DNA from: Gammaproteobacteria bacterium
GTDB taxonomy: Bacteria; Pseudomonadota; Gammaproteobacteria; Ga0077554; Ga007554
Length of the DNA: 64,000 nucleotides
NCBI GenBank assembly: GCA_016191235.1
Contig: JACPOZ010000030.1
Coordinates: forward strand, 3,924 to 67,923
Direction of reading: 5' to 3'
In this document: positions 1 to 64,000 of the stretch, one piece after another
Position numbering within the stretch: position 1 is the first letter of the stretch
Layout: every line of letters begins with the position of its first letter
The notes under the pieces: model-generated
Told to the model about the DNA's origin: nothing
Databases searched by the model: none
The model's input: the letters and a program-made list of their open reading frames with translations, nothing else
Translations under genes and position numbers: made by a program

Positions 1-966
1 GTTCATGTAATAGTTGAGCAATTCGGGAACGTCTTCGCAATGTTCGCGTAACGGTGGCACGCGTAGCGGCACCACGTTTAACTGGTAATAAAGGTCTTCA
101 CGGAAACGTTTGGCCTGGACATCCTGCGCCAGATCGTGGTGCGTGGCCGCCAGGACGCGCGCGTCGAGCTTCACCGGCTCGCTACCGCCCACCCTCATGA
201 AGGAGCGGCTTTGCAGAGTGCGCAGCAGGCGCGCTTGCAACGCGGCATCCATATCGCCGATCTCATCCAGGAACAGAGTGCCACTGTTGGCTTGCTCAAA
301 GCGTCCGTAATGAATCTTTCCGCCTTCCTCGCTGCCAAACAATTCGATAGCCGGATTGCCCTGCGGAACACCGGCCTCAATAAACGGGCCATTGCGGCGC
401 ACGCTGTTGGCGTGCAGATAACGGGCGAAGAGTTCCTTGCCGCTGCCCGGCTCGCCAGTGATCAGCACCCAGGCGTCGTGCTGGGCGATGCGTTTGACTT
501 GTTCGCGCAGATGGTGCATTACCGTGCCGTGGCCCACCGGCTCTGTTACCGTCTGATCGTGACGCCGCAACCCGAGGTTTTCCCGGCGCAGCCGGTCGGC
601 CTCCAGCGCGCGTTTGATGGTAAGCAGCAGCTTGGCCATCGACAAGGGCTTTTCCAGAAAGTCGTAGGCACCCAAGCGGGTGGCCTCCACTGCGGTTTCC
701 ACCGTACCGTGCCCGGACATCATAATGACCGGCGGCAGCGCATCGCCTTCTTCGGCCCCCCACTCCTTGAGCAGAGAGATGCCGTCAATGTCCGGCATCC
801 AGATATCCAGCAGCACCAGGTCGGGACGGCGTTCGCGCCGCCCGCGCCGTGCCGCCTCGCCATTCTCCGCGATAGCGACCTCGTATCCCTCGTCAACCAG
901 GATCTCCTTGACCAGTTCGCGGATGTCGCGTTCGTCGTCCACTACCAGGACATAAGCCATACTCAT
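1..966 (-). CDS. ntrX: sigma-54-dependent two-component response regulator, NtrX/NtrC family (3' end runs off the window)
   Basis: Minus-strand translation starts MSMAYVLVVDDERDIRELV (receiver domain). It continues into an AAA+ sigma-54 activator domain with Walker A VLITGEPGSGKE and Walker B GTLFLDEIGDM. The cognate kinase gene lies directly upstream. The forward 349-aa ORF 136..1185 is its antisense shadow. Confidence 0.8.
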   Translation of the reverse strand, partial: MSMAYVLVVDDERDIRELVKEILVDEGYEVAIAENGEAARRGRRERRPDLVLLDIWMPDIDGISLLKEWGAEEGDALPPVIMMSGHGTVETAVEATRLGAYDFLEKPLSMAKLLLTIKRALEADRLRRENLGLRRHDQTVTEPVGHGTVMHHLREQVKRIAQHDAWVLITGEPGSGKELFARYLHANSVRRNGPFIEAGVPQGNPAIELFGSEEGGKIHYGRFEQANSGTLFLDEIGDMDAALQARLLRTLQSRSFMRVGGSEPVKLDARVLAATHHDLAQDVQAKRFREDLYYQLNVVPLRVPPLREHCEDVPELLNYYMN

Positions 967-1030
967 GCGCCGTTCTCCCTCGTGCCCTTCAGGGTACTTG
1001 TTCCCTTCAGGGTAAATGCCATGGGTGCGC

Positions 1031-3247
1031 TCATGCGGCGACTCCAGCGCTTTGCAGCGGGAGGCGCACCACGATACAGGCACCGTCGCCGGGGACATTT
1101 TCCGCCCACACCACGCCGCCATGTTCTTCAACAATCTTTTTCACAATCGCCAGCCCCAGCCCGCCGCCCTTGGCTTTGCTGCTGACACCGGGCTCAAAAA
1201 GCCGGGCAAGAATCTCTGGTGTGATGCCTGGGCCATTGTCCTGTACGCGTAGCTCGATGCTCTGAATATCCGGTTCGTGCAGCCATTGCGTGGTGATGGT
1301 GACGCAACAACCCGCGTTTTCACCGATGGCATCGAGGGCGTTTTTGATGAGGTTGTGCAGCAATTGCCGGAAGCGCCCGGCATCGGCCTCGATGCGCGGC
1401 AGTTGCGGATCGAGCCGCGCCTTGGTCCGCACCCGTGCATCACCGTGGTAGAGATCGAGTACCTCGTTGATCAGGCGATTCAGATCCAGCGGATGCAGCA
1501 TCAGTTTCGGCGCACGCGCATAATCGGAAAAGGCCTTGACCATTTCCTGCATGGTCTGCACCTGCTGGATGATGGTATGGGTGGAGCGGTCCAGCAGATC
1601 GGCGTCATCGGCATTCATGGTTTTGAGATATTTATGCCGCAGACGCTCGGCGGAAAGCTGGATAGGCGTGAGCGGGTTTTTGATCTCGTGCGCCAGACGC
1701 CGCGCCACCTCGCCCCACGCCGCATCACGCTGCGCTTGGATCAGGTTTGTGATGTCATCGAATACTATAACATGTCCGCCCGTGTCGCCTTCCGTGCCGG
1801 ACAGCGGAGCGCCACGGCACATCAGCACCTGCCGTCCACTTGCGCCAAACAAAACCACCTCTTCACGCCATTCCCTCGGCACACCCGTCAAATGCGGCGC
1901 AAGGGCCTTGGCAAAACCGCCAAGATGAGGGTAGACGCCACCGAGCTGATCGAGAGGTTCGCCAATAATATTATTGTCGAGATCCGCGCCGAGAATCTGG
2001 CTTGCGGCTATGTTTGCGGTGCGCAGAATGTGTTGCCCATCCAATGTCAGCACACCGGAAGACAGCCGGTCCAGCACCGCCTCCAGATAGGCGCGCTGTG
2101 TTTCGGCCTGTTGATGGCTGCGCTGGGCCTCATCGCGGGCGAGCGAGATCTTGCGCGTCATGTCATTGAATGACTGCACCAGGAAACCCAGCTCGTCATG
2201 GCTGGGCAACGATGGCAGCCGCTGGTCATAATCGCCCGCCGCTACCGCGCGCGTACCCAGCGCCAGCACCCGTACCGGTTCCGTCAAACGCCGCGCCGAA
2301 AAGAATGCGGCCCATACCGCCATCAGCACACTGAGCCACAACACCAGCGACAAGGTCAGGGTAAAGCTGAGCTTGAGCGGCTCGCGCATATAGCCCAGCT
2401 CCTGGTAGCGAGCATAAACAGATTGCACACCCTCGGCCAGTTCGCTCATGCGCCCGGCGACCGGGAACAAGCCCTGCAGCAGGCGCGGCGGACTGCCGGG
2501 ATCGAGACCCGGAACCGTGACCACCGCCCGCACATAAAGGCCTGTGTCGCGGATCGGGTCGAGTCCGACATAGGTGATCCCCTGCCGCACCCTCTGCAGT
2601 ATCGCCTCACTGGGCTGGGTAGGCATGGCCATGGTTGGGTCATCGCTGCTAATGGCAAGAATGTGGCCTTGCGGGGTCAGCAAGGTAAGATCAGAGGCCC
2701 CGCTACGCTGGCGCAATTTGTCCATGTCGAAGATGACTTGGCCATTGGGGATGCCTTCCATCTCCCGGGCCATCAACTCGGTTTGCCGCAGCAGGTCGCG
2801 CATCCGCGCATCCAGTGCGGTGCGGCTCAATTCCAGCGCGTCACCCAGCGCCTTTTCGATACGCACGTCAAACCAGCTATCAATACCGCGCCGCAAAAAA
2901 TCCAGCGAGAAATAATACACTAGCGATACCGGCACCACGGAGAGGATCACGAATATGACCACCAGCCGCGCGGTGAGCCGCGACCCCACCACGCCGGCCC
3001 GGTACTGGCGCACCAGGCGATAAAGATTGGCGGCGATCAGGCCTACCAGGATCACCAGCTCCAGGACGTTGATCACCAGCAGGGCAGAATAGAGGCGGCC
3101 AAACTCTGCCGAGTTCTGTGTCGCGCTGCTCATCATGTAGAGCGACACCAGCAGCAACACAAACAGCACGATCACCGGCGTAATGCCAGAGCCGGTACGT
3201 TTTAGAGCCGCAATGACCATGTGTACCACTCGCTGCTTACGCGCCAT
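1031..3247 (-). CDS. ntrY: sensor histidine kinase NtrY (N-terminal TM segments, HAMP, PAS, HisKA/HATPase)
   Basis: 738 aa with N-terminal hydrophobic segments, an H-box HEIKNPLTPIQLSAERL and a C-terminal ATPase G-boxes (NGPGI, GGGLGLAIV). It is paired with the downstream NtrX-type regulator. Confidence 0.8.
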   Translation of the reverse strand: MARKQRVVHMVIAALKRTGSGITPVIVLFVLLLVSLYMMSSATQNSAEFGRLYSALLVINVLELVILVGLIAANLYRLVRQYRAGVVGSRLTARLVVIFVILSVVPVSLVYYFSLDFLRRGIDSWFDVRIEKALGDALELSRTALDARMRDLLRQTELMAREMEGIPNGQVIFDMDKLRQRSGASDLTLLTPQGHILAISSDDPTMAMPTQPSEAILQRVRQGITYVGLDPIRDTGLYVRAVVTVPGLDPGSPPRLLQGLFPVAGRMSELAEGVQSVYARYQELGYMREPLKLSFTLTLSLVLWLSVLMAVWAAFFSARRLTEPVRVLALGTRAVAAGDYDQRLPSLPSHDELGFLVQSFNDMTRKISLARDEAQRSHQQAETQRAYLEAVLDRLSSGVLTLDGQHILRTANIAASQILGADLDNNIIGEPLDQLGGVYPHLGGFAKALAPHLTGVPREWREEVVLFGASGRQVLMCRGAPLSGTEGDTGGHVIVFDDITNLIQAQRDAAWGEVARRLAHEIKNPLTPIQLSAERLRHKYLKTMNADDADLLDRSTHTIIQQVQTMQEMVKAFSDYARAPKLMLHPLDLNRLINEVLDLYHGDARVRTKARLDPQLPRIEADAGRFRQLLHNLIKNALDAIGENAGCCVTITTQWLHEPDIQSIELRVQDNGPGITPEILARLFEPGVSSKAKGGGLGLAIVKKIVEEHGGVVWAENVPGDGACIVVRLPLQSAGVAA

Positions 3248-3786
3248 CCGGCGTAGACATAGGCCAACAAACGGATCGGCACCGGCAGCGCCTCGATATC
3301 CAGACGGGCACGCAAGCGCGCCTCGTATGTTTCACCCGCCCTCAGCAATTGCTGGTCGAGCATCGGAAAATCACCAACGGCACCCAGCATTTCGAGGGCC
3401 GCATGCAGCGTTGGAAAATGGTTTTGTATGCCGGTATTGAGATTTTTTATCTGGTATTGACGCGTCAGTGCGTGATAAGAAAGCTGGTAGCGTTGCGTTA
3501 CGGTAGCTATTTGCTCGTTCCAGAGATATTGCCGTTTACGCCACACCTCGATGTCCATCGCGAAGGTCAGCGGAATACCTTTATGCAGCGCGTCCAGCAT
3601 CCGGTCGCTGAGTTGATAGTCGATGCGGGCGTCAAGCCGGTATACCTTGTCGACCAGCTCCGTCTCCACACCGCGCACGGTAAATTCGCCGTTTGGGCTT
3701 TCACCCCAGGCGACGCCGAAACACATCAGGCCGATCATGAATATGACCAGCGTTGATAAGAACGCGTTGCCGTGCTTTTTTTTCAT
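3202..3786 (-). CDS. DUF4390-like exported protein (conserved rsmB-to-ntrY linker gene of betaproteobacteria)
   Basis: 194 aa with an N-terminal signal/TM segment (MKKKHGNAFLSTLVIFMIGLMCFGVAWG). It sits between rsmB and ntrY and its 3' end overlaps the ntrY start by about 45 nt. The family assignment is from memory of this conserved synteny. Confidence 0.55.
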   Translation of the reverse strand: MKKKHGNAFLSTLVIFMIGLMCFGVAWGESPNGEFTVRGVETELVDKVYRLDARIDYQLSDRMLDALHKGIPLTFAMDIEVWRKRQYLWNEQIATVTQRYQLSYHALTRQYQIKNLNTGIQNHFPTLHAALEMLGAVGDFPMLDQQLLRAGETYEARLRARLDIEALPVPIRLLAYVYAGWRVSSEWYTWSLRL

Positions 3787-3807
3787 AAGACTTTTGGCAA
3801 CAAAACC

Positions 3808-5103
3808 CTATAATTTCTGCAAACACGCATAATAAAACCCATCCATGCCGTTCTCGCCAGGCAGGATCTGCCGCCCGGCCCCCCTTGGATTTCCCCATGA
3901 AGCATCGATAGCCTTTTCACAAGCATCCGTTTGCGCCGTCAGAAAGCGCGTTATCTGTTGCTCATTTTCCTGTGGCAGTATGGAGCAGGTGGCGTACAAA
4001 AACATCCCCCCCGGCTTCAGCAAGGGCCATAGCACCTGCAGCATACGCCCTTGCAGTTCCGCCAGCGCGGCGATATCGTCTGGCCTGCGCAGGATTTTTA
4101 TGTCGGGATGACGGCGTATCACGCCGGTCGCCGAGCACGGCGCATCGAGCAGGATGCGGTCGTACATCACGCCATCCCACCACGCGGCAGGCTGGGCGGC
4201 ATCGCCCTCGATCAGGCGGGCCTGCAATTGCAAGCGCCGCAAATTCCCGTCCACACGCTTCAGGCGTGCAGCATCGCTATCCAGCGCCGTCAGCTCAATG
4301 CCGGCCTGTGACTCCAGGATATGCGCCGCCTTGCCGCCGGGCGCCGCGCAGGCGTCGAGCACGCGCTGGCCAGGCTGGACATCGAGCAACTGTGCCGCGA
4401 GCTGGGCCGCGCTGTCCTGCACCGACACCCACCCCTCGTCGAATCCGGGCAGGCGTTCAACATCGGTGGGCTGTTCCAGAATGACCCCATGCGAGACATG
4501 CGGCGCAGGGCACGCGGCGATGCCGGCATCCTCCAGTATGCGCAAATAAGCGTCGCGCGCTCTATGTCGGGCGTTGACGCGCAGCACCATCGGCGGACGC
4601 TGATTATTGGCCGTGACGATAGCCTGCCAGGCGTGCGGCCAGGCGTTCTTGAACAATTCCAGCAACCATGCGGGATGGGCCAGCGCCGCCACTTCGTTTT
4701 GATCCACCTCTTCCAGCAGGTGGGCGCTATCGCGCAAATAATTGCGCAAAACGGCGTTCACCAGCCCACCCGCCCACGGCTTGCCCAAGTCCCTGGCCGC
4801 TGCCACCGTCTCGGTCACGGCGGCATGATCCGGCACGCGCATGTAGATGACCTGATACAAGCCCAGTAGCAGCAGGCTGCGCACATCCGCGTCGCGCTCT
4901 TTCAGCGGCTTGCTCAATAGCCGCTCCACTAGCGCGGCCAGCCGGGGATACCAGCGCAGCACGCCGTAACACATTTCCTGCGCCAAGGCGCGTTCCCCGT
5001 CCTTGCGCAACTGGGCAAGGACGGGCGCAAGAATCCCCCCCAGCGAACGCCCTTTGCCCAACACCTGAGCCAATACCTTCGCGGCGGCGGTTCTTGATTT
5101 CAT
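3808..5103 (-). CDS. rsmB: 16S rRNA (cytosine967-C5)-methyltransferase RsmB/Sun
   Basis: 431 aa with a NusB-like N-terminal region and a C-terminal SAM-dependent m5C methyltransferase ([18 protein letters not shown] motif [15 protein letters not shown]). It overlaps the fmt stop by 4 nt. Confidence 0.9.
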
Positions 5104-6047
5104 TTAAACGAAATGCCCGCAGTCACCAAATTACGATGGGCGTTCAAAAAATCGGCGACAGGCATGGGACGACCACCCGGCACCTGAAGCTGCAGCAGGC
5201 GCAGAATGCCGCCGCCTGTGGCGACATCAATGCCCTCCTTTCCGGCAGACAGAATAGTCCCCGGCGGCTGGCCGGCATCGCCTGCTACCACCTGTGCCGC
5301 CCAGACATGCAGCGGGGTCTCACCCAAGAGGGTACGCGCCACCGGCCAGGGATTGAATGCGCGCACCTTGCGCTCCAGTTCCACGGCAGGCCGCGACCAT
5401 TCAATCACCGCCTCAGCCTTGTCAATTTTTGCGGCATAACAAGCCAGACCGTCATCCTGCGGGATGGCGTGCGCCGTGCCGCTATCGAGCTGTTCTAGCA
5501 CCGGCAGCAGCATCTGCGCGCCCAGCGCCGCCAGCCGGTCATGCAGGGTTTGCGTGGTGTCATGAGGCAGGATGGGGCAGGATGCGCGCGCCAGCATGGC
5601 GCCGGTGTCCAGGCCCGCATCCATTTGCATGATGGTAATTCCTGTCTCGGTATCGCCCGCCAGGATGGCGCGCTGGAGCGGCGCGGCACCGCGCCAGCGC
5701 GGCAGCAGCGAGGCGTGAATATTCACGCAGCCCAGGCGCGGCGCCGCCAACACCGGGGGCGGTAGTATCAGACCATAGGCGACCACTACCATCAGATCCG
5801 CCTGCAAGGCCTGCAGCCGCGCCTGTTCTTCGGCAGACTTGAGGCTGGCTGGCTGGTAAACCGGGATGCCGTGCTCAAGCGCCACACACTTGACCGGGCT
5901 GGCAGTGAGCTTGCGGCCCCTGCCGGCCGGCCGGTCCGGCTGGGTATATACCGCGCACACCGTATGTTCCGTTGCGAGCAATGCCCGCAGCGGCGCAACG
6001 GCGAATCCGGGGGTGCCGGCAAAGATGATATTGAGCTTGGATTTCAA
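5100..6047 (-). CDS. fmt: methionyl-tRNA formyltransferase
   Basis: 315 aa starting [24 protein letters not shown], carrying the formyltransferase N- and C-domains. Classic def-fmt-rsmB order. Confidence 0.9.
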
Positions 6048-6068
6048 GGTTTTCTACTTACTTTTTAC

Positions 6069-6572
6069 TTATAGGGTCTGGCGGCGCACTTTTTCCAGCT
6101 TTTTGCGGAGGCGCTGCCGTTTCAATTCGGACAGATAATCGACAAACAGCTTGCCGTCCAGGTGATCCATCTCGTGCTGGATGCACACGGCCAGCAGATC
6201 ATCGGCCTCCATTTCAAACGATGCGCCATTGCGGTCCAGCGCGCGCACCTTGATGTGCCTGGCACGCTGCACCGGCTCGTAAATCCCCGGCACCGAGAGA
6301 CAGCCCTCCTCCATCTGCTCGACACCTTCCTTGCTCAGGATTTCCGGGTTGACCAGACATAACGGCGCATTACGCTGCTCCGAAATGTCAATGACGAGCA
6401 CACGCAGGGCGACATCAACCTGGGGCGCCGCCAGGCCGATGCCCGGCGCCTGATACATGGTCTCGAACATATCGTCGATCAAGGCGCGGAGTTTACCATC
6501 AACCTCGGCGACCGGGGCGGCCTTGTTGCGTAGCCGCGGGTCGGGATAATGCAGGATTGGAAGAATAGCCAT
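6069..6572 (-). CDS. def: peptide deformylase
   Basis: 167 aa with motifs [17 protein letters not shown] and HEMDHLDG (metal ligands). Confidence 0.9.
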
Positions 6573-6665
6573 CAGATAACCGTTAACTTAATGCGATGTG
6601 AGTCCGATATAAGGAATGATCATAATAGATAGGCGCTCTGCGCGCCACATTCAATAAGGACGATT

Positions 6666-7745
6666 ATGTTGACCAAAAAGACCTTAGTGGGCCTGTGTTT
6701 CGCACTCCTGGCCTGGACTGCCACCGTGCCGGCCACGCTGGCGGATACCGTGGCGCTCAACCCCAGCCATCCCGACCGCTACAAGGTGGTCAAGGGCGAC
6801 ACGCTGTGGGACATCTCCGCACGCTTCCTGCGCGACCCCTGGCGCTGGCCGGATGTATGGCATATCAACCCGGAGATCAAAAACCCGCACCTGATCTATC
6901 CGGGCGATGTGATTGTGCTGGGCATGAAAGACGGCAAGCCGGTGCTGCAAATCGAACGCCCCGCACAGTCCGCGACCACGCCATCACATCTGCCGACGGT
7001 AAAGCTATCTCCCCAGATCCGGGTTTCCGGCCTGAACAGCGCCATCCCCGCCATCGCCATGGATGTCATCGAACCCTTCCTGTTGCGCGCACGTGTAATG
7101 AGCGCGAGCGAGGCGGAAAACGCACCTTATGTCGTCGCATTTGAGGAAGGACGACTGGCGACTGGCACGGGGAGCAAGATATACGCGCGCAAGATGGCAG
7201 ATGCGGCCACCACGCGCTTTAGCCTATTTCACCGTGGCAAGGCATACCGCAACCCCGGCGCAAAAAAAGAAGACATCCTGGGCTATGAGGCCATCCAGGT
7301 CGCCGATGCCAGCGTGGAACGCGCAGGGGACCCCACGACATTGCGCATCACCAACGCCTATCGTGAGACCTTGATTGGCGACAATTTGTTCCCGCAGGAG
7401 GAAAAGGACATCGGCCGGGATTTCTTCCCGCACGCACCGGAAAAACCAACCAGCGGCAATATCATTTCGGTAACGGACGGCGTATCCAAAATAGGCCGGT
7501 ACCAGGTGGTAGTGCTCAACCTGGGCATGCAGAATGGCATGGAACCAGGCCATGTGCTGGCTGTGTTTCAATCCGGCACCACCGTGCGCGACTCAGTCAA
7601 TCCCAGCACGGGCAATATGGTGAAACTGCCTGACGAGCGTGCCGGCCTGCTCATGGTGTTTCGCACCTTCGAGCGTGTGAGTTATGCCCTGGTCATGCAG
7701 GCGGAGCGGGATATCCGGCTCTATGATATGGTGAAAAATCCGTAG
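6666..7745 (+). CDS. LysM peptidoglycan-binding domain protein (conserved gene upstream of dprA)
   Basis: Signal peptide followed by a LysM motif YKVVKGDTLWDISARFL...IYPGDVIVL. Lies divergent from def and upstream of dprA, as in other betaproteobacteria. Confidence 0.75.
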   Translation: MLTKKTLVGLCFALLAWTATVPATLADTVALNPSHPDRYKVVKGDTLWDISARFLRDPWRWPDVWHINPEIKNPHLIYPGDVIVLGMKDGKPVLQIERPAQSATTPSHLPTVKLSPQIRVSGLNSAIPAIAMDVIEPFLLRARVMSASEAENAPYVVAFEEGRLATGTGSKIYARKMADAATTRFSLFHRGKAYRNPGAKKEDILGYEAIQVADASVERAGDPTTLRITNAYRETLIGDNLFPQEEKDIGRDFFPHAPEKPTSGNIISVTDGVSKIGRYQVVVLNLGMQNGMEPGHVLAVFQSGTTVRDSVNPSTGNMVKLPDERAGLLMVFRTFERVSYALVMQAERDIRLYDMVKNP

Positions 7746-7751
7746 GCTCTG

Positions 7752-8900
7752 TTGACGTTTGGCTGCCCGCCAATGACTTATGACAAAAACGACCTGAGCT
7801 ATTGGCTGGCCCTGTTGAAGGCGCCGGGCGTAGGCCCCGTCACATTCCTGGCGTTGCTCAACCATTATTCGACGCCCCGCGCCATTTTCGAGACCGCCCC
7901 ACAGCAAGTGGCGTCATGCGGCATACGCGGCGCAGCGGCGCTCGCCGGTTATCTGCGCAAAGCCGATTGGCCCTCAGTAGAAAAAGACCTCGCCTGGAGG
8001 GATCTGCCGGGCAACCACATACTCACGCTCCATGATCCTGCGTACCCTGCACAACTGCGCGAAATCGCCGACCCGCCGCCCATCCTGTTCGTGCATGGCA
8101 ACCCAGCGGTGTTGACAACCCCGCAATTGGCGCTGGTGGGCAGCCGTAACCCCTCTGCCGCCGGACGGGAGATTGCTCACGACTTTGCAAGACACCTGTG
8201 CGGCGCGGGATTAACCGTCACCAGCGGCCTGGCGCTGGGCGTCGACGCCGCCAGCCACCAGGGCGCGCTTGACGGAGAGGGACTCACCGTCGCCGTCATG
8301 GGCACTGGCCTGGACCGCGTATACCCGGCACGGCACCGTGACCTGGCGCACCGCATCGCCCAATGCGGCGCGCTGGTCTCTGAATTTGCGCCCGGCACCC
8401 CGCCGCTGGCCGAACACTTCCCGCGCCGCAACCGAATTATCAGCGGGCTGAGTCTAGGCACCCTGGTAGTGGAGGCCGCCCTCGCCAGCGGCTCGCTGAT
8501 CACCGCACGCCTGGCGGCGGAACAGGGCCGCGAGGTGTTCGCCATCCCCGGCTCCATCCATAACCCCCTGGCACGCGGCTGTCATTCACTGATCCGGCTG
8601 GGGGCAAAACTGGTCGAAAATATCCAGGATATCCTTGAAGAACTCGGCCCAATGGTATCGGATGTGACGCATAACACTGTATTATGTTCCGGTGAAAACT
8701 CTGGTGCCGAACTTAATCTCGACGATAACTCATTGAAATTGCTTGATTGCGTCGACTTCGCCCCCACTTCCATAGATGCGCTGGTTGAGCGCAGTGGATT
8801 GACGCCGGAGCAGGTTTCCTCCATGCTTTTGGTATTGGAATTGCATAATATAGTTGAATCGGCATCGGGCGGATGCTATACCCGCCGGGTTAAAGGCTAA
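7752..8900 (+). CDS. dprA: DNA processing protein DprA (Smf)
   Basis: 382 aa with an N-terminal SAM-like region LSYWLALLKAPGVGPVTFLALL, a Rossmann-like DprA core GLALGVDAASHQGAL and a C-terminal winged-helix tail. Confidence 0.85.
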   Translation: MTFGCPPMTYDKNDLSYWLALLKAPGVGPVTFLALLNHYSTPRAIFETAPQQVASCGIRGAAALAGYLRKADWPSVEKDLAWRDLPGNHILTLHDPAYPAQLREIADPPPILFVHGNPAVLTTPQLALVGSRNPSAAGREIAHDFARHLCGAGLTVTSGLALGVDAASHQGALDGEGLTVAVMGTGLDRVYPARHRDLAHRIAQCGALVSEFAPGTPPLAEHFPRRNRIISGLSLGTLVVEAALASGSLITARLAAEQGREVFAIPGSIHNPLARGCHSLIRLGAKLVENIQDILEELGPMVSDVTHNTVLCSGENSGAELNLDDNSLKLLDCVDFAPTSIDALVERSGLTPEQVSSMLLVLELHNIVESASGGCYTRRVKG

Positions 8901-8917
8901 GCGCAGGAGGTCCTGAA

Positions 8918-9397
8918 ATGAAAGAAAATGTGTTGGATGTCCTGATGTACCTGTTCGAGAACTACCTCGACGGTGAGCTGGAAACCGCCCCTGACCAGGA
9001 GGCGCTGAAGAAGGAACTCATCGAGGCTGGCTTCCACTATGGCGAGATCGACAAGGCCTTCACCTGGCTGGAGGGCATGGCGCAGATGCGGGAAAACGCC
9101 GTACCGGCCATGCGCACCACCAGCCACTCGATTCGTGTCTTCACCCATCATGAAACGAACCGGCTCGACCTGGAGTGCCGCGGCTTCCTGCTGTTCCTGG
9201 AGCAGCTCGGTGTGCTCGATCCCGCCAACCGCGAACTCGTGATCGACCGCGTCATGGCCCTGGAGAGCGAGGAAATTGATCTCGCCCAGCTCAAGTGGGT
9301 AATCCTCATGGTACTCTTCAATCAACCCGGCCAGGAGGCGGCTTTCGCCTGGATGGAAGACCTCGTGTTCGACGAGATGCCCAACAATATACACTAA
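8918..9397 (+). CDS. smg: Smg protein (DUF494)
   Basis: 159 aa starting MKENVLDVLMYLFENYLDGE. Canonical dprA-smg-topA arrangement. Confidence 0.8.
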   Translation: MKENVLDVLMYLFENYLDGELETAPDQEALKKELIEAGFHYGEIDKAFTWLEGMAQMRENAVPAMRTTSHSIRVFTHHETNRLDLECRGFLLFLEQLGVLDPANRELVIDRVMALESEEIDLAQLKWVILMVLFNQPGQEAAFAWMEDLVFDEMPNNIH

Positions 9398-9422
9398 TCA
9401 CATTAGCATGCCGCACGCTACG

Positions 9423-9470
9423 GGCGGCAAGCGCGGGTTCCGGCCATCGCTTGCCGCCTGTGGCTTTTTG
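9423..9470 (+). terminator. rho-independent terminator after smg
   Basis: An 11-bp perfect stem GGCGGCAAGCG...CGCTTGCCGCC is followed by TGTGGCTTTTTG. Confidence 0.5.
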
Positions 9471-9497
9471 CGGCTGTTATCTATGGCCACATAACTT

Positions 9498-11804
9498 ATG
9501 CCCAAAAATCTCCTTATCGTTGAATCGCCCGCCAAGGCCAAAACCTTGAAAAAATACCTGGGCAAGGACTTCGATATCCTCGCCTCCTACGGCCACGTGC
9601 GCGACCTGCTGCCCAAGGAGGGCGCCGTCGACACGGAACACAGCTTCGATATGAAGTACCAGACCATCGAAAGGAATGAAAAACACGTCGACGCCATCGT
9701 CAGCGCCATGAAAAAGGCCGACGTGCTCTATCTGGCGACCGATCCGGACCGTGAAGGCGAAGCCATCTCCTGGCATCTCCTGGAAATCCTCAAGGAAAAG
9801 AAACTCATCAAGGACAAACCCGTGCATCGCGTGGTGTTCTACGAGATCACCAAACGCGCGGTGAACGAGGCCGTGGCGAATCCGCGCGACATATCCATGG
9901 AGCTGGTCAACGCCCAGCAGGCGCGCCGCGCACTGGATTACCTGGTGGGCTTCAACCTCTCCCCGCTGCTGTGGAAGAAAATCCGCCGTGGCCTCTCTGC
10001 CGGGCGTGTGCAAAGCCCGGCATTGCGCATGATTGTCGAACGCGAGGAAGAGATTGAAAAATTCGTCACGCGCGAATACTGGACGATCCTGGCCAATCTC
10101 GCCAAAAAGGGTGATAACTTCAGCGCCAAACTTATCCAGTATCAAGGCGAAAAAATCAGCCAGTTCAGCGTTACCGATGGCGAACAGGCCAGCAAAATCG
10201 AGGAAGAGTTGCTGCGCGCCGCAGCGGGTACACTGGTGGTCGCCAAGGTAGACAAGAAGCAGCGCAAACGCAACCCTTCGCCCCCGTTCACCACCTCGAC
10301 GCTGCAACAGGAAGCATCGCGCAAACTGGGCTTTACCGCCCAGCGCACCATGCGCCTCGCCCAGCAACTTTACGAGGGTATCGACATCGGCGGTGGCGCG
10401 GTGGGCTTGATCAGCTACATGCGTACCGACTCGGTGAGCCTGGCGGCCGAGGCGCTGGATGATATCCGTAGCCTCATTGCCACCCGCTTCGGCAGCGACA
10501 ACGTGCCTGAGCAACCGCATTTTTACAAAACAAAATCCAAAAACGCCCAGGAAGCCCACGAGGCGATACGCCCCACTGCCGCAGAGCGCGTGCCGGAGTC
10601 GATCAAGGACAGCCTGACCGCCGACCAGTACAAGCTGTATGACCTGATCTGGAAACGCACCATCGCCTGCCAGATGATCCACGCCACCCTCGATACCGTA
10701 AGCGTCGACATGAGCGCAGGCGAAGGCAATCTGTTCCGCGCCAACGGCTCCACCGTGGTCCACCCCGGTTTCATGGCGGTGTACCAGGAGAGTGTAGACG
10801 ACAGCAAAGAAGGCGAGGATGAACGCCGCCTCCCCGTGCTGCTAGCCGGTGAAAAGATCGACCTGCTTGGCGTCCAGCCCGAACAACATTTCACCGAGCC
10901 ACCCCCGCGTTACGGCGAAGCCAGCCTGATCAAGGCGCTCGAAGAACACGGCATCGGTCGCCCCTCCACCTATGCGAGCATCATCTCCACGCTCCAGCAG
11001 CGCGAGTATGTGGAGCTGGACAAGCGGCGCTTCAAGCCCACCGACGTGGGGCGCATTGTCAACAAGTTCCTCACCGAATATTTCACGCGTTATGTGGATT
11101 ACGACTTCACCGCCCATCTCGAAGACGAACTCGACGCAGTGTCGCGCGGTGAAAAAGACTGGGTGCCGCTCCTGCGCGACTTCTGGACACCCTTCAAGGC
11201 CCAGGTCGACACTACTGAAGAGAACGTCAAGCGCCAGGATGTCACCCAGGAGGCGTTGGACGAAGCTTGCCCCAAATGCGGCAAACCGCTCTCGATCCGC
11301 CTCGGCAAACGTGGACGGTTCATCGGCTGCACCACGTACCCGGAGTGCGATTACACCCGCAATCTCAATGAAGAAGCGGGCGCTGTGACAGAACCCGAAG
11401 TCGTGGAAGGCCGCACCTGCCCCAAGTGTGAATCTCCGCTTATCTTCCGTCAAGGCCGCTACGGCAAGTTCATCGGCTGCAGCAATTACCCTGCCTGCAA
11501 ACACATCGAACCCCTGGAGAAACCCGCCGACACCGGCGTGGAATGCCCGCAATGTCACAAGGGCACCCTGCTCAAGCGCAAGTCGCGCTACGGCAAGATC
11601 TTCTACTCCTGCTCCACCTACCCGGATTGCAACTACGCCGTGTGGAACGAACCCCTCAACGAGTCCTGCCCAAAATGCAACTGGCCGGTGATGACCATCA
11701 AAACTACCAAGCGCCGCGGCACGGAAAAGGTCTGCCCGCAGAAAGAATGTGGCTATGCCGAGCCGTATGAGGCGGGGGAAACGGCGGAATCTGCGGAATC
11801 TTGA
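9498..11804 (+). CDS. topA: DNA topoisomerase I
   Basis: 768 aa with an N-terminal Toprim (LLIVESPAKAKTLKKYLG), catalytic Tyr region and three C-terminal Cys4 zinc ribbons (CPKCGKP, CPKCESP, CPQCHKG, CPKCNWP). Confidence 0.95.
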   Translation: MPKNLLIVESPAKAKTLKKYLGKDFDILASYGHVRDLLPKEGAVDTEHSFDMKYQTIERNEKHVDAIVSAMKKADVLYLATDPDREGEAISWHLLEILKEKKLIKDKPVHRVVFYEITKRAVNEAVANPRDISMELVNAQQARRALDYLVGFNLSPLLWKKIRRGLSAGRVQSPALRMIVEREEEIEKFVTREYWTILANLAKKGDNFSAKLIQYQGEKISQFSVTDGEQASKIEEELLRAAAGTLVVAKVDKKQRKRNPSPPFTTSTLQQEASRKLGFTAQRTMRLAQQLYEGIDIGGGAVGLISYMRTDSVSLAAEALDDIRSLIATRFGSDNVPEQPHFYKTKSKNAQEAHEAIRPTAAERVPESIKDSLTADQYKLYDLIWKRTIACQMIHATLDTVSVDMSAGEGNLFRANGSTVVHPGFMAVYQESVDDSKEGEDERRLPVLLAGEKIDLLGVQPEQHFTEPPPRYGEASLIKALEEHGIGRPSTYASIISTLQQREYVELDKRRFKPTDVGRIVNKFLTEYFTRYVDYDFTAHLEDELDAVSRGEKDWVPLLRDFWTPFKAQVDTTEENVKRQDVTQEALDEACPKCGKPLSIRLGKRGRFIGCTTYPECDYTRNLNEEAGAVTEPEVVEGRTCPKCESPLIFRQGRYGKFIGCSNYPACKHIEPLEKPADTGVECPQCHKGTLLKRKSRYGKIFYSCSTYPDCNYAVWNEPLNESCPKCNWPVMTIKTTKRRGTEKVCPQKECGYAEPYEAGETAESAES

Positions 11805-11919
11805 GCGTGTGACGATGCGTTAATCCTAAAAACTCAGTCATCCACGAAAGTCACAAAAAAACACGAAAATATTCAAATACATATCGCGATATTACTTGCC
11901 ACCCATCCGGTGAATTGCT

Positions 11920-12190
11920 AAAGCAATCCATGTTTTTGTCTACTCGCTGGTAGTCGATCCGGCCTGTCAAGGCCGCGGCATCGCCCGCGGCCTGCTCGAA
12001 GCCGCCGAACAGGCCGCCGCCGCAAAGGGCTGCATCACCATGCGCCTGGAGGTGCGCGCCGACAACGAGGCGGCCATACGGCTGTACTGCAAGGCCGGCT
12101 ACCGGACGGGCGAGTCGACAATTATTACGACGATGGAATGGCCGCGCAGCGGCTGCGCAAATCCATTGCCTTTGCCGACAATCCCCCGTA
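11920..12190 (+). pseudogene. GNAT (RimI-like) N-acetyltransferase remnant: 5'-truncated and frameshifted
   Basis: Only the C-terminal half of a GNAT fold remains (VYSLVVDPACQGRGIARGLLEAAEQAAAAKGCITMRLEVRADNEAAIRLYCKAGYR). The RimI-like tail (RVDNYYDDGMAAQ) continues in another frame near 12115. No N-terminal half or start codon is present. Confidence 0.55.
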
Positions 12191-12212
12191 ACCCTCACGG
12201 CCACTTTCGAGA

Positions 12213-12929
12213 TCAATAAGCCCAGTCCTCGTGTCTAACCGGCAGCCTATTCAGCTCATCCTTGTAGAACCGCCATTTCGGCATGAACTGATCCATCAAG
12301 GTTATGAAGCGCGCGTTATGCGTGCGCTCCAGCAAGTGAACCATCTCATGCACGACAATGTATTCGAGGCATTCGAGAGGCTTCTTTGTCAGTTCAGTAT
12401 TGAGGCGGATGCTTTTGGAGATTTTGCTACAGCTGCCCCACTTGGTTTTCATCCTTTGCACGAAGAATCTCTCCACCTTCACGCCCATGAGCGGTTCCCA
12501 TTTCGCGACCAACGGTAAGACTGCTTCTTTGAGCTTCTCTCGATACCAAGCATCCAGGACCTCTTGTTTCCGTTCATCACTGGTTTTCGGGCGAAGCTGA
12601 AGGATCATCCTGTTATGCTTTAGCTCGACTACTGGAGCCGCGTCCTTCTCGAGCACTTTGAGCAGGTAGCGCTTTCCCCAAACGTAATGGCTTTCGCGGT
12701 CGAGGTATTCGCGAGGTGTTTCCCGCTGCTGTTCACGCAACTTCTTTTGCTGGCTTTTGATCCAGCTGAGTTTGGTGATGGCAAAAATGCGAATAGTATC
12801 CAGGTCCATCCGCAATGGTGCGGAAATTCGCACCTTACCAGCCGGTGGATAGACGCTCAGGTGGATGTTCTTGATGTCCTTCTTCACCACGTCCACGGTA
12901 ATCTCACCCAGATTGATCTGCGTGACCAT
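12213..12929 (-). CDS. M48/DUF45 (YgjP-like) zinc metallopeptidase coupled to hsdR
   Basis: 238 aa with HEMVH (HExxH) in IVVHEMVHLLERTHNARF. Its start codon overlaps the hsdR stop by 1 nt. This family is recurrently encoded next to type I R subunits. Confidence 0.7.
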   Translation of the reverse strand: MVTQINLGEITVDVVKKDIKNIHLSVYPPAGKVRISAPLRMDLDTIRIFAITKLSWIKSQQKKLREQQRETPREYLDRESHYVWGKRYLLKVLEKDAAPVVELKHNRMILQLRPKTSDERKQEVLDAWYREKLKEAVLPLVAKWEPLMGVKVERFFVQRMKTKWGSCSKISKSIRLNTELTKKPLECLEYIVVHEMVHLLERTHNARFITLMDQFMPKWRFYKDELNRLPVRHEDWAY

Positions 12930-15900
12930 CAGTATTCCTTCTGCTGCTTGATGATAAGGAATATGCGCTCGACCTCGGCCATATCCTTCAGCACCTCATA
13001 TAGGGCGGTCTTGATGACATTCTCCTTGGCTTGAACGCCGCGCCAGCCGTCGGGCCGAGTGCGTTTGACGGCTTCCTCGATCCTGACAACCAGATTAAGC
13101 ACATCGTCTTTCGCGGTATCTCCATACGAAGCGGAAGGCTCAGCCACACAACTCACGCTGCCGGAAGCGGCCCCCTGCTTGAGATTGTTATAGAGGGCGC
13201 GGCGTCCCGGCGTATTCATCTGCTCTGGCGTATCTTCGGCCTGACCAGCATCCACTTTCTTCGCCAGCTCGGCAATCCGTTTCAGGTAGTCCTCATACTC
13301 GATAGCCTTCGCCTTGCGCGCGGCGATGATCTCATCCAGCAGCGCCGACATTTTCTCGTAGTAGGCCGGGTCGTTGAGGTGTTCCTTGATGATCTTGCTG
13401 CGGACGTTGTTCTCGATGGTTTCGGCAACGGCATCCTTGTTGCCCTTGAACCCATTCGGCAGGCTGTTGATCGCATTCGCGATGCCGGTTTTCACGATCA
13501 GCTCAAGCAACGGCATGTCGTCGAAGGGGGAAATCTTGCGCGGTTCGTCGGCTTCGATGTAGGTGTCGATGAGATGGCGCATGTCGGCCTCGTAGGCCTT
13601 GAGGTCGAGCGTCTCGCCACTGGCTTTGCGGATGATTTCGCGCACGTTCAGGTAGTGGTCGAGTTGCCGCTTGATGCGTGTGATGTCGGCAGGGCTATAG
13701 CCGGCCTTGTCCAGTTCGTCGGCGATGTTGGCGTAGGCGCGCACCAGCGCAACGGCCGCCTTGTAGAGCGCCGAACGCTGCGGTTCCCGCTCCTTCAGGT
13801 CGGAGGCAATCTCGGTGTTGCCGCAGAAGTAATGGATATGCTCGAGCTCACCCTTCGGCGGCGCCACCGGCTCGCACAGCAGTGCCAAGGTCTCCAGTGC
13901 GTTGTCGAGGCGTTCCTTGCCCTTCGTCAGACGATCCTGCAGCAACACTTCCGGATCAGGCCCACCGGCGCTGTGATCCAGTTCGGAGGTGTAGACCGCA
14001 ATGGCGTTCTCGACCTTCTTGAACAGGTCCTTGTAGTCCACGATGTAGCCGAAGTCCTTGTCCTCGCCGTCGAGACGGTTGACGCGGCAGATCGCCTGAA
14101 ACAGGCCGTGGTCCTGCATCGATTTGTCGATGTAAAGATAAGTGCAGGGCGGTGCGTCGAAGCCGGTGAGCAGCTTGTCCACCACGACCAGCAACTTCAT
14201 GTTCGCCGGTTCCTTGGTAAACAGGTCTTTGGCCCGCTCCTCGTAGATTTCCGTTTTGTTCATGCCCGGCCTGGCGTCGACATCCTTCAGCAGTTCGTTA
14301 TAGGTGTTGTAGATAAACTGCTTACCGGTCTCGGTGTTAGCGCCGGTTTCCTCCAGCGTCACGTCTCGGGCCAGCGGGTTGTAAGAGGTCACCACCGCAC
14401 ATCTGCCCTTGAATGGCGTCTTCTGGAACAGGGTGAAATACTTGCACGCCTCATAGATGCTCGATGCCACCAGGATAGCGTTGCCGCGCTCGCTGGACAG
14501 GCGCGGTTTGACACTGAAGTCGAACACAATGTCTGCCACCACCCGGTCCATGCGCGACTTGGAACTGAGCACGTGCTGCAACGTGCCCCACTGATTCTTT
14601 AGCTCGGCCTTCTGCCAATCGTTAAGCGCTTTGGTTTTGGCTTCGAACCAAGCGTCGATCTTGGCCTGCGATCCCAGGTGCTGATCGATGTCACGCGCCT
14701 CGTAAACGAGGTCGAGCACCACCCCGTCCTCCACTCCCTCACTGAACTTATAGGTATGAATGTAACCACCGAACACCTCCAGGCTGGTCTGTTTATCTTT
14801 CTTCAACAGCGGCGTGCCGGTAAAGCCGATGAATACCGCGTTGGGCATCATCGCCTTCATCACCCGATGCAGCTTGCCGCCTTGTGTACGGTGGCATTCG
14901 TCCACGAACACAAACACCTCACCCATGGTCTGGCTCGGCTGCGCTTCCAGCTCCCTGATAAAGGCATCGAAATCATCCACATCGCGGCGGCCAAACTTGT
15001 GCACCAGGGAGCAGAGCAGGCGCGGCCTGGCCTGACCGAGCTGGCTCATCAGCTCGCGCCCACTGCCGGTGCGTTTGATCGCCTCGCCCGCCTCGGTGAA
15101 GACGCGCTCGATCTGTTTGTCCAGTTCATCGCGGTCGGTGATGATGGCAACGCGGGCGTTGGGGTTGTTCTCCAGAATCCACTTCGCCAGCAGCACCATC
15201 ACAATGCTCTTACCGCTGCCCTGGGTGTGCCAGATGATGCCGCCCTTGCGCTGACGCACATGCTCCTGCGCTGCCTTGATGCCGAAATACTGATGCACAC
15301 GCGGCAGCTTCTTCACGCCACTATCGAAGAGCACGAAATCGTGCATCAGCTCGATCAACCGCTTCTTCTCGCACAGCTTGAGCAGATACTTGTCCAGCTT
15401 GAAGCGGCTGTTGTCCTGCTCATCCTCCTTCCACTTGAGGAAATACTTCTCCTGCGTACCGATGGTGCCATATTGCAGCCCCTCGGAATCATTACCAGCG
15501 AAGATGAACTGCACGGTGCTGAAGAACCACTCGTTGAACTCAGGCAGTTGATTGGACAAACTCTGGCGGATGCCATCACCAATGGAGGCACGGCTGTTCT
15601 TCAGCTCCAGCACGCCGATGGCGATGCCGTTCACATACAGCACGAGATCCGGCCGCCGCTCAAAATTGCCCTTGAGCGTCACCTCCTCGGCGATGGCGAA
15701 ATCATTTTTCTCCGGCTCATTCCAGTTGATGAGGCGGACACTCTCCGTCACCTTACCCACCTCAACTTTCACCGGCACGCCGTAGCGCAGCAGGTTGTAA
15801 ACAGAGTGATTGTTGCCGTAGAGCGTGCGGTTGTGGTTGTCCGCCTCGGTGCGCAGCTTGTGCAGCGCCACGCTGATCTGCGCCGGGGTGTAGCCGCTTT

Positions 15901-16051
15901 TTGTCAGCCACGCACTGAGCAGACTTTCCTCGACGTTGCTGTTGCCATCGCGGTCGGTCCAGTCGCCGAGGTAGCGATAACTTAGCTCATCGCGGAAAAG
16001 TGCGATGACTCGGTTCTGCGTCTCGCGTTCGGGTTGGCCGACATAATTCAT
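12929..16051 (-). CDS. hsdR: type I restriction enzyme R subunit (HsdR)
   Basis: 1040 aa with an N-terminal endonuclease region, SF2 helicase motifs (TGSGKS-like WHTQGSGKS, DEAH-like VFVDECHR) and a C-terminal helical domain. Confidence 0.9.
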   Translation of the reverse strand: MNYVGQPERETQNRVIALFRDELSYRYLGDWTDRDGNSNVEESLLSAWLTKSGYTPAQISVALHKLRTEADNHNRTLYGNNHSVYNLLRYGVPVKVEVGKVTESVRLINWNEPEKNDFAIAEEVTLKGNFERRPDLVLYVNGIAIGVLELKNSRASIGDGIRQSLSNQLPEFNEWFFSTVQFIFAGNDSEGLQYGTIGTQEKYFLKWKEDEQDNSRFKLDKYLLKLCEKKRLIELMHDFVLFDSGVKKLPRVHQYFGIKAAQEHVRQRKGGIIWHTQGSGKSIVMVLLAKWILENNPNARVAIITDRDELDKQIERVFTEAGEAIKRTGSGRELMSQLGQARPRLLCSLVHKFGRRDVDDFDAFIRELEAQPSQTMGEVFVFVDECHRTQGGKLHRVMKAMMPNAVFIGFTGTPLLKKDKQTSLEVFGGYIHTYKFSEGVEDGVVLDLVYEARDIDQHLGSQAKIDAWFEAKTKALNDWQKAELKNQWGTLQHVLSSKSRMDRVVADIVFDFSVKPRLSSERGNAILVASSIYEACKYFTLFQKTPFKGRCAVVTSYNPLARDVTLEETGANTETGKQFIYNTYNELLKDVDARPGMNKTEIYEERAKDLFTKEPANMKLLVVVDKLLTGFDAPPCTYLYIDKSMQDHGLFQAICRVNRLDGEDKDFGYIVDYKDLFKKVENAIAVYTSELDHSAGGPDPEVLLQDRLTKGKERLDNALETLALLCEPVAPPKGELEHIHYFCGNTEIASDLKEREPQRSALYKAAVALVRAYANIADELDKAGYSPADITRIKRQLDHYLNVREIIRKASGETLDLKAYEADMRHLIDTYIEADEPRKISPFDDMPLLELIVKTGIANAINSLPNGFKGNKDAVAETIENNVRSKIIKEHLNDPAYYEKMSALLDEIIAARKAKAIEYEDYLKRIAELAKKVDAGQAEDTPEQMNTPGRRALYNNLKQGAASGSVSCVAEPSASYGDTAKDDVLNLVVRIEEAVKRTRPDGWRGVQAKENVIKTALYEVLKDMAEVERIFLIIKQQKEY

Positions 16052-16099
16052 GCTGTGGTTTTCTTTTTCATCTGGGCCAGGCCTTCACTCATTCCTCGG

Positions 16100-17260
16100 T
16101 CAGTTGTCCGCCCTATTCAGCGCTGAGGGGATAAATCCCTCATCTGACAGGGCGCGAACCACGCCACGTATCAGGTAGTTATTGCTGAAACCGATGGTGT
16201 ACTGGCGCGCCCCTTCATTGATGGGTTGCAACATTTTTCGTTCCACCAATTTTTTGATTTGATAAGTACGCTGGGCGGGCGACATCCCCGGCATGGCAGC
16301 GGCCAGATCGGCCGCCTTGGCCACGCCACTTTTGGCAGCGATGTGCAACACGGACTCTTCCATCGCCGTGATGAGCTCTCGTTCTTTGGCATATGAAAGT
16401 GCAGGGGCAAGAATTTTGTCGCCCAAGTAGCCAAAGTCAGTGAGCCGATCTACTTTGCGCAATGCGTCCAGGATGCCTCGCAATACATATATGCACCATG
16501 CCTCCATCCCATCTGCGGCGCCGGAGTCGGCGCGCGCCAACATGGCGTAATACTGATCGCGGTTATTGCAGAACACGGCTGTTGGATTCAACACCCTGCC
16601 GCCGGTCTTCACATTGAAGCCGTACTTGATCAACAGGGCGTAGGTCAGCAGCCGCACCACGCGGCCATTGCCGTTGCCAAACGGGTGTATCCAGCCAAAA
16701 CGGTGGTGCGCCAGCGCCACCTTGATGAGGTCATATTTTGGGGGATGCTTTTCGTTGATGAACGCCACCAGCTCCTGCATGTAGTGCGGCACCTGGATGA
16801 ATTCGGGCGGCAAGTGTTCCGCCTGCGCAATCTTTACGGACTTCTGCCGGTAAGCCCCCGGCGTGGCGTCCCCCTCGCGTTCCAGCCCTTTTACCGTGAT
16901 GGCGTGCAGCTCGCGGATGAAGTGCTCAGTTAGCCCGTCGCCGGGCTGAATGCGCTCCTCGATGTAGGCCATGGCGGCTTCGATATTTTCCATTTCACGA
17001 AGCTGGTCAGAGGACGCGGGGGCGCCCTCCAGCTTGCTTTCCACATAGTCGGCCAATGTGGTGTGATTCCCCTCGATACGGGCCGATCCCAGGCTTTCCA
17101 GCATGTGAAAGATACCCTTGAGCTGAAAAAAGACCGGCGCCGGGGTGGTGCCGTGCAATTGCAGGCGGCGCAGGTGTTCCAGCTCCGTCAAAACGTCCAC
17201 CAGCGGGGAGTCAAACGACGGATTGAGCAAGGTCAGATCATGATGGCTAAATACAGGCAT
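16100..17260 (-). CDS. Fic/DOC family protein
   Basis: 386 aa carrying the Fic motif region [12 protein letters not shown] (HxFx[D/E]GNGRxxR with Asn in place of Asp/Glu) and a C-terminal winged-helix-like tail. Located between hsdS and hsdR. Confidence 0.8.
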
Positions 17261-17325
17261 GGCGATATTTATCTGTAATGGCGGAGACGGATTATCTTTA
17301 ATTTACACAGAGTTTATTCTTGAAA

Positions 17326-17379
17326 TCAACAAATTGCACCATAAAAATTGAAATGCTATCTTGAAATCACTCGGAGGGC
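17326..17379. promoter_or_regulatory. AT-rich putative promoter/operator region upstream of fic, with a direct repeat CTTGAAATCA(A/C)
   Basis: Two copies of TCTTGAAATCA about 40 bp apart in the hsdS-fic intergenic region. A GAGGGC...GCCCTC hairpin (17381-17403) follows. Confidence 0.3.
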
Positions 17380-17447
17380 ATATTGACTGGCCCTCGTTGA
17401 TGAAGTCGAAATGCATGGCTGTCTGCTAGACAGGAAGACCGCCATGC

Positions 17448-18701
17448 TCACACCAGCCGTATCCTCCCGGTGAGCAGCTCCTGCATCATGCCCTGCTTGA
17501 GGCTGCGGGCCTTGGCGAGCTTGGCTTCCAGTGCGGCGAGTTCGGCGTCCATGTCGGAAAGGAGGGTGGCGATGGCGGTTTGTTCGGCTTTCGCAGGTAG
17601 CGTCACTTCAAAAGCAGCGAGCTGTGTCTTACCGATTTCAAGGAACGTGCTGCCACCGCACAGACTGATAAATCCCTGTTTTTTCATAAGTAGCAGGTAG
17701 TAGAGAAACTCCACATCCACATGATCGAACGGAATGAAGTTCTTGAAGCCCTGATTCGTGGAAACTGAGACGGTATTGATCGCGCACTCACCAATGGTGG
17801 CTCGTGAGGTCATCACAATCGAGTTGGCCGGGATCATCTCGGCTGAACTGCTTTTCAGACCCAGTGACGAAATCTTGCGGCTAGTGTCGCTGATGTATTT
17901 GAAGCCGTTCAGCCCGGTAATATCGGTGGGCGTACACCAGGGAATGTCCCCATCCCAAAACTGCGGTTGTATCGTGCTTGGCGTTCCGCCGCTGCGAATG
18001 TTTGCCAACTCCCCCAACCGCTTCACCTCCCACTCCCCGCTGAAGCCCGGCAGGCGCTTCTTGCCGGTGAGCAGTTGCTGCATGGCGCCTTGTTTGAGGT
18101 GGCGTTTTTTGGCGATGAGTTGTGCCAGGGATTCGATGAGAGCATCCGCATCGCTCAACGCCTCGGCGATGGCTTCTTGTTCGGCTTTGGTGGGTGGGAG
18201 GACGAGGAATAGTCGTTTTAAGTTGTCTTGATTTATGTTCGTGTTGGCACTTACAGAACTTGCGCCAATCACCCGTCTCCTAAAGCCTTCCTCATAAAAG
18301 CAGTGTCTCTTAAAGCCGCGACTCAGAGTTCCACCATCTCGAAATCTGATCAAGAACCCTGAATACACGGTCTTTGGAAGATCTTCTTCGATGACCGCCG
18401 TTAGACCAACCCCGGAGGGTTTGACGGAGGACCTGATGAAAATCACATCACCTTTTCGGAGATCATATGTTTGTTGCTCTGCATGGTTTGTGTCCACAAG
18501 GCCGAGAGAATCGCTAGATGCAATGCTGGAAACGCCAAAAACATCCATGAGATTCACAAATGGTGAGCCATGGCCAAACGCTTCACTCCCCTTGTTGATA
18601 CCGTTCTTAAATTTGCCCACCTCACAAAGTTGGAAGATATTCCAATCCTCCGGAATCACCCCCACCTCGGTCTGCTTGTAGCCGGTCGGCATGTTATTCA
18701 T
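17448..18701 (-). CDS. hsdS: type I restriction-modification specificity subunit (HsdS), two target-recognition domains
   Basis: 417 aa. The conserved central spacer (LLTGKKRLPGFSGEWEVKRLGE) and C-terminal repeat (QGMMQELLTGRIRLV) flank two variable TRDs. Confidence 0.85.
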   Translation of the reverse strand: MNNMPTGYKQTEVGVIPEDWNIFQLCEVGKFKNGINKGSEAFGHGSPFVNLMDVFGVSSIASSDSLGLVDTNHAEQQTYDLRKGDVIFIRSSVKPSGVGLTAVIEEDLPKTVYSGFLIRFRDGGTLSRGFKRHCFYEEGFRRRVIGASSVSANTNINQDNLKRLFLVLPPTKAEQEAIAEALSDADALIESLAQLIAKKRHLKQGAMQQLLTGKKRLPGFSGEWEVKRLGELANIRSGGTPSTIQPQFWDGDIPWCTPTDITGLNGFKYISDTSRKISSLGLKSSSAEMIPANSIVMTSRATIGECAINTVSVSTNQGFKNFIPFDHVDVEFLYYLLLMKKQGFISLCGGSTFLEIGKTQLAAFEVTLPAKAEQTAIATLLSDMDAELAALEAKLAKARSLKQGMMQELLTGRIRLV

Positions 18702-19317
18702 CGTAGCCTCCCCGGTACGTCATGTTCCGTAGGGGCGACCGGCCGGTCGCCCCTACCCCGGTCGCCGGTACGTTATCCGGGTGCAATGTGTCCTCCGCCC
18801 AACGGCGTGGATTGTCGGCAACGTATTCGGCGATGCGGCGGTAATCGGCGGCGTCGCGGATGATGTGTTCGTAATAATTGCGTTGCCATACCGGCGCACC
18901 GGGGGATTGGCGGATTGCATTGATGCGTTTGGTGACAGCGGATTTGTAACCGGCCATCAATGCGCCGAGGGATTTCGATTGGGGGCCGGTGGGGGCGACT
19001 GGTGGGGCGACCCGCCGGTCGCCCGTACGGCCGGGCACGTCATTAGTAATGAGGACGATGGCGTGAAAATGATTAGGCATGATCACGTATTCGCCGAGTT
19101 CGATTTCTGCCCGGATTTCTGCTGACCGAAGCCATTCATCCGTCACAATCTGCCCGAATTCATTGGACTGCATCTCACCGTTCACGATTCCGCCGAACAG
19201 GCATTCGCGATCACAGGCGCAGATTGTCACGAAATAGCCGCCAGCCTGGGAGTAGTCATAATCTTTCAGACGGATCGAGCGGCGGTGGTGAATATCCCGG
19301 TTATAACGATTCATCAT
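18694..19317 (-). CDS. Y1 HuH transposase-like protein (IS200/RAYT-like, TnpA_REP family), translationally coupled between hsdM and hsdS
   Basis: 207 aa with N-terminal HRRSIRLKDYDYSQAGGYFVTICACDRECLFG, HuH motif MPNHFHAIVLI and a Tyr region VWQRNYYEHIIRD. It overlaps the hsdM stop by 4 nt and the hsdS start by 8 nt. Two GC-rich palindromes lie inside the CDS (18732-18753 and 19004-19025). Confidence 0.7.
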   Translation of the reverse strand: MMNRYNRDIHHRRSIRLKDYDYSQAGGYFVTICACDRECLFGGIVNGEMQSNEFGQIVTDEWLRSAEIRAEIELGEYVIMPNHFHAIVLITNDVPGRTGDRRVAPPVAPTGPQSKSLGALMAGYKSAVTKRINAIRQSPGAPVWQRNYYEHIIRDAADYRRIAEYVADNPRRWAEDTLHPDNVPATGVGATGRSPLRNMTYRGGYDE

Positions 19318-22233
19318 GCGAAACCCGTCTTCTTCAGGTGTTCGGCAGCCTTGCCCATTCCAAGCTCCAGCGCCTTCTGGGCATACCAGAGCCTGGTTTC
19401 CGGGTCGCTGAGTTTATCCAACAGGGTGAGATTGCTGCGCCAAGGCAATTGTGCAACGGTGCGTTGCACAATTGCCCGATCCGGCCAGGCATCTGCGAAT
19501 GTCCGCATGTACTTGAGGTTTCGCGGCGAGAATCCGGTCGTGCCGGGGAATGCGGTTTTCAAGTCATGGGAAATTACCTTCGCCCCCCACCCCTCCTGAT
19601 ACTGGCGTTCCAGAATGGATCGGCCGATGTCCCAATACATGAGTACCATGGCGGCATTGGCCGACAATACGGTTTTGATGCGCTCATGGGCTATGCGCTC
19701 TTTTATGTCGACTAAGAGTGTAGCGTAACCTTCAGGCATTGCGGCCAGGGTGTCGGGAACAGACATCAGCACGTCCGGTTTTGCCGTGCCACGGTTCTTG
19801 CGTCTGTCTGTCGGCTTGGCGACTTGATTCACCATCTGCGGCAGAGGGGTTTCGTAGCGTTCGGCCAACTCCTTCACGCGCTGGGTGAGCGCCTGGCTGA
19901 TGCGGTCCATCTCGCCGTGGATGGCGGCGGCGATGGCGGCCAGCCATTTATCTTCCACCACCAGCGTCTTGATCTCCGCCTCGGTGAGCGTGGGGTATTT
20001 GGCATAGGCCAGTGCGTCGAGCTTGGCCTCGGCGTCTTTCAGGGTTTTCTTGAGTTCAGCGTCCTGCGTGCTTAATTTCAGCCAAGCATTGAGGGCATGG
20101 GCCTCTTTCTTAGCCGCCTTGTCGCCTTTAATTTCTTTCAGGCGGGCGCTGACGTTGGCCTTGTTCACCTTGTCCAGCTCGGCAAACGCACCTTCTTCAC
20201 CGCCGTGTTCCTCTTCCAGTTCGGTCATCTGGGCGGCCACGCTTTCCAGCGCGGCCGCCTGCTGCGCGGTGAAGTAGCGATCCACGATGAGCGGTTTAGG
20301 TATAAGGTCGCAAGCCCAGCCTTTGTCCACTTCTTTGACTGTTTTGCCTTCCTTGTTTTTCTTGACTTCAATAACCCGGTAAGTCGTCGCCTTCCAGCCA
20401 TCTGAAGCGATCAGGTAACAATCGTCCTGCATGGTGGCAGCCCAATAGTCCATCAGGTGTTGATAGACGTCGTATTTATCAATCAGCGGCTGCGCCGTGT
20501 AGTGGGCGAGCAGGTCTTCAGCGAGCTCGTGGATGATATTTTTGGGGTGGCAACCTGCCTGCAAAGCCTTGAGCGTTTCACAACTGCGCTGTTGCCAGTC
20601 GGCAAACAGGGCATTCATGCTCTCGATGAAGCTGACGAACTCTGGATGCTGGTAGATGGTGGGCTTGATGGCTTGCTTGGAGACGGCCAGATCAAGGTAG
20701 CCGGGGCGCTTATCGGAAAGGTCGCGTAGCGAGACCGCGTCCCTCTCACCCGCTTGCGGAAGAGAGTTAGGAGAGAGGGGAACAGCTTTAAACAATGTCT
20801 TCCGAAGTCGTGGGCAAACATCCCAATACGGCTGCAAGGCATCCACGTCGGCTTTGGGGATGCCACCCTTCAGGTGCCCCTCGATGTCCTGAATATCTTC
20901 GACTTGCTGGCTGTCGATGTAGCGCGGGAGGTTGAGGTTGAATTCGTTCTTCTCGATCTCCTCGACGCTGACCATGCGCGAGTATTTGGGAATTTCCAGC
21001 CGCTTGTTGAAGGCATCGACGATCTGGTGAATGTCCATGTCGCGCAGGCGGTTCTTGGGGCCGTCCTTCATGTAGCCGCCGCTGGCGTCGATCATGAAGA
21101 TGCCCTTGCAGGTGTGGGCGTTTTCTTTGTCGATGACGATGATGCAGGCGGGAATGCCGGTGCCGTAGAACAGGTTGGCGGGCAGGCCGATAATGCCCTT
21201 GATGTAGCCTTTGCGGATGAGGTTCTTGCGGATGTCGGCCTCGGCATTGCCACGAAACAGAACGCCGTGCGGCAGAATGCAGGCGCCTTTGCCCGTGCTT
21301 TTCAGCGAGCGCACGATGTGCAGCAGGTAGGCGTAATCGCCTTGCTTGGCAGGTGGTGTGCCAAAATGTTGGAAGCGCTCGTGCGGATCGTTGAGCGGGT
21401 CGATGCCCGTGCTCCAGCGCTTGTCGCTGAAGGGCGGATTGGCAACGACGTAGTCGAAGGTTTTGAGCTGGCCATCCTCGCTTGTAAACAGCGGATTAGC
21501 CAGCGTATTGCCCTGCTTGATCAGCGCCGTTGGGTTGTTGTGCAGGATCATGTTCATGCGCGCCAGGCCAGAGGTGGCGGCGTCTTTCTCCTGCCCGTAA
21601 AGCGTGACCTTGGCTCTGGCTTCATCGCCCACTTTCAGCAGCAGCGAACCGGAACCGCAGGTCGGGTCATAAACAGTGGTATTGTTGCTGGTATGGGCAT
21701 CGTGAATGCCGATGATCTGCGCCATGATGCGGCTGACCTCGGCGGGTGTGTAGAACTGGCCCTTGCTCTTGCCACTCTCGGTAGCGAAGTGGCGCATCAG
21801 GTATTCATAAGCATCGTCCAGAATGTCATCGCCCTCCGCGCGGTTCTTTGAAAAGTCGAGCGCCTTGTTTTCAAAGATGGCGATCAGGTTGGTGAGCCGC
21901 TCTACAATTTCCGAGCCGCTGCCCAGCTTGCTGGGATCATTGAAGTCCGGCATGTCGGACAGCTTGTTGGCATTAGCCAGCGGCGCGATGATTTTCTTGT
22001 TGATCTGGTCACCGATGTCGGGCTTACCCTTTGAGCGCGACCATGTCCTTGAAGCTGGCACCTTCCGGGATGGTGATCGGTGCGAAAGGTACACCGGCGT
22101 ATTTGTCGCTGACGTACTTGATGAACAGCATGACCAGGACGTAGTCCTTGTATTGGCTGGCGTCCATGCCGCCGCGCAGCTCATCGCAACTGGACCAGAG
22201 GGAGAAATAGAGTTCGGATTTTTTCAGGGCCAT
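19314..22233 (-). CDS. hsdM: type I restriction-modification methyltransferase (HsdM) with an apparent +1 frameshift near 22028 (possible pseudogene or sequencing error)
   Basis: The N-terminal 69 aa (MALKKSELYFSLWSSCDELRGGMDASQYKDYVLVMLFIKYVSDKY...KDMVALKG) are in the frame 22024..22233. The rest of the N6-adenine methyltransferase (NPPF motif VVANPPFSDKRW, SAM-binding DPTCGSGSLL) continues in the 19314..22184 frame. The junction is at a GGG run (minus strand). Confidence 0.8.
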
Positions 22234-22629
22234 GTGGGTTTAAACGCTTTTTCTTTGATAGAAGTGCAGAAAAGTTGGGGGCGGGTGATTAAGCAGTACG
22301 ACGATTTTGGCTTATATCGAACAGCTTGTCATCTTTGTCGGGCATTGATTGTCAGGTATTAAATTAAATGAAAAAAGAAAGTCCGATTATGGCCGTTTTT
22401 CGACATGCGGGAGTCGACCCTGAGCAGATATTCAGTGGGGAAGTGACAGGGGCAATGGAATTTCAGGTAAGGCGCGACAGCGCCTCGGCGGTGAATCATT
22501 TACCTGGCGGTGGCTGTGGCTGGCATCTGATCGTTCATGCCTGCTATAATCAACCTGTTATTTTCTATCCATTTTGTGCATGGGCATGGCTGTGGTGACC
22601 TGCAGGCTGTGCGGCAAGGTGCTCTTAAA

Positions 22630-23442
22630 GTGTCAAAAAACAACGATGAGCCTATCGTAAAAATCCGCAGCTTGCGTTTCGCGCATGGGACCCGCGTGAT
22701 TTTTGACGGCGTGGACATCGACATCCCGCGCGGCAAGATTACCGCTATCATGGGTCCCAGCGGCACGGGCAAGACCACGCTGCTGAAACTGATCGGCGGT
22801 CAGTTGCAGCCCAATGCGGGCAGCGTCGTGGTGGACGGCGAGGACGTCAACAAAGTGTCCCGTGATGCGCTGTTCCGCTTGCGCAAGCGCATGAGCCTGT
22901 TGTTCCAGACCGGCGCGCTGTTTACCGATCTCACCGTATTCGAAAACGTGGCCTTTCCGTTGCGCGAGCACACCCGTTTGCCCGAGTCGATACTGCGCGA
23001 CCTGGTGCTGATGAAGCTGCAGGCGGTAGGTCTGCGCGGTGCACGCGACCTGCTGCCTGCCGAATTGTCGGGCGGCATGGCGCGGCGTGTGGCGCTGGCC
23101 AGGGCCATTGCGCTGGACCCGATGATGATTATGTACGATGAGCCCTTCACCGGCCAGGATCCGATCACTGTGGGCGTGATCATGCAGCTTATCCGTATGC
23201 TCAACGACACCTTGGGGCTGACCAGCATCATTGTTTCTCACGATGTGCATGAGTTGACGATGATTTGCGACCATATGTACATGATCTCGGGCGGCAAGGT
23301 GATGGGACACGGGACGCCCGATGATATGGCCCACTCGGAATCGGGCTGGGTGAGGCAGTTCATGTCCGGATTGCCGGATGGCCCGGTGCCGTTCCACTAT
23401 CCGGCGCCGGATTACGCCGACGATCTGTTGGCTGGGGCATAA
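22630..23442 (+). CDS. mlaF: phospholipid ABC transporter ATP-binding protein MlaF
   Basis: Walker A GPSGTGKTT, signature LSGGMARRVALARA and Walker B MIMYDEP. A GTG start at 22630 is proposed; the in-frame ATG at 22537 is also possible. Confidence 0.85.
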   Translation: MSKNNDEPIVKIRSLRFAHGTRVIFDGVDIDIPRGKITAIMGPSGTGKTTLLKLIGGQLQPNAGSVVVDGEDVNKVSRDALFRLRKRMSLLFQTGALFTDLTVFENVAFPLREHTRLPESILRDLVLMKLQAVGLRGARDLLPAELSGGMARRVALARAIALDPMMIMYDEPFTGQDPITVGVIMQLIRMLNDTLGLTSIIVSHDVHELTMICDHMYMISGGKVMGHGTPDDMAHSESGWVRQFMSGLPDGPVPFHYPAPDYADDLLAGA

Positions 23443-23480
23443 CGAATGAAAACACATTTTATACCTGAGGTATACGCTGC

Positions 23481-24263
23481 ATGATGGGATGGTTGCAGCG
23501 GCTGGGAAGCACCAGCCTGAGTGTTTTTGAACGGTTGGGGCGCGGCAATCTGTTCCTGTTACGCATACTGGCTGCCCTGCCCAGTCTGGTGCTGCGACCG
23601 GGGCTGGTAATCGCACAGCTTTATTCTGTAGGTGTGTTGTCAATGACGCTGATCGTCATTTCCGGGCTTAACGTAGGCATGGTGCTGGGCCTGCAAGGAT
23701 ATAATACCCTGGTGGATTTTGGCTCCGAGGAGTCCTTGGGGCAACTGGTTGCCCTGTCGCTGGTGCGTGAATTGGGGCCAGTTGTGGCAGCGCTGCTGTT
23801 CGCCGGGCGGGCCGGGTCAGCATTGACCGCCGAGATCGGGCTGATGAAGGCCACTGAGCAGCTCTCCGGGATGGAGATGATGGCGGTCGATCCGCTCAAG
23901 CGTGTGGTCGCGCCCCGTTTTATTGCCGGTATCATTTCCATGCCGCTGCTGGCGGCAATGTTCAGTGCAGTGGGTGTGCTGGGTGGTTTTTTTGTCGGTG
24001 TCGGTCTGCTCGGTGTGGACAGCGGAGCGTTCTGGTCGCAAATGCAGTCCAAGGTCGATCTGTATGACGACATCCTTAACGGCGTGATTAAAAGCATTGT
24101 GTTCGGTTGTGTGGCGGCCTGGATCGCGGTTTTTGAAGGGTACGACGCAGTGCCGAACACGGAAGGTGTGAGCCGCGCCACCACGCGTACCGTGGTGCAT
24201 ACGGCGTTTGCCGTGCTGGGGCTGGATTTCATATTGACTGCGCTGATGTTTGGGGACGAATAA
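23481..24263 (+). CDS. mlaE: phospholipid ABC transporter permease MlaE
   Basis: 260 aa polytopic membrane protein of the MlaE/Ttg2B family, downstream of mlaF. Confidence 0.85.
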
Positions 24264-24759
24264 GATGATGCAGAAAAGAACCATAGAGATCGGGGTGGGT
24301 GTGTTCGTTGCGGCGGGCATTGCTGCATTGGTGATGTTGGCCATGAAGGTCAGCAACCTGGCCGCCTTCACCAACCAGCAGGGCTACGAAGTCACCGCCC
24401 GGTTTGACAATATTGGTGGACTCAAGGAGCGTTCGGCTGTAACAGTGGCGGGTGTGCGCATTGGCCGGGTGAAGTCGATCGTGTTCGACGACAAGGATTA
24501 TGAGGCCGTGGTCACGATGAATATCGAATCCCAACATGACCGCTTGCCCGCCGACACCTCCGCAAGCATTTTGACCGCAGGGCTGCTGGGCGAGCAGTAT
24601 GTGGCGCTGGAACCGGGTGGCGACGAAGCCTTTCTGAAGCCGGGCGGAGATATCAAGCTTACCCAGTCGGCGATTATTCTGGAGAAGATGGTGGGCCAGT
24701 TCTTGTTTGACAAGGCGGCTGGTGGGGATGGGAAAAAAGAAGAAGGGGCTGCGCCGTGA
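24250..24759 (+). CDS. mlaD: MCE-domain periplasmic substrate-binding protein MlaD
   Basis: 169 aa with an N-terminal TM anchor followed by an MCE domain. Overlaps the mlaE stop. Confidence 0.8.
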
Positions 24760-26120
24760 TGCGGATCGGGTTAGCGGGGCTGGTGGGGTTGCTGGCCTGT
24801 GTGAATGCGGCAGCGGAAACCGTGCCGCTGACACTGGAACAGGCAACGGCGCGCGCCTTGCAGACAGATCCGCGCGTTACCGAGCGCCAGCGTCTCGTCG
24901 ATGCTGCGCAGGCGTTGCTTGCGGAAGTGAACGGCAACGAGGGCTGGAGGTTTGACGCCAATACCTTTCTCGCGGTGTCACCGGGTGCGAATGGCAATAT
25001 ATTCAAGGGCGGCGACTGCGCCCCCGGCAGTTGCACCCTGCGTTCTGATAGATATGACATGAGCAATGGCTTTTCGCCCTGGGTCAACTTGCAGATGACC
25101 ATACTCAAGCCCCTGTACACTTTTGGCAAGGTTGAAAATTACGCTGCCGCCGCGCGCGCCAATATTGAGGTCAAGGACAACGATGTGCGCTTGCAGCGCG
25201 CCACGACGGTGCTGGATGTGCAGCGCGCCTACTATGGTTGTCTGGCGGCGCGTGACGCGCGGTTGTTTTTATCGGATGTCAAGGAACGCGTTGCCAAGAC
25301 CATCGATCTCGCCAAGAGATGGCTGGACGATGGGCAGGGCGACATCAGACAAGCCGACGTATTCGCACTCCAGGCCGCGCATTCGCTGGTGAGTAGATAT
25401 ATAGCCCAAGCCGAAGGCATGGAGAAAGTTGCTAACGATGGATTGAAGGTGCTCGCCGGCATCGCTGCGCAAGATGAGATTCAGCTTGCCGACGACACCT
25501 TGGCCCCGGTGCTGTTGCCTGAGGCCAAATTACCTGAACTCCAGGATCAGGCGCTGGCCAATCGGCCTGAGATGAAGCAGGTGGATGCGGGATTGCGTGC
25601 CCGCCGCGCCTTGGTAGAGGCGCGCCAGGCCGACAAATTGCCAAATGTGTATGCGGGTGTGGCGGGGGTCCTTTCTTACTCTCCCAACCGCGACAATCTC
25701 AAGAACCCGTACATCTACGATCCTTTCAACACCGCCGGTTTGACGCCGATGATCGGTCTCCAGTGGGCTTGGCAGCCGCGGGCGCAGGACGCAAAAGTTG
25801 CGCAAGAGCAGGCGGAATTGAATGCGTTGCTCGCCAAGTCGGATTTTGCCCGGCGCGGCATCCCATTCCAGGTGGCGGAGCAGTACCATCAGATGCAGGC
25901 GGACTTTACGGCGGTGCGGGAATTGAGTGAAGGCAGCCGCAATGCGCGGCGCTGGATGATCGGGCGCTATGCGGATTTTGAGGCTGGCCTTGAAACGGCG
26001 GATCGGGTTATCACCGCCTTCCAGGGGTACGTGTTGGCACAGACTGACTATATCAAGACGGTGTATGATTTCAACATGCATGTAGCGCAATTGCGCAATG
26101 TAACCGGAGCGGACGAATGA
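24756..26120 (+). CDS. TolC-family outer membrane protein embedded in the mla operon
   Basis: 454 aa with a signal peptide ([20 protein letters not shown]). OEP-like N-terminal helix region (LTLEQATARALQTDPRV) and a two-repeat architecture. Sits between mlaD and mlaC and overlaps both by 4 nt. Confidence 0.6.
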   Translation: MMRIGLAGLVGLLACVNAAAETVPLTLEQATARALQTDPRVTERQRLVDAAQALLAEVNGNEGWRFDANTFLAVSPGANGNIFKGGDCAPGSCTLRSDRYDMSNGFSPWVNLQMTILKPLYTFGKVENYAAAARANIEVKDNDVRLQRATTVLDVQRAYYGCLAARDARLFLSDVKERVAKTIDLAKRWLDDGQGDIRQADVFALQAAHSLVSRYIAQAEGMEKVANDGLKVLAGIAAQDEIQLADDTLAPVLLPEAKLPELQDQALANRPEMKQVDAGLRARRALVEARQADKLPNVYAGVAGVLSYSPNRDNLKNPYIYDPFNTAGLTPMIGLQWAWQPRAQDAKVAQEQAELNALLAKSDFARRGIPFQVAEQYHQMQADFTAVRELSEGSRNARRWMIGRYADFEAGLETADRVITAFQGYVLAQTDYIKTVYDFNMHVAQLRNVTGADE

Positions 26121-26746
26121 AAAAATTGATTGCTGCGATGCTGTTGCTGTGTATGGCGGGGTTTGCGCCGGTGGGCGTAAGCGCCAACGTGCCTCAACCG
26201 CCGCAGGATATGGTGAAGCAGACCGCCGACAGCATGCTTGCCAAGCTCAAGGAAGAGAGGGTTGTGATACGTAAGGACCCAGGCCGGATTTACGACCTGG
26301 TCAGCAGTATTGTTTTGCCGCACTTTGACTTTGAGCGCATGTCGTCATGGGTGCTGGGCAAGTATTGGCGCACCGCCACCCCAGCGCAGAAAAAACGCTT
26401 CAGCGAAGAGTTCCGCAATCTGCTGGTGCGTACCTATGCCACCTCGTTGACCGAGTATACGGACCGCAAGATTAACTACCTGCCGTTTCGCGCCGACCCC
26501 AATGATACCGACGTGACGGTGCGTACCGAGGTGGCTCAGCCGGGTGCCGCATCGATCCCTATCGATTACCGGCTTGCACTCACGAATGACGAGTGGAAGG
26601 TTTACGATGTGTCCATCGACAGTGTCAGTCTAGTGACAAACTACCGCACGACGTTTGCCAATCAGATCCGGCAAGAAGGGTTGGACAAGCTTATCGAAAA
26701 ACTCGCTACGCGCAACGAGAAATCCAGCGCGCCTTCCGCCAAATGA
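26117..26746 (+). CDS. mlaC: periplasmic phospholipid-binding protein MlaC (Ttg2D family)
   Basis: 209 aa with a signal peptide and a Tol-tolerance Ttg2D-like fold signature. Confidence 0.8.
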   Translation: MKKLIAAMLLLCMAGFAPVGVSANVPQPPQDMVKQTADSMLAKLKEERVVIRKDPGRIYDLVSSIVLPHFDFERMSSWVLGKYWRTATPAQKKRFSEEFRNLLVRTYATSLTEYTDRKINYLPFRADPNDTDVTVRTEVAQPGAASIPIDYRLALTNDEWKVYDVSIDSVSLVTNYRTTFANQIRQEGLDKLIEKLATRNEKSSAPSAK

Positions 26747-27042
26747 GCGACGTTGAGATCAAGCCGCTTGGGGATGGCGGCTTCCTGCTGTCCGGCGCGC
26801 TGACCTTCGACACCGTACCCGCCCTGTGGCGCCAGAGCGCCGCGCAGTTTAATAGTGCTGATGCGCTTACGCTGGATTTGCAGGGCATTACTCATACCGA
26901 TAGCGCCGGTCTTGCCCTGCTCATAGAATGGATGCGCACCGCACGCAGCCGGAACAAAACTATTGCCTTCAGAAATATACCTCCCCAAATGCTGGCTATC
27001 GCCAAGGTCAGTGGTGTGGAGCAGATCCTCCCGCTTTTGTAG
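26743..27042 (+). CDS. mlaB: STAS-domain protein MlaB
   Basis: 99 aa (MSDVEIKPLGDGGFLLSGALTFDTVPALW...), anti-sigma-factor-antagonist-like. The ATG overlaps the mlaC stop (ATGA). Confidence 0.65.
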   Translation: MSDVEIKPLGDGGFLLSGALTFDTVPALWRQSAAQFNSADALTLDLQGITHTDSAGLALLIEWMRTARSRNKTIAFRNIPPQMLAIAKVSGVEQILPLL

Positions 27043-27132
27043 CGGTGATTATAAAAGTCCTGGTTAAACGCCATGCTCTTCATATGTTTGATACAATAAC
27101 CGTATTTGGTATACGAAAGCAGAGGGTTTCAA

Positions 27133-27378
27133 ATGCAGGCAGAGGATATCAAACGTCTTATTGAGGCGGGATTGCCCGATTGCCAGGCACAGGTTAAGGG
27201 TGATGACGGCGTCCATTTCGAGGCGGTTATCGTTTCGGGCGCGTTCGAGGGCAAGGGCATGCTTGCTCAGCATAAGATGGTCTATGCCACGCTGGGTGAC
27301 CTCATGCATTCGGCGATTCATGCCTTGTCCATGCGCACGTATACCCCGCAGGAGTGGGAAAAGATACCCCCGCAGTGA
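27133..27378 (+). CDS. ibaG: BolA family protein IbaG (YrbA)
   Basis: About 81 aa starting MQAEDIKRLIEAGLPD, with a BolA-like HK...SMRTYTPQEW motif. Conserved between mlaB and murA. Confidence 0.7.
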   Translation: MQAEDIKRLIEAGLPDCQAQVKGDDGVHFEAVIVSGAFEGKGMLAQHKMVYATLGDLMHSAIHALSMRTYTPQEWEKIPPQ

Positions 27379-27444
27379 TGAAGCGTGGCCCCGGCTGTTG
27401 CCGGGGTTAATTTACCACCTACCCATCTTGTTATTACTCTTTAA

Positions 27445-28716
<1,272 letters not shown>

Positions 28717-28735
28717 CAAATGTGGTTTATGGAAA

Positions 28736-28924
28736 CTCTGAAAAATCCATCCGTGGATTTTTCAGAGACGAAAACCAAAAAATGTGATTTTTGTTTTTCT
28801 TCATTTCTCGAACACTTACGTGTTCGAGAAATGGCGGTGCATCCATGCACCGCACGGAACCTCTAATAAATCAGAGGTTCCTTATTATTACGCGCTTTCC
28901 CCCTCTCCCGCCTGCGGGAGAGGG
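28736..28924. repeat. array of five consecutive perfect stem-loops (REP-like/terminator cluster) between murA and hisG
   Basis: Stem-loops at 28736-28767 (14-bp stem), 28804-28831 (12-bp), 28835-28852 (8-bp), 28856-28881 (9-bp) and 28901-28924 (11-bp stem, CCCTCTCCCGC...GCGGGAGAGGG). Confidence 0.5.
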
Positions 28925-29013
28925 TTGGGGAGAGGGGGAGCGCGTATCATCTGTTTCTGTTATTGTGCGAATTTTAAAGCTTGAATTGACCGATCCCTAA
29001 GCCCCGGCACCTT

Positions 29014-29670
29014 ATGAACACCACGCTCACCATCGCCCTCTCCAAGGGGCGCATCTTCAAAGAGACGCTGCCGTTGCTGGCGCATGCCGGCATCGTGCCG
29101 GTCGATGACCCCGATACCAGCCGCAAACTTATCCTCGACACCAACCATCCCGAGATCAAGCTCGTAATTATTCGCGCTTCCGACGTGCCGACCTATGTGG
29201 AATACGGGGCCGCCGATGTGGGCGTGGCGGGCAAGGACGTATTGATGGAGCATGGTGGTGATGGCTTGTACGAACCGCTGGACCTGAAAATCGCGTGCTG
29301 CCGATTGATGCTGGCGGGTCCCGCCTCGGGGAAAAATGGCGAGGCGCGCATGCGTATCGCCACCAAATATGTCGCCTCCACGCGGCGTTATTTCGCCGCA
29401 CAGGGCAAGCAGGTGGAGATCATCAAGCTCTATGGCTCGATGGAGCTCGCACCGCTGGTGGGGCTGGCGGACCGCATCGTCGATGTCGTGGACACCGGCA
29501 ATACGCTGCGGGCCAATGGCCTGGAGCCGCTTGAGCATATCGCCGACATCAGCTCGCGCCTCATCGTCAACAAGGCATCCATGAAGATGAAGCATGCCGC
29601 AGTCAAAACCTTGATCGAGCGTATTGGTGAGGCGGTCGCCGCCAAAGAACTTATGCAAAGAAAAAAATAG
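29014..29670 (+). CDS. hisG: ATP phosphoribosyltransferase, short form (HisG-S)
   Basis: 218 aa starting [22 protein letters not shown]. It lacks the C-terminal regulatory domain of the long form. Confidence 0.9.
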
Positions 29671-29680
29671 GGTGTGAGCC

Positions 29681-30985
29681 ATGGTTGATATCCAGCGATT
29701 GAATACAACACAAGCAGAATTCTGGACGCAACTCGAACAGCGCCTGGCCTGGGAGAGCGTCTCCGATGAGGCGGTGACGCGCACCGTGCGCGATATCCTG
29801 TCCGATGTGCGTAAGCGTGGCGATGCGGCGGTGATCGAATACACCAACCGCTTCGACCGGATGAGCGCGGCACACTTTGACGAGCTGGAGATTCCGCAAA
29901 CCAGCCTGCGGCAGGCGTTGGGGAGAATCCCCGGCGCACAGCGCGAGGCGCTGGAGTTTGCCGTTTCCCGGCTGCGCGCCTACCATGCGTATCAAAAACA
30001 GGAGTCGTGGTCGTATACCGAAGCCGACGGCACAGTGCTCGGCCAGCAGGTGACGGCATTGGAGCGCGTCGGACTGTATGTGCCCGGCGGCAAGGCGACA
30101 TACCCTTCCTCTGTGTTGATGAACGCCATTCCCGCCAAGGTGGCGGGCGTGTCGGAGCTGATCATGGTGGTGCCCACGCCGGATGGTCAGGTGAACGACC
30201 TGGTGCTGGCGGCGGCGGCGATTGTCGGTGTGGACCGCGTGTTCGCCATCGGCGGCGCGCAGGCGGTGGCGGCGCTTGCCTATGGCACGCAAAGCGTACC
30301 ACAGGTGGACAAGATCGTCGGTCCGGGCAACATCTATGTCGCCACTGCCAAGGGCATGGTGTTCGGCACGGTGGGTATCGACATGATCGCCGGTCCCTCG
30401 GAGATCCTGGTGATCTGCGATGGCCACACCGACCCGGACTGGATCGCCATGGATTTGTTTTCGCAGGCCGAGCATGACGAGGATGCGCAGTCGATCCTGG
30501 TGTGCCCTGATGCCGCCTATCTTGATCAGGTGCAGGCCAGCATCAACCGCCTGTTGCCTACCATGGAGCGTGCTACCGTGATTGAAAAATCACTCGCCTC
30601 GCGCGGCGCGATGATCCATGTGCGCGATTTGGACGAGGCTGTTGCCGTTGCCAATTTTATCGCCCCCGAACATCTGGAGCTGTCAGTGGCGGACCCTCAG
30701 GCGATGGCTGCGCATATCCGCCATGCCGGTGCAATTTTCATGGGGCGTTACACTGCCGAGGCGGTGGGCGACTATTGCGCGGGTCCCAACCACGTGCTGC
30801 CCACTTCGCGCACGGCGCGATTTTCTTCGCCGCTCGGGGTGTATGATTTTCAGAAGCGCTCCAGCCTGATCATGTGTTCGGCGCAGGGCGCGTCTGATCT
30901 GGGCAAGACAGCGTCGCTACTGGCGCGCGGCGAAGGCCTCACCGCCCATGCGCGTTCGGCGGAATACCGGATCACCTCGAAATGA
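29681..30985 (+). CDS. hisD: histidinol dehydrogenase
   Basis: 434 aa full-length HisD. Confidence 0.95.
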
Positions 30986-32109
30986 ACGCAAAACCTGTCG
31001 TGAGCGGTGGCCAGAAGCTGGGGATCGGCATGGCATCAGATCGCGTAAGCCAATGGATACGCCCGCAGCTCCGTGCCTTATCGGCTTATCACGTGCCTGA
31101 TCCGGGGAACCTGATCAAGCTTGATGCCATGGAAAATCCCTACATCTGGCCGCAGCCACTGGTTGATGAGTGGCTGGCGACGTTGCGCCATGCCAGCCTC
31201 AACCGCTATCCCGACCCCCAGGCACACGTCCTCAAGGCGCGCCTGCGCGAGGTGTTGGATATACCGCAAGGGATGGATATCCTGCTGGGCAACGGCTCGG
31301 ATGAGCTGATCCAGATGGTCGCCATGGCGGTGGCCGGGCCGGGGCGTACTGTGCTGTCGCCAGAACCCAGCTTTTCCATGTACCGCATGATTGCCGCCTT
31401 CACTGGCTTCGAGTACGTTAGCGTGCCGCTGAATGCGGGCGATTTCAGCCTGGATATGCCGGCGATGCGCGATGCGATTGCCCGCCATCAGCCCGCTGTG
31501 GTGTTTTTATCCTACCCCAACAACCCCAGCGGCAATCTGTGGAATGCCGACGAGTTGTGTGAGCTGATCGCCGCCGCGCCTGGCCTGGTGGTGGTGGACG
31601 AGGCCTATAACGCCTTCGCCGATGGCACGTTCATGCCGCGTCTGACGGACTTTGACAATCTGCTGGTGCTGCGCACCCTGTCCAAAATGGGCCTGGCCGG
31701 ATTGCGCCTGGGCGTGCTGGCCGGCGCTAAGGCGTGGCTGGATGAGTTTGACAAGATACGTCTACCGTATAATATCGGCGTACTGACGCAGACGAGTGCG
31801 GAATTTGCCTTGCGCCATTATGATGTGCTCGAAGCCCAGGCTGCGCAGATCCGCGCCGACCGCGAGCAGCTCCTGGCTCGGCTGCGTGCCATGAGCGGCA
31901 TCACCGCCTATCCCAGTCGCGCCAACTTCATCCTGTTCCGTGTGCCCGCTGGGCGCGCCCCAGAGATATTCGCGGCGATCAAGGCGGACGGCGTGTTGAT
32001 CAAAAGCATGCATGGCGCAAGTCCGCTGCTCAACGACTGCCTGCGGGTAACGGTGGGCACGCCGCAAGAGAATGAGGCTTTTCTGGCGGCGTTGGCAAAG
32101 GTCATTTGA
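30982..32109 (+). CDS. hisC: histidinol-phosphate aminotransferase
   Basis: 375 aa class-II aminotransferase with PLP lysine region ([13 protein letters not shown]). Overlaps the hisD stop. Confidence 0.9.
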
Positions 32110-32112
32110 TAT

Positions 32113-32208
32113 GATTTTTGCCACGGAGCCACAGAGAGCACCGAGAAATGAAATTTTGTGTGGGACTCATCGCATGACTCTCTGTGTCCTCTGTGCCTCC
32201 GTGGCAAA
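32113..32208. repeat. MITE-like small inverted-repeat element in the hisC-hisB spacer
   Basis: About 22-bp terminal inverted repeats TTTTTGCCACGGAGCCACAGAG / CTCTGTGCCTCCGTGGCAAAAA (1 mismatch), flanking about 50 bp. Confidence 0.4.
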
Positions 32209-32230
32209 AATATAAAACTGGAGAAAACCC

Positions 32231-32824
32231 ATGACTGAGCGCAAGGCGACCGTCAAACGCGATACCCTGGAGACCCGCATCGAGGCGACCGTGAATCTTG
32301 ATGGCACAGGTGCGTCGCGCTTTCAGACCGGCGTGCCGTTCCTCGATCACATGATGGATCAGATTGCACGGCACGGCATGATCGACATCGACATCCAGGC
32401 CGAGGGTGATCTGCATATTGATGCCCACCATACTGCCGAAGATATCGGTATCACCCTCGGCCAAGCGGTGGCAAAGGCCATAGGTGACAAGCGTGGTATT
32501 CGCCGCTACGGCCATGCCTACGTGCCGCTCGACGAGGCGTTGTCTCGCGTGGTCATTGATTTTTCCGGCCGCCCCGGCCTGGAATATCATATTGATTTTC
32601 CCCGCGCGCGTATCGGTGACTTCGATGTCGATTTGTTTCGTGAGTTTTTTCAGGGTTTCGTCAACCATGCCCTGGTGAGCCTGCACATCGACAACCTCCG
32701 TGGCCGCAACGCCCATCACATTGCCGAGACCGTGTTCAAGGCCTTCGGCCGTGCCGTGCGCATGGCGCTTGAGATGGACCCGCGTATGCAGGGCATCATG
32801 CCGTCCACCAAGGGGAGTCTGTGA
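32231..32824 (+). CDS. hisB: imidazoleglycerol-phosphate dehydratase
   Basis: 197 aa monofunctional IGPD with Mn-binding His/Glu motifs (GxDxHH, HHxxE). Confidence 0.9.
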
Positions 32825-32831
32825 TGAATGA

Positions 32832-32972
32832 CGCTTACTTAAGCCAAAATGTAGGGTGGGTTAGCGTTTTTTGCGTAACCCACCAAGCGTTGCGCAGCAA
32901 CACAACGCATTATTTAATGAGCGCCTCTTGTGCCCTTTGGATAAACCCAACCTATGTTTGGCATAAGTAAGT
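32832..32972. repeat. inverted-repeat-bounded spacer element in the hisB-hisH gap, with an internal hairpin
   Basis: Termini CGCTTACTTAAGCCAAA / TTTGGCATAAGTAAGTGCG. Internal hairpin GGTGGGTTA-N12-TAACCCACC. The terminal 11 nt match the inner part of the IS4-family inverted repeat at 44933/46148. Confidence 0.35.
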
Positions 32973-33008
32973 GCGGTTCGAGTTTGTGACCACTCCGAGT
33001 TATCCGGC

Positions 33009-33659
33009 ATGAGCACCGTTGCAGTCATTGATTACGGCATGGGTAATCTGCGCTCGGTCGCCAAAGCGCTGGAACACGTCGCCGACCCCGGTACGACGGT
33101 AGAGGTTACTGCCTCGCCAGAGCGCATCCTACAGGCCGACCGCGTGGTTTTTCCTGGTCAGGGTGCGGCACGCGATTGCATGGCAGAACTCACGCAGCGT
33201 GGACTGGTGGATGTGGTAAAAGAGGCCGTACGCAGCAAACCGTTTCTTGGAATTTGCATGGGCCTGCAAGTGCTGCTGGAATCCAGCGAGGAAAATGGCG
33301 GTACAGCAGGCCTGGGCATTTTGCCGGGTAGCGTGCGGCGCTTCCCGGATGGCATGGTTGATCCCCGCTCAGGCGACGCGCTGAAGATCCCTCACATGGG
33401 CTGGAACCAGGTGCATCAAACAAAACCACATCCCTTGTGGCAGAGCATACCCCAAGACAGCCGTTTTTATTTCGTGCATAGTTACTATGTTGCGCCAACG
33501 GAGTCGGGCCAGGTCGCAGGGATAACGCATTACGGCACCGATTTCGCCTGCGCCATGGCGCGCGGCAATGTCTTTGCTGTGCAATTTCATCCCGAAAAAA
33601 GCGCAGGGGCGGGGCTTGCCCTGCTCGCCAATTTTCTGGGTTGGGATGGGTGTCTGTAG
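33009..33659 (+). CDS. hisH: imidazole glycerol phosphate synthase glutaminase subunit
   Basis: 216 aa class-I glutamine amidotransferase with catalytic Cys in GICMGLQ and the His/Glu triad. Confidence 0.9.
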   Translation: MSTVAVIDYGMGNLRSVAKALEHVADPGTTVEVTASPERILQADRVVFPGQGAARDCMAELTQRGLVDVVKEAVRSKPFLGICMGLQVLLESSEENGGTAGLGILPGSVRRFPDGMVDPRSGDALKIPHMGWNQVHQTKPHPLWQSIPQDSRFYFVHSYYVAPTESGQVAGITHYGTDFACAMARGNVFAVQFHPEKSAGAGLALLANFLGWDGCL

Positions 33660-33696
33660 ACGTAAGGGGTTTTAATTCTATTTCTAATTTTTGACC

Positions 33697-33721
33697 CCCT
33701 CTCCCGCACGGCGGGAGAGGG
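33697..33721. repeat. REP-like hairpin (same 11-bp stem as 28901-28924)
   Basis: CCCTCTCCCGC-ACG-GCGGGAGAGGG directly after hisH. Confidence 0.45.
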
Positions 33722-33810
33722 AATAATTGATTACCTGATTGAAATGGAATAAGACACACTCTGCGAAATTTTGGGTAATAAATTTTTTCTGTCCCCGTGA
33801 GGAAGCTATC

Positions 33811-34545
33811 ATGTTGTTGATCCCCGCCATTGACCTGAAAGATGGCAAATGCGTGCGTCTGCGCCAGGGGCGCATGGAAGATGACACCGTCTTTTCCGAT
33901 GACCCGCTCGCCGTCGCCGGGCGCTGGGTGGACGCGGGCGCGCGGCGTCTGCATCTGGTGGATCTGAACGGCGCCTTCGCCGGCAAGCCGGTTAATGCCG
34001 ATATCATCCGGCGCATCGCACAAACCTATCCCGACGTGCCGATCCAGGTGGGGGGCGGCATACGCGACGACGACACCATCCAGGCCTACCTGGATGCAGG
34101 TGTCAGCTACGTGATCCTCGGCACCAAAGCGGTCAACACGCCGCACTTCGTGGGTGATGTGTGCCGCGAGTTCCCCGGCCATATCATCGTCGGCCTGGAC
34201 GCCAAAAACGGCAAGGTGGCGATAGATGGCTGGTCCAAACTCTCCAATCACGATGTTATTGATATCGCGCAGCGCTTTGAAAAAGATGGTGTCGAGGCGA
34301 TTATCTATACCGACATCGGACGTGACGGCATGCTGGGTGGAGTGAATATCGAAGCCACTGTCGCACTGGCGCGGGCCATCTCGATCCCGGTGATCGCCTC
34401 CGGCGGCATCACCAACCTGGAAGATATCCGCGCGCTGTGCGCGGTCGCCGAGGAAGGCATCATGGGCGCAATTACTGGCCGCGCCATCTACGAAGGCACG
34501 CTGGATTTTGTCGCAGGACAGAAACTGGCGGACGAGTTGAGCTGA
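33811..34545 (+). CDS. hisA: ProFAR isomerase
   Basis: Starts [17 protein letters not shown] with a GAGGAAG RBS upstream. The ORF-track start at 33739 is probably too early. Confidence 0.9.
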
Positions 34546-34546
34546 T

Positions 34547-35326
<780 letters not shown>

Positions 35327-35441
35327 TCAAAAGCCGCGTCCTGCCTGGGGCCGCTGGTATTGATTTCGCTGGGTTTCTCAAGAAAGGAATAGGGGTATCA
35401 CCCCCTTTTTACTTTTTTATTCGCGGGCTGAGGAGTAATAA

Positions 35442-36671
35442 ATGGCAGTCATCGAAGGATTTCGGGTGCAGAACTATCGCGCACTGCGCGATGTGACGCT
35501 GGGCAAGCTCTCCAACCAGCAAGCTGGGAAACCATTGACGCCTTTCACCGTGGTGATTGGCAAGAACGGCGTAGGCAAGAGCACCTTGTTCGATGCATTC
35601 GGATTCGTGGCGGACTGTTTGTCCGCCGATGTAGAAAGCGCCTGCGACATGAAGCAACGCGGTGGCTTCGATCGCCTTCGCTCGATGGGCGTGAATGAGC
35701 CCATCCGGTTTGAAATCTATTACCGCGAAGGGCCCAATGAACGGCCGATCACCTACGAGTTGGCGATTGCGCTAGATTCCTCGGGGCGGCCCTTTGTCGA
35801 ATCCGAGGTGCTCAAGCAGCGTCGTAAGGGCGAGAAGCGTGGTCGGCCTTATGCGTTCCTGCGCCTGGACCACGGCAAGGGAACGGTCTGGGCAGGTGAA
35901 GAAGCCCTAGAAGCCGAAGGTGGAGAGGATCGTGCCCAGACGCCAGTAGAACTGACCGATACCCGGCAACTCGGCATCGCCACCTTGGGTACGCTCAAGG
36001 AACATCCGCGCATCAAGCTGTTTCGAGACTTCCTCAAAGGCTGGTATCTGTCCTACTTCTACCCGGATGCGGCGCGTAGTCTGCCGAGCGCCGGCCCACA
36101 GCGGCATTTGAACATCCACGGCGACAACATTGGCAACGTGGTGCAGTTCATGGAGCGTGAGCACAAAGCGCGATTCAAGGCCATCCTCGAACGCATTGCG
36201 GCGAAGATTCCGGGGATTGCCAGTATCGACACGCAGGTGACTGAGGACAAGCGCGTGTTACTGCGTTTCAACGACGGCGCTTTTGGTGACCCATTCTTCG
36301 CCCAGCAGATGTCAGATGGCACGCTAAAAGTTTTTGCTTACCTGCTGTTGTTGGAAGACCCGGACCCACCACCGTTCATTTGCATCGAAGAGCCAGAGAA
36401 CGGCCTTTATCACAAGCTGTTGGAGGCGTTGGCCCAGGAGTTCCGTTTACATGCCACCGGCAAAAAGAATGCCCCGCAGATTTTCGTGACCACGCACCAG
36501 CCGTACTTTGTTGATGCGCTGGCGCCCGAGGAAGTGTGGATACTGGAGAAAGGAACGGATGGCTATTCCACTGTGCGTCGCGTCTCTGAGCTTGAAGACG
36601 TGAAAAACCTCGTGGCTGAAGGTTTGCCTTTGGGTGGTCTTTGGTACAGCGATTATCTCGATGAGAGATGA
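35442..36671 (+). CDS. ABC-type AAA ATPase (AAA_21/AAA_15-like, OLD/PARIS AriA-like) without a nuclease domain
   Basis: Walker A VVIGKNGVGKST, Q/signature-like QMSDGTLKVF, Walker B/D-loop FICIEEPENGLY and H-loop VTTHQP. GAGGAG RBS upstream. 4-nt overlap with the next gene. Confidence 0.8.
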   Translation: MAVIEGFRVQNYRALRDVTLGKLSNQQAGKPLTPFTVVIGKNGVGKSTLFDAFGFVADCLSADVESACDMKQRGGFDRLRSMGVNEPIRFEIYYREGPNERPITYELAIALDSSGRPFVESEVLKQRRKGEKRGRPYAFLRLDHGKGTVWAGEEALEAEGGEDRAQTPVELTDTRQLGIATLGTLKEHPRIKLFRDFLKGWYLSYFYPDAARSLPSAGPQRHLNIHGDNIGNVVQFMEREHKARFKAILERIAAKIPGIASIDTQVTEDKRVLLRFNDGAFGDPFFAQQMSDGTLKVFAYLLLLEDPDPPPFICIEEPENGLYHKLLEALAQEFRLHATGKKNAPQIFVTTHQPYFVDALAPEEVWILEKGTDGYSTVRRVSELEDVKNLVAEGLPLGGLWYSDYLDER

Positions 36672-37327
36672 GTATGCACATTGAGATATTGGTGGAGGAC
36701 AGTTCGGGGGAGAAGTTGCTGCAAGTATTGCTGCCTCAGTTTCTGGGGCTACAAGGCGAGCCACATACCTGGCGTTTACATGCCTACAAGGGCATCGGCC
36801 GAATTCCACCTGGCTTGGTGACGAAGGCCGATCCCTCGAAGCGGATTTTGCTTGACCAGCTGCCAAAGCTATTACGTGGTTATGGCAATACGCCCGGAAT
36901 AGATGCCGTTGTGGTCGTGCTCGATACTGACAAACGCGACTGCGCTGCATTTTTGGCCGAGCTGAAAGCGGCCGCCGATGTCTGCAATCCGGTGCCTAAC
37001 ACTCTGTTCAGACTCGCTATCGAGGAAATGGAAGCCTGGTATTTCGGCGACCAAGATGCTTTGTTGGCCGCCTATCCACGAGCCAAGCGGGATGTGCTCG
37101 GAAAGTATGTTCAGGACAGCGCATGTGATACATGGGAACTCCTCGCCGACGCAGTGCATTCGGGCGGGTCGGCAGCGATCAAGAAAGCTGGCTGGCCATT
37201 GCCGGGACAGGTGAAGCATGAATGGGCCGAAAAGATTGGTCCGTTGATGGACCCGAACCGGAATATCTCTCCGAGTTTTGGAAAGCTGAGGGATGGATTG
37301 CGCTGGCTCGTCGCAGAGGCGACTTAA
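36668..37327 (+). CDS. DUF4276-like protein with Toprim-like signature (candidate nuclease partner of the upstream ATPase)
   Basis: 219 aa. N-terminal HIEILVEDSSGE (conserved Glu) and VVVVLDTDKRD (DxD) resemble a Toprim catalytic core. The DUF4276 family assignment is from memory. Confidence 0.6.
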   Translation: MSMHIEILVEDSSGEKLLQVLLPQFLGLQGEPHTWRLHAYKGIGRIPPGLVTKADPSKRILLDQLPKLLRGYGNTPGIDAVVVVLDTDKRDCAAFLAELKAAADVCNPVPNTLFRLAIEEMEAWYFGDQDALLAAYPRAKRDVLGKYVQDSACDTWELLADAVHSGGSAAIKKAGWPLPGQVKHEWAEKIGPLMDPNRNISPSFGKLRDGLRWLVAEAT

Positions 37328-37391
37328 TGCGGGCAATCGGAATCCTTTAATGCTTTAATGAGAGAAAAAAGCGAAGAAAGGACTCCACCCC

Positions 37392-37423
37392 TTAACCCTC
37401 CCTCGACTTAACCCTCCCTCGAC
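37392..37423. repeat. perfect tandem duplication of a 16-bp unit
   Basis: TTAACCCTCCCTCGAC occurs twice in tandem, between the DUF4276 gene and the convergent S8 protease gene. Confidence 0.6.
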
Positions 37424-37537
37424 GCGTGTCCTCATCTCTGCTCTATCGCCCCACCCCAACGCGGCAGGCTGGATGAAGCCTACCGCGCGCCCTTGGCTTC
37501 CGTCGTCAGACGCAGGACGGGTTACTGTGCCGTGACA

Positions 37538-40069
37538 CTACTCGCTTCCACCTGCATAGTAGCGGATGGATTCGGAGTGTAGCCCCTGCGCCGTGAGCAC
37601 CAGCCGTGGCAGGTCGAGGCCGCATCCCGGGCGGAGGATGAGCTTGCCTCGGCCAACGCCGGCCCTCTGCACAGTGAATGTCTGCTGAACGTCCGGCACG
37701 ATGGCGAGGGAGAAAACCCCGTCCCTGTTGGTCATGGCCGATGCCTCCCGAGGTTGGAAAGCGGCTTTTCCAGGCGCGGCCAGCTTGGTGGATAGGCGTG
37801 CTCCGGCGACAGGGCGGCCATTGGCATCGACCACCTCGCCGAAGACGCGGCAGGGCCGTGGCACGTAGGTACGCACCGTGACGCCGCCGATCAGCCGCCG
37901 TTCTCCGTCTTTGGGCGTGGCATACACCGCCACGTTGCAATTCGCCTGGCGGCCGGGACGGGTGCCGACGGGGGCGTTGAAGGTAACCTTGATGTTCCGC
38001 GCGCAATCGGTGAACGGGTCCAGCGCGAAAGCGGCATCGCTGACCGTACAGCGCCAGCCGGGGTGGTCGGAAACCGCCTTGATCTCGAATCGCGCGGGCG
38101 TCATAAGCGAATTTTCGACACGGACATTGTATACCGATGGGCTGATCATGATATTGCGTTGCGTGACATTGTTGGTGTAATCCGCGTCGAGTCCATACGC
38201 GATCGAGATCTGGACACATTGATGGTCTGAAGATGCCGGCGTCCACGCCATGTTCTCGGTAACGGTATCGTGGGGATTGATGGTGATCTTTTTTGTGCCG
38301 AGAGGGTGGAATTGATTATTCCCGGCGGCAAAATTGTACACGCCGAAATTCACCAGGATCGTGACGGGGGTGTTGCCGGGATTTTCTATCTTGACGTTGA
38401 TCTGATTGGGGACGCCGGCCTTGGCCGGCGTGTTCGTCGTTATGTCGACCTGATTATTCCACGCCGGATCGTTGCTCTTGAGCGGGCAGGGCTGGCCCGC
38501 GGCGCCGCCACTCTGGCAGTTGGGAAAGCGCACATCGGTGGATTGCGCCATCGCACCTTGCAGCGCCGCGCCGACGTTCAACAAACCCCAGCCCAGCGCC
38601 GTGTCCCAATTGCCCGTCGTGGATGAATATGGAGTATTGCGCGAATTGTCGGCGAACATGATCAGCAACTGTTTCAGGCTGTCGGGCGACATGGCGGGGA
38701 ATTTCTGCAACACCAGGGCCGCGGCGCCCGATGTCATCGCCGCGGCGGGAGATGTTCCGGGAATTCCCATGAGCGTGGTGGTGCTCAGATTCTGTCCCGG
38801 CGCGGAGAGGTCGGGTTTCAGCGCCAGCAGGTTCGGCGACACGAAGCTGAAGTCCTTGCGCGGACCAATGAGATAGTTGCTCCAATGCGTGTCGTCGCTG
38901 CGTGTCACCGTGTTCTTGTCATCCGTGGCATTGACGCTGATGGCGAACGAGGCCGAGGCAGGCGGCTTGGTGATCCTGGCGCCTGGCGAAGACGCCGGGC
39001 ATGACGCCGTACCGTTATTGGCATTGGCGTAGGAGGCCACCACCACCAACCCCAGCGCCGAAAGATAATTGGCCTGCTGCGACAATGCGTCCGTGCCGTC
39101 ATCATCGACGCAGCGCGAGAAAGACAGGTTGACGACGCGAATCTTGAATTTCTGGGCATTGATGCCAACCCAGTCCACCGCCTTGGCGGTAAATGTCGAG
39201 TCGCAATTGTATTGACCGGAAGAAGTGGTCCCGCAACGGTTCACATCAATAAGACCTGCGGCTGGCGCAATCCCGGCACAATTGGCCGCGGGGCCGCCGC
39301 CGGGATTTCTGCACGTCTGGCCGGCAACACCTCGCCCCAGCGCCATCACGGCCATGGTGGTGCCATGATTGCCGACGTTGTCCGTTGGATTTCTTGATCC
39401 GTCTCCCGAATCAGTGCTGTCCCAGGCATCGTATCCGGCAACGAATGCCGAAGATGGGAGTGTATTCAAGGTGCCATCATTGACACCTGTATCGACGATG
39501 GCGATATTGATCCCGCTTCCGTTCAGGCCCATGTCCTGCGCCGACTGGTTCGGGTATTGGGCGCTGGCATGCGCTTGAATGGCGCGGGAGGCAACGTCCA
39601 GCTCCAGGGTTTCCGGTATCTGCCATTCGACCATCGCCACCTCGGGCCGCGCGGCAAGTGCCGGCAAGTCGGCAATTGGAACATCGTTGAGGAAGACGAA
39701 ACTGACCAGCTTGCCTACATAGGCTATCTTTCCGTATCTGGAAAAGATTTCCTGCACCTGCGCCGGAGGAATGCAACGGTTTAGTGCGAGAATGATATTC
39801 GTGCGATCTTTGGGGCCAAAGCGCGCCTCGATCTCGTCATCGATGAAGTTGCGGTTCTGGTCGCGAACCCAGGATAGATGCTTGCGCTGCCCGATCAGGG
39901 TGGGATTCGAGTGCGACGTCACAACTTTTTGCCAGGAAAGCGGCGTATATGCTGTTGCGTACAACGGCCCACACGTAAAAATAAACAGGAATGACGAGAA
40001 AGCGATAACGAACTTCCTTGTGAGTTGCTCTGTCTTCCCTGACACGTAAAAACCCAGCTGGATTTTCAT
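37538..40069 (-). CDS. secreted subtilisin-like serine protease (peptidase S8) with N-terminal propeptide and C-terminal accessory domains
   Basis: 843 aa with a signal peptide, catalytic triad motifs IAIVDTGV (Asp), HGTTMA (His) and GTSPAAAMTSGAAAL (Ser), and a C-terminal beta-sandwich region. Confidence 0.85.
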   Translation of the reverse strand: MKIQLGFYVSGKTEQLTRKFVIAFSSFLFIFTCGPLYATAYTPLSWQKVVTSHSNPTLIGQRKHLSWVRDQNRNFIDDEIEARFGPKDRTNIILALNRCIPPAQVQEIFSRYGKIAYVGKLVSFVFLNDVPIADLPALAARPEVAMVEWQIPETLELDVASRAIQAHASAQYPNQSAQDMGLNGSGINIAIVDTGVNDGTLNTLPSSAFVAGYDAWDSTDSGDGSRNPTDNVGNHGTTMAVMALGRGVAGQTCRNPGGGPAANCAGIAPAAGLIDVNRCGTTSSGQYNCDSTFTAKAVDWVGINAQKFKIRVVNLSFSRCVDDDGTDALSQQANYLSALGLVVVASYANANNGTASCPASSPGARITKPPASASFAISVNATDDKNTVTRSDDTHWSNYLIGPRKDFSFVSPNLLALKPDLSAPGQNLSTTTLMGIPGTSPAAAMTSGAAALVLQKFPAMSPDSLKQLLIMFADNSRNTPYSSTTGNWDTALGWGLLNVGAALQGAMAQSTDVRFPNCQSGGAAGQPCPLKSNDPAWNNQVDITTNTPAKAGVPNQINVKIENPGNTPVTILVNFGVYNFAAGNNQFHPLGTKKITINPHDTVTENMAWTPASSDHQCVQISIAYGLDADYTNNVTQRNIMISPSVYNVRVENSLMTPARFEIKAVSDHPGWRCTVSDAAFALDPFTDCARNIKVTFNAPVGTRPGRQANCNVAVYATPKDGERRLIGGVTVRTYVPRPCRVFGEVVDANGRPVAGARLSTKLAAPGKAAFQPREASAMTNRDGVFSLAIVPDVQQTFTVQRAGVGRGKLILRPGCGLDLPRLVLTAQGLHSESIRYYAGGSE

Positions 40070-40328
40070 GGTTCATCTCCCTGTAAGGGCAAAGAATTTG
40101 TTGTGTAGCTGCCACGACAAAATCATTGAACCACATCATGATCCAGGCATCTTTGACGCAGATCAAAAATACTCCGAATTAATATAAGACTTCCGCAAGA
40201 GCATGGCATCCTGGAAACCGGTAATGCATCCGACCTTGATATAGATCAAGGAAATATTCTGGCGAGCGTCTACTATCGTTTATCAGGCGGTAGTGGTGGG
40301 ACGTGTGATGCAGGGTACGGAGGCAGCC

Positions 40329-43300
40329 ATGATTAAGGTCACGGTAAGTTCCCGATTTTTCATCGGGAGTAAAAAGAAAAATATACTGGCGTTGTTGCTT
40401 CTCGCGATCAGCGCCCTGTGTTTTCCGATACTGGTGCCTGCGGCCCCTCCCAACGTCAACATTACCAATCATGCGGCGTGGCAAAATGAGCCGATGGTCG
40501 CGGTCAATCCCCAGGATCACGACAGGCTCGTGGTGGGATATAACGACAATCGCACTGGCAATGTGGCGGTCGGCTGGTCGTGGTCCGACAATGGCGGCGC
40601 CGTCTGGACTCACGGCGGCACCATTGCGCTGGCGGGTTATACGCGAAGCGCCGATCCCGTGGTGGCCTTCGACAGCGCGGGTACTGCCTACCTCGCCGGC
40701 CTGGCCTTCAATCCCGACAACACGCCGGGCAGCCTGGGCAGGGATGGCAGCATTTTCCTGGCCAAATCCAATGACGGCGGCCATACCTTCACCGTCTTCC
40801 AGAACATCGTCGCCGCCGGACAAGGCACGGCAAACCACCTCGACAAACCCTGGCTGTTCGTTAATCCCGCCAATAATCATGTGTATCTGGCCTGGACGCA
40901 GCGTGCCAACGCGTGGGGCGTGGGCGGGGCTGAGTCGATGACGATATGGTTCACGCGCTCTATCGATGGCGGCGTCACTTTCTCCCCGCCGCTTCAGGTC
41001 AGCACCTTCAATCCCCCAACCGGCGCTTCGCGCTCGTTTGGGCCGCAAATCGCAATCGGAGCGAACGATCGCATCTATGTTGCATGGCATACCCTGGAGA
41101 ATGGCAATCCGGGCGATGCAAATTGGGTCGCTCCCAGGCTGTGGATCGCCGAATCCATCGATGGTGGCGTGAGCTTCGGCGCCAACCAGCAGGTTGCCAG
41201 CCAGCTGTTCGGCAAGCCAAATAAATTCATCAGCATGGGCGCGGACCCGGCCAGTGGCAGGATTTACATTGCCTACGCCGACAGGCCCGCTTGGCCGGGC
41301 GATTATGACATCTATGTGGCAAGCGCCGCCGCGGCTGCCGGACCGTGGGCGGTAACGCGCATCAGCGATGACCCGGTGGGCAGCGGCAGGGCACAGTTCT
41401 GGCCAAGCCTGGACGTAGCACCTAACGGTCGGGTGGATGTAATCTGGTATGACAACCGGGACGATGCCGTGACTAACAAATTGAGCGTCTATTACACTGC
41501 CTCGATCGATGGCGGAATGACGTGGGCCGTCAATACCCGCATCACGGATGTCGTGCCAGGTTTCACGCCGACGCAGGATTTCGCGGGCGACTACCACTCC
41601 GTCGCCTCCGTCAACGATAAGGCTTACGCCGTGTGGATGGATAACCGGCTGGGCAATCAGGAAATCTTTGGCACCAACATCTCGCAGGAGGCGGTGGACG
41701 CCATGCTGGTGCTGGATATCTCTGGCAGCATGCTGTCGCCGGGTTGTCCCAATTGCGCGCCCAAGCTCGACGCGCTGAAGGATGCAGTGGAGATCTTCGT
41801 GCAGTTATGGAACAGCCTGGCCGTGGCCGAGCCGCAGCACCGGCTGGGGGTGACCTATTTCAGAACCAACGTGAACGAATTCAATATCGGTGGCGAGGCC
41901 CTGTTGCCAATCGGACCTGGTAACAACAACGCCCAGGCTATCATTGCCGATGTCGACAGCCAGACGACTGTTCCCATGAATCTGACGGCAATGGGAGGCG
42001 GACTGCAATCCGCCATCAACCGTCTCACCGGCATGAGTCCACGCCGCATCATCCTGTTCACCGACGGTATGCAGAACGTCAATCCAATGGCGCTGCCGCA
42101 GGGCGCTGCGCTGAAAATCGACACCGATCCCGCCACTTCTAACACCTCCAATATCAGTCCCACCACACCACCCACCGTGCTGGACCAGCAGTTGGGGCGC
42201 AGGATCAACACCATCGGCGTGGGCGCCACGCCGCAATTCGTGACGCTGCTGCAGAGCATCGCCAATAACACGGGCGGGAGAAGTTACACGACCATGGCGC
42301 CCGATGCTAACCTGCGCCGCTTCTTCGTGGAGCAACTGGTGGATGCCCTGCGCGGCGCCAGCCCGCAATTGATCGACTACCGTGTTCACAATCTGACCGC
42401 CGACCGGGTTTTCGAAGTCTTCAGCGTCGATCGTTCGGCGAAAAAAATCATTTTCAAGCTGAGCTGGAAGCGTGGCGAACCACCACTGGCGATTGAGCAG
42501 ATCGAAAAAGACGGCGTCAACCTCATCGCCCATGCCAGGCTGACCAGCGGCGACTTCTACCGCATCTATGCCTTTGATCTGCCGCTCGCGGTGCAGAATG
42601 CACGGATCGGGCCTGAGGGAGACTGGCGCCTGCAAATCTATGGCATCAAGGGCGCGCGCTACGAAGTTGCGGCGCTCGCTGACGAGAAAAGGCTCGATTA
42701 CGCCTTTGAGATTCACAAGGGGCTGAGCAAGGTGGGAGAGCCGCTCCGATTGACGGCTCGCCTCGCTGTGGACGGCAGGCCGCTGTCCGATGCCAATCTG
42801 GTGGCCGCCCAGGTCTTCAAGCCCGGAACCAGCGTTGGAACGGCCCTTTCGATAACACCTACTCCTGCATGGATCAGCGCTGCGGCGCCAGTCGCGGCCG
42901 GCCATCAATCCGAGCCGGGAACGAGTCCTGCCCAGCAGAAACTGCAAACTTTGCTGCAACAGGAGGGGTTCTGGAAACGTGTTCAACCCGCCGACGGAGC
43001 GCTGGTGCTGGCCAGCCAGGGGAATGGCATTTATACCGCAATCTATGACGATACCAGCATCCCCGGCGCCTATACCGTGGTGTTTCGCGTCAGCGGCACG
43101 GATGAGGATATCGGCGCGTATACCCGCACCGAAACACGTGTGGCGACGGTGCAGTTCGGCAAGGCGAATCTGGATGCCTCAGATATGCGCGTGGTGAGCA
43201 AGGACGTGATGGGTTATGCCACCCTCATCAAGATCCAACTCCGCCCCCGTGACGCACGCGGCAATTATCTTGGGCCTGACTATGGGCAGCGGATCAAAGT

Positions 43301-43889
43301 ATCCACCGCGACGGGAAACATCGAGCCGGGTTTCCGTGATCTGCTGGACGGACGATATGAGTATGCTCTAACTGTGCCCACCGGCTCCGACCCCGAGATT
43401 CGCGTGGCGGTGATGGATGAGCCCCTCTACGCCGGACCGCTCTCGCGAGTGAGCGAGGGCGCTTCCTATCGCTTTGCCCTCAGCGCCCACCTGGGCTGGG
43501 GTGTGCCTTTGGGCAACTTCAACAATCAATACGATGCGGGAATGCTGGGCGAGCTGGATTTCGAGTATCGGCCTTCGCCACGCTATTCGCTCAACGCCGT
43601 GCTTGGCCGCTACCGCTTCGACCCTGATTTCGACATCACGGGTGGTACACTTTACCTGCGGGGCTATCAACCGCTCACGCCACAGATGGAAGGGTATGTC
43701 GAGGCAGGTTTGGGCGCCTATCGCCCCGAGTCCTTGAGCAGGAGGGGCGGGATAAGTCTCGGTGCCGGCGTGAGCCACGCCCTGGCTCCAAGGCTTCGCG
43801 GTGAGCTCGGCGCCGATTATTTCCATCTGTTTGGCGGAGGTGATATTGATTTCATCGGTGTTAAGGCGGGCCTGCGTTGGTTGTTTTGA
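40329..43889 (+). CDS. large exported BNR/Asp-box repeat + von Willebrand factor A + C-terminal outer-membrane beta-barrel protein
   Basis: GGAGG RBS and ATG at 40329 (the ORF track starts earlier at 40293). Signal peptide ILALLLLAISALCFPILVPA. Five SxDxGxTW-type Asp-boxes (SWSDNGGAVW, SNDGGHTF, SIDGGVTF, SIDGGVSF, SIDGGMTW). VWA MIDAS motif LVLDISGSM. The C-terminus has alternating hydrophobic beta-strand periodicity and ends in AGLRWLF (OMP-type terminal Phe). Confidence 0.7.
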   Translation: MIKVTVSSRFFIGSKKKNILALLLLAISALCFPILVPAAPPNVNITNHAAWQNEPMVAVNPQDHDRLVVGYNDNRTGNVAVGWSWSDNGGAVWTHGGTIALAGYTRSADPVVAFDSAGTAYLAGLAFNPDNTPGSLGRDGSIFLAKSNDGGHTFTVFQNIVAAGQGTANHLDKPWLFVNPANNHVYLAWTQRANAWGVGGAESMTIWFTRSIDGGVTFSPPLQVSTFNPPTGASRSFGPQIAIGANDRIYVAWHTLENGNPGDANWVAPRLWIAESIDGGVSFGANQQVASQLFGKPNKFISMGADPASGRIYIAYADRPAWPGDYDIYVASAAAAAGPWAVTRISDDPVGSGRAQFWPSLDVAPNGRVDVIWYDNRDDAVTNKLSVYYTASIDGGMTWAVNTRITDVVPGFTPTQDFAGDYHSVASVNDKAYAVWMDNRLGNQEIFGTNISQEAVDAMLVLDISGSMLSPGCPNCAPKLDALKDAVEIFVQLWNSLAVAEPQHRLGVTYFRTNVNEFNIGGEALLPIGPGNNNAQAIIADVDSQTTVPMNLTAMGGGLQSAINRLTGMSPRRIILFTDGMQNVNPMALPQGAALKIDTDPATSNTSNISPTTPPTVLDQQLGRRINTIGVGATPQFVTLLQSIANNTGGRSYTTMAPDANLRRFFVEQLVDALRGASPQLIDYRVHNLTADRVFEVFSVDRSAKKIIFKLSWKRGEPPLAIEQIEKDGVNLIAHARLTSGDFYRIYAFDLPLAVQNARIGPEGDWRLQIYGIKGARYEVAALADEKRLDYAFEIHKGLSKVGEPLRLTARLAVDGRPLSDANLVAAQVFKPGTSVGTALSITPTPAWISAAAPVAAGHQSEPGTSPAQQKLQTLLQQEGFWKRVQPADGALVLASQGNGIYTAIYDDTSIPGAYTVVFRVSGTDEDIGAYTRTETRVATVQFGKANLDASDMRVVSKDVMGYATLIKIQLRPRDARGNYLGPDYGQRIKVSTATGNIEPGFRDLLDGRYEYALTVPTGSDPEIRVAVMDEPLYAGPLSRVSEGASYRFALSAHLGWGVPLGNFNNQYDAGMLGELDFEYRPSPRYSLNAVLGRYRFDPDFDITGGTLYLRGYQPLTPQMEGYVEAGLGAYRPESLSRRGGISLGAGVSHALAPRLRGELGADYFHLFGGGDIDFIGVKAGLRWLF

Positions 43890-43910
43890 CACAACATCAG
43901 GAGAGCGATT

Positions 43911-44681
43911 ATGACATCCATGCGCTATGTGAAAAGCTGGTTATCCTTGATGACTCTGGTGAGCGTAACGCTCGCCCTTGCGGCGTGCGCAACGACATAC
44001 AAGGCTCAGCCGCTGCCGTTTCGTCTGCCTTCCTCCTATCCCAATGCCACCGTGGTGGCGGGGGCGACGCTGGGCGCCGAGGCCTATGTGGACAAGGATC
44101 AGGCGGGGAACGCCTTTGGTTTCGACGTGCGCGGCGCGGGGCTGTTGCCGGTGCAGGTGGTTTTCGATAACAAGGGTACGCACCCGCTGGTGATCAATCC
44201 CGGTCAAACCTTCTTGGTGGACAACGAAGGCAAGCTCTGGCCGGTGTTGGAAGAACGCTTTGCTTACGAGCGTGTCACCAAGTATGCACAGACCAAAAAG
44301 ATCTTCAGCGAGGGGGCTTACAGCGGCTTTCTCGGCGGTGTGGCGGGTGGCTTGATCGGTGCTGCGGTCGGCGTGGTCAGCGGTGAGGATGTGGCCAGCG
44401 CCGCAGGCAAGGGTGCGGCGGCGGGCGCGGCCGCCGGTGCCGTGCTGGGAGGGGCCAGCGGCGCGGCCAGTGCGGGCGAGGCCCGTGACCGGGTGATGGA
44501 CGATTTCAGGGCCAAGTCGTTGCAGAACAAATCAGTGAAGCCGGGTGACATCGCCTACGGTTTCATGTTCTTTCCCGGCGAGGTCATGTCGGCCAAAGTG
44601 TTGCGCCTTCAGCTCATGGAAAAGGATACCAACACCGTTCACACGCTGGAAATACCGCTGTCCGTCGGCAATGCGAAGTAG
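43911..44681 (+). CDS. lipoprotein with glycine-zipper segment, function unknown
   Basis: Lipobox LALAAC and a Gly/Ala-rich zipper GFLGGVAGGLIGAAVGVVSG...GAAAGAAAGAVLGGASGAASAG. Lies 21 bp downstream of the BNR/VWA gene, so likely co-transcribed. Confidence 0.6.
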   Translation: MTSMRYVKSWLSLMTLVSVTLALAACATTYKAQPLPFRLPSSYPNATVVAGATLGAEAYVDKDQAGNAFGFDVRGAGLLPVQVVFDNKGTHPLVINPGQTFLVDNEGKLWPVLEERFAYERVTKYAQTKKIFSEGAYSGFLGGVAGGLIGAAVGVVSGEDVASAAGKGAAAGAAAGAVLGGASGAASAGEARDRVMDDFRAKSLQNKSVKPGDIAYGFMFFPGEVMSAKVLRLQLMEKDTNTVHTLEIPLSVGNAK

Positions 44682-44932
44682 GGGCGAATTTCAAACTCAC
44701 CTCGTCAAGAAGCGATGGAATGTTTGGAGATTATCACTACACTCGATGTGGATGCCATCGTCAATGCCGCCAACCCAGCAAAAGAAGCAGCAAAAAGCAG
44801 CAAAAGGGTCGCAGCCCTTTAATCTGAACGGCGGTGTGCGCTCTACCCCGAATGCTTCATACATTCGGGGTAGTTTCGCCTAATGAACAGCCTGGTCACA
44901 TGAGGCTAATGATAGAAAAAAGTAAAAAAAGG

Positions 44933-46148
44933 CTCTGACCCGAATGGCACTTACTTAAGCTTCGTAGGGTGTCCATTTTTCCGAATGTTCTCCCTGGCGA
45001 CAGGTCGTGGCTTGGTGAGCAAAGGATAGGGTTTCGGTCGTCGCTTGATGGCGCGAGGTTCAATGCGCCCCAGGCGGTTCCCGACGCGCTGTTGGGCGAT
45101 CAGGGCAAACAGGTCTGCGAGGGTGTCTGCGTTACCGGCGCCCATTCCTCTTTGGTTCCACGCCAACCAGAGCTGAAGGGTGTGCTTGAAACTAAATTCG
45201 CGCGGTAGCCTATCGGTCAACAAAGCGGACTGAGCCATCAGGAGCCGAATCAGGTTATAGGCCAACAGATGCACCCAGATTTCCTTCTCAGCCATCGCTG
45301 GGGTTTTGCAACTCAGCATTTCCATGCCCAGCGTGGTTTTGATGTGGCGCAGATCCAGTTCTATGTGCCATCGGCTTCGATAGAGTATTTTCAGGGCCGC
45401 TTTGGGTGTTTGGTTCGGGTTCAATAGCGTCGTTACCAGGACCTTGCCGCCGGTATACAGCTCCCGTACCGTCAGCGTGTCCGGGGCGTGATCGTAGTCC
45501 GATTGCGCCATCCAGCCGGGCTTGGTCTGCGGCTTGGCGATCGTGATCAGATGATCACGTGATCCCAACCGCCGGCCACGCCGAAAGTCGGTGCGGCGCT
45601 TGCGTGCCCCCAGTTGTTCGAACACCGCATCCACACCGCGTGATTGCAAGTCGGACAGCAGAAAATAGGTCGCGTAATAGGCATCCCCCAGCAGGATGTC
45701 TCCGGCATTCAGAGTGTCGAGCACCGACCGCAGCAAAGATTGTTCATCGCCGCCCTTGCCTTGGTAGCGACCGATCGCCGCGTTGAGTACCGCACCGCTG
45801 CCGAGGCACACGATGCCTACCATGCGGCACAGCGGGAAACCCGCCCCCGGCTTTTGGCTGCGCGATCGACAACGTCTCCGTGGGCGGAAACAGCCTCTCC
45901 AGGTGATCGAGCCATTCGGCGCTGGTGAGAAGGTTGAAGAACGCGTAGGAATCGGTGTTGGCGGCGTGATGCCGAATACGGCGCTGTTGATGTGCGCGAG
46001 CGCTGGGAGTACGATGCATAAAGACTGGCTCCTTGTGATATCGGTGGTAGTTTGGCAACACCAACCTTATCACTTAAGCCAGCCTTTTTGTATATTAAAA
46101 TCAATGTGTTATTCGTTAAGTAAGCGCCATTCGGGTCAGACCCCTTTA
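44933..46148. mobile_element. degenerate IS4-family insertion sequence (internally deleted), about 26-bp terminal inverted repeats
   Basis: Inverted repeats GCTCTGACCCGAATGGCACTTACTTAA (44933-44959) and TTAAGTAAGCGCCATTCGGGTCAGACC (46122-46148). A transposase reading frame is disrupted inside. Confidence 0.7.
44951..46073 (-). pseudogene. IS4-family DDE transposase, internal deletion/frameshift
   Basis: The N-terminal 70 aa (MHRTPSARAHQQRRIRHHAANTDSYAFFNLLTSAEWLDHLERLFPPTETLS) are in one frame. The C-terminal 290 aa (GFPLCRMVGIV...LLGDAYY...YRSRWHIELDLRHIKTTLGMEML) are in another. About 100 codons between them appear to be missing. Confidence 0.7.
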
Positions 46149-46211
46149 TACCCTCAACTGGCTGTTCTGCTGGGCCGAGCTTGGTGCAAAAGTAACCGGT
46201 CAAACCAAGCA

Positions 46212-46355
46212 AGATATAAATCAGGCGCCAACCACCATCACCCCATCCATCTCCACCGCCGCGCCCCTAGGCAAAGCCGCCACGCCGATGGCAGCACGGG
46301 CGGGATAGGGTTCCTGGAAATAGCCCGCCATCACCTGATTGACCACCGGGAAGTG
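46212..46355 (-). pseudogene. RidA/YjgF-family gene remnant (C-terminal about 45 codons only)
   Basis: [50 protein letters not shown] matches the RidA C-terminus. No upstream RidA sequence is present. Confidence 0.5.
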
Positions 46356-46496
46356 GGCAAGATCAGTAAGGTTCCTTGAAAAATTAAGACCTGTTTCCCC
46401 GTGATCACCGTGAAAGTGACAATGATGGAATAATGTTTGGTGTTTGAAGCGATTTATTTGCGTAATGCCGCAAGATGCAAGTATCTTCGCTCCACT

Positions 46497-47468
46497 TTAT
46501 AACCGCCACCCCCAAAACTCAAGAAACCGCGCAAATTCCCACATATCCGAAGCCGTGCGGTTCCACGGTTTCAGGCTGGTGTAAAATACTGTGCCGGTCT
46601 CGCGGCTATCGCCAAGCTCTTTATCCGATCCAATGTGCGGGTCCAGCGCCCACCAACTCATCAGCAGGACTTCAAACGGCTTGATGGCCCCTTTGACGTA
46701 ACCTTTGCGGAAGCCTTGCGTTTCATAAAACGATGTCATGGTGTGGCTATCCAGCGGCAGCTTTTTCAGTACTGCCATTGGCTCGATGGGGGTTGGAATG
46801 ATGTTGTAGGTGTTGTCCTGCGCCCCGATCTTCACATCCATCACGCGGTGCGTGGCGTCCCTCAGGAGCACCACAGGCCGCTGGTCCGCGCCGGAAGATG
46901 CCGGGTAATCGAGCCTTGCGGGCAGTGTTTCACCATAGATAGACTGGGGTTGTGCAAAATCCCATCCCTGGGGATAAGCATCATCTGGTAAATAACGCGT
47001 GGGGATGACGGCGAGATAGCAGCCACAGGTATGGACGGTTGTTACCAGCACTGGCTCTTCTTTTTGATTAAGGGTGATGATGACAAACAACCCGGAATTT
47101 TTTCCGGCGGTCAGGTGAAAATACGGCACACCCTGAAAATGCACACGGTAAATCAGGTTGGTGTAGTTGCCTTTGCTGGTCTGGAACGTCTGCTGCTGGG
47201 CATACATCACCGGCACCGCAGGGTCGACATAGATCTGTTCGCGGCCCTGCGCGTCATAGCGGCCGGAGGGACGGCCGATCTTGTTGTAGGTTTTGTAATG
47301 ATGCTGCGGCACAAAGACCGGGGCATGGCGCGCGAACAGGCCACCGTCGTCTTTCGCCACATAGGCCACTGGCGGTTGCCCGGTGAGGGGGCGGGTGCTT
47401 GCGCAGGAGGCGAGCAGCATGGCCAAGGCCAGTGCGCCGAGAATCCTGACTAATGTGTGCCTTGGCAT
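46497..47468 (-). CDS. lipoprotein of unknown function
   Basis: 323 aa with signal peptide and lipobox LLASCAS. No recognisable catalytic motifs. Confidence 0.55.
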   Translation of the reverse strand: MPRHTLVRILGALALAMLLASCASTRPLTGQPPVAYVAKDDGGLFARHAPVFVPQHHYKTYNKIGRPSGRYDAQGREQIYVDPAVPVMYAQQQTFQTSKGNYTNLIYRVHFQGVPYFHLTAGKNSGLFVIITLNQKEEPVLVTTVHTCGCYLAVIPTRYLPDDAYPQGWDFAQPQSIYGETLPARLDYPASSGADQRPVVLLRDATHRVMDVKIGAQDNTYNIIPTPIEPMAVLKKLPLDSHTMTSFYETQGFRKGYVKGAIKPFEVLLMSWWALDPHIGSDKELGDSRETGTVFYTSLKPWNRTASDMWEFARFLEFWGWRL

Positions 47469-47502
47469 GTTCTCACCTCATCGAATTAAGAGTCGATGTT
47501 AC

Positions 47503-47905
47503 GCACCGTCCACGAAAAACACAAAAGGCACATAAAATCTTCATAGCACAACCCGCTCGACTGTTGCTTTCGGATAGCAGCCTCAAGAAAACCACAACAA
47601 GCATGGCGTGCGCTATGCGCACGAATTACCGAAAAGACAACACAGTATGCGTCATTGGGCAATCCGCCATACAGGAAAGAGCGCAAGTAAAGTTCTGCAA
47701 GTGCCGTGGGCGTATGGATGCGGATGAGCGGTCACACATACCTCCCTTCTATATTTTTTCATTACAGCCACCATTTTTCGTGCGCACAGCGCACGCTACA
47801 CTTGCTGCTCCAAGAGCTGTTTTCGGCCGCTGCTCCCGGCGCGGCTCTACCTCCTCTTGCTAACCGTCCAAAAAAGCGGTCAACTGCCGTTTTTAAGATA
47901 ATATG
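47503..47905. repeat. composite repeat region carrying one terminus of repeat family A and one of family B
   Basis: 47505-47535 CCGTCCACGAAAAACACAAAAGGCACATAAAA matches the family-A terminus at 55320-55347 (reverse complement). 47878-47905 GTCAACTGCCGTTTTTAAGATAATATG matches the family-B terminus at 53952-53977. The internal segment is similar to 53870-53910. Confidence 0.4.
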
Positions 47906-47960
47906 CCTGCCACGCAAAATTCCCCTGTCAATCGAAATCCTGCGTGATCATCACGTGAAT

Positions 47961-50498
47961 TTACGAAACATTCGGTCTAGGTTTCCGGCGTGCCGTAGGT
48001 TCGGCATTCCATGGGTCATCCGGCCAGGGGTGTTTGGGATAGCGGCCTTTGAGTTCTTTTTTGACTTCGGCGTAGGTGCGTTCCCAGAAGCCGCGCAGGT
48101 CTTGTGTTACCTGGATGGGACGTTGTGCCGGGGAGAGCAGGTGCAGGGTTACCGGCACCCGTCCCCAAGCCACGCGCGGCGTGTCGGCGAGGCCGAACAT
48201 TTCTTGCAGCTTCACCGCCAGCACCGGCGATTCGCCGGGGGTATATTGCAGACGCAGCCGTGATCCGCTGGGCACGGTGAGGTGGGTGGGCGCGCCTTCG
48301 TCGAGGCGGGTGCGCTGCGTCCAGTCCAGCGTGTTTTGCAGTATTGCCAGCAGGTCGATGCGGGTCAGATGATCGCGGCGGGTGATGCCGTCGAGGTATG
48401 GCTCCAGCCAGTCTTCCAGTGTTGTTTCCAGATGTGCGTCGCTCACATCCGGCCAGCCCTCCTCTGGGCACCAGTGACGCAACGATAGCACGCGCGCTTG
48501 CCATTCCCTGGCCTCGTGTGTCCAGGGCAATGCCTCCAGCCCGAGACGGCGCACGCCTTCAAGCATGGCCTTGCGTAACGCATCTGGGCTAGCTTTTGTC
48601 AGCGGTTGGCTGGCGAGCACGAGTTCTCCAAGCCGTTCTTCGCGCCGCGAGATGATGGCCCGCTGCTGGCTGTCCCAGCGCACCACGTCCTGCGTTTGTA
48701 TTCGTCCCGCGAGATGTTTGCGCAAAGCCTGCACGGTGACTGGCGCGGCGAGGTAGATTATGGCTTCGGTTTTTCCCGCATCCATCTGCGCGGCCACCAG
48801 GTAGGTGTGCTTGATCAGATGATCCTCACACGCCAGGCGCGCGCCACGGCCATTGGCGAGCAGGTAGCGTCCGGTGTTGGCTTCGCGCTGTGCGGCGATG
48901 CGGTCTGGATAGGCGAGGGCTAATAGCAGGCCAACCTCTTCGTCGCTGGCGCTCGCTGCAGGTTGTTTGATATTTAGCAGTCGCCGCCACTGGCTGGCCG
49001 CTTGTTCGATGCGTTCACAGGCGTAAGGGTCGGCCTCATAGGATTGCGCACCGGCCCTGCCGCGCTTGCGGAATGCCATTATCGCCTCGACGCGCTCCAG
49101 CAGGTCGCAGGTGCGTTTACGACTCTGGTTGTCGCTGGTGAGAATGTCGCGTTCGGCAAGCAGCGCCGAGATATCGCAGGCCAGCACGCCCAATCCCAGC
49201 TTGTTGCCCTCCAGCAGCAGGTGCGCGAGGCGTGGGTGCGCGGGCAACGCAGCCATTGCCTGGCCGGCGGGGGTGATCAATCCCTTGTCGTCCAGTGCGC
49301 CCAGTTCGATGAGCAATTGCCGCGCCTGGGCCAGCGCGCCGGGCGGGGGTGGGTCCAGCCACGCCAGATCCACCGCATTACGCACCCCCCATTGAGCCAG
49401 GTCCAGTGCCAGCGGGGCGAGGTCGGCGGCGAGTATCTCCGGTATGGTCTGGGCTTGCAGGCCGCGCTGGGTGGATTCGCTCCATAGCCGGTAGCAATGC
49501 CCCGGCCTGAGACGTCCGGCGCGTCCGGCGCGCTGTTCAGCGGACGCACGCGACACGCGCACCGTGTCGAGCCTCGTTAGACCGCTGTTCGGGTCAAAAC
49601 GCGGTACGCGCGCGAAACCGCTATCCACTACGCTGACGATACCCTCGATAGTCAGGCTGGTTTCGGCGATGGAGGTGGCCAGCACCACTTTGCGCCGCCC
49701 ACTGGAATCAGGCCGGATCGCCCGGTCCTGCGCCTCTTTTGGCAGGTCGCCATAGAGGGGATGGATGCGGACCTCTGCGCAGGCGGGATCGGCCTCCAAT
49801 AAGCGCTGTGTGCGCTGGATCTCGCCACCGCCGGGAAGAAAGGCCAGCACGTCGCCTTGTTGTTCGTTTAAGGCACGGCGCACCGCAGCGGCCACGGTCT
49901 CGGGCGTTCTGCTTTCTGGATCGCGCGGCAGGTAGCTGACAGCCACCGGAAAGCTGCGCCCCATGCTGGTGATAATTGGCGCATTATCGAGCAGTCTGGC
50001 GACGCCTTCGGTATCCAGCGTGGCCGACATCACCAGCACCTTCAAATCGTCGCGCAGGCCGCGCTGGCTGTCGATGCACAGTGCCAGCGCGAGATCGGCG
50101 TTGAGATTGCGCTCGTGAAACTCATCGAAGATCACCAGCCCTACCCCCTCCAGCCCCGGATCGCTTTGCAGGCGGCGGGTGAGGATACCCTCGGTTAGCA
50201 CCTCGATGCGCGTCTGGCGCGAAATCTGGCTGTCGAAACGGATGCGGTAACCGACTGTCTGTCCCACCTTCTCGCCCAACAGATCCGCCATGCGCGCCGC
50301 CGCCGCCCGCGCCGCAAGACGACGTGGCTCCAGCATCACGATCGAACGGCCTTGCAGCCAGGGTTCATCCAGGAGCGCCAACGGTACCAGCGTGGTTTTG
50401 CCCGCACCGGGCGGGGCTTGCAGCACGACTGCGGGATGGGCGGCGAGCGCCGTGCACAGCTCGGGAAGGGTTGCTTCGATAGGCAAGGAGGCGGGCAT
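47961..50498 (-). CDS. hrpB: ATP-dependent RNA helicase HrpB (DEAH-box)
   Basis: 845 aa with Walker A APPGAGKTT, DEFH box (VIFDEFHERN) and the HrpB C-terminal domain. Confidence 0.9.
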   Translation of the reverse strand: MPASLPIEATLPELCTALAAHPAVVLQAPPGAGKTTLVPLALLDEPWLQGRSIVMLEPRRLAARAAAARMADLLGEKVGQTVGYRIRFDSQISRQTRIEVLTEGILTRRLQSDPGLEGVGLVIFDEFHERNLNADLALALCIDSQRGLRDDLKVLVMSATLDTEGVARLLDNAPIITSMGRSFPVAVSYLPRDPESRTPETVAAAVRRALNEQQGDVLAFLPGGGEIQRTQRLLEADPACAEVRIHPLYGDLPKEAQDRAIRPDSSGRRKVVLATSIAETSLTIEGIVSVVDSGFARVPRFDPNSGLTRLDTVRVSRASAEQRAGRAGRLRPGHCYRLWSESTQRGLQAQTIPEILAADLAPLALDLAQWGVRNAVDLAWLDPPPPGALAQARQLLIELGALDDKGLITPAGQAMAALPAHPRLAHLLLEGNKLGLGVLACDISALLAERDILTSDNQSRKRTCDLLERVEAIMAFRKRGRAGAQSYEADPYACERIEQAASQWRRLLNIKQPAASASDEEVGLLLALAYPDRIAAQREANTGRYLLANGRGARLACEDHLIKHTYLVAAQMDAGKTEAIIYLAAPVTVQALRKHLAGRIQTQDVVRWDSQQRAIISRREERLGELVLASQPLTKASPDALRKAMLEGVRRLGLEALPWTHEAREWQARVLSLRHWCPEEGWPDVSDAHLETTLEDWLEPYLDGITRRDHLTRIDLLAILQNTLDWTQRTRLDEGAPTHLTVPSGSRLRLQYTPGESPVLAVKLQEMFGLADTPRVAWGRVPVTLHLLSPAQRPIQVTQDLRGFWERTYAEVKKELKGRYPKHPWPDDPWNAEPTARRKPRPNVS

Positions 50499-50701
50499 GT
50501 GTGTTTTTTTGGCAATGAAAAACTTTAGAGCCTGTCTGTGAATAAATCATCCCTGCGCGCTTCATTATCGGGATAGGGAGATCGAATATTTTCTCAGCCC
50601 GCTGTTGCAGTATGGACAGGGAACGGCATAGGCCATGCCGTGGGAAATGTACAGGGTGCGCCGCGCACACCACCAGCACGGCTTATAGCGGCGGCGCCTT
50701 T

Positions 50702-52669
50702 CTAATTAAGGATCAACGTCAGCTTCTGTCCCGGTTTCAGGCTCTTGATCTTGGCGGGGGTGTTCCACTTGCGTAGCTCGGAGAGAGTGACATCAAAACG
50801 GTCGGCGATGTGGGTTAGCGTGTCGCCAGGACGTATCTTGTAGCTGATGCGGCGCAGGGTGATGTCTGCTTTGGCTAAACGCGATGAGGCGCGGCTGAGG
50901 GTCAGGCGCTGCGTGGTGCCTGTTGCGGAGCGTATCACCAGACGTTGTCCGGCGCTCAGTCTCGACTTGGGGGCCAGGTCGTTCCAGGTAGCCAGATCTC
51001 GGGGGGTTACGCCAAACTTGCGTGCGACCTTCCACAAGGTGTCGCCACGGCCCACGGTGTGAGATGCGGTTTTTCCCGTGGCCTTTGGCTCATCCGTTCT
51101 GGATGTATTCTGAGAGACCTGTAGAGCCGGCGCTGAATTTTGAGCAATGCGCAATGCGTAGTTGCCCAGATCGCTGGTTGCCACCGGCACGAGCAGGTCG
51201 GTGCTGGCGCGTGCGATATCGCTGGTCAGTTTATTGATCTGGCGCAACAGCGTGGTGGTAGTGCCATAGAGGCTCGCGATATAGCTAAGAGACTGTTTTT
51301 TCTTGACATGATGGCGTGTCCAGGTGACACGCTTCTCGGTCGGGAGGGAGGCGAGTCTGGTCTTGAAGCTTTCCACCTTTTCGATGGGCAGCAGCAGGTG
51401 ATGAGGTCCGTCGGGGTCGGTTACCCAGCGGTTAAAGCCTGGGTTAAGCCGGTGGACTTCTTCCAGTGGGACATCAGCCAATTCTGCCGCCAATGCCAGA
51501 TCAATCTGGGTGTCTGTGGTGATCGTGGTCAGATACGGCTGGTTCGGCACGGGTTTGAGCGTGACGCCGAATTTTTCCGGCGCGGCGACAACGTCAGTGA
51601 TCGCCAGCAGCCAAGGCACGTAACCCTGGGTTTCTACCGGAAGCTGGAGCGACCAGAAATCGGTGGGTTTGCCCGCAGCGGCGTTTTTGTTGACGGCGCG
51701 CATCACGGCGCCTTCGCCTGCGTTGTAGGCGGCCAACGCCAGTAGCCAGTCACCCTGGAAATCGGCGTTAAGTTTCTGCAAATAGTCGAGCGCGGCGCGG
51801 GTTGAGGCGTGGATGTCGCGGCGGCCGTCATACCACCAGTTCAATTTCAGGCCATAGTTTTTGGCCGTGGACGGGATAAACTGCCATATTCCTGCGGCCT
51901 TGGCGTGGGAGTTGGCAAGTGGCTGATAGGCGCTTTCCACGATGGGCAGCAGTGCGAGTTCCGAAGGCATGCCGCGCCGCTCAATTTCCTCCACGATATA
52001 GTGCAGATAAGGCGTGGCGCGTTCGATGGTCCTGTCCAGGTAAACCTGACGAGCGGCATACCAGTTTTTGCTGGACTGTACGCGAGGATGATCGCGGTCA
52101 GGCAGGCTGAAGCGGGTACGGATGCGATTCCACATGTCCTGGTTGTTCGGGGTGTCGTCTATGCCGACGGGACTTGCCATGCTGGCGCGCGAATCGGTTG
52201 ATGCCGCTGTTGCTGGAGCGAGTGCATCCGTGGCCGGTTTTTTCCTGGGTACGGCTATGGGTCCAGCGGAAGGACGTTTGGCCGGTTCAGGGCTGGACTT
52301 TTGATTGACTAATAGGGTGCTGTCCGAGAGCGCAACATTGGTGATGCTTACCGGAGCGGGTTCAGGGTCGGGTTGTGCGGCAAGGGTAACAACGCTCTCC
52401 CAGAGGTCTGGCAGCGCTGAACCGGGAATGCCAAGGGATGATGATACGTCACCTGGCGCCGCCGGGCGTTGTGCCAAAGCGGATTCGAGCGCGGTGGCGG
52501 GCGTCAGGGCCGACTCTTGGTGCGGCTGGGCTTGTGTGCGGTCAGCCGGGTGTGTGGTTGCGCTGGACACCTTGCTTTGCTGCATGGCGCAACCGCCAAG
52601 GTAGAGCATGATTGTGCTAGACAAACACAAGTTCAGCAAACGTCGTGCCTGGTTTTTGTCTATGACCAT
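50702..52669 (-). CDS. mltD: membrane-bound lytic murein transglycosylase D-like (SLT domain + C-terminal LysM repeats)
   Basis: Lipoprotein signal (MLYLGGCAM). SLT catalytic region with ALAAYNAGEGAV. Three C-terminal LysM motifs (GDTLWKVARKFGVTPRDL, GDTLTHIADRFDVTLSEL, ending KLTLILN). Confidence 0.8.
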   Translation of the reverse strand: MVIDKNQARRLLNLCLSSTIMLYLGGCAMQQSKVSSATTHPADRTQAQPHQESALTPATALESALAQRPAAPGDVSSSLGIPGSALPDLWESVVTLAAQPDPEPAPVSITNVALSDSTLLVNQKSSPEPAKRPSAGPIAVPRKKPATDALAPATAASTDSRASMASPVGIDDTPNNQDMWNRIRTRFSLPDRDHPRVQSSKNWYAARQVYLDRTIERATPYLHYIVEEIERRGMPSELALLPIVESAYQPLANSHAKAAGIWQFIPSTAKNYGLKLNWWYDGRRDIHASTRAALDYLQKLNADFQGDWLLALAAYNAGEGAVMRAVNKNAAAGKPTDFWSLQLPVETQGYVPWLLAITDVVAAPEKFGVTLKPVPNQPYLTTITTDTQIDLALAAELADVPLEEVHRLNPGFNRWVTDPDGPHHLLLPIEKVESFKTRLASLPTEKRVTWTRHHVKKKQSLSYIASLYGTTTTLLRQINKLTSDIARASTDLLVPVATSDLGNYALRIAQNSAPALQVSQNTSRTDEPKATGKTASHTVGRGDTLWKVARKFGVTPRDLATWNDLAPKSRLSAGQRLVIRSATGTTQRLTLSRASSRLAKADITLRRISYKIRPGDTLTHIADRFDVTLSELRKWNTPAKIKSLKPGQKLTLILN

Positions 52670-52816
52670 GATTCCTCCAGTCCGGTTATAAGCCGGAATT
52701 ATACCTTATGATGACATTTTTAAGAAACCCTAAACGTCATAAGGCATTAAAGTTGATGCTGCCGAAAAATAACCATATGAAATACATGAAAATAATGCGT
52801 TGGCAAAGGTTGCGGA

Positions 52817-53602
52817 TCAATCCAGCGTATCTTTCCAGTAACGTACCACGGCAAATACCTCCTGCTCGGAGACAAGCCGTTTACCCGCGAATTTTTCCGC
52901 CGCTGCGATAACACCGGGAACATGGCAGCGCAGGAAAGGATTGGTGCGCAATTCAAGCTCCAGGATGGAGGGTACGGTGGGATGTCCATTCGCCCAGCAG
53001 CGTTCGGCATCCAGCAGGCGCGCCCTGATATCCGCGTTGTCCGGTTCCACCTTCATTGCAAACGTCAGATTCGCAAGGGTGTATTCATGTGCACAATATA
53101 CAAGAGTATTCTTCGGCAGCGCGGCGATTTTCTTTAGTGATTGGTGCATTTGTGCCGCCGTACCTTCAAACAATCGCCCGCAACCCGCGCCGAATAATGT
53201 ATCGCCGCAAAACAGCATGCCATGGCCGTAATAGGCAATATGTCCGGCGGTATGGCCGGGAACATCCATGACGATGAATTTTACTTTATCCCCTTGAAGT
53301 ATAATGTGATCGTTTTCACGTAACGGGTGAGTGATTTCAGGAATGCGCTCCAGCGCGGGGCCATACACTGGGATGGCGTAGCGCTGCACCAGGGTGCGTA
53401 CTCCCCCGATGTGATCGTTGTGATGGTGCGTCAATAGGATGGCGGTGGGGGTGATCGACAGCTCGGTTAACGTATCAGCGACGGGTTCGGCGTCGCCAGG
53501 GTCGACGATGACGGCATGGCGCCCCGTTTTTTTAGCGCCATCGTTACAAATCAACCAGATATAGTTGTCGGTGAAGGCCGGAATAGTGAGCACAGTAATC
53601 AT
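52817..53602 (-). CDS. gloB: hydroxyacylglutathione hydrolase (glyoxalase II)
   Basis: 261 aa metallo-beta-lactamase fold with HHHNDH in LLTHHHNDHIGG. Confidence 0.85.
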   Translation of the reverse strand: MITVLTIPAFTDNYIWLICNDGAKKTGRHAVIVDPGDAEPVADTLTELSITPTAILLTHHHNDHIGGVRTLVQRYAIPVYGPALERIPEITHPLRENDHIILQGDKVKFIVMDVPGHTAGHIAYYGHGMLFCGDTLFGAGCGRLFEGTAAQMHQSLKKIAALPKNTLVYCAHEYTLANLTFAMKVEPDNADIRARLLDAERCWANGHPTVPSILELELRTNPFLRCHVPGVIAAAEKFAGKRLVSEQEVFAVVRYWKDTLD

Positions 53603-53730
53603 GCGTGGCGATCAATGAGGTTGGAATAACAAAACATTTTATGCTCTCAGGGATTAACGGCAGGGTCAACGCCTATAGTCTGACACATCTGGTGGAAAGC
53701 ACGTTATGCTAGCAACTTGCGGACCAGAGT

Positions 53731-53977
53731 GATGATCCTAAAAACGGCGGTTGACCGCTATTCTGGACTGTTAGCAATATGCTTTTAATAAATTTCATCA
53801 TATCTTGCAGGTTCACCTGTTTGGTGAGGCCGCTACGGAGCGGATTACACGATTTTCAGTGCGCATGGCAGCGTTGCAACTCCTTGGAATGGAACAATCA
53901 TTCCGCGTCGTCGCGCCTTGCCCTGCACCCCGAAAACCGCACACTCCACCCCGTCCAACTGCCGTTTTTAGGATGAT
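53731..53977. repeat. MITE-like element (repeat family B) in the gloB/methyltransferase divergent intergenic region
   Basis: 25-bp terminal inverted repeats GATGATCCTAAAAACGGCGGTTGAC and GTCCAACTGCCGTTTTTAGGATGAT, flanking about 195 bp. A related copy lies at 47700-47905. Confidence 0.5.
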
Positions 53978-54751
53978 ATGAAATCGACGTTTGATCACAG
54001 CGCACCCCCCGGACTCCGCCGGGACTTGCGTGCCTGGTATGCTCATGGCATCGGCCATCTGCTGCTGGAAACCGAACGCGCGCAACTGGATGAGGTCTTG
54101 CCCAACCTGTTCGGTTATCACCTGTTGCAGGTTGGGCGCATCCATCATGAAGATCTGCTGGCGTCCAGCCGCATCTCCCACCGGGTGGTGCTGGATATCG
54201 ATGCGGTGGCGGGGGATGCTCCTGCCAGTGTGTTGCGTGCCCGCGCGGATGATCTGCCTATCGCTTCAGACAGCGTGGATGTAGTGGTCTTGCCGCATAC
54301 CCTCGAATTTGAGTCCGATCCCCACAGCGTGTTACGGGAGACGGAGCGCATCTTGATCCCGGAGGGGCATGTGGTGGTGCTGGGATTTAATCCCTGGAGC
54401 TTTTGGGGAATATGGCGGAAGCTGTTGGCCCGCCAGGGCGCGGCACCCTGGTGCGGACGTTTTCTGGGGTTGATGCGTATCAAGGATTGGCTGGCCTTGC
54501 TGGGGTTCGATGTCATTGTGACGCGCCAATATTTTTTTCGTCCCCCCTTGCAGCGGGAAGGGGTGATGCGCAAGCTGCTGTTCATGGAAAAAGCAGGGGC
54601 GCGGTTGTGGCCCCATTTGGGCGGGGCCTACATGGTGGTGGCCAAGAAACGGGTAACCACCATGACGCCGATCAAACCGCGCTGGCGCCCCCGCCGCAGC
54701 CTGATCGCCGCCCCTGCGAGACCCTGCACGAGGAATATGAGACGTGTCTGA
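53978..54751 (+). CDS. class I SAM-dependent methyltransferase (conserved gloB-rnhA neighbour)
   Basis: 257 aa Methyltransf_11-like protein, divergent from gloB, overlapping the rnhA start. Confidence 0.7.
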
Positions 54752-55181
54752 TGTTGTAGAGATTTATACTGACGGGGCCTGCCGTGGCAACCCTGGCCCT
54801 GGGGGATGGGGTGCGTTGTTGCGTCATAAGGGGCGCGAGAAATCGCTCTATGGCGGTGAGCGGCTCACCACCAACAACCGCATGGAACTTATGGCGGCAA
54901 TCATGGCCCTGGAGTCGCTGAAGCGGCCTTGCGAAGTCCGCTTGACCACCGATTCTCAATATGTGAAAAAGGGGATCACGGAATGGCTGGCGAACTGGAA
55001 AAAGCGCGGCTGGAAAACCGCCGCCAAAGAGCCTGTAAAAAACGCCGACTTGTGGCAGCGTCTCGAAGCTGCGGCGCAACGTCATGATGTTGCCTGGCAC
55101 TGGGTGCGGGGACATACCGGACACGCGGAAAATGAGCTGGCCGACCAGCTTGCCAACCGTGCTATTGATGAAATGAAATAA
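54744..55181 (+). CDS. rnhA: ribonuclease HI
   Basis: GTG start. Begins [26 protein letters not shown] and carries the DEDD catalytic residues. Confidence 0.9.
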
Positions 55182-55193
55182 TGAAAATGTGAT

Positions 55194-55347
55194 CCACGAA
55201 AAACACGAAAGCCACGAAAAAATGGGTTTGGCGTGCATCGGGAGATGGACGCTGGCTTTCTCGAACCTGTCTATTCTCGCCAACAACTGAACGGATAGTA
55301 TTGTAAAGATTTTTCGTGCCTTTCGTGTTTTTCGTGGACGGTGCATA
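55194..55347. repeat. MITE-like element (repeat family A) between rnhA and dnaQ
   Basis: 28-bp terminal inverted repeats CCACGAAAAACACGAAAGCCACGAAAAA and TTTTTCGTGCCTTTCGTGTTTTTCGTGG (1 mismatch), flanking about 98 bp. Solo termini occur at 11838-11866 and 47505-47535. Confidence 0.5.
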
Positions 55348-55373
55348 ACGTCAATGAAATAAGGTAACTATCA

Positions 55374-56081
55374 ATGCGGCAGATCATACTTGATACTGAA
55401 ACCACCGGCCTGGACCCCGCGCAGGGGCACCGCATCATCGAAATCGGTTGCGTGGAGCTGGTCAACCGCCGCCTTACCGGCAATCACTACCATCAATACC
55501 TGCAACCCGACCGCGAGATAGATGCCGGGGCATTCGATGTCCACGGCATCAGCAATGAATTTCTCATCGACAAGCCCCGCTTTTCCGATGTGGCTGACGA
55601 GTTCCTGGATTTTATCAAAGGGGCGGAGCTTATCATCCATAACGCCCCCTTTGACATCGGCTTCATCAATGCCGAGCTTGTCTGGCTGGGGCGGTCTCAC
55701 GGCGCAGTTGCCGATCATTGCACCGTCGTTGACACCTTGGCGCTGGCCCGGAAGCTGCACCCTGGCCAGAAAAACAACCTGGACGCGCTGTGCAGGCGCT
55801 ACCAGATCGACAACAGCCGGCGCGATCTGCACGGTGCCTTGCTGGACGCCGAGATACTGGCCGACGTTTATCTGGCGATGACAGGTGGGCAGGCCAGTTT
55901 ATCCCTGGACAGTGGGCAGGACGCAGGCCAGGCATCACGCCAGGCAATCCGTCACCTTGATTCTGCCCGACCCCGCTTGAAGGTGATCCAGGCAACGGCG
56001 GCGGAGCAGGCGGCGCATGAGCGGCGCCTGGATGCCCTCGACAAGGCGAGCGGCGGAACGTGTGTCTGGCGGAACGTGTAA
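55374..56081 (+). CDS. dnaQ: DNA polymerase III epsilon subunit (3'-5' proofreading exonuclease)
   Basis: Begins MRQIILDTETTGLDP (Exo I) and carries the Exo II and III motifs. Confidence 0.9.
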   Translation: MRQIILDTETTGLDPAQGHRIIEIGCVELVNRRLTGNHYHQYLQPDREIDAGAFDVHGISNEFLIDKPRFSDVADEFLDFIKGAELIIHNAPFDIGFINAELVWLGRSHGAVADHCTVVDTLALARKLHPGQKNNLDALCRRYQIDNSRRDLHGALLDAEILADVYLAMTGGQASLSLDSGQDAGQASRQAIRHLDSARPRLKVIQATAAEQAAHERRLDALDKASGGTCVWRNV

Positions 56082-56232
56082 TTCTGTAGTTCAGACTACA
56101 AACGGCTTGGCAAATGCGGTGATGTCAAGTATGTTGATTGTTGAGCTTGTTGCTGTGTCATGAGGTTGGCTTGCGCGACCGGCTGTTGTTTGCCGGGCCA
56201 GAATTTACTGCGGAATAGAGAAAAGGGCACTT

Positions 56233-56364
56233 CTAAAAATTCGATCAAGACACGAGGGCAAGGCGGAAATGCGCGAAAAAGCGGAGTGTACACGGAGTAC
56301 ATGAGCATTTTGAGCGCATTTCCAACGCCGCCATCGTGGCTTCAGCGAATTTTTAGAGGTGCCC
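56233..56364. repeat. MITE-like element with 19-bp terminal inverted repeats upstream of the ankyrin gene
   Basis: GGGCACTTCTAAAAATTCG ... CGAATTTTTAGAGGTGCCC. Internal inverted repeat GGAAATGCGC/GCGCATTTCC. A partial related copy (TCGATCAAG...GAAAAAGCGGAG..TACATGA..CATTTTGAG) lies at about 62110-62225. Confidence 0.5.
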
Positions 56365-56402
56365 AGAAAATAAAGAATTAATTACGGGTGGGAGGTACGG
56401 CG

Positions 56403-58247
56403 ATGAAGCGGCATAGTGTGTCGGGGTCATTTGGGAAGGGTTGCCGTTTGTTATTTTGCGGCGTGGGTATTGCCCTTGTTACCGTGGGGCACGCCGCAGA
56501 ACCGGCCGATAGCCCTCCCGCAACCGCCGCTCCTGCGCCGGAGCAAACAGTCCCGTCCCCCACGCCCGTCCCCGGTGATGCCTTAAGCCCGGACCGCCTG
56601 GTGCTGGCGGCAACTTTCGGCCATGACAAGGTAGTGCGCTACATGCTCGAACGCGGCATGGACGTAAACTCCAAGGATATGTTTGGGACTACCGCGTTGA
56701 TTGCCGCCGCCACTGCCGGTCAGGGTGAAATCGTTGACCTACTGCTCAAGGCGGGCGCCGATGTGAAAGCAGGCACCAACGTGGGGCATACTGCTCTGAT
56801 GGGTGCCATTACAAAAGGCGATGTCTCGATCACCAAACGCCTGCTCACTGCGGGTGCGGAGGTCAACGCCAAGAACAACCGTGGGGAAACCGCCTTGTTT
56901 CCTGCCGTCCAATACGGCAACCTCAGGTTGGTGGAAATGCTGCTGGCGGCGGGGGCAGACCCGAATGTAGCGAACACGCTTGCGCTTTCCGCAAGCGACA
57001 GCGGATATACACCGCTGATGTATGCCGCACGGCATGGCCTGATGTCTGCCGACGGCCCTTGGCACGACATCACCAATGCCCTGCTCGCCAAGGGGGCCGA
57101 CCCCAATCTCAGGGATACCCATGGCGGCACGGCGTTAAGCCTTGCGGAGCGCAATCAATATGCGGACATTGCGCACACCTTGAGACAGGCCGGCGCGCGC
57201 AAAGAATCGGTTTATACCAGCCTCAGCCTGGACGATGCCTTGATCAAGGCATCGAGAAACGGCGATGTTGCCAAAGTAGGCCAATTATTTGAAGAAGGCG
57301 CACGGGCAAACGTCAAAAACAGGGTCGGCGTGACACCCCTGCTGGAGGCGGCACTGGCTGGCCACACGGCGGTTGTAAAGATCCTGGTCGAGCGTGGCGC
57401 CAAAGTGAATGCCGTACCGGATGGCTTGCGTGACTGGGCCATCTCTGCCTCAAGTGTTCCACTGGCTGATCAGGACATAGTGCAAGCCGCTTCGCGCGGC
57501 GATACGGCGCTGATCATCGCCGTGCGCAATGCCCGCACCGAGACCGTGCGTTATCTGCTCGATCATGATGCGGATTTTAATCGCCCCAACCACCGGAATG
57601 AGACCGCCCTGTTTGTCGCCGCTGAATTGGGGCGCAGCGACATCATGCGCCTGATGTTAAGCAAAGGCGCGGACCCCAATGCGGTGGAGCAGGAAAACCG
57701 CACCAGTTCGTTCACCGTCGCAATGAGCACCATCGGCAGGAACACGGTGTTGATCAAGGCCGCGCAAAGCGGCCATGCCGATGTCGCACGGATTCTGCTG
57801 GATGCGGGAGCACGAGTCGATGCGCGCGGTTTTATGGGGAAAACGGCCCTGTTCTGGGCAGTGGAGCGTGGCCATGCAGCGGCTGCTCAAACGCTGCTTG
57901 AACAAAAGGCCGATCCGAATATCAAAGATGTTTCGGGACTCACTCCTCTTATGGTTGCAGCGGCGAACGGCTCCTCCAGAGTTGTGGAGCTTCTCCTGAA
58001 AAACAAGGCCGACATCAACGCCACGGAGGGCGCCGATCCTGGTGCCGGTGGCAGCGTGTTTGGCGTATCCGGCACCACGGCCTTGATATTCGCGGCCCGC
58101 GCCGGTCATGTGGAAGTTGTGCAGATGCTGTTGAAGGCCGGGGCTGATGTCAACGCCATGAACAGCAACGGCAGCAACGCCATCAAGGAGGCGGAAACGA
58201 ACGGGTATACGAAGATAGTGGAGATGTTGAAAGCCGCAGGTGCATAA
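56403..58247 (+). CDS. exported ankyrin-repeat protein (about 15 ANK repeats)
   Basis: Signal peptide MKRHSVSGSFGKGCRLLFCGVGIALVTVGHAA. Reiterated ANK consensus (G-TALM-AA--GH--VV--LL-AGADVNA) throughout. Confidence 0.8.
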   Translation: MKRHSVSGSFGKGCRLLFCGVGIALVTVGHAAEPADSPPATAAPAPEQTVPSPTPVPGDALSPDRLVLAATFGHDKVVRYMLERGMDVNSKDMFGTTALIAAATAGQGEIVDLLLKAGADVKAGTNVGHTALMGAITKGDVSITKRLLTAGAEVNAKNNRGETALFPAVQYGNLRLVEMLLAAGADPNVANTLALSASDSGYTPLMYAARHGLMSADGPWHDITNALLAKGADPNLRDTHGGTALSLAERNQYADIAHTLRQAGARKESVYTSLSLDDALIKASRNGDVAKVGQLFEEGARANVKNRVGVTPLLEAALAGHTAVVKILVERGAKVNAVPDGLRDWAISASSVPLADQDIVQAASRGDTALIIAVRNARTETVRYLLDHDADFNRPNHRNETALFVAAELGRSDIMRLMLSKGADPNAVEQENRTSSFTVAMSTIGRNTVLIKAAQSGHADVARILLDAGARVDARGFMGKTALFWAVERGHAAAAQTLLEQKADPNIKDVSGLTPLMVAAANGSSRVVELLLKNKADINATEGADPGAGGSVFGVSGTTALIFAARAGHVEVVQMLLKAGADVNAMNSNGSNAIKEAETNGYTKIVEMLKAAGA

Positions 58248-58304
58248 GGCCTGTCAGAACGGGTTCTGAAACACAATCTGGAAGGTGCGAAAAATGGTTA
58301 CACA

Positions 58305-58718
58305 ATGACAGAAAAAGTGATAATGGCGGTGGTCGTCTTGTCGACCTACCTCCTCATGCTCGCCGCCTTCTTCCGGCCGCAACACCGCAAGTTCCACGTC
58401 TCGACGATGATCTTCGTCATGTTGTTTGATATGGGCATACCTGTTTATCTCTATTTCTATCGTGACTGGTATACCCGCCTGTTTGTGCATGGAGATATCG
58501 AATCCTTCCTGGTATGGATGCATGTCATCCTGGTGTTGTCCCTCTACATCCTGTACGTATTCCAGGTCCAGATCGGGCGCAAGCTGTTGCGCGGCGACGC
58601 CGAGGCCAGTCTGCGGATAGAGCACCGTGGGCAGGGGAAAGGTATACTGGTGACGAGGGCGCTGGCGATCCTGACAGGGGCGCTATTGATAGAACCGGAT
58701 CCGGCTGCCAGGGGTTAA
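58305..58718 (+). CDS. small integral membrane protein, function unknown
   Basis: 137 aa with three to four predicted TM helices ([53 protein letters not shown]). Confidence 0.5.
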
Positions 58719-58786
58719 TGCGCCTTTCCGGATGCTCGCTATCCCAGCTTAGGGTTATTAACCAAAATCCAACAGGAGATTGCAAC

Positions 58787-59242
58787 ATGAAAAAACCAGC
58801 AGCCTTCGTCACCCTGCTCGTCTTGGGTATGAATGGCGTGGCACTTGCCGAAACAGCGAAACAGGAAAAATCAGCGATGACAGAAACAACCAAAACTACC
58901 CAACTGGTGAAAACCGACGTCAAGGTGGGCACAGGGAAAGAGGCTGTGCCCAACAAACTGGTGATCGTGCATTACACCGGCTGGCTCTACGACCCCAAGG
59001 CCCCCAACAACCATGGCGCCAAGTTTGACAGCTCGCGCGATCGCGGCCAGCCATTCGACTTTCTGCTGGGCGGTGGACAGGTCATCAAGGGATGGGATCA
59101 AGGCGTGGCGGGCATGAAAGCAGGCGGTCAGCGCACTTTGATTATTCCACCTGAGATGGGCTATGGCGCACGTGGTGCGGGCGGCGTGATTCCACCCAAT
59201 GCCACGCTGGTGTTTGATGTGGAACTGCTCGACGTTAAATAA
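58787..59242 (+). CDS. periplasmic FKBP-type peptidyl-prolyl cis-trans isomerase
   Basis: Signal peptide [25 protein letters not shown] core [11 protein letters not shown]...[35 protein letters not shown]...[10 protein letters not shown]. The ORF-track start at 58514 is too early. Confidence 0.85.
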
Positions 59243-59249
59243 ATAAGTC

Positions 59250-59283
59250 GACGCCCTTCCCCCTCATGCGAGAGGGAAGGGCC
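59250..59283 (+). terminator. strong hairpin after the FKBP gene
   Basis: GCCCTTCCCCCTC-ATGCGA-GAGGGAAGGGC. Confidence 0.45.
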
Positions 59284-59324
59284 GGAGTGGTGCTAAGATA
59301 CCCTATTTCAAAGGGTTCAAAACC

Positions 59325-60326
59325 ATGCCGCACTCCAACCTGCTCTACCAGGATCTCACCCCGGACCGGTTGCTCAACGCCGTCGAGAGCATCGGGTTAC
59401 GCTGTGATGGCCGGATGCTCGCGCTCAACAGCTACGAGAACCGCGTCTACCAGCTTGGTATCGAGGACGGTGCGCCAGTTATCGCCAAGTTTTACCGCCC
59501 CAACCGCTGGTCAAACGAGGCGATTCTCGAAGAACACGCCTTTACGCTGGAGCTTGCCGGCCGCGAGATCCCGGTAGTCGCGCCGCTTGTCGATGAGGCA
59601 GGCCATACGCTTCATGAATTCGAGGGTTTCCGTTTCGCCCTCTTTCCGCGCCATGCGGGCCGCACGCCCGAGCTGGATGACCCCGATACGCTGGAGTGGA
59701 TGGGCCGCTTCATTGGCCGCATCCATGCCGTGGGCGCCATCGCGCCGTTCCTTCACCGTCCCACGCTCGATATCGAGAGCTTCGGTGACGAGCCCTTTCA
59801 CTTTCTTATGGGGCACGGCTTCATCCCGCCCGATCTGGAACTGAGCTATCGCAGCGTGGCAGAGGATGTGCTTGCGCGGGTACGCGAATGCTATGCACAA
59901 ACCGCCGGAATTACCACCCTCCGCCTGCACGGCGATTGCCATGCCGGCAACATCCTCTGGACGGAGGCCGGCCCGCACTTCGTGGATTTTGATGACTGCC
60001 GCATGGGTCCGGCGATACAGGATCTCTGGATGCTGCTCTCCGGCGACCGCGCCGCCATGAACGCCCAGTTGCTTTACGTCATCGACGGCTACAGCGAATT
60101 TTATGATTTCAACCCTGCGGAGTTGCGGCTGGTGGAGGCGCTACGCAGTCTGCGTATCATCCACTATTCCGGCTGGCTCGCCCGCCGCTGGGAAGATCCA
60201 GCGTTCAAGATGGCCTTCCCCTGGTTTAATACCCAGCACTACTGGCAGAACCAGATCCTCGCCTTGCGCGAGCAGATGGCGGCGCTGGACGAGCCGCCGT
60301 TGCAGCTACTCCCAGGGTATGCTTGA
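59325..60326 (+). CDS. srkA: stress response serine/threonine kinase SrkA (YihE/RdoA family)
   Basis: 333 aa. N-terminal LALNSYENRVYQ, APH-like catalytic region HGDCHAGNILW and DFDD. Confidence 0.8.
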   Translation: MPHSNLLYQDLTPDRLLNAVESIGLRCDGRMLALNSYENRVYQLGIEDGAPVIAKFYRPNRWSNEAILEEHAFTLELAGREIPVVAPLVDEAGHTLHEFEGFRFALFPRHAGRTPELDDPDTLEWMGRFIGRIHAVGAIAPFLHRPTLDIESFGDEPFHFLMGHGFIPPDLELSYRSVAEDVLARVRECYAQTAGITTLRLHGDCHAGNILWTEAGPHFVDFDDCRMGPAIQDLWMLLSGDRAAMNAQLLYVIDGYSEFYDFNPAELRLVEALRSLRIIHYSGWLARRWEDPAFKMAFPWFNTQHYWQNQILALREQMAALDEPPLQLLPGYA

Positions 60327-60386
60327 CATCTGTTTGTATCTTATGGTACAAAAATAGTACCATTTGATTCATGGCCGAGGACGACA

Positions 60387-60794
60387 ATGAATGCCATTAT
60401 CCCGATCCCGCCAAGAAAGGCTGATATTCACGGTAAACAGGGCCGCGAGAGCCTGGCCAGGATGGTGGTGAAACTGTTTGAGCTTTGGGGACTCAACACC
60501 GGTGATCAAGCGGCCTTGCTCGGGCTTTCCAGCGACTCACGTTCAACCGTGGCACGTTATAAAAAGGGCAGCCCGCTCGCTGATAATGCCGACCTCATCG
60601 GGCGCGCCGGGCATCTGCTGGGTATACACAAATCCCTGCGCATTCTGTTTCCGCATAATCGCGATCTGGCTTACCGCTGGGTCGCCACCCCTAACCGCAG
60701 GTTTGATGGCCAAACCCCGCTTTCCATCATGACCAAGGGCTACGAAGGCCTGCTCGCCGTGCGTAGGTATCTTGATTTCGAGCGTGGCCGCTAG
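60387..60794 (+). CDS. Xre/MbcA/ParS-family antitoxin (DUF2384) of a RES-Xre toxin-antitoxin pair
   Basis: 135 aa. C-terminal DUF2384-like AYRWVATPNRRFDGQTPLSIMTKGYEGLLAVRRYLDFE. Confidence 0.75.
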   Translation: MNAIIPIPPRKADIHGKQGRESLARMVVKLFELWGLNTGDQAALLGLSSDSRSTVARYKKGSPLADNADLIGRAGHLLGIHKSLRILFPHNRDLAYRWVATPNRRFDGQTPLSIMTKGYEGLLAVRRYLDFERGR

Positions 60795-61497
60795 CGCCAT
60801 GATATATGGCGAGCTGATTTCCGCAGCCGTGGATTTTCACCGGCATCTCATCAGAAATATCAAAGGCATCCGCGAATCCCAGGCGATTTTTGATGATCTC
60901 GCCGAGAGCGAGGCAGAGATGCGCGTGGCGATTGCCGTCGAATCGGCGGACTTGATCGAAAGCCATGCGCCACTGATTACCCGTCCGTTCGATTATGGCA
61001 CAGTCATCACCTATCCCTTCCTGAATCACAACTGGCAGCAGACACGCTTTAGCAACGGCACCCGCTACGGTGTATGGTACGGCTCGCTGGATGTAGAAAC
61101 CACGGTTTACGAGTCGTCCTATCATTGGTATCGCTTTGTCATGGACAGCTATGCGCAGGAAAATACCGTCATCATAGCGGAGCGGCGGGTTTTTAACGTG
61201 CAGTGCGATGCCATCCTGATCGACTTGCGCGGTAAGGAGAAAAATTATCCGCAACTTGTCGCCACACATGATTATGTTTACACGCAGCAACTGGGTGCCT
61301 ATCTCCAGCAGAAAAACCAGAATGGCCTGCTGGTCAAATCCGCCCGTTGTGATGGCGTGAATGGTACGATTTTTACGCCGGAAGTTTTATCCCATCCATC
61401 CGATGTCTGTTATCTTACCTATACAATGAATCCGGTAGCGGCTGAGATCCTGATTGAAAGGCAGCGTGGCTTGCCGTGGTTTACGATTACAATGTAA
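60772..61497 (+). CDS. RES-domain toxin (MbcT/ParT family)
   Basis: R-E-S signature: RFSNGTRYGVWYGS...ETTVYES...S. An alternative ATG at 60799, 4 nt after the antitoxin stop, gives a 233-aa product. Confidence 0.75.
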   Translation: MISSVAASAMIYGELISAAVDFHRHLIRNIKGIRESQAIFDDLAESEAEMRVAIAVESADLIESHAPLITRPFDYGTVITYPFLNHNWQQTRFSNGTRYGVWYGSLDVETTVYESSYHWYRFVMDSYAQENTVIIAERRVFNVQCDAILIDLRGKEKNYPQLVATHDYVYTQQLGAYLQQKNQNGLLVKSARCDGVNGTIFTPEVLSHPSDVCYLTYTMNPVAAEILIERQRGLPWFTITM

Positions 61498-61534
61498 TTC
61501 CCTCCTGCTTAATGGCTGCGCAATCCGAAAAAAC

Positions 61535-61710
61535 ATGATCCATATCACACGCACCATCGCCATCGACGAAAGCGAAATCGAAGAACACTTTATCCGCGCA
61601 TGCCCCGCAAAAAAACCAAGCCAACGCTCGCCTCGAAAAAACGCCGCCTGGAGGGCAAACGCCGCCGCGGTGAGGCCAAACGCAGCCGGGGGGTTGTTTC
61701 TGATGAGTGA
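61535..61710 (+). pseudogene. arfB: arfB (peptidyl-tRNA hydrolase ribosome-rescue factor) remnant with internal deletion and frameshift
   Basis: The N-terminal MIHITRTIAIDESEIEEHFIRA matches the ArfB start. There is no GGQ domain. The basic ArfB tail (KKTKPTLASKKRRLEGKRRRGEAKRSRG) is in a different frame and ends at 61710. Confidence 0.4.
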
Positions 61711-61762
61711 GGCCTTGGTTCTGTGTGATGAGCGTAATCGAATATGTAAATGTAAAAAAGAA

Positions 61763-61784
61763 GGGGTGCTTGCGCACCCCTTTT
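61763..61784. terminator. bidirectional rho-independent terminator
   Basis: AAAAAAG-GGGGTGC-TTGC-GCACCCC-TTTT. Confidence 0.5.
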
Positions 61785-62279
61785 AAGTGGGAGGTTTAAA
61801 ACAAGCGTGTCACACAAGGAGGGGGAGTATGACACGCTTAACATGGTGCATAAGCTGTGCCATTGATTCTATTGGCCGCGCGCAGGAATGCGCGGGGCTT
61901 GCGAGACACTCACAATATATTGATTTTTATATAAAAAAATATGATCGTTGATAGTTTTCGGTTCAGCGAGGGTAGGCGCGCCCTGTTTTTTAGGTGCCTA
62001 CTGAAGTGGAATACTGGCGAAATTTGGGCGTTTTTTGCACGGTTTCAAGGTGTAATATTTGTCGTGCGCCAAGAAAACGTTCATTGGTTGGCTCAGAACC
62101 TGTTCAAGATCTCGATCAAGGGAAGAGCGCAAGCGAAGGGTTCCCAGTGCAAGGCAAAATCGAACGAAAAAGCGGAGCATACATGAAGTCTGCCGCTTCA
62201 CGGCCCCGCATTTTGAGTTCGCCCTTATATATTAAGGTAACGCCGCAATGCGCCCTTCAGCGAGATATTGAACAGGTTC

Positions 62280-63779
62280 TCAACTCTCCTTCCGGCATTC
62301 GTGCGTCACTTTCACCTCGCCATCCTCATGCACGGTCTCCAGGCGTACGGTGAAGCCCCATAACCGGGCGAGGTGTTTGAGCACTTCGTCGGCGTCGTCG
62401 TTCATTGGGCGCCGGTTGTGCTGGATATGGCGCAGGGTCAGCGAGCGGTCGCCGCGGCGATTGACGTTGTAGACCTGGATATTGGGTTCGCGGTTGCCCA
62501 GGTTGTAATTTTCGGCGAGCGCCTGGCGGATGTAGCGGTAGCCGCGTTCGTCGTGTATCGCCGAGATTTCGAGTTGATTGTCTGTGTCGTCGTCGAGCAC
62601 GGCGAACAGTTTCAGGTCGCGGATCAGCTTGGGCGACAGGTATTGCGCGATAAAACTCTCGTCCTTGAAGTTACGCATGGCGAAATCCAATGACTTGATC
62701 CAGTCGCTACCGGCAAGATCCGGGAACCAGTGCCTGTCTTCGTCGGTGGGGTGCTCGCAGATGCGGCGGATGTCGCTCATCATGGCAAAGCCCAGCGCAT
62801 AGGGATTGATGCCGCTGTAGTACTTGCTGTCATACGGCGGTTGATAGACTACGTTAGTGTGGGATTGCAGGAATTCGATCATGAAGCCGTCGCTGAGCAG
62901 GCCTTCGTCGTACATAGTGTTGAGGATGGTGTAGTGCCAGAAGGTCGCCCAGCCCTCGTTCATCACCTGGGTCTGGCGCTGCGGATAGAAATATTGCGCC
63001 ATTTTTCTGACGATACGCACGACCTCGCGTTGCCACGGTTCCAATAGCGGGGCATTTTTCTCGATGAAATAGAGGAGGTTTTCCTGCGGCTCCGGCGGGA
63101 AATGTTCTTCCTCATGCACATTGGCGCGCTTGTCTGTCACCGGCACGGTGCGCCACAGGTCGTTGATGCGCGATTGCAGGTACTCTTCCCGCTCCTTGTG
63201 CCGCTGCTGCTCCTCTTGCAGAGAGAGGCGGGCGGGGCGTTTGTAGCGGTCTACGCCGTAATTCATCAGGGCGTGACAGGAGTCCAGCACCGCCTCGACC
63301 TCATCGGCGCCATAGCGCTGCTCACACTCGGCGATGTAGTTTCGGGCGAACAACAGATAGTCGACGATGGATTCCGCATCTGTCCAGGCGCGGAACAGAT
63401 AATTGCCCTTGAAAAAGGAATTGTGGCCGTAAGCGGCATGGGCGATTACCAGGGCCTGCATCATCATGGTGTTTTCTTCCATGAGGTAGGCGATGCACGG
63501 ACTGGAGTTGATGACGATCTCGTACGCCAGGCCCATCTGGCCGCGCCGGTAACGCTGTTCGACACCGAGGAACTGCTTGCCGAACGACCAATGCGCATAG
63601 CCCACCGGCATGCCTACATAGGAGTAGGCGTCCATCATCTGTTCCGCGGTGATGATCTCTATCTGGTTGGGATAGGTGTCGAGCTTGTAATGTGCGGCAA
63701 CACGGGCGATCTCATTGTGATACTTGTCGAGCAGATCGAAGGTCCACTCGGATGTTTCGGACAACACGCGCTTTTCCAT
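62280..63779 (-). CDS. SpoVR family protein (YcgB homologue)
   Basis: 499 aa of the SpoVR family. The yeaH-like gene directly upstream overlaps it. Confidence 0.85.
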   Translation of the reverse strand: MEKRVLSETSEWTFDLLDKYHNEIARVAAHYKLDTYPNQIEIITAEQMMDAYSYVGMPVGYAHWSFGKQFLGVEQRYRRGQMGLAYEIVINSSPCIAYLMEENTMMMQALVIAHAAYGHNSFFKGNYLFRAWTDAESIVDYLLFARNYIAECEQRYGADEVEAVLDSCHALMNYGVDRYKRPARLSLQEEQQRHKEREEYLQSRINDLWRTVPVTDKRANVHEEEHFPPEPQENLLYFIEKNAPLLEPWQREVVRIVRKMAQYFYPQRQTQVMNEGWATFWHYTILNTMYDEGLLSDGFMIEFLQSHTNVVYQPPYDSKYYSGINPYALGFAMMSDIRRICEHPTDEDRHWFPDLAGSDWIKSLDFAMRNFKDESFIAQYLSPKLIRDLKLFAVLDDDTDNQLEISAIHDERGYRYIRQALAENYNLGNREPNIQVYNVNRRGDRSLTLRHIQHNRRPMNDDADEVLKHLARLWGFTVRLETVHEDGEVKVTHECRKES

Positions 63780-63780
63780 G

Positions 63781-64000
63781 TCACACCAGCTTTTTCTGGA
63801 AGAGTTTGCGAAACACGGGATAGATATCCGCGGGTTCGGTAATATGCTGCATGGCGAAATTCGGGCAGGACCGCTTCACGGTCAGATATTCGCGCCACAG
63901 CCCCTGATGATTCTCATCGGTGATCTCGATGTAGGCGTAATACTGCATGTTCGGCATGATGGCGTTGATCAGGATGTCGCGGCAGATCGGTGAATCGTCG
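63781..64000 (-). CDS. YeaH/DUF444 family protein, C-terminal part (5' end beyond the window)
   Basis: The minus-strand translation ends ...NAIMPNMQYYAYIEITDENHQGLWREYLTVKRSCPNFAMQHITEPADIYPVFRKLFQKKLV*. The stop abuts the spoVR ATG (TGACATG). Confidence 0.7.
   Translation of the reverse strand, partial: DDSPICRDILINAIMPNMQYYAYIEITDENHQGLWREYLTVKRSCPNFAMQHITEPADIYPVFRKLFQKKLV

What the first reader, a model, noticed from the sequence alone, without database searches (positions are those of the whole stretch)
35442..37327. Two-gene ABC-ATPase + DUF4276/Toprim-like cassette (split OLD / PARIS-like candidate phage-defence module) in the hisI/hisE slot
Directly after hisF, where betaproteobacterial his operons normally continue with hisI-hisE, sit two genes overlapping by 4 nt. 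The first is a 409-aa ABC-type ATPase with Walker A GKNGVGKST, signature-like QMSDGTL, D-loop ICIEEPENGLY and H-loop TTHQP, and no fused effector. The second is a 219-aa protein starting HIEILVEDSSGE with VVVVLDTDKRD downstream. That is a conserved Glu plus DxD, the hallmark of a Toprim nuclease core. OLD-family nucleases, Gabija GajA and PARIS AriA/AriB combine these same two modules, fused or split. To my recollection, an AAA_21 + DUF4276 pair has been catalogued as a phage-defence cassette (possibly PD-T4-4); I cannot verify that here. The Toprim-like reading of DUF4276 and the placement in a conserved biosynthetic operon slot are the interesting parts.
Basis: partly seen in the sequence, partly recalled or inferred. 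Interest (0 to 1): 0.8.

Follow-up and report, generated by a model that had tools for sequence, protein, structure and literature searches.

The report
Solitary HEC-01 ATPase–Toprim defence gene pair
Two overlapping genes after hisF encode an ABC-type ATPase and a small Toprim-fold nuclease-like protein; the pair belongs to an already catalogued, horizontally spread candidate anti-phage module (PADLOC "HEC-01"), so it is real but a new copy of a known kind.

Summary
ORFs 35442-36671 (409 aa) and 36668-37327 (219 aa) overlap by ATGA, and every quoted motif is present. Protein 1 is an AAA_21 ABC ATPase and protein 2 is DUF4276. Both match PADLOC HEC-01A/HEC-01B over their full length (E 6.5e-193 and 1.2e-93). 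A confident model of protein 2 (pLDDT 96.7) has OLD-nuclease Toprim regions as its best solved-structure matches. Glu10 and Asp86-x-Asp88 are conserved in at least 90% of 70 diverse relatives. The pair is a sharply bounded 1.9-kb unit running from its ribosome-binding site to its stop codon. It is 71-92% identical in DNA to copies in over 80 unrelated contigs. About a third of those copies sit inside BREX-like, Type I R-M or Wadjet operons; the rest are solitary, as here. Both genes are under purifying selection. The closest relatives have hisI/hisE directly after hisF, but here that point is a synteny breakpoint, not a clean insertion. The lineage looks gammaproteobacterial. The Toprim reading of DUF4276 and the HEC-01 system are already published, with mixed phage-protection results. 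Verdict: new member of a known kind, with modest interest.

The parts
35430..35441 (+). Conserved left edge of the mobile unit: Shine-Dalgarno and spacer (GAGGAGTAATAA) directly before the ATPase start codon
   Evidence: DNA homology to more than 80 unrelated loci begins at 35428-35442. The alignment shows GGAGGAnAAATAnATG conserved and nothing conserved upstream.
35442..36671 (+). HEC-01A: 409-aa ABC-type (AAA_21) ATPase with Walker A GKNGVGKST (Lys46), signature-like QMSDGTL (289), Walker B/D-loop ICIEEPENGLY (313) and H-loop TTHQP (350)
   Evidence: ORF. Pfam AAA_21 2.6e-41 over residues 35-358, plus AAA_15 at the N-terminus. PADLOC HEC-01A PDLC04182 6.5e-193 over residues 1-408. Motif positions. 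dN/dS is 0.03-0.09 against copies elsewhere. The nearest solved relative by sequence is an OLD nuclease, 6p74, at E 1e-3.
36668..37327 (+). HEC-01B: 219-aa DUF4276 protein with a Toprim fold; putative metal site Glu10 and Asp86-x-Asp88, plus conserved Glu120, Glu122, Trp124, Asp128 and Lys183
35391..35421 (+). Context only: weak terminator-like hairpin (GGGGT-ATC-ACCCC) with a T-run between hisF and the pair. It is not part of the conserved unit and bears on how the pair is transcribed.
   Evidence: Terminator-like sites. The 115-nt spacer as a whole folds no better than shuffles (z 0.44). No sigma-70-like promoter was found between hisF and the ATG.

Best explanation
The two genes are an intact, horizontally acquired copy of the HEC-01 module. 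This is a split OLD-like system in which an ABC-type ATPase (HEC-01A) is translationally coupled to a small Toprim-fold, metal-dependent nuclease (HEC-01B, DUF4276). The most likely mechanism follows PARIS, OLD/Gabija and the AAA/TOPRIM toxin-antitoxin pairs. The ATPase oligomer would bind the nuclease and keep it silent. An infection-associated trigger, sensed in an ATP-dependent way, would free or activate the nuclease. The nuclease would then cut nucleic acid (DNA or tRNA; which one is unknown) and stop phage replication, probably at a cost to the cell. What is shown: the family identity of both proteins, the Toprim fold and conserved acidic residues, obligatory pairing, purifying selection, spread as a promoter-less unit from ribosome-binding site to stop codon, and frequent embedding of close copies inside restriction-type operons. 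What is inferred: the physical complex, the sensor/effector logic, the substrate, and activity of this particular copy. Here the pair is solitary. It sits after hisF at a synteny breakpoint, has no recognisable promoter of its own, and is probably transcribed by read-through from the his operon.
Against: The HEC-01 representative tested by its discoverers gave no protection against any phage tried. The positive report concerns another representative and gives no fold-change for HEC-01. This copy is not in a defence island; its neighbours are his genes, a secreted subtilase, a BNR/VWA protein, lipoproteins and an IS. No promoter was detected and a weak terminator-like hairpin precedes it. The ATPase is unusually conserved for an immune sensor, at least 91% protein identity where dS exceeds 1. 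The cassette is almost absent from plasmids (2 weak hits of 72,556) and absent from phages, unlike PARIS. No complex, nuclease activity or substrate was tested here.
Confidence: 0.75

Rival explanations
1. Guard of restriction-type systems, analogous to PrrC or PARIS. The pair would not be a stand-alone defence. It would monitor R-M, BREX or Wadjet complexes and fire its nuclease when phage anti-restriction proteins disable them. The solitary copy here would act in trans with the Type I R-M operon at 12213-22184.
For: Close copies sit inside such operons at fixed junctions: hsdS|hsdR in L006/L007, methylase|helicase in the BREX-like L001/L002, and before JetD in 4 loci. The window does carry a complete Type I R-M operon. 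A need for a partner or a specific trigger would explain the negative result in an R-M-deleted E. coli host. From my own knowledge, not tested here: prrC occupies the same hsdS|hsdR position in EcoprrI, and PARIS is triggered by the anti-restriction protein Ocr.
Against: Roughly two thirds of sampled copies have no restriction-type neighbour. The window's R-M operon is 13 kb away, on the other strand, and only 28-31% identical to the one hosting the pair in L006. Its hsdS|hsdR slot holds a Fic gene instead. One HEC-01 reportedly protected E. coli B on its own.
Confidence: 0.15
2. Selfish toxin-antitoxin-like addiction module. The Toprim protein would be a toxin and the ATPase its neutraliser, and the pair would persist by post-segregational killing and horizontal transfer without giving immunity.
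For: AAA/TOPRIM_OLD pairs score as toxin-antitoxin in neutralisation assays. The cassette is compact, spreads across phyla and sits in arbitrary contexts. Its discoverers saw no phage phenotype.
Against: Addiction modules are typically enriched on plasmids and other mobile elements, whereas this cassette is almost absent there. Embedding inside defence operons and a reported anti-phage effect point to immunity. The two roles are also not mutually exclusive.
Confidence: 0.07
3. Silent passenger in this genome. The copy landed at a rearrangement junction after hisF, is not expressed, and is on its way to decay.
For: No promoter was detected, a terminator-like hairpin lies upstream, and the copy sits at a synteny breakpoint with an IS element 7.6 kb away.
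Against: Both ORFs are full length with every catalytic motif intact. There are no frameshifts. dN/dS against the nearest copies is 0.07-0.13. The hairpin is weak (5-6 bp) and the spacer is not unusually structured, so read-through from the his operon is plausible.
Confidence: 0.03

Closest known systems
PADLOC HEC-01 (Hma-embedded candidate 01; Payne et al., bioRxiv 10.1101/2024.01.29.577857)
   Same: Both proteins match the HEC-01A and HEC-01B profiles over their full length. The architecture is the same: an ABC ATPase followed by a small TOPRIM-like protein. Close copies are likewise found embedded in multi-gene defence operons.
   Different: This copy is solitary and sits next to a histidine operon, not in Hma. 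It has not been tested. The family's own phage data are mixed.
PARIS (AriA ABC ATPase + AriB Toprim/DUF4435)
   Different: Protein 2 is DUF4276, not DUF4435, and has no AriB profile hit at E<=1. It is 219 aa against 305 aa for the AriB chain. HEC-01A profiles score far higher than AriA for protein 1. The cassette was not found on phages. The trigger and tRNA target are unknown for HEC-01.
OLD-family nucleases (class 2 BpOLD/XccOLD, TsOLD) and Gabija GajA
   Different: OLD and GajA fuse the ATPase and Toprim in one chain, whereas here they are two genes. Sequence identity to the Toprim regions is only 14-15%. There is no GajB/UvrD partner in the window.
MADS MAD3/MAD4 (methylation-associated defence system)
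   Same: MAD4 is reported as a DUF4276 homologue and MAD3 as an AAA15/21 ABC ATPase. Protein 1 hits mad3 profiles weakly: PADLOC 4.1e-22 and NCBIfam 96.6 bits.
   Different: The score is far below the MAD3 equivalog cutoff of 420 bits. No MADS methyltransferase or other MADS genes are adjacent.
RloA/RloB, AbiLi/AbiLii and AAA(D29)-TOPRIM_OLD toxin-antitoxin pairs (Ernits et al., PMC10440598)
   Same: These are two-gene AAA/ABC ATPase plus small Toprim-like systems. RloB-type genes are seen in Type I R-M operons, and the ATPase neutralises a toxic Toprim protein. AbiLi hits protein 1 at 8.9e-27.
   Different: Protein 2 gives no RloB (PF13707) or Toprim_Old Pfam hit at E<=1. It belongs to a different Toprim subfamily.

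Membership tests
PADLOC HEC-01 | Protein matching an HEC-01A (ABC ATPase) profile | tested here: met
   PDLC04182, E 6.5e-193, residues 1-408 against profile positions 1-402 of 406
PADLOC HEC-01 | Adjacent same-strand protein matching an HEC-01B profile | tested here: met
   PDLC04205, E 1.2e-93, residues 3-212 against profile positions 1-210 of 213; 4-nt overlap with the ATPase gene
PADLOC HEC-01 | Anti-phage activity | not testable with these tools
   The literature is mixed: no protection, and protection by another representative
Toprim superfamily | Three-layer alpha/beta fold with a four-stranded parallel sheet, matching solved Toprim domains best | tested here: met
   [not shown]
Toprim superfamily | Conserved Glu in the loop after strand 1 | tested here: met
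   Glu10 directly follows strand 4-9 and is at least 90% conserved in 70 relatives
Toprim superfamily | Conserved DxD after strand 3 | tested here: met
   Asp86-Thr-Asp88 lies at the end of strand 80-86, and both Asp are at least 90% conserved
Toprim superfamily | Metal-dependent phosphodiester cleavage | not testable with these tools
   Needs biochemistry
Pfam DUF4276 (PF14103) | Score above the gathering threshold | tested here: met
   35.7 bits against 30.2, residues 9-211 against profile positions 1-191 of 192
ABC ATPase, AAA_21 (PF13304) | Profile match plus Walker A, signature-like motif, Walker B and H-loop | tested here: met
   143.1 bits against a cutoff of 27; motifs at residues 40, 289, 313 and 350
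PARIS | AriB-type DUF4435 Toprim partner | tested here: not met
   Protein 2 hits only DUF4276 in Pfam at E<=1 and only HEC-01 profiles in PADLOC
OLD family (classes 1-2) / Gabija GajA | ATPase and Toprim fused in one polypeptide (for Gabija, plus a GajB helicase) | tested here: not met
   There are two separate ORFs, and no UvrD-type gene is adjacent
PD-T4-4 | PD-(D/E)xK nuclease partner (PF11645) | tested here: not met
   The partner here is DUF4276/Toprim. Protein 2 has no PD-T4-4 profile hit.
MADS (MAD3/MAD4) | MAD3 equivalog score and neighbouring MADS methyltransferase genes | tested here: not met
   NCBIfam NF047739 gives 96.6 bits against a cutoff of 420. The neighbours are hisF and a subtilase.

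The most novel reading that the evidence does not exclude
HEC-01 would be a universal 'plug-in' guard for restriction-type immunity. Its ATPase is almost invariant: at least 91% protein identity where synonymous sites are saturated. It would recognise a conserved signal of restriction failure, such as a DNA-mimic anti-restriction protein or stalled translocase complexes, and not a fast-evolving phage protein. That would explain three things: why the same promoter-less cassette is found spliced into Type I R-M, BREX-like and Wadjet operons across phyla, why it failed in an R-M-deleted test host, and why solitary copies such as this one could still work in trans with the Type I R-M system in the window.
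Probability: 0.15. Interest if true: 0.6.

Novelty: new member of a known kind. Interest (0 to 1): 0.3.

Why it matters
As an annotation, this turns two 'hypothetical/AAA family' genes into a defined HEC-01 ATPase-Toprim module. It also corrects the PD-T4-4 guess. More broadly, HEC-01 is widespread, with 911 clusters at 50% identity, yet its mechanism is uncharacterised and its phage data conflict. Three features measured here are concrete handles for working out what triggers the system. First, the unit has sharp edges from ribosome-binding site to stop codon. Second, the ATPase is extremely conserved. Third, the unit recurs at fixed junctions of R-M, BREX-like and Wadjet operons. The his-operon position itself appears incidental.

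Tried and rejected
(1) PD-T4-4 identity was rejected, because that system pairs its ATPase with a PD-(D/E)xK nuclease and protein 2 has no such hit.
(2) PARIS, MADS and RloB membership was rejected at profile level.
(3) A clean insertion between hisF and hisI was rejected. No hisIE and none of the genes downstream of hisIE in relatives occur in the window.
(4) A chimeric assembly joined at the conserved cassette is unlikely. The left and right flanks have matching tetranucleotide composition, r 0.91-0.96.
(5) A defence island around the pair was rejected. Neighbours within about 10 kb are non-defence. A Type I R-M operon exists but lies 13-22 kb away and is only 28-31% identical to the one hosting the pair in L006.
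(6) I looked for integron-like or transposon-like borders. The copies share no repeats or conserved flanks. The 16-nt tandem duplication 3' of the pair is unique to this locus.
(7) Carriage on plasmids or phages is essentially absent.
(8) No known RNA family or unusual structure was found in the flanks.
(10) A profile search of PDB sequences with protein 2 found nothing.
(11) Two literature searches returned mostly irrelevant papers. The exact protein 2 sequence is not in the public gene index.

Full report
OBSERVATION. The ORF list shows two same-strand ORFs at exactly the reported coordinates: 35442-36671 (409 aa) and 36668-37327 (219 aa). They overlap by ATGA and lie 115 nt after hisF (34547-35326). 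All quoted motifs are present. In protein 1 these are Walker A GKNGVGKST at residue 40 (Lys46), QMSDGTL at 289, ICIEEPENGLY at 313 and TTHQP at 350. In protein 2 they are HIEILVEDSSGE at 4 (Glu10) and VVVVLDTDKRD at 81 (Asp86-x-Asp88). The upstream genes are murA and hisG (Pfam) and hisD, C, B, H, A, F (homology to relatives).

WHAT THE PROTEINS ARE. Pfam assigns protein 1 to AAA_21 (2.6e-41, residues 35-358) with an AAA_15 N-terminal match. It assigns protein 2 to DUF4276 (35.7 bits against a threshold of 30.2). PADLOC places both firmly and over their full length in one candidate system: HEC-01A (PDLC04182, 6.5e-193) and HEC-01B (PDLC04205, 1.2e-93). Weaker ATPase hits go to AriA (4e-35), AbiLi (8.9e-27) and mad3 (4.1e-22). 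NCBIfam gives only a sub-threshold MAD3 hit (96.6 bits against a cutoff of 420) and nothing for protein 2. By sequence, no solved structure is related to protein 2. Protein 1's only PDB hit is an OLD nuclease at the margin (6p74, E 1e-3).

A MOBILE, SHARPLY BOUNDED UNIT. Protein 2 has 4365 homologues. The best 120 are 77-93% identical and come from Burkholderiales, Desulfobacter, Chlorobium, Accumulibacter, Ozemobacteraceae and others. At DNA level the window copy is 71-92% identical to copies in more than 80 unrelated contigs. The homology always starts at 35428-35442 and ends at about 37240-37334, and no flank homology appears in any locus. Alignments show that the conserved part begins at the Shine-Dalgarno sequence (GGAGGAnAAATAnATG) and stops at the stop codon. 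The copies share no promoter and no repeats. Every locus with room carries both genes.

Both genes are under purifying selection. dN/dS is 0.03-0.09 for the ATPase and 0.09-0.15 for DUF4276. The ATPase keeps at least 91% protein identity even where dS exceeds 1. In the window the pair is a compositional outlier: tetranucleotide r is 0.68-0.78 against 0.89-0.96 among host segments, and GC3 is 0.61-0.67 against mostly 0.70-0.77 in the his genes (hisH is 0.62). The cassette is nearly absent from plasmids (2 weak hits of 72,556 records) and absent from phages.

CONTEXTS ELSEWHERE. In L001/L002 the same 409-aa plus 217-aa pair lies between an N6_N4 methylase and an SNF2 helicase of a BREX-like system that also has BrxC and PglZ. 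In L006/L007 it lies between hsdS and hsdR of a Type I R-M operon. In L004/L005 it is solitary among housekeeping genes. I counted immediate neighbours across the sampled loci. Of 48 downstream neighbours, 9 are ResIII-type helicases (8 of them also matching SNF2), 4 are JetD (Wadjet) and 2 are UvrD-type helicases. Of 33 upstream neighbours, 11 are N6_N4 methylases, 1 is MmeI-like, 1 is HsdS and 1 is SbcC/JetC-like. The rest are assorted housekeeping genes. So about a third of copies are embedded in restriction-type operons, and the others are solitary like this one.

CONTEXT IN THE WINDOW. The nearest HisF proteins in species-representative genomes are only 82% identical and are gammaproteobacterial. 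Relatives with the same mla-murA-hisGDCBHAF synteny have hisI/hisE 20-40 nt after hisF. The window has no hisI/hisE and none of the genes that follow hisIE in those relatives. The pair therefore sits at a synteny breakpoint, not in a clean insertion. The flanks have matching composition, so a chimeric assembly is unlikely.

Downstream of the pair are a convergent secreted subtilase, a BNR/VWA protein, lipoproteins, and an IS with 32-nt terminal inverted repeats (44927-46147). Core genes (hrpB and others) follow. None of these is defence-related. A complete Type I R-M operon with an embedded Fic gene lies at 12213-22184 on the other strand. It is only 28-31% identical to the R-M operon hosting the pair in L006.

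No sigma-70-like promoter was found between hisF and the ATG. A weak terminator-like hairpin with a T-run lies at 35391-35421. The spacer is not unusually structured, and no Rfam family matches the flanks. Read-through from the his operon is the most likely source of transcription; this is an inference.

LITERATURE. Payne et al. (bioRxiv 10.1101/2024.01.29.577857) defined HEC-01 as an ABC ATPase plus a TOPRIM-domain protein found embedded in Hma systems. They noted the shared metal site with BpOLD and saw no protection against any phage tested in an R-M-deleted E. coli K-12. [quoted passage not shown] A 2026 study reports that one cold-seep HEC-01 protected E. coli B against at least one of T4, T5 and T7 (PMC12881386). 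DUF4276 and RloB were described as Toprim superfamily members, with MAD4 as a DUF4276 homologue (PMC12065111). The PARIS paper adds AbiL and MADS3-4 to the ABC-ATPase plus TOPRIM systems (PMC11464382). AAA plus TOPRIM_OLD pairs behave as toxin and neutraliser (PMC10440598).

MECHANISM. Best supported (0.75): this is a split OLD-like sensor and effector. The ATPase holds a Toprim nuclease inactive until an infection cue arrives, and the nuclease then cuts DNA or RNA. Identity, fold, motifs, pairing, selection and defence-operon embedding are shown. The complex, trigger, substrate and activity of this copy are inferred.

The rivals are as follows:
- A guard of restriction-type systems that fires when they are disabled (0.15).
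- A purely selfish toxin-antitoxin-like module (0.07).
- A silent passenger (0.03).

VERDICT. It is a new member of a known kind. Residual interest lies in the unresolved HEC-01 mechanism, the unusually conserved ATPase and the recurrent operon-junction embedding.

Noticed in passing
window 12213-22184 (minus strand): A complete Type I R-M operon. It comprises hsdM (19314-22184, N6_Mtase with a C-terminal DUF1016_N/YhcG-like extension), an unassigned 207-aa ORF (18694-19317), hsdS (17448-18701), a Fic/DOC gene (16100-17260) embedded between hsdS and hsdR, hsdR (12929-16051) and a YgjP-like metallopeptidase (12213-12929). The hsdS|hsdR slot that holds the HEC-01 pair in L006 is filled here by Fic.
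   Followed up: partly
window 35327 onward; relatives L008-L013, L043: The his operon ends at hisF. hisI/hisE are absent from the remaining 28.7 kb, and none of the genes that follow hisIE in relatives is present, so this is a rearrangement breakpoint. Where hisI/hisE are in this genome is unknown.
   Followed up: partly
window 44927-46147: An IS element of about 1.2 kb bounded by 32-nt inverted repeats (91% complementary). It carries a DDE_Tnp_1 transposase ORF (44951-45823) that matches only profile positions 42-200 of 200, so it may be truncated or frameshifted.
   Followed up: no
window 37391-37422: A perfect 16-nt tandem duplication (CTTAACCCTCCCTCGA x2) 64 nt after the DUF4276 stop codon. 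It is unique in the window and absent from other copies' flanks. Its origin is unexplained.
   Followed up: partly
window 35442-36671 compared with L006, L105, L162: The ATPase stays 91-92% identical in protein while synonymous sites are saturated (dS 1.1-1.8, dN/dS about 0.03). This constraint is much tighter than for its Toprim partner (75-83% identity) and unusual for an immune sensor.
   Followed up: partly
L001 10545/10620-10654; L006 10620-10654; L096 and L100: In embedded copies the next gene of the host system (an SNF2 helicase or hsdR) starts 34-109 nt before the DUF4276 stop codon. This suggests translational coupling of the cassette to its host operon.
   Followed up: no
alignment A4 (downstream neighbours in the metagenome loci): Four loci have a JetD (JetD_C plus DUF3322) gene immediately after the pair, and one locus has an SbcC/JetC-like gene before it. 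The cassette is therefore also found inside Wadjet operons.
   Followed up: no
[not shown]
   Followed up: no
window 37538-43889: A divergently transcribed pair of large secreted or surface proteins: an S8 subtilase with a CarboxypepD_reg domain (843 aa, minus strand) and a 1198-aa BNR/VWA protein (plus strand). Their composition is native (tetranucleotide r 0.93-0.94 to the left flank), but they are not syntenic with relatives.
   Followed up: no

Follow-up and report, generated by a model that had tools for sequence, protein, structure and literature searches.

A BNR-propeller and VWA protein with a predicted C-terminal outer-membrane barrel, member of a large and uncharacterised envelope-protein family

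The 1186-aa protein encoded in the window (the whole stretch of 64,000 nucleotides that was analysed) is a member of a large and uncharacterised protein family of the cell envelope, whose modular members are composed of a head, a VWA domain with a metal-ion-dependent adhesion site (MIDAS), an Ig-like stalk and a C-terminal anchor. In the window protein the head is a BNR/Asp-box propeller and the anchor is predicted to be an outer-membrane barrel, an assignment of architecture and anchor that is very probably correct. Taken as a whole, the explanation preferred here, namely an outer-membrane-anchored modular envelope protein with a periplasmic passenger and FNR-type control, is given an even chance. 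The host is regarded as a diderm, because the window carries an Mla operon and the 88%-identical orthologue of the neighbouring S8 subtilase stems from a Gammaproteobacteria MAG.

Architecture of the 1186-aa protein

The gene lies between a divergent subtilase gene and a downstream lipoprotein gene. The three genes have the following coordinates, in accordance with the stretch given in an earlier note on this DNA, and the sequence features that this note had listed proved to be real:

37538-40069, minus strand: S8 subtilase gene, 843 aa
40293-43889, plus strand: ORF of the large protein, preferred start ATG 40329, 1186 aa
43911-44681, plus strand: glycine-zipper lipoprotein gene, 256 aa

The favoured start, ATG 40329, sits 6 nt 3' of a GGAGG and corrects the length of 1187 aa proposed earlier to 1186 aa, while the database copy of the protein starts at ATG 40308 (1193 aa). 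The protein is divided as follows:

40329..40442, plus strand: Sec signal peptide, aa 1-38, with a KKK n-region and an h-region (AF2 helix aa 15-30)
40452..41684, plus strand: six-bladed BNR/Asp-box beta-propeller head, aa 42-452 (AF2 pLDDT ~90)
41694..42347, plus strand: VWA domain, aa 456-673, with D463-I-S465-G-S467, a CPNC pair at aa 473-476 and D579
42366..43439, plus strand: Ig-like beta-sandwich domains that form the stalk, aa 680-1037; the linker at aa 835-890 is modelled by AF2 with low confidence
43473..43889, plus strand: C-terminal 8-stranded OmpA/NspA/OmpX-type barrel, aa 1049-1186, ending in GLRWLF before the stop codon

The signal peptide has no lipobox, its cleavage site reading VPA/A. 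Canonical Asp-boxes (S-x-D-x-G-x-x-[WFY]) are located in the head at aa 147, 211, 276 and 392, and together with a degenerate copy, SDNGGAVW, at aa 85 they make up the five Asp-boxes described earlier (mean in shuffled sequences, 0.04). A six-bladed propeller with Asp-boxes is the fold of the sialidases (GH33), and Foldseek matched the head to sialidase, GH93 and GH145 structures (E 2e-10..1e-8, TM 0.53-0.64). These matches are only 11-16% identical and take in the non-sialidase families GH93 and GH145; the conserved N-terminal blade reads QNEPMVA(I/V)NP, without the R-[IV]-P of the sialidase FRIP/RIP motif, and Pfam BNR_2 remained under threshold on the head.

The VWA domain scored 32.8 bits with Pfam VWA_2 (cut-off 27), and D463, S465, S467 and D579 are invariant in the alignment of all full-length relatives. 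The intact MIDAS (DISGSM) claimed earlier stands for DxSxS and D579, but the position of the MIDAS Thr is ambiguous, as T553 borders a deletion at the place where relatives that end in a TM tail read GNTPL; AF2 confidence in this domain is only 45-70. In the stalk, Invasin_D3 matched weakly; the model is significant in 10-11 of 39 relatives of each anchor class, and the segment at about aa 894-920 is a degenerate counterpart of the 'choice-of-anchor X' domain of TM-tail relatives.

The C-terminal beta-barrel ending in Phe, as proposed earlier, was upheld by barrel prediction: AF2 modelled eight strands with a pLDDT of 81-91 in the full-length protein and of 91.5 (pTM 0.82) when the barrel was modelled alone. 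Its Foldseek matches were OmpA-TM (TM 0.74-0.78) and NspA (TM 0.77, rmsd 2.9 Å), then OmpW, Ail, OmpX and OprF-N, with the NalP translocator as a distant match at rank 28 (TM 0.27-0.42). Strands 1, 2, 5, 6, 7 and 8 show a clear alternation of hydrophobic residues on one side and polar, Gly-rich residues on the other; in strands 3-4 this pattern is weak. The terminal Phe is invariant in the 10 barrels compared and is interpreted as a beta-signal that would direct insertion by BAM. Pfam OMP_b-brl (PF13505) reached 15.7 bits on the window barrel against a gathering threshold of 28.7 (E=0.017), and it matched 22 of the 39 barrel relatives at E<=0.001 (best 1.8e-13). The connecting loops comprise 2-7 residues and the linker from the conserved stalk end (PLYAGPLS) to strand 1 only ~8 residues. 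An autotransporter pore was considered for the barrel and rejected, since it has 8 strands and not 12, and with such loops and such a linker is unable to serve as one; the Pfam searches gave no autotransporter match. From the model we infer a minimal anchor only, without a lumen or linker to thread the passenger.

Heads and anchors across the family

An exhaustive HMMER search for the VWA-stalk-anchor module retrieved 1288 cluster representatives at E<=1e-3, 825 at E<=1e-10 and 333 at E<=1e-30. Among the best 150 of them, 49 have a recognisable C-terminal barrel whose last residue is aromatic, and 43, about one third, end in a TM tail, that is, a Trp-rich TM helix and a basic tail in place of the barrel, while the rest are anchorless or truncated. 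A few more of these 150 resemble diverged barrels. The alignment of full-length relatives shows the same substitution of a TM helix for the barrel in sister proteins. The heads are likewise exchanged, as the 39 barrel-type members carry S8 (7), M36 (5) and M4 (2) proteases, a Sortilin-like propeller (3) or GH113 (1), and a BNR head is rare on this module. Close BNR-head relatives bear PKD, CARDB and lectin domains, and their tails appear dockerin-like in our own reading of the sequences.

Four TM-tail relatives (P0004, P0006, P0007 and P0010) match the choice-of-anchor X model NF041940 with 42-48.5 bits against 25 (E 5e-13..6e-11), while the window protein gave no match to this model because of an 8-residue deletion in the homologous segment. 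The same segment of the TM-tail relatives matches the hCaCC/CLCA model weakly (E 1e-4 to 0.09, far under the cut-off). CLCA proteins share the order of the family, with a head, a VWA domain with MIDAS, a beta-sandwich region and a C-terminal anchor, as described for CLCA2 (PMC10669480). They differ in having a metalloprotease head and a TM anchor, or in being secreted, whereas the window protein has a BNR propeller without HExxH and a beta-barrel anchor.

Neighbouring genes and FNR-type boxes

The subtilase is encoded on the minus strand (37538..40069) as a signal peptide, a conserved N-terminal region of ~150 aa, a catalytic domain (aa 184-495), a CARDB-like beta region rich in Cys and, at aa 742-806, a CarboxypepD_reg-like domain, and is predicted to be secreted or periplasmic. 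It matches Pfam PF00082 (E=1.2e-30), has the triad D193/H235/S440 in S8 order and contains 16 Cys; about 100 full-length homologues share 40-93% identity, and two family members, P0206 and P0210, have lost the catalytic Asp. Where a propeptide had been proposed, the ~150-aa region is indeed conserved in the family, but a Pfam scan of the N-terminal 180 aa returned no match at E<=0.1 and no inhibitor or propeptide domain (I9 or similar).

The third gene encodes a glycine-zipper lipoprotein, as had been described, with the lipobox LAAC (TLALAAC/ATTYK, Cys26; fitting [LVI][ASTVI][GAS]C) and 8 overlapping GxxxGxxxG motifs. Exactly 21 nt separate it from the stop codon of the large gene, in agreement with the earlier note; no terminator was found in this gap, and the gene, which has its own RBS (GGAGA), is probably co-transcribed with the large gene at this locus. 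Its family, with at least 722 matches and 57-78% identity among the homologues examined, occurs stand-alone in housekeeping contexts, adjoining metH with an RND pump or lying between recJ and moeA/prfB. It is hence likely to be an independent, widespread family unrelated to the large protein, and the lipoprotein would be a mere transcriptional passenger of the large gene.

The region between the two divergent genes contains the following elements:

40234..40251, no strand: palindrome CCTTGATATAGATCAAGG, 7-bp perfect arms (CCTTGAT and ATCAAGG) around ATAG, containing a perfect FNR box
40236-40249, no strand: FNR box proximal to the large gene, TTGATATAGATCAA, 10/10 to TTGAT-N4-ATCAA
40153..40166, minus strand: S8-proximal FNR-type box, TTGATCTGCGTCAA on the S8 strand, 9/10 to TTGAT-N4-ATCAA
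40125..40130, minus strand: predicted S8 -10 hexamer TTCAAT, at -12..-7 if the box is centred at -41.5; predicted TSS ~40118
40271..40276, plus strand: predicted -10 hexamer TACTAT of the large gene, read from the sequence; with the box centre at 40242.5, predicted TSS ~40284 and a 45-nt leader

The near-palindrome that had been noticed at about 40245 is thus present and its arms are perfect, yet it had not been recognised as an FNR box. The canonical TTGAT-N4-ATCAA has been described, and so has a functional 9/10 site that shares its TTGAC half with the S8-proximal box (PMC7349173). The two boxes lie back-to-back, 83 bp apart from centre to centre, and are equidistant from the start codons of their genes. 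At ~85-97 nt upstream of the ATG, the 88% orthologue (L025) has an identical copy of the S8-proximal box and the 93% orthologue (L113) a 9/10 box; GATGTG(G/A)TTCAATG is kept in the upstream regions of three S8 orthologues, with a spacing of box and -10 hexamer that fits a box at -41.5. At <=1 mismatch, the 64-kb window contains 4 matches to the FNR box where 1.7 are expected, two of them in this 260-bp intergenic region. Chance matches do occur, because a perfect box also lies within a coding region at 54470, and no FNR gene was found among the ORFs scanned in the window. FNR-type control of both divergent genes, as predicted from these sequences, is moderately probable. The large gene would start from a class-II FNR-type promoter placed back-to-back with that of the subtilase, and with two such promoters both genes should therefore be co-induced at low oxygen.

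The tight spacing, with a 21-nt gap that lacks a terminator, and the matching boxes on the divergent promoters would suit a dedicated three-gene module, in which the large protein would be matured or shed by the subtilase and partnered in the outer membrane by the lipoprotein. In the same direction, the adjacency of S8 and large gene recurs at a second locus (L004), where the S8 enzyme is 43% identical and the gene order different, and a third (L006) has an S8-BNR pair with a different S8 subfamily. Conservation of the three-gene neighbourhood, as expected for such a module, was nevertheless not found: the trio occurs elsewhere only in an identical metagenome contig (L003), the closest full-length homologue of the large protein (59%) has neither partner within 10 kb, the lipoprotein homologues reside in the unrelated contexts given above, the 88% and 93% S8 orthologues lie in cob-gene and Hsp15/MacB contexts, and the S8 enzymes beside BNR genes represent three unrelated subfamilies. 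A dedicated module is accordingly judged improbable. The opposite view, that the genes came together by chance in a rearranged island and share only a regulator, or nothing, is in line with the HEC-01 defence pair, the DDE transposase fragment and the truncated macro-domain ORF in the hisF-hrpB interval, with the three different neighbourhoods of three close S8 orthologues, and with an S8 box that is ancestral to S8 and not to the S8-large gene pair. It is at odds with the finding that a subtilase gene is adjacent at 3 of 7 independent close-head loci and at 0 of 16 distant-head loci, which is far over a rough estimate of <=1-2% for any S8 gene to turn up in a 20-kb stretch, and with the perfect FNR box that the large gene has of its own at the same start-codon distance as the S8 box; mere accident is considered rather unlikely.

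The suggestion of the earlier note that the subtilase could process the large protein gains from these 3 of 7 close-head loci, from the S8 heads on 7 of the 39 barrel-type relatives and from the FNR-type boxes on both genes, but 42 of 44 loci of the S8 family, including those of the 88% and 93% orthologues, lack the large protein (2 of 44 carry it). A functional link can thus be put forward only tentatively, in which the subtilase would be a facultative partner that acts on the same substrate or processes the large protein.

Orientation of the passenger

We propose that the 1186-aa protein would be exported by Sec and then anchored in the outer membrane by its barrel, so that the ~1000-aa passenger would extend into the periplasm from the inner side of that membrane. 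This orientation, which is derived from the canonical topology of outer-membrane proteins with both termini in the periplasm, is about evenly balanced, and is favoured because a domain N-terminal to a barrel generally stays periplasmic. Such is the arrangement of bipartite OMPs (BamA, LptD, PgaA), in which a C-terminal barrel follows an N-terminal domain that stays in the periplasm, as also in T. pallidum Tpr; unlike the window protein, their barrels have 10-26 strands with functions of their own, and none carries a BNR or VWA passenger. One TM-tail relative adjoins a DUF4124 gene, which we take to suggest a proteobacterial host, and there a signal peptide and a C-terminal TM helix would put the passenger in the periplasm.

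The 'self-anchored adhesin' of the earlier note implies surface exposure, while canonical topology would place the passenger in the periplasm. In surface display, the passenger would cross the outer membrane and serve as an adhesin or enzyme platform to which the small barrel gives hold. As no linker fits inside an 8-stranded barrel, this would depend on a type-V-like or BAM-assisted route that is not canonical. Several features of the relatives point to the surface and not to the periplasm: the stalk and barrel also carry M4, M36 and S8 proteases, which are classic extracellular enzymes, and GH113; BNR-head relatives have PKD, CARDB and lectin domains as well as dockerin-like tails, such as extracellular proteins typically have; and the stalk domain, whose barrel anchor swaps with a TM tail, is of a 'choice-of-anchor' family, such families usually being surface proteins. 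A precedent is provided by the H. pylori Hop adhesins, surface proteins on small ~8-strand barrels that were proposed as a distinct type-V-like class (PMC5727368). Like the window protein, the Hop/Hom adhesins place a large N-terminal globular domain on a C-terminal barrel, but they have no sequence relationship to it. Hop barrels are interrupted, with one strand preceding the passenger that is inserted after strand 1, and this arrangement is absent from the window protein, whose eight strands are contiguous at the C-terminus, with the short linker and loops given above. Moreover, the closest structural matches of the barrel are OmpA, NspA and OmpX, which have closed lumens and both termini in the periplasm, and the passenger is made up of globular domains that are folded and contain a CxxC pair. 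In sum, surface display appears rather unlikely.

The barrel resembles the OmpA transmembrane domain, NspA, OmpX and Ail in its eight antiparallel strands, its length of ~140 aa, its aromatic last residue and an interior that is polar and rich in Gly, but those barrels stand alone or come first (OmpA), whereas here the barrel forms the last 12% of 1186 aa. Type Va autotransporters, among them subtilase autotransporters such as NalP, fusolisin and EprS, likewise combine an N-terminal passenger with a C-terminal barrel ending in Phe and depend on Sec and BAM, and protease passengers are found among the relatives of the window protein; they differ by 12 strands and a pore helix or linker, which the window protein lacks, as its passenger lacks a beta-helix. 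The property for which choice-of-anchor X is named is displayed directly by the family, with a barrel, a TM tail or no anchor, and we know of no OmpA-like barrel that is recognised as such a choice. In the preferred, periplasmic arrangement of the window protein, the ligand of the propeller and the MIDAS site would be a glycan or a protein in the periplasm.

Architecture of the big protein and its family

All three open reading frames of the surface module proposed in the earlier note were found in place:

37538-40069, minus strand: 843-aa subtilase (S8)
40293-43889, plus strand: open reading frame of the BNR-VWA-barrel protein (big protein)
43911-44681, plus strand: 256-aa glycine-zipper lipoprotein

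The big gene most credibly starts at ATG 40329, six bases downstream of GGAGG, for a product of 1186 aa; its identical metagenome copy has been called from ATG 40308 (1193 aa). The product begins with a signal peptide of the Sec type (KKK, hydrophobic core, VPA/A), which lacks a lipobox and is followed in the AF2 model by a six-bladed propeller (aa 42-452, pLDDT about 90), a VWA fold at lower confidence (aa 456-673) and beta-sandwich domains (aa 680-830 and 900-1037) with a low-confidence linker in between. Four of the five Asp-boxes originally claimed are canonical (S-x-D-x-G-x-x-[WFY], at aa 147, 211, 276 and 392; mean 0.04 in shuffled sequences), and the fifth, at aa 85, is a degenerate copy (SDNGGAVW). 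The Pfam model BNR_2 stays below its cut-off on the big protein, and VWA_2 reaches 32.8 bits against a cut-off of 27. In the alignment, D463, S465, S467 and D579 are unchanged in all full-length relatives, in keeping with the intact MIDAS proposed for the VWA domain, the assignment of the MIDAS Thr being uncertain. The propeller matches those of sialidases, GH93 and GH145 (E 2e-10 to 1e-8, TM 0.53-0.64) at just 11-16% identity, and the conserved first-blade motif of the family is QNEPMVA(I/V)NP, not FRIP. The head is a BNR propeller, which resembles sialidases in fold only and whose membership among them is not established. A PDB sequence search with the big protein gave no match, and an NCBIfam scan of the three window proteins gave none above cut-off.

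The last ~140 residues match Pfam OMP_b-brl only marginally (E=0.017), hence the barrel was checked by structure prediction. Eight consecutive strands were modelled at aa 1049-1185 in the full-length protein (31-row alignment, pLDDT 81-91), and again for the isolated barrel with ten homologous barrels (pLDDT 91.5, pTM 0.82). The top Foldseek matches in the PDB are all integral outer-membrane barrels, namely OmpA-TM (TM 0.74-0.78) and NspA (TM 0.77, rmsd 2.9 A, 155 columns), followed by OmpW, Ail, OmpX and OprF-N, with the NalP autotransporter translocator as a distant match at rank 28. Most strands have alternating faces, one hydrophobic and the other polar and Gly-rich; all seven connections are 2-7 residues long, and about 8 residues separate the conserved stalk end (PLYAGPLS) from strand 1. 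Taken together, the models, the structural matches and the alternating faces indicate that the barrel is real, so that the prospect of a C-terminus without one, raised in the earlier note, falls away. By its modelled fold the barrel belongs to the OmpA/OmpX/NspA class and would serve as an anchor; the big protein is not an autotransporter, as eight strands are predicted instead of the 12-stranded autotransporter pore. Hop adhesins are alike in layout, not in sequence.

Full-length relatives are few in the word-indexed search, which returned one identical copy, two barrel-type proteins at 59-62% identity and four ~1070-aa proteins at 35-40%. In the alignment, these four end in a hydrophobic helix and a basic tail instead of a barrel, and their stalk matches the NCBIfam model 'choice-of-anchor X' above cut-off, over a segment whose counterpart in the window protein is degenerate. 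NCBIfam recognises part of the family as a domain model. Six further proteins (P0008, P0011, P0013, P0014, P0017 and P0018) and one Bacteroidia MAG locus keep head and barrel around a different middle region. In others the VWA-stalk, with or without the barrel, is kept and the head exchanged, as in P0005, which has a Sortilin-like propeller (46% identity over aa 453-1186 of the big protein), and P0023, which has an S8 protease (53% over aa 456-896).

An exhaustive HMMER search of 1.84 billion cluster representatives with aa 453-1186 found 1288 proteins at E<=1e-3, 825 at E<=1e-10 and 333 at E<=1e-30, hence the VWA-stalk module is common. Among the best 150 relatives, 49 have a recognisable terminal barrel with a final aromatic residue (a few more resemble diverged barrels), in 43 the C-terminus is a Trp-rich TM helix with an R/K cluster (TM-tail type), and the others have no anchor or are truncated; barrel and TM helix are interchangeable in the family. 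Pfam matches in 39 barrel-type members comprise VWA (34/39), OMP_b-brl (22/39, best 1.8e-13) and Invasin_D3 (10/39), with Peptidase_S8 (7), M36 (5), M4 (2), Sortilin (3) and GH113 (1) as heads, while the heads of 39 TM-tail members are mostly unannotated (S8 once, LVIVD once). Since the VWA-stalk module is common and the window-type BNR head occurs once in the best 150, the big protein is a rare head-and-anchor combination in a large family of the type 'head - VWA - stalk - choice of anchor'. In layout, though not in sequence, it is reminiscent of CLCA proteins. No characterised member was found, and to our knowledge none exists for the VWA-stalk family; likewise, we know of no description of an OmpA-like barrel among the 'choices of anchor'.

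Genomic context of the subtilase and the lipoprotein

The window S8 matches Peptidase_S8 (E=1.2e-30; D193/H235/S440) and contains 16 cysteines. The subtilase identification is thereby borne out, and the supposed propeptide would correspond to a conserved N-terminal region of ~150 aa that has no match to a propeptide family or any other Pfam model. The S8 family has about 100 full-length members; the 88% orthologue lies among cob genes in a Gammaproteobacteria MAG, and the 93% orthologue adjoins Hsp15 and a MacB system. Some full-length members in the family alignment (P0206, P0210) have Gly for the catalytic Asp (AILGTGV, AFIGTGI) and HES for HGT, and to judge from these residues may be pseudo-proteases.

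The three-gene set, whose conservation the earlier note proposed as a check, has no occurrence outside the window other than an identical contig of 7.7 kb. The 59% homologue of the big protein is located after a MacB-type ABC system and before a Ser/Thr kinase, with no S8 or lipoprotein gene within 10 kb. The MacB-type ABC/MFP genes beside this homologue and beside the 93% S8 orthologue were considered as a shared export system and discarded: the similarity is confined to the generic ATPase (47%) and does not extend to the permeases or the MFP. In a survey of 44 S8-family loci from metagenomes, the big-protein family adjoins S8 only in the window (with its identical copy) and in L004, where an S8 with 43% identity over its full length comes after a TM-tail relative, the genes being in another order. 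Clustering of the neighbours at these 44 loci gave no conserved partner, only tandem S8 paralogues and one radical-SAM/cyclase-AAA-TPR sub-clade. In this sub-clade (L050, L051, L053, L057, L067), S8 lies downstream of a conserved gene set that reads as one ~1200-aa cyclase-AAA-TPR-like protein plus radical-SAM-like genes, possibly a peptide-maturation context unrelated to the window locus.

A compact two-gene form of the S8-BNR association is found in a Gammaproteobacteria MAG (L006, 6494-11368). There, an S8 of 1129 aa, from another subfamily and bearing a fervidolysin-type prodomain, is encoded 25 bp upstream of a 486-aa stand-alone BNR propeller 58% identical to the window head. With a mixed S8 HMM, subtilases were detected at 3/7 independent loci with a close BNR head vs 0/16 with a distant one. 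On the basis of L004, L006 and these counts, we read the relation between the BNR-head subfamily and subtilases as a facultative functional association and not as a fixed module. A Rosetta-stone link through stalk-fused S8 heads was also considered, but the P0023-type S8 is of a subfamily unrelated to the window S8, and the argument therefore holds at superfamily level only.

The lipoprotein gene starts 21 nt past the big gene, the spacing reported previously, with its own GGAGA ribosome-binding site and no terminator-like site found in the gap. Its product has a lipobox (LAAC) and eight overlapping GxxxGxxxG motifs, and belongs to a separate, abundant family (at least 722 matches; best 120 at 57-78% identity, about 245 aa). 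The genes of this family follow metH and precede an RND pump, or have recJ on one side and moeA/prfB/lysS on the other. A 142-aa gene after the lipoprotein homologue in L026-L029 has no window counterpart. Neither the PDB sequence search with the lipoprotein nor Pfam on its two halves gave a match. On the 3' side of the lipoprotein gene, at 44846-44872, a strong hairpin with a 12-bp stem (CTACCCCGAATG-N7-CATTCGGGGTAG, then TTTCGCC), missed by a simple terminator scan, may be an operon terminator or the end of a mobile element.

Further features of the window are as follows:

35442-37327, plus strand: AAA_21 ATPase (409 aa) and DUF4276 protein (219 aa), 4-nt overlap, directly after hisF
44715-44822, plus strand: 35-aa ORF MECLEIITTLDVDAIVNAANPAKEAAKSSKRVAAL, starts like a macro-domain (YmdB-type) N-terminus, then stops
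44951-45823, minus strand: DDE_Tnp_1 transposase ORF, 290 aa, match begins at profile position 41
56388-58247, plus strand: ankyrin-repeat protein, 619 aa, 11 Pfam Ank stretches, Ank_2 E=2.3e-89
60772-61497, plus strand: RES-domain protein, E=2.4e-19

The first pair corresponds to the PADLOC candidate defence system HEC-01A/HEC-01B (E=6.5e-193 and 1.2e-93). The 35-aa ORF, with VDAIVNAAN, which we take to be a macro-domain (YmdB-type) motif, looks like a gene remnant; Pfam on 44698-44820, out of frame with this ORF, gave no match. The transposase is probably 5'-truncated, given where its profile match begins. Together with ORF 46497-47468, which has no Pfam match, the transposase, the remnant and the defence pair suggest a rearranged island between hisF and hrpB. 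The 619-aa protein consists almost entirely of ankyrin repeats, which is unusual in a free-living gammaproteobacterium, and the RES-domain protein is possibly the toxin of a RES-Xre pair.

Predicted FNR-type promoters between the subtilase and the big gene

The near-palindrome pointed out earlier at about 40245 is present as CCTTGATATAGATCAAGG (40234-40251) and includes a perfect FNR box, TTGAT-N4-ATCAA (consensus per PMC7349173). A second FNR-type box, TTGACGCAGATCAA (40153-40166), matches at 9/10 positions and lies 83 bp from the first. At <=1 mismatch, the 64-kb window holds four such boxes vs 1.7 expected, two of them in the 260-bp spacer. In the S8 orientation the second box reads TTGATCTGCGTCAA, which is identical 5' of the 88% orthologue and conserved at 9/10 positions at the 93% orthologue. 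It is followed by the conserved GATGTG(G/A)TTCAATG, in which TTCAAT falls at -12 to -7 if the box is centred at -41.5, and conservation does not extend further upstream. Seen from the big gene, the perfect box is placed at the mirror-image distance, with a -10 element TACTAT (40271-40276) and a predicted TSS at about 40284, upstream of ATG 40329.

Because both boxes and their -10 elements sit at mirror-image distances, the spacer resembles a back-to-back pair of class-II FNR-type promoters. That of S8 appears to be ancestral to S8, and the big gene to have a promoter of its own. The prediction from such an arrangement is that S8 and the big gene would be co-induced by low oxygen, or else through a different regulator of the FNR/ANR/DNR type. 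A scan of ten window ORFs of 197-333 aa gave no CRP/FNR-family regulator. A further perfect FNR-type box, TTGATGCGTATCAA (54470-54483), lies inside a Methyltransf_11 gene (53978-54751) and is probably a chance match. An Rfam search over 37000-46000 gave no RNA family.

Orientation of the passenger and implications

The big protein combines a Sec signal peptide and an OmpA-class barrel with terminal Phe with a modular head and stalk, and the Mla operon in the window identifies the host as a diderm. The architecture and anchor described in the earlier note are upheld, but not its three-gene module, and adhesion at the surface is as yet only proposed. The barrel would be inserted by BAM and act purely as an anchor, which leaves the question of which side the passenger, i.e., everything N-terminal to the anchor, is on. 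We favour a tether facing the periplasm, to which we would give roughly an even chance, because both termini of OmpA-class barrels are periplasmic, the big protein has no spare segment available for crossing the membrane, and a TM-tail relative points the same way. This relative adjoins a DUF4124 gene, presumably a sign of a proteobacterial host, in which a signal peptide and a C-terminal TM helix would place the passenger in the periplasm.

Surface display of the passenger is rather unlikely in our estimate, although it would accord with the secreted-type protease heads of relatives, the extracellular-type tails on BNR-head relatives and the 'choice-of-anchor' concept itself. It is a doubtful proposition, and one we put forward with low confidence, that the minimal 8-stranded C-terminal barrel marks an undescribed, widespread type-V-like or BAM-assisted display route, which would bring large folded passengers (BNR propellers, or proteases of the M4, M36 and S8 types, carried by a VWA stalk) to the surface without a translocation pore of their own, the window locus being an anaerobically induced case in which a free subtilase is co-regulated.

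What is new and most useful here is how large and modular the family is, the topological puzzle that it poses and the pairing of FNR-type promoters. A VWA-stalk that ends in an OmpA-like barrel or a TM helix and carries hydrolase or propeller heads is common to hundreds of sequence clusters. Outward-facing passengers would amount to a new diderm way of displaying enzymes and binding domains, and would raise a question of topology beyond current type V models. Inward-facing ones would make the family a class of enzymes and binding proteins that are periplasmic but tethered to the outer membrane, and that might enter vesicles as cargo, for example. For the big protein and the subtilase, the paired promoters predict low oxygen as the condition of expression.
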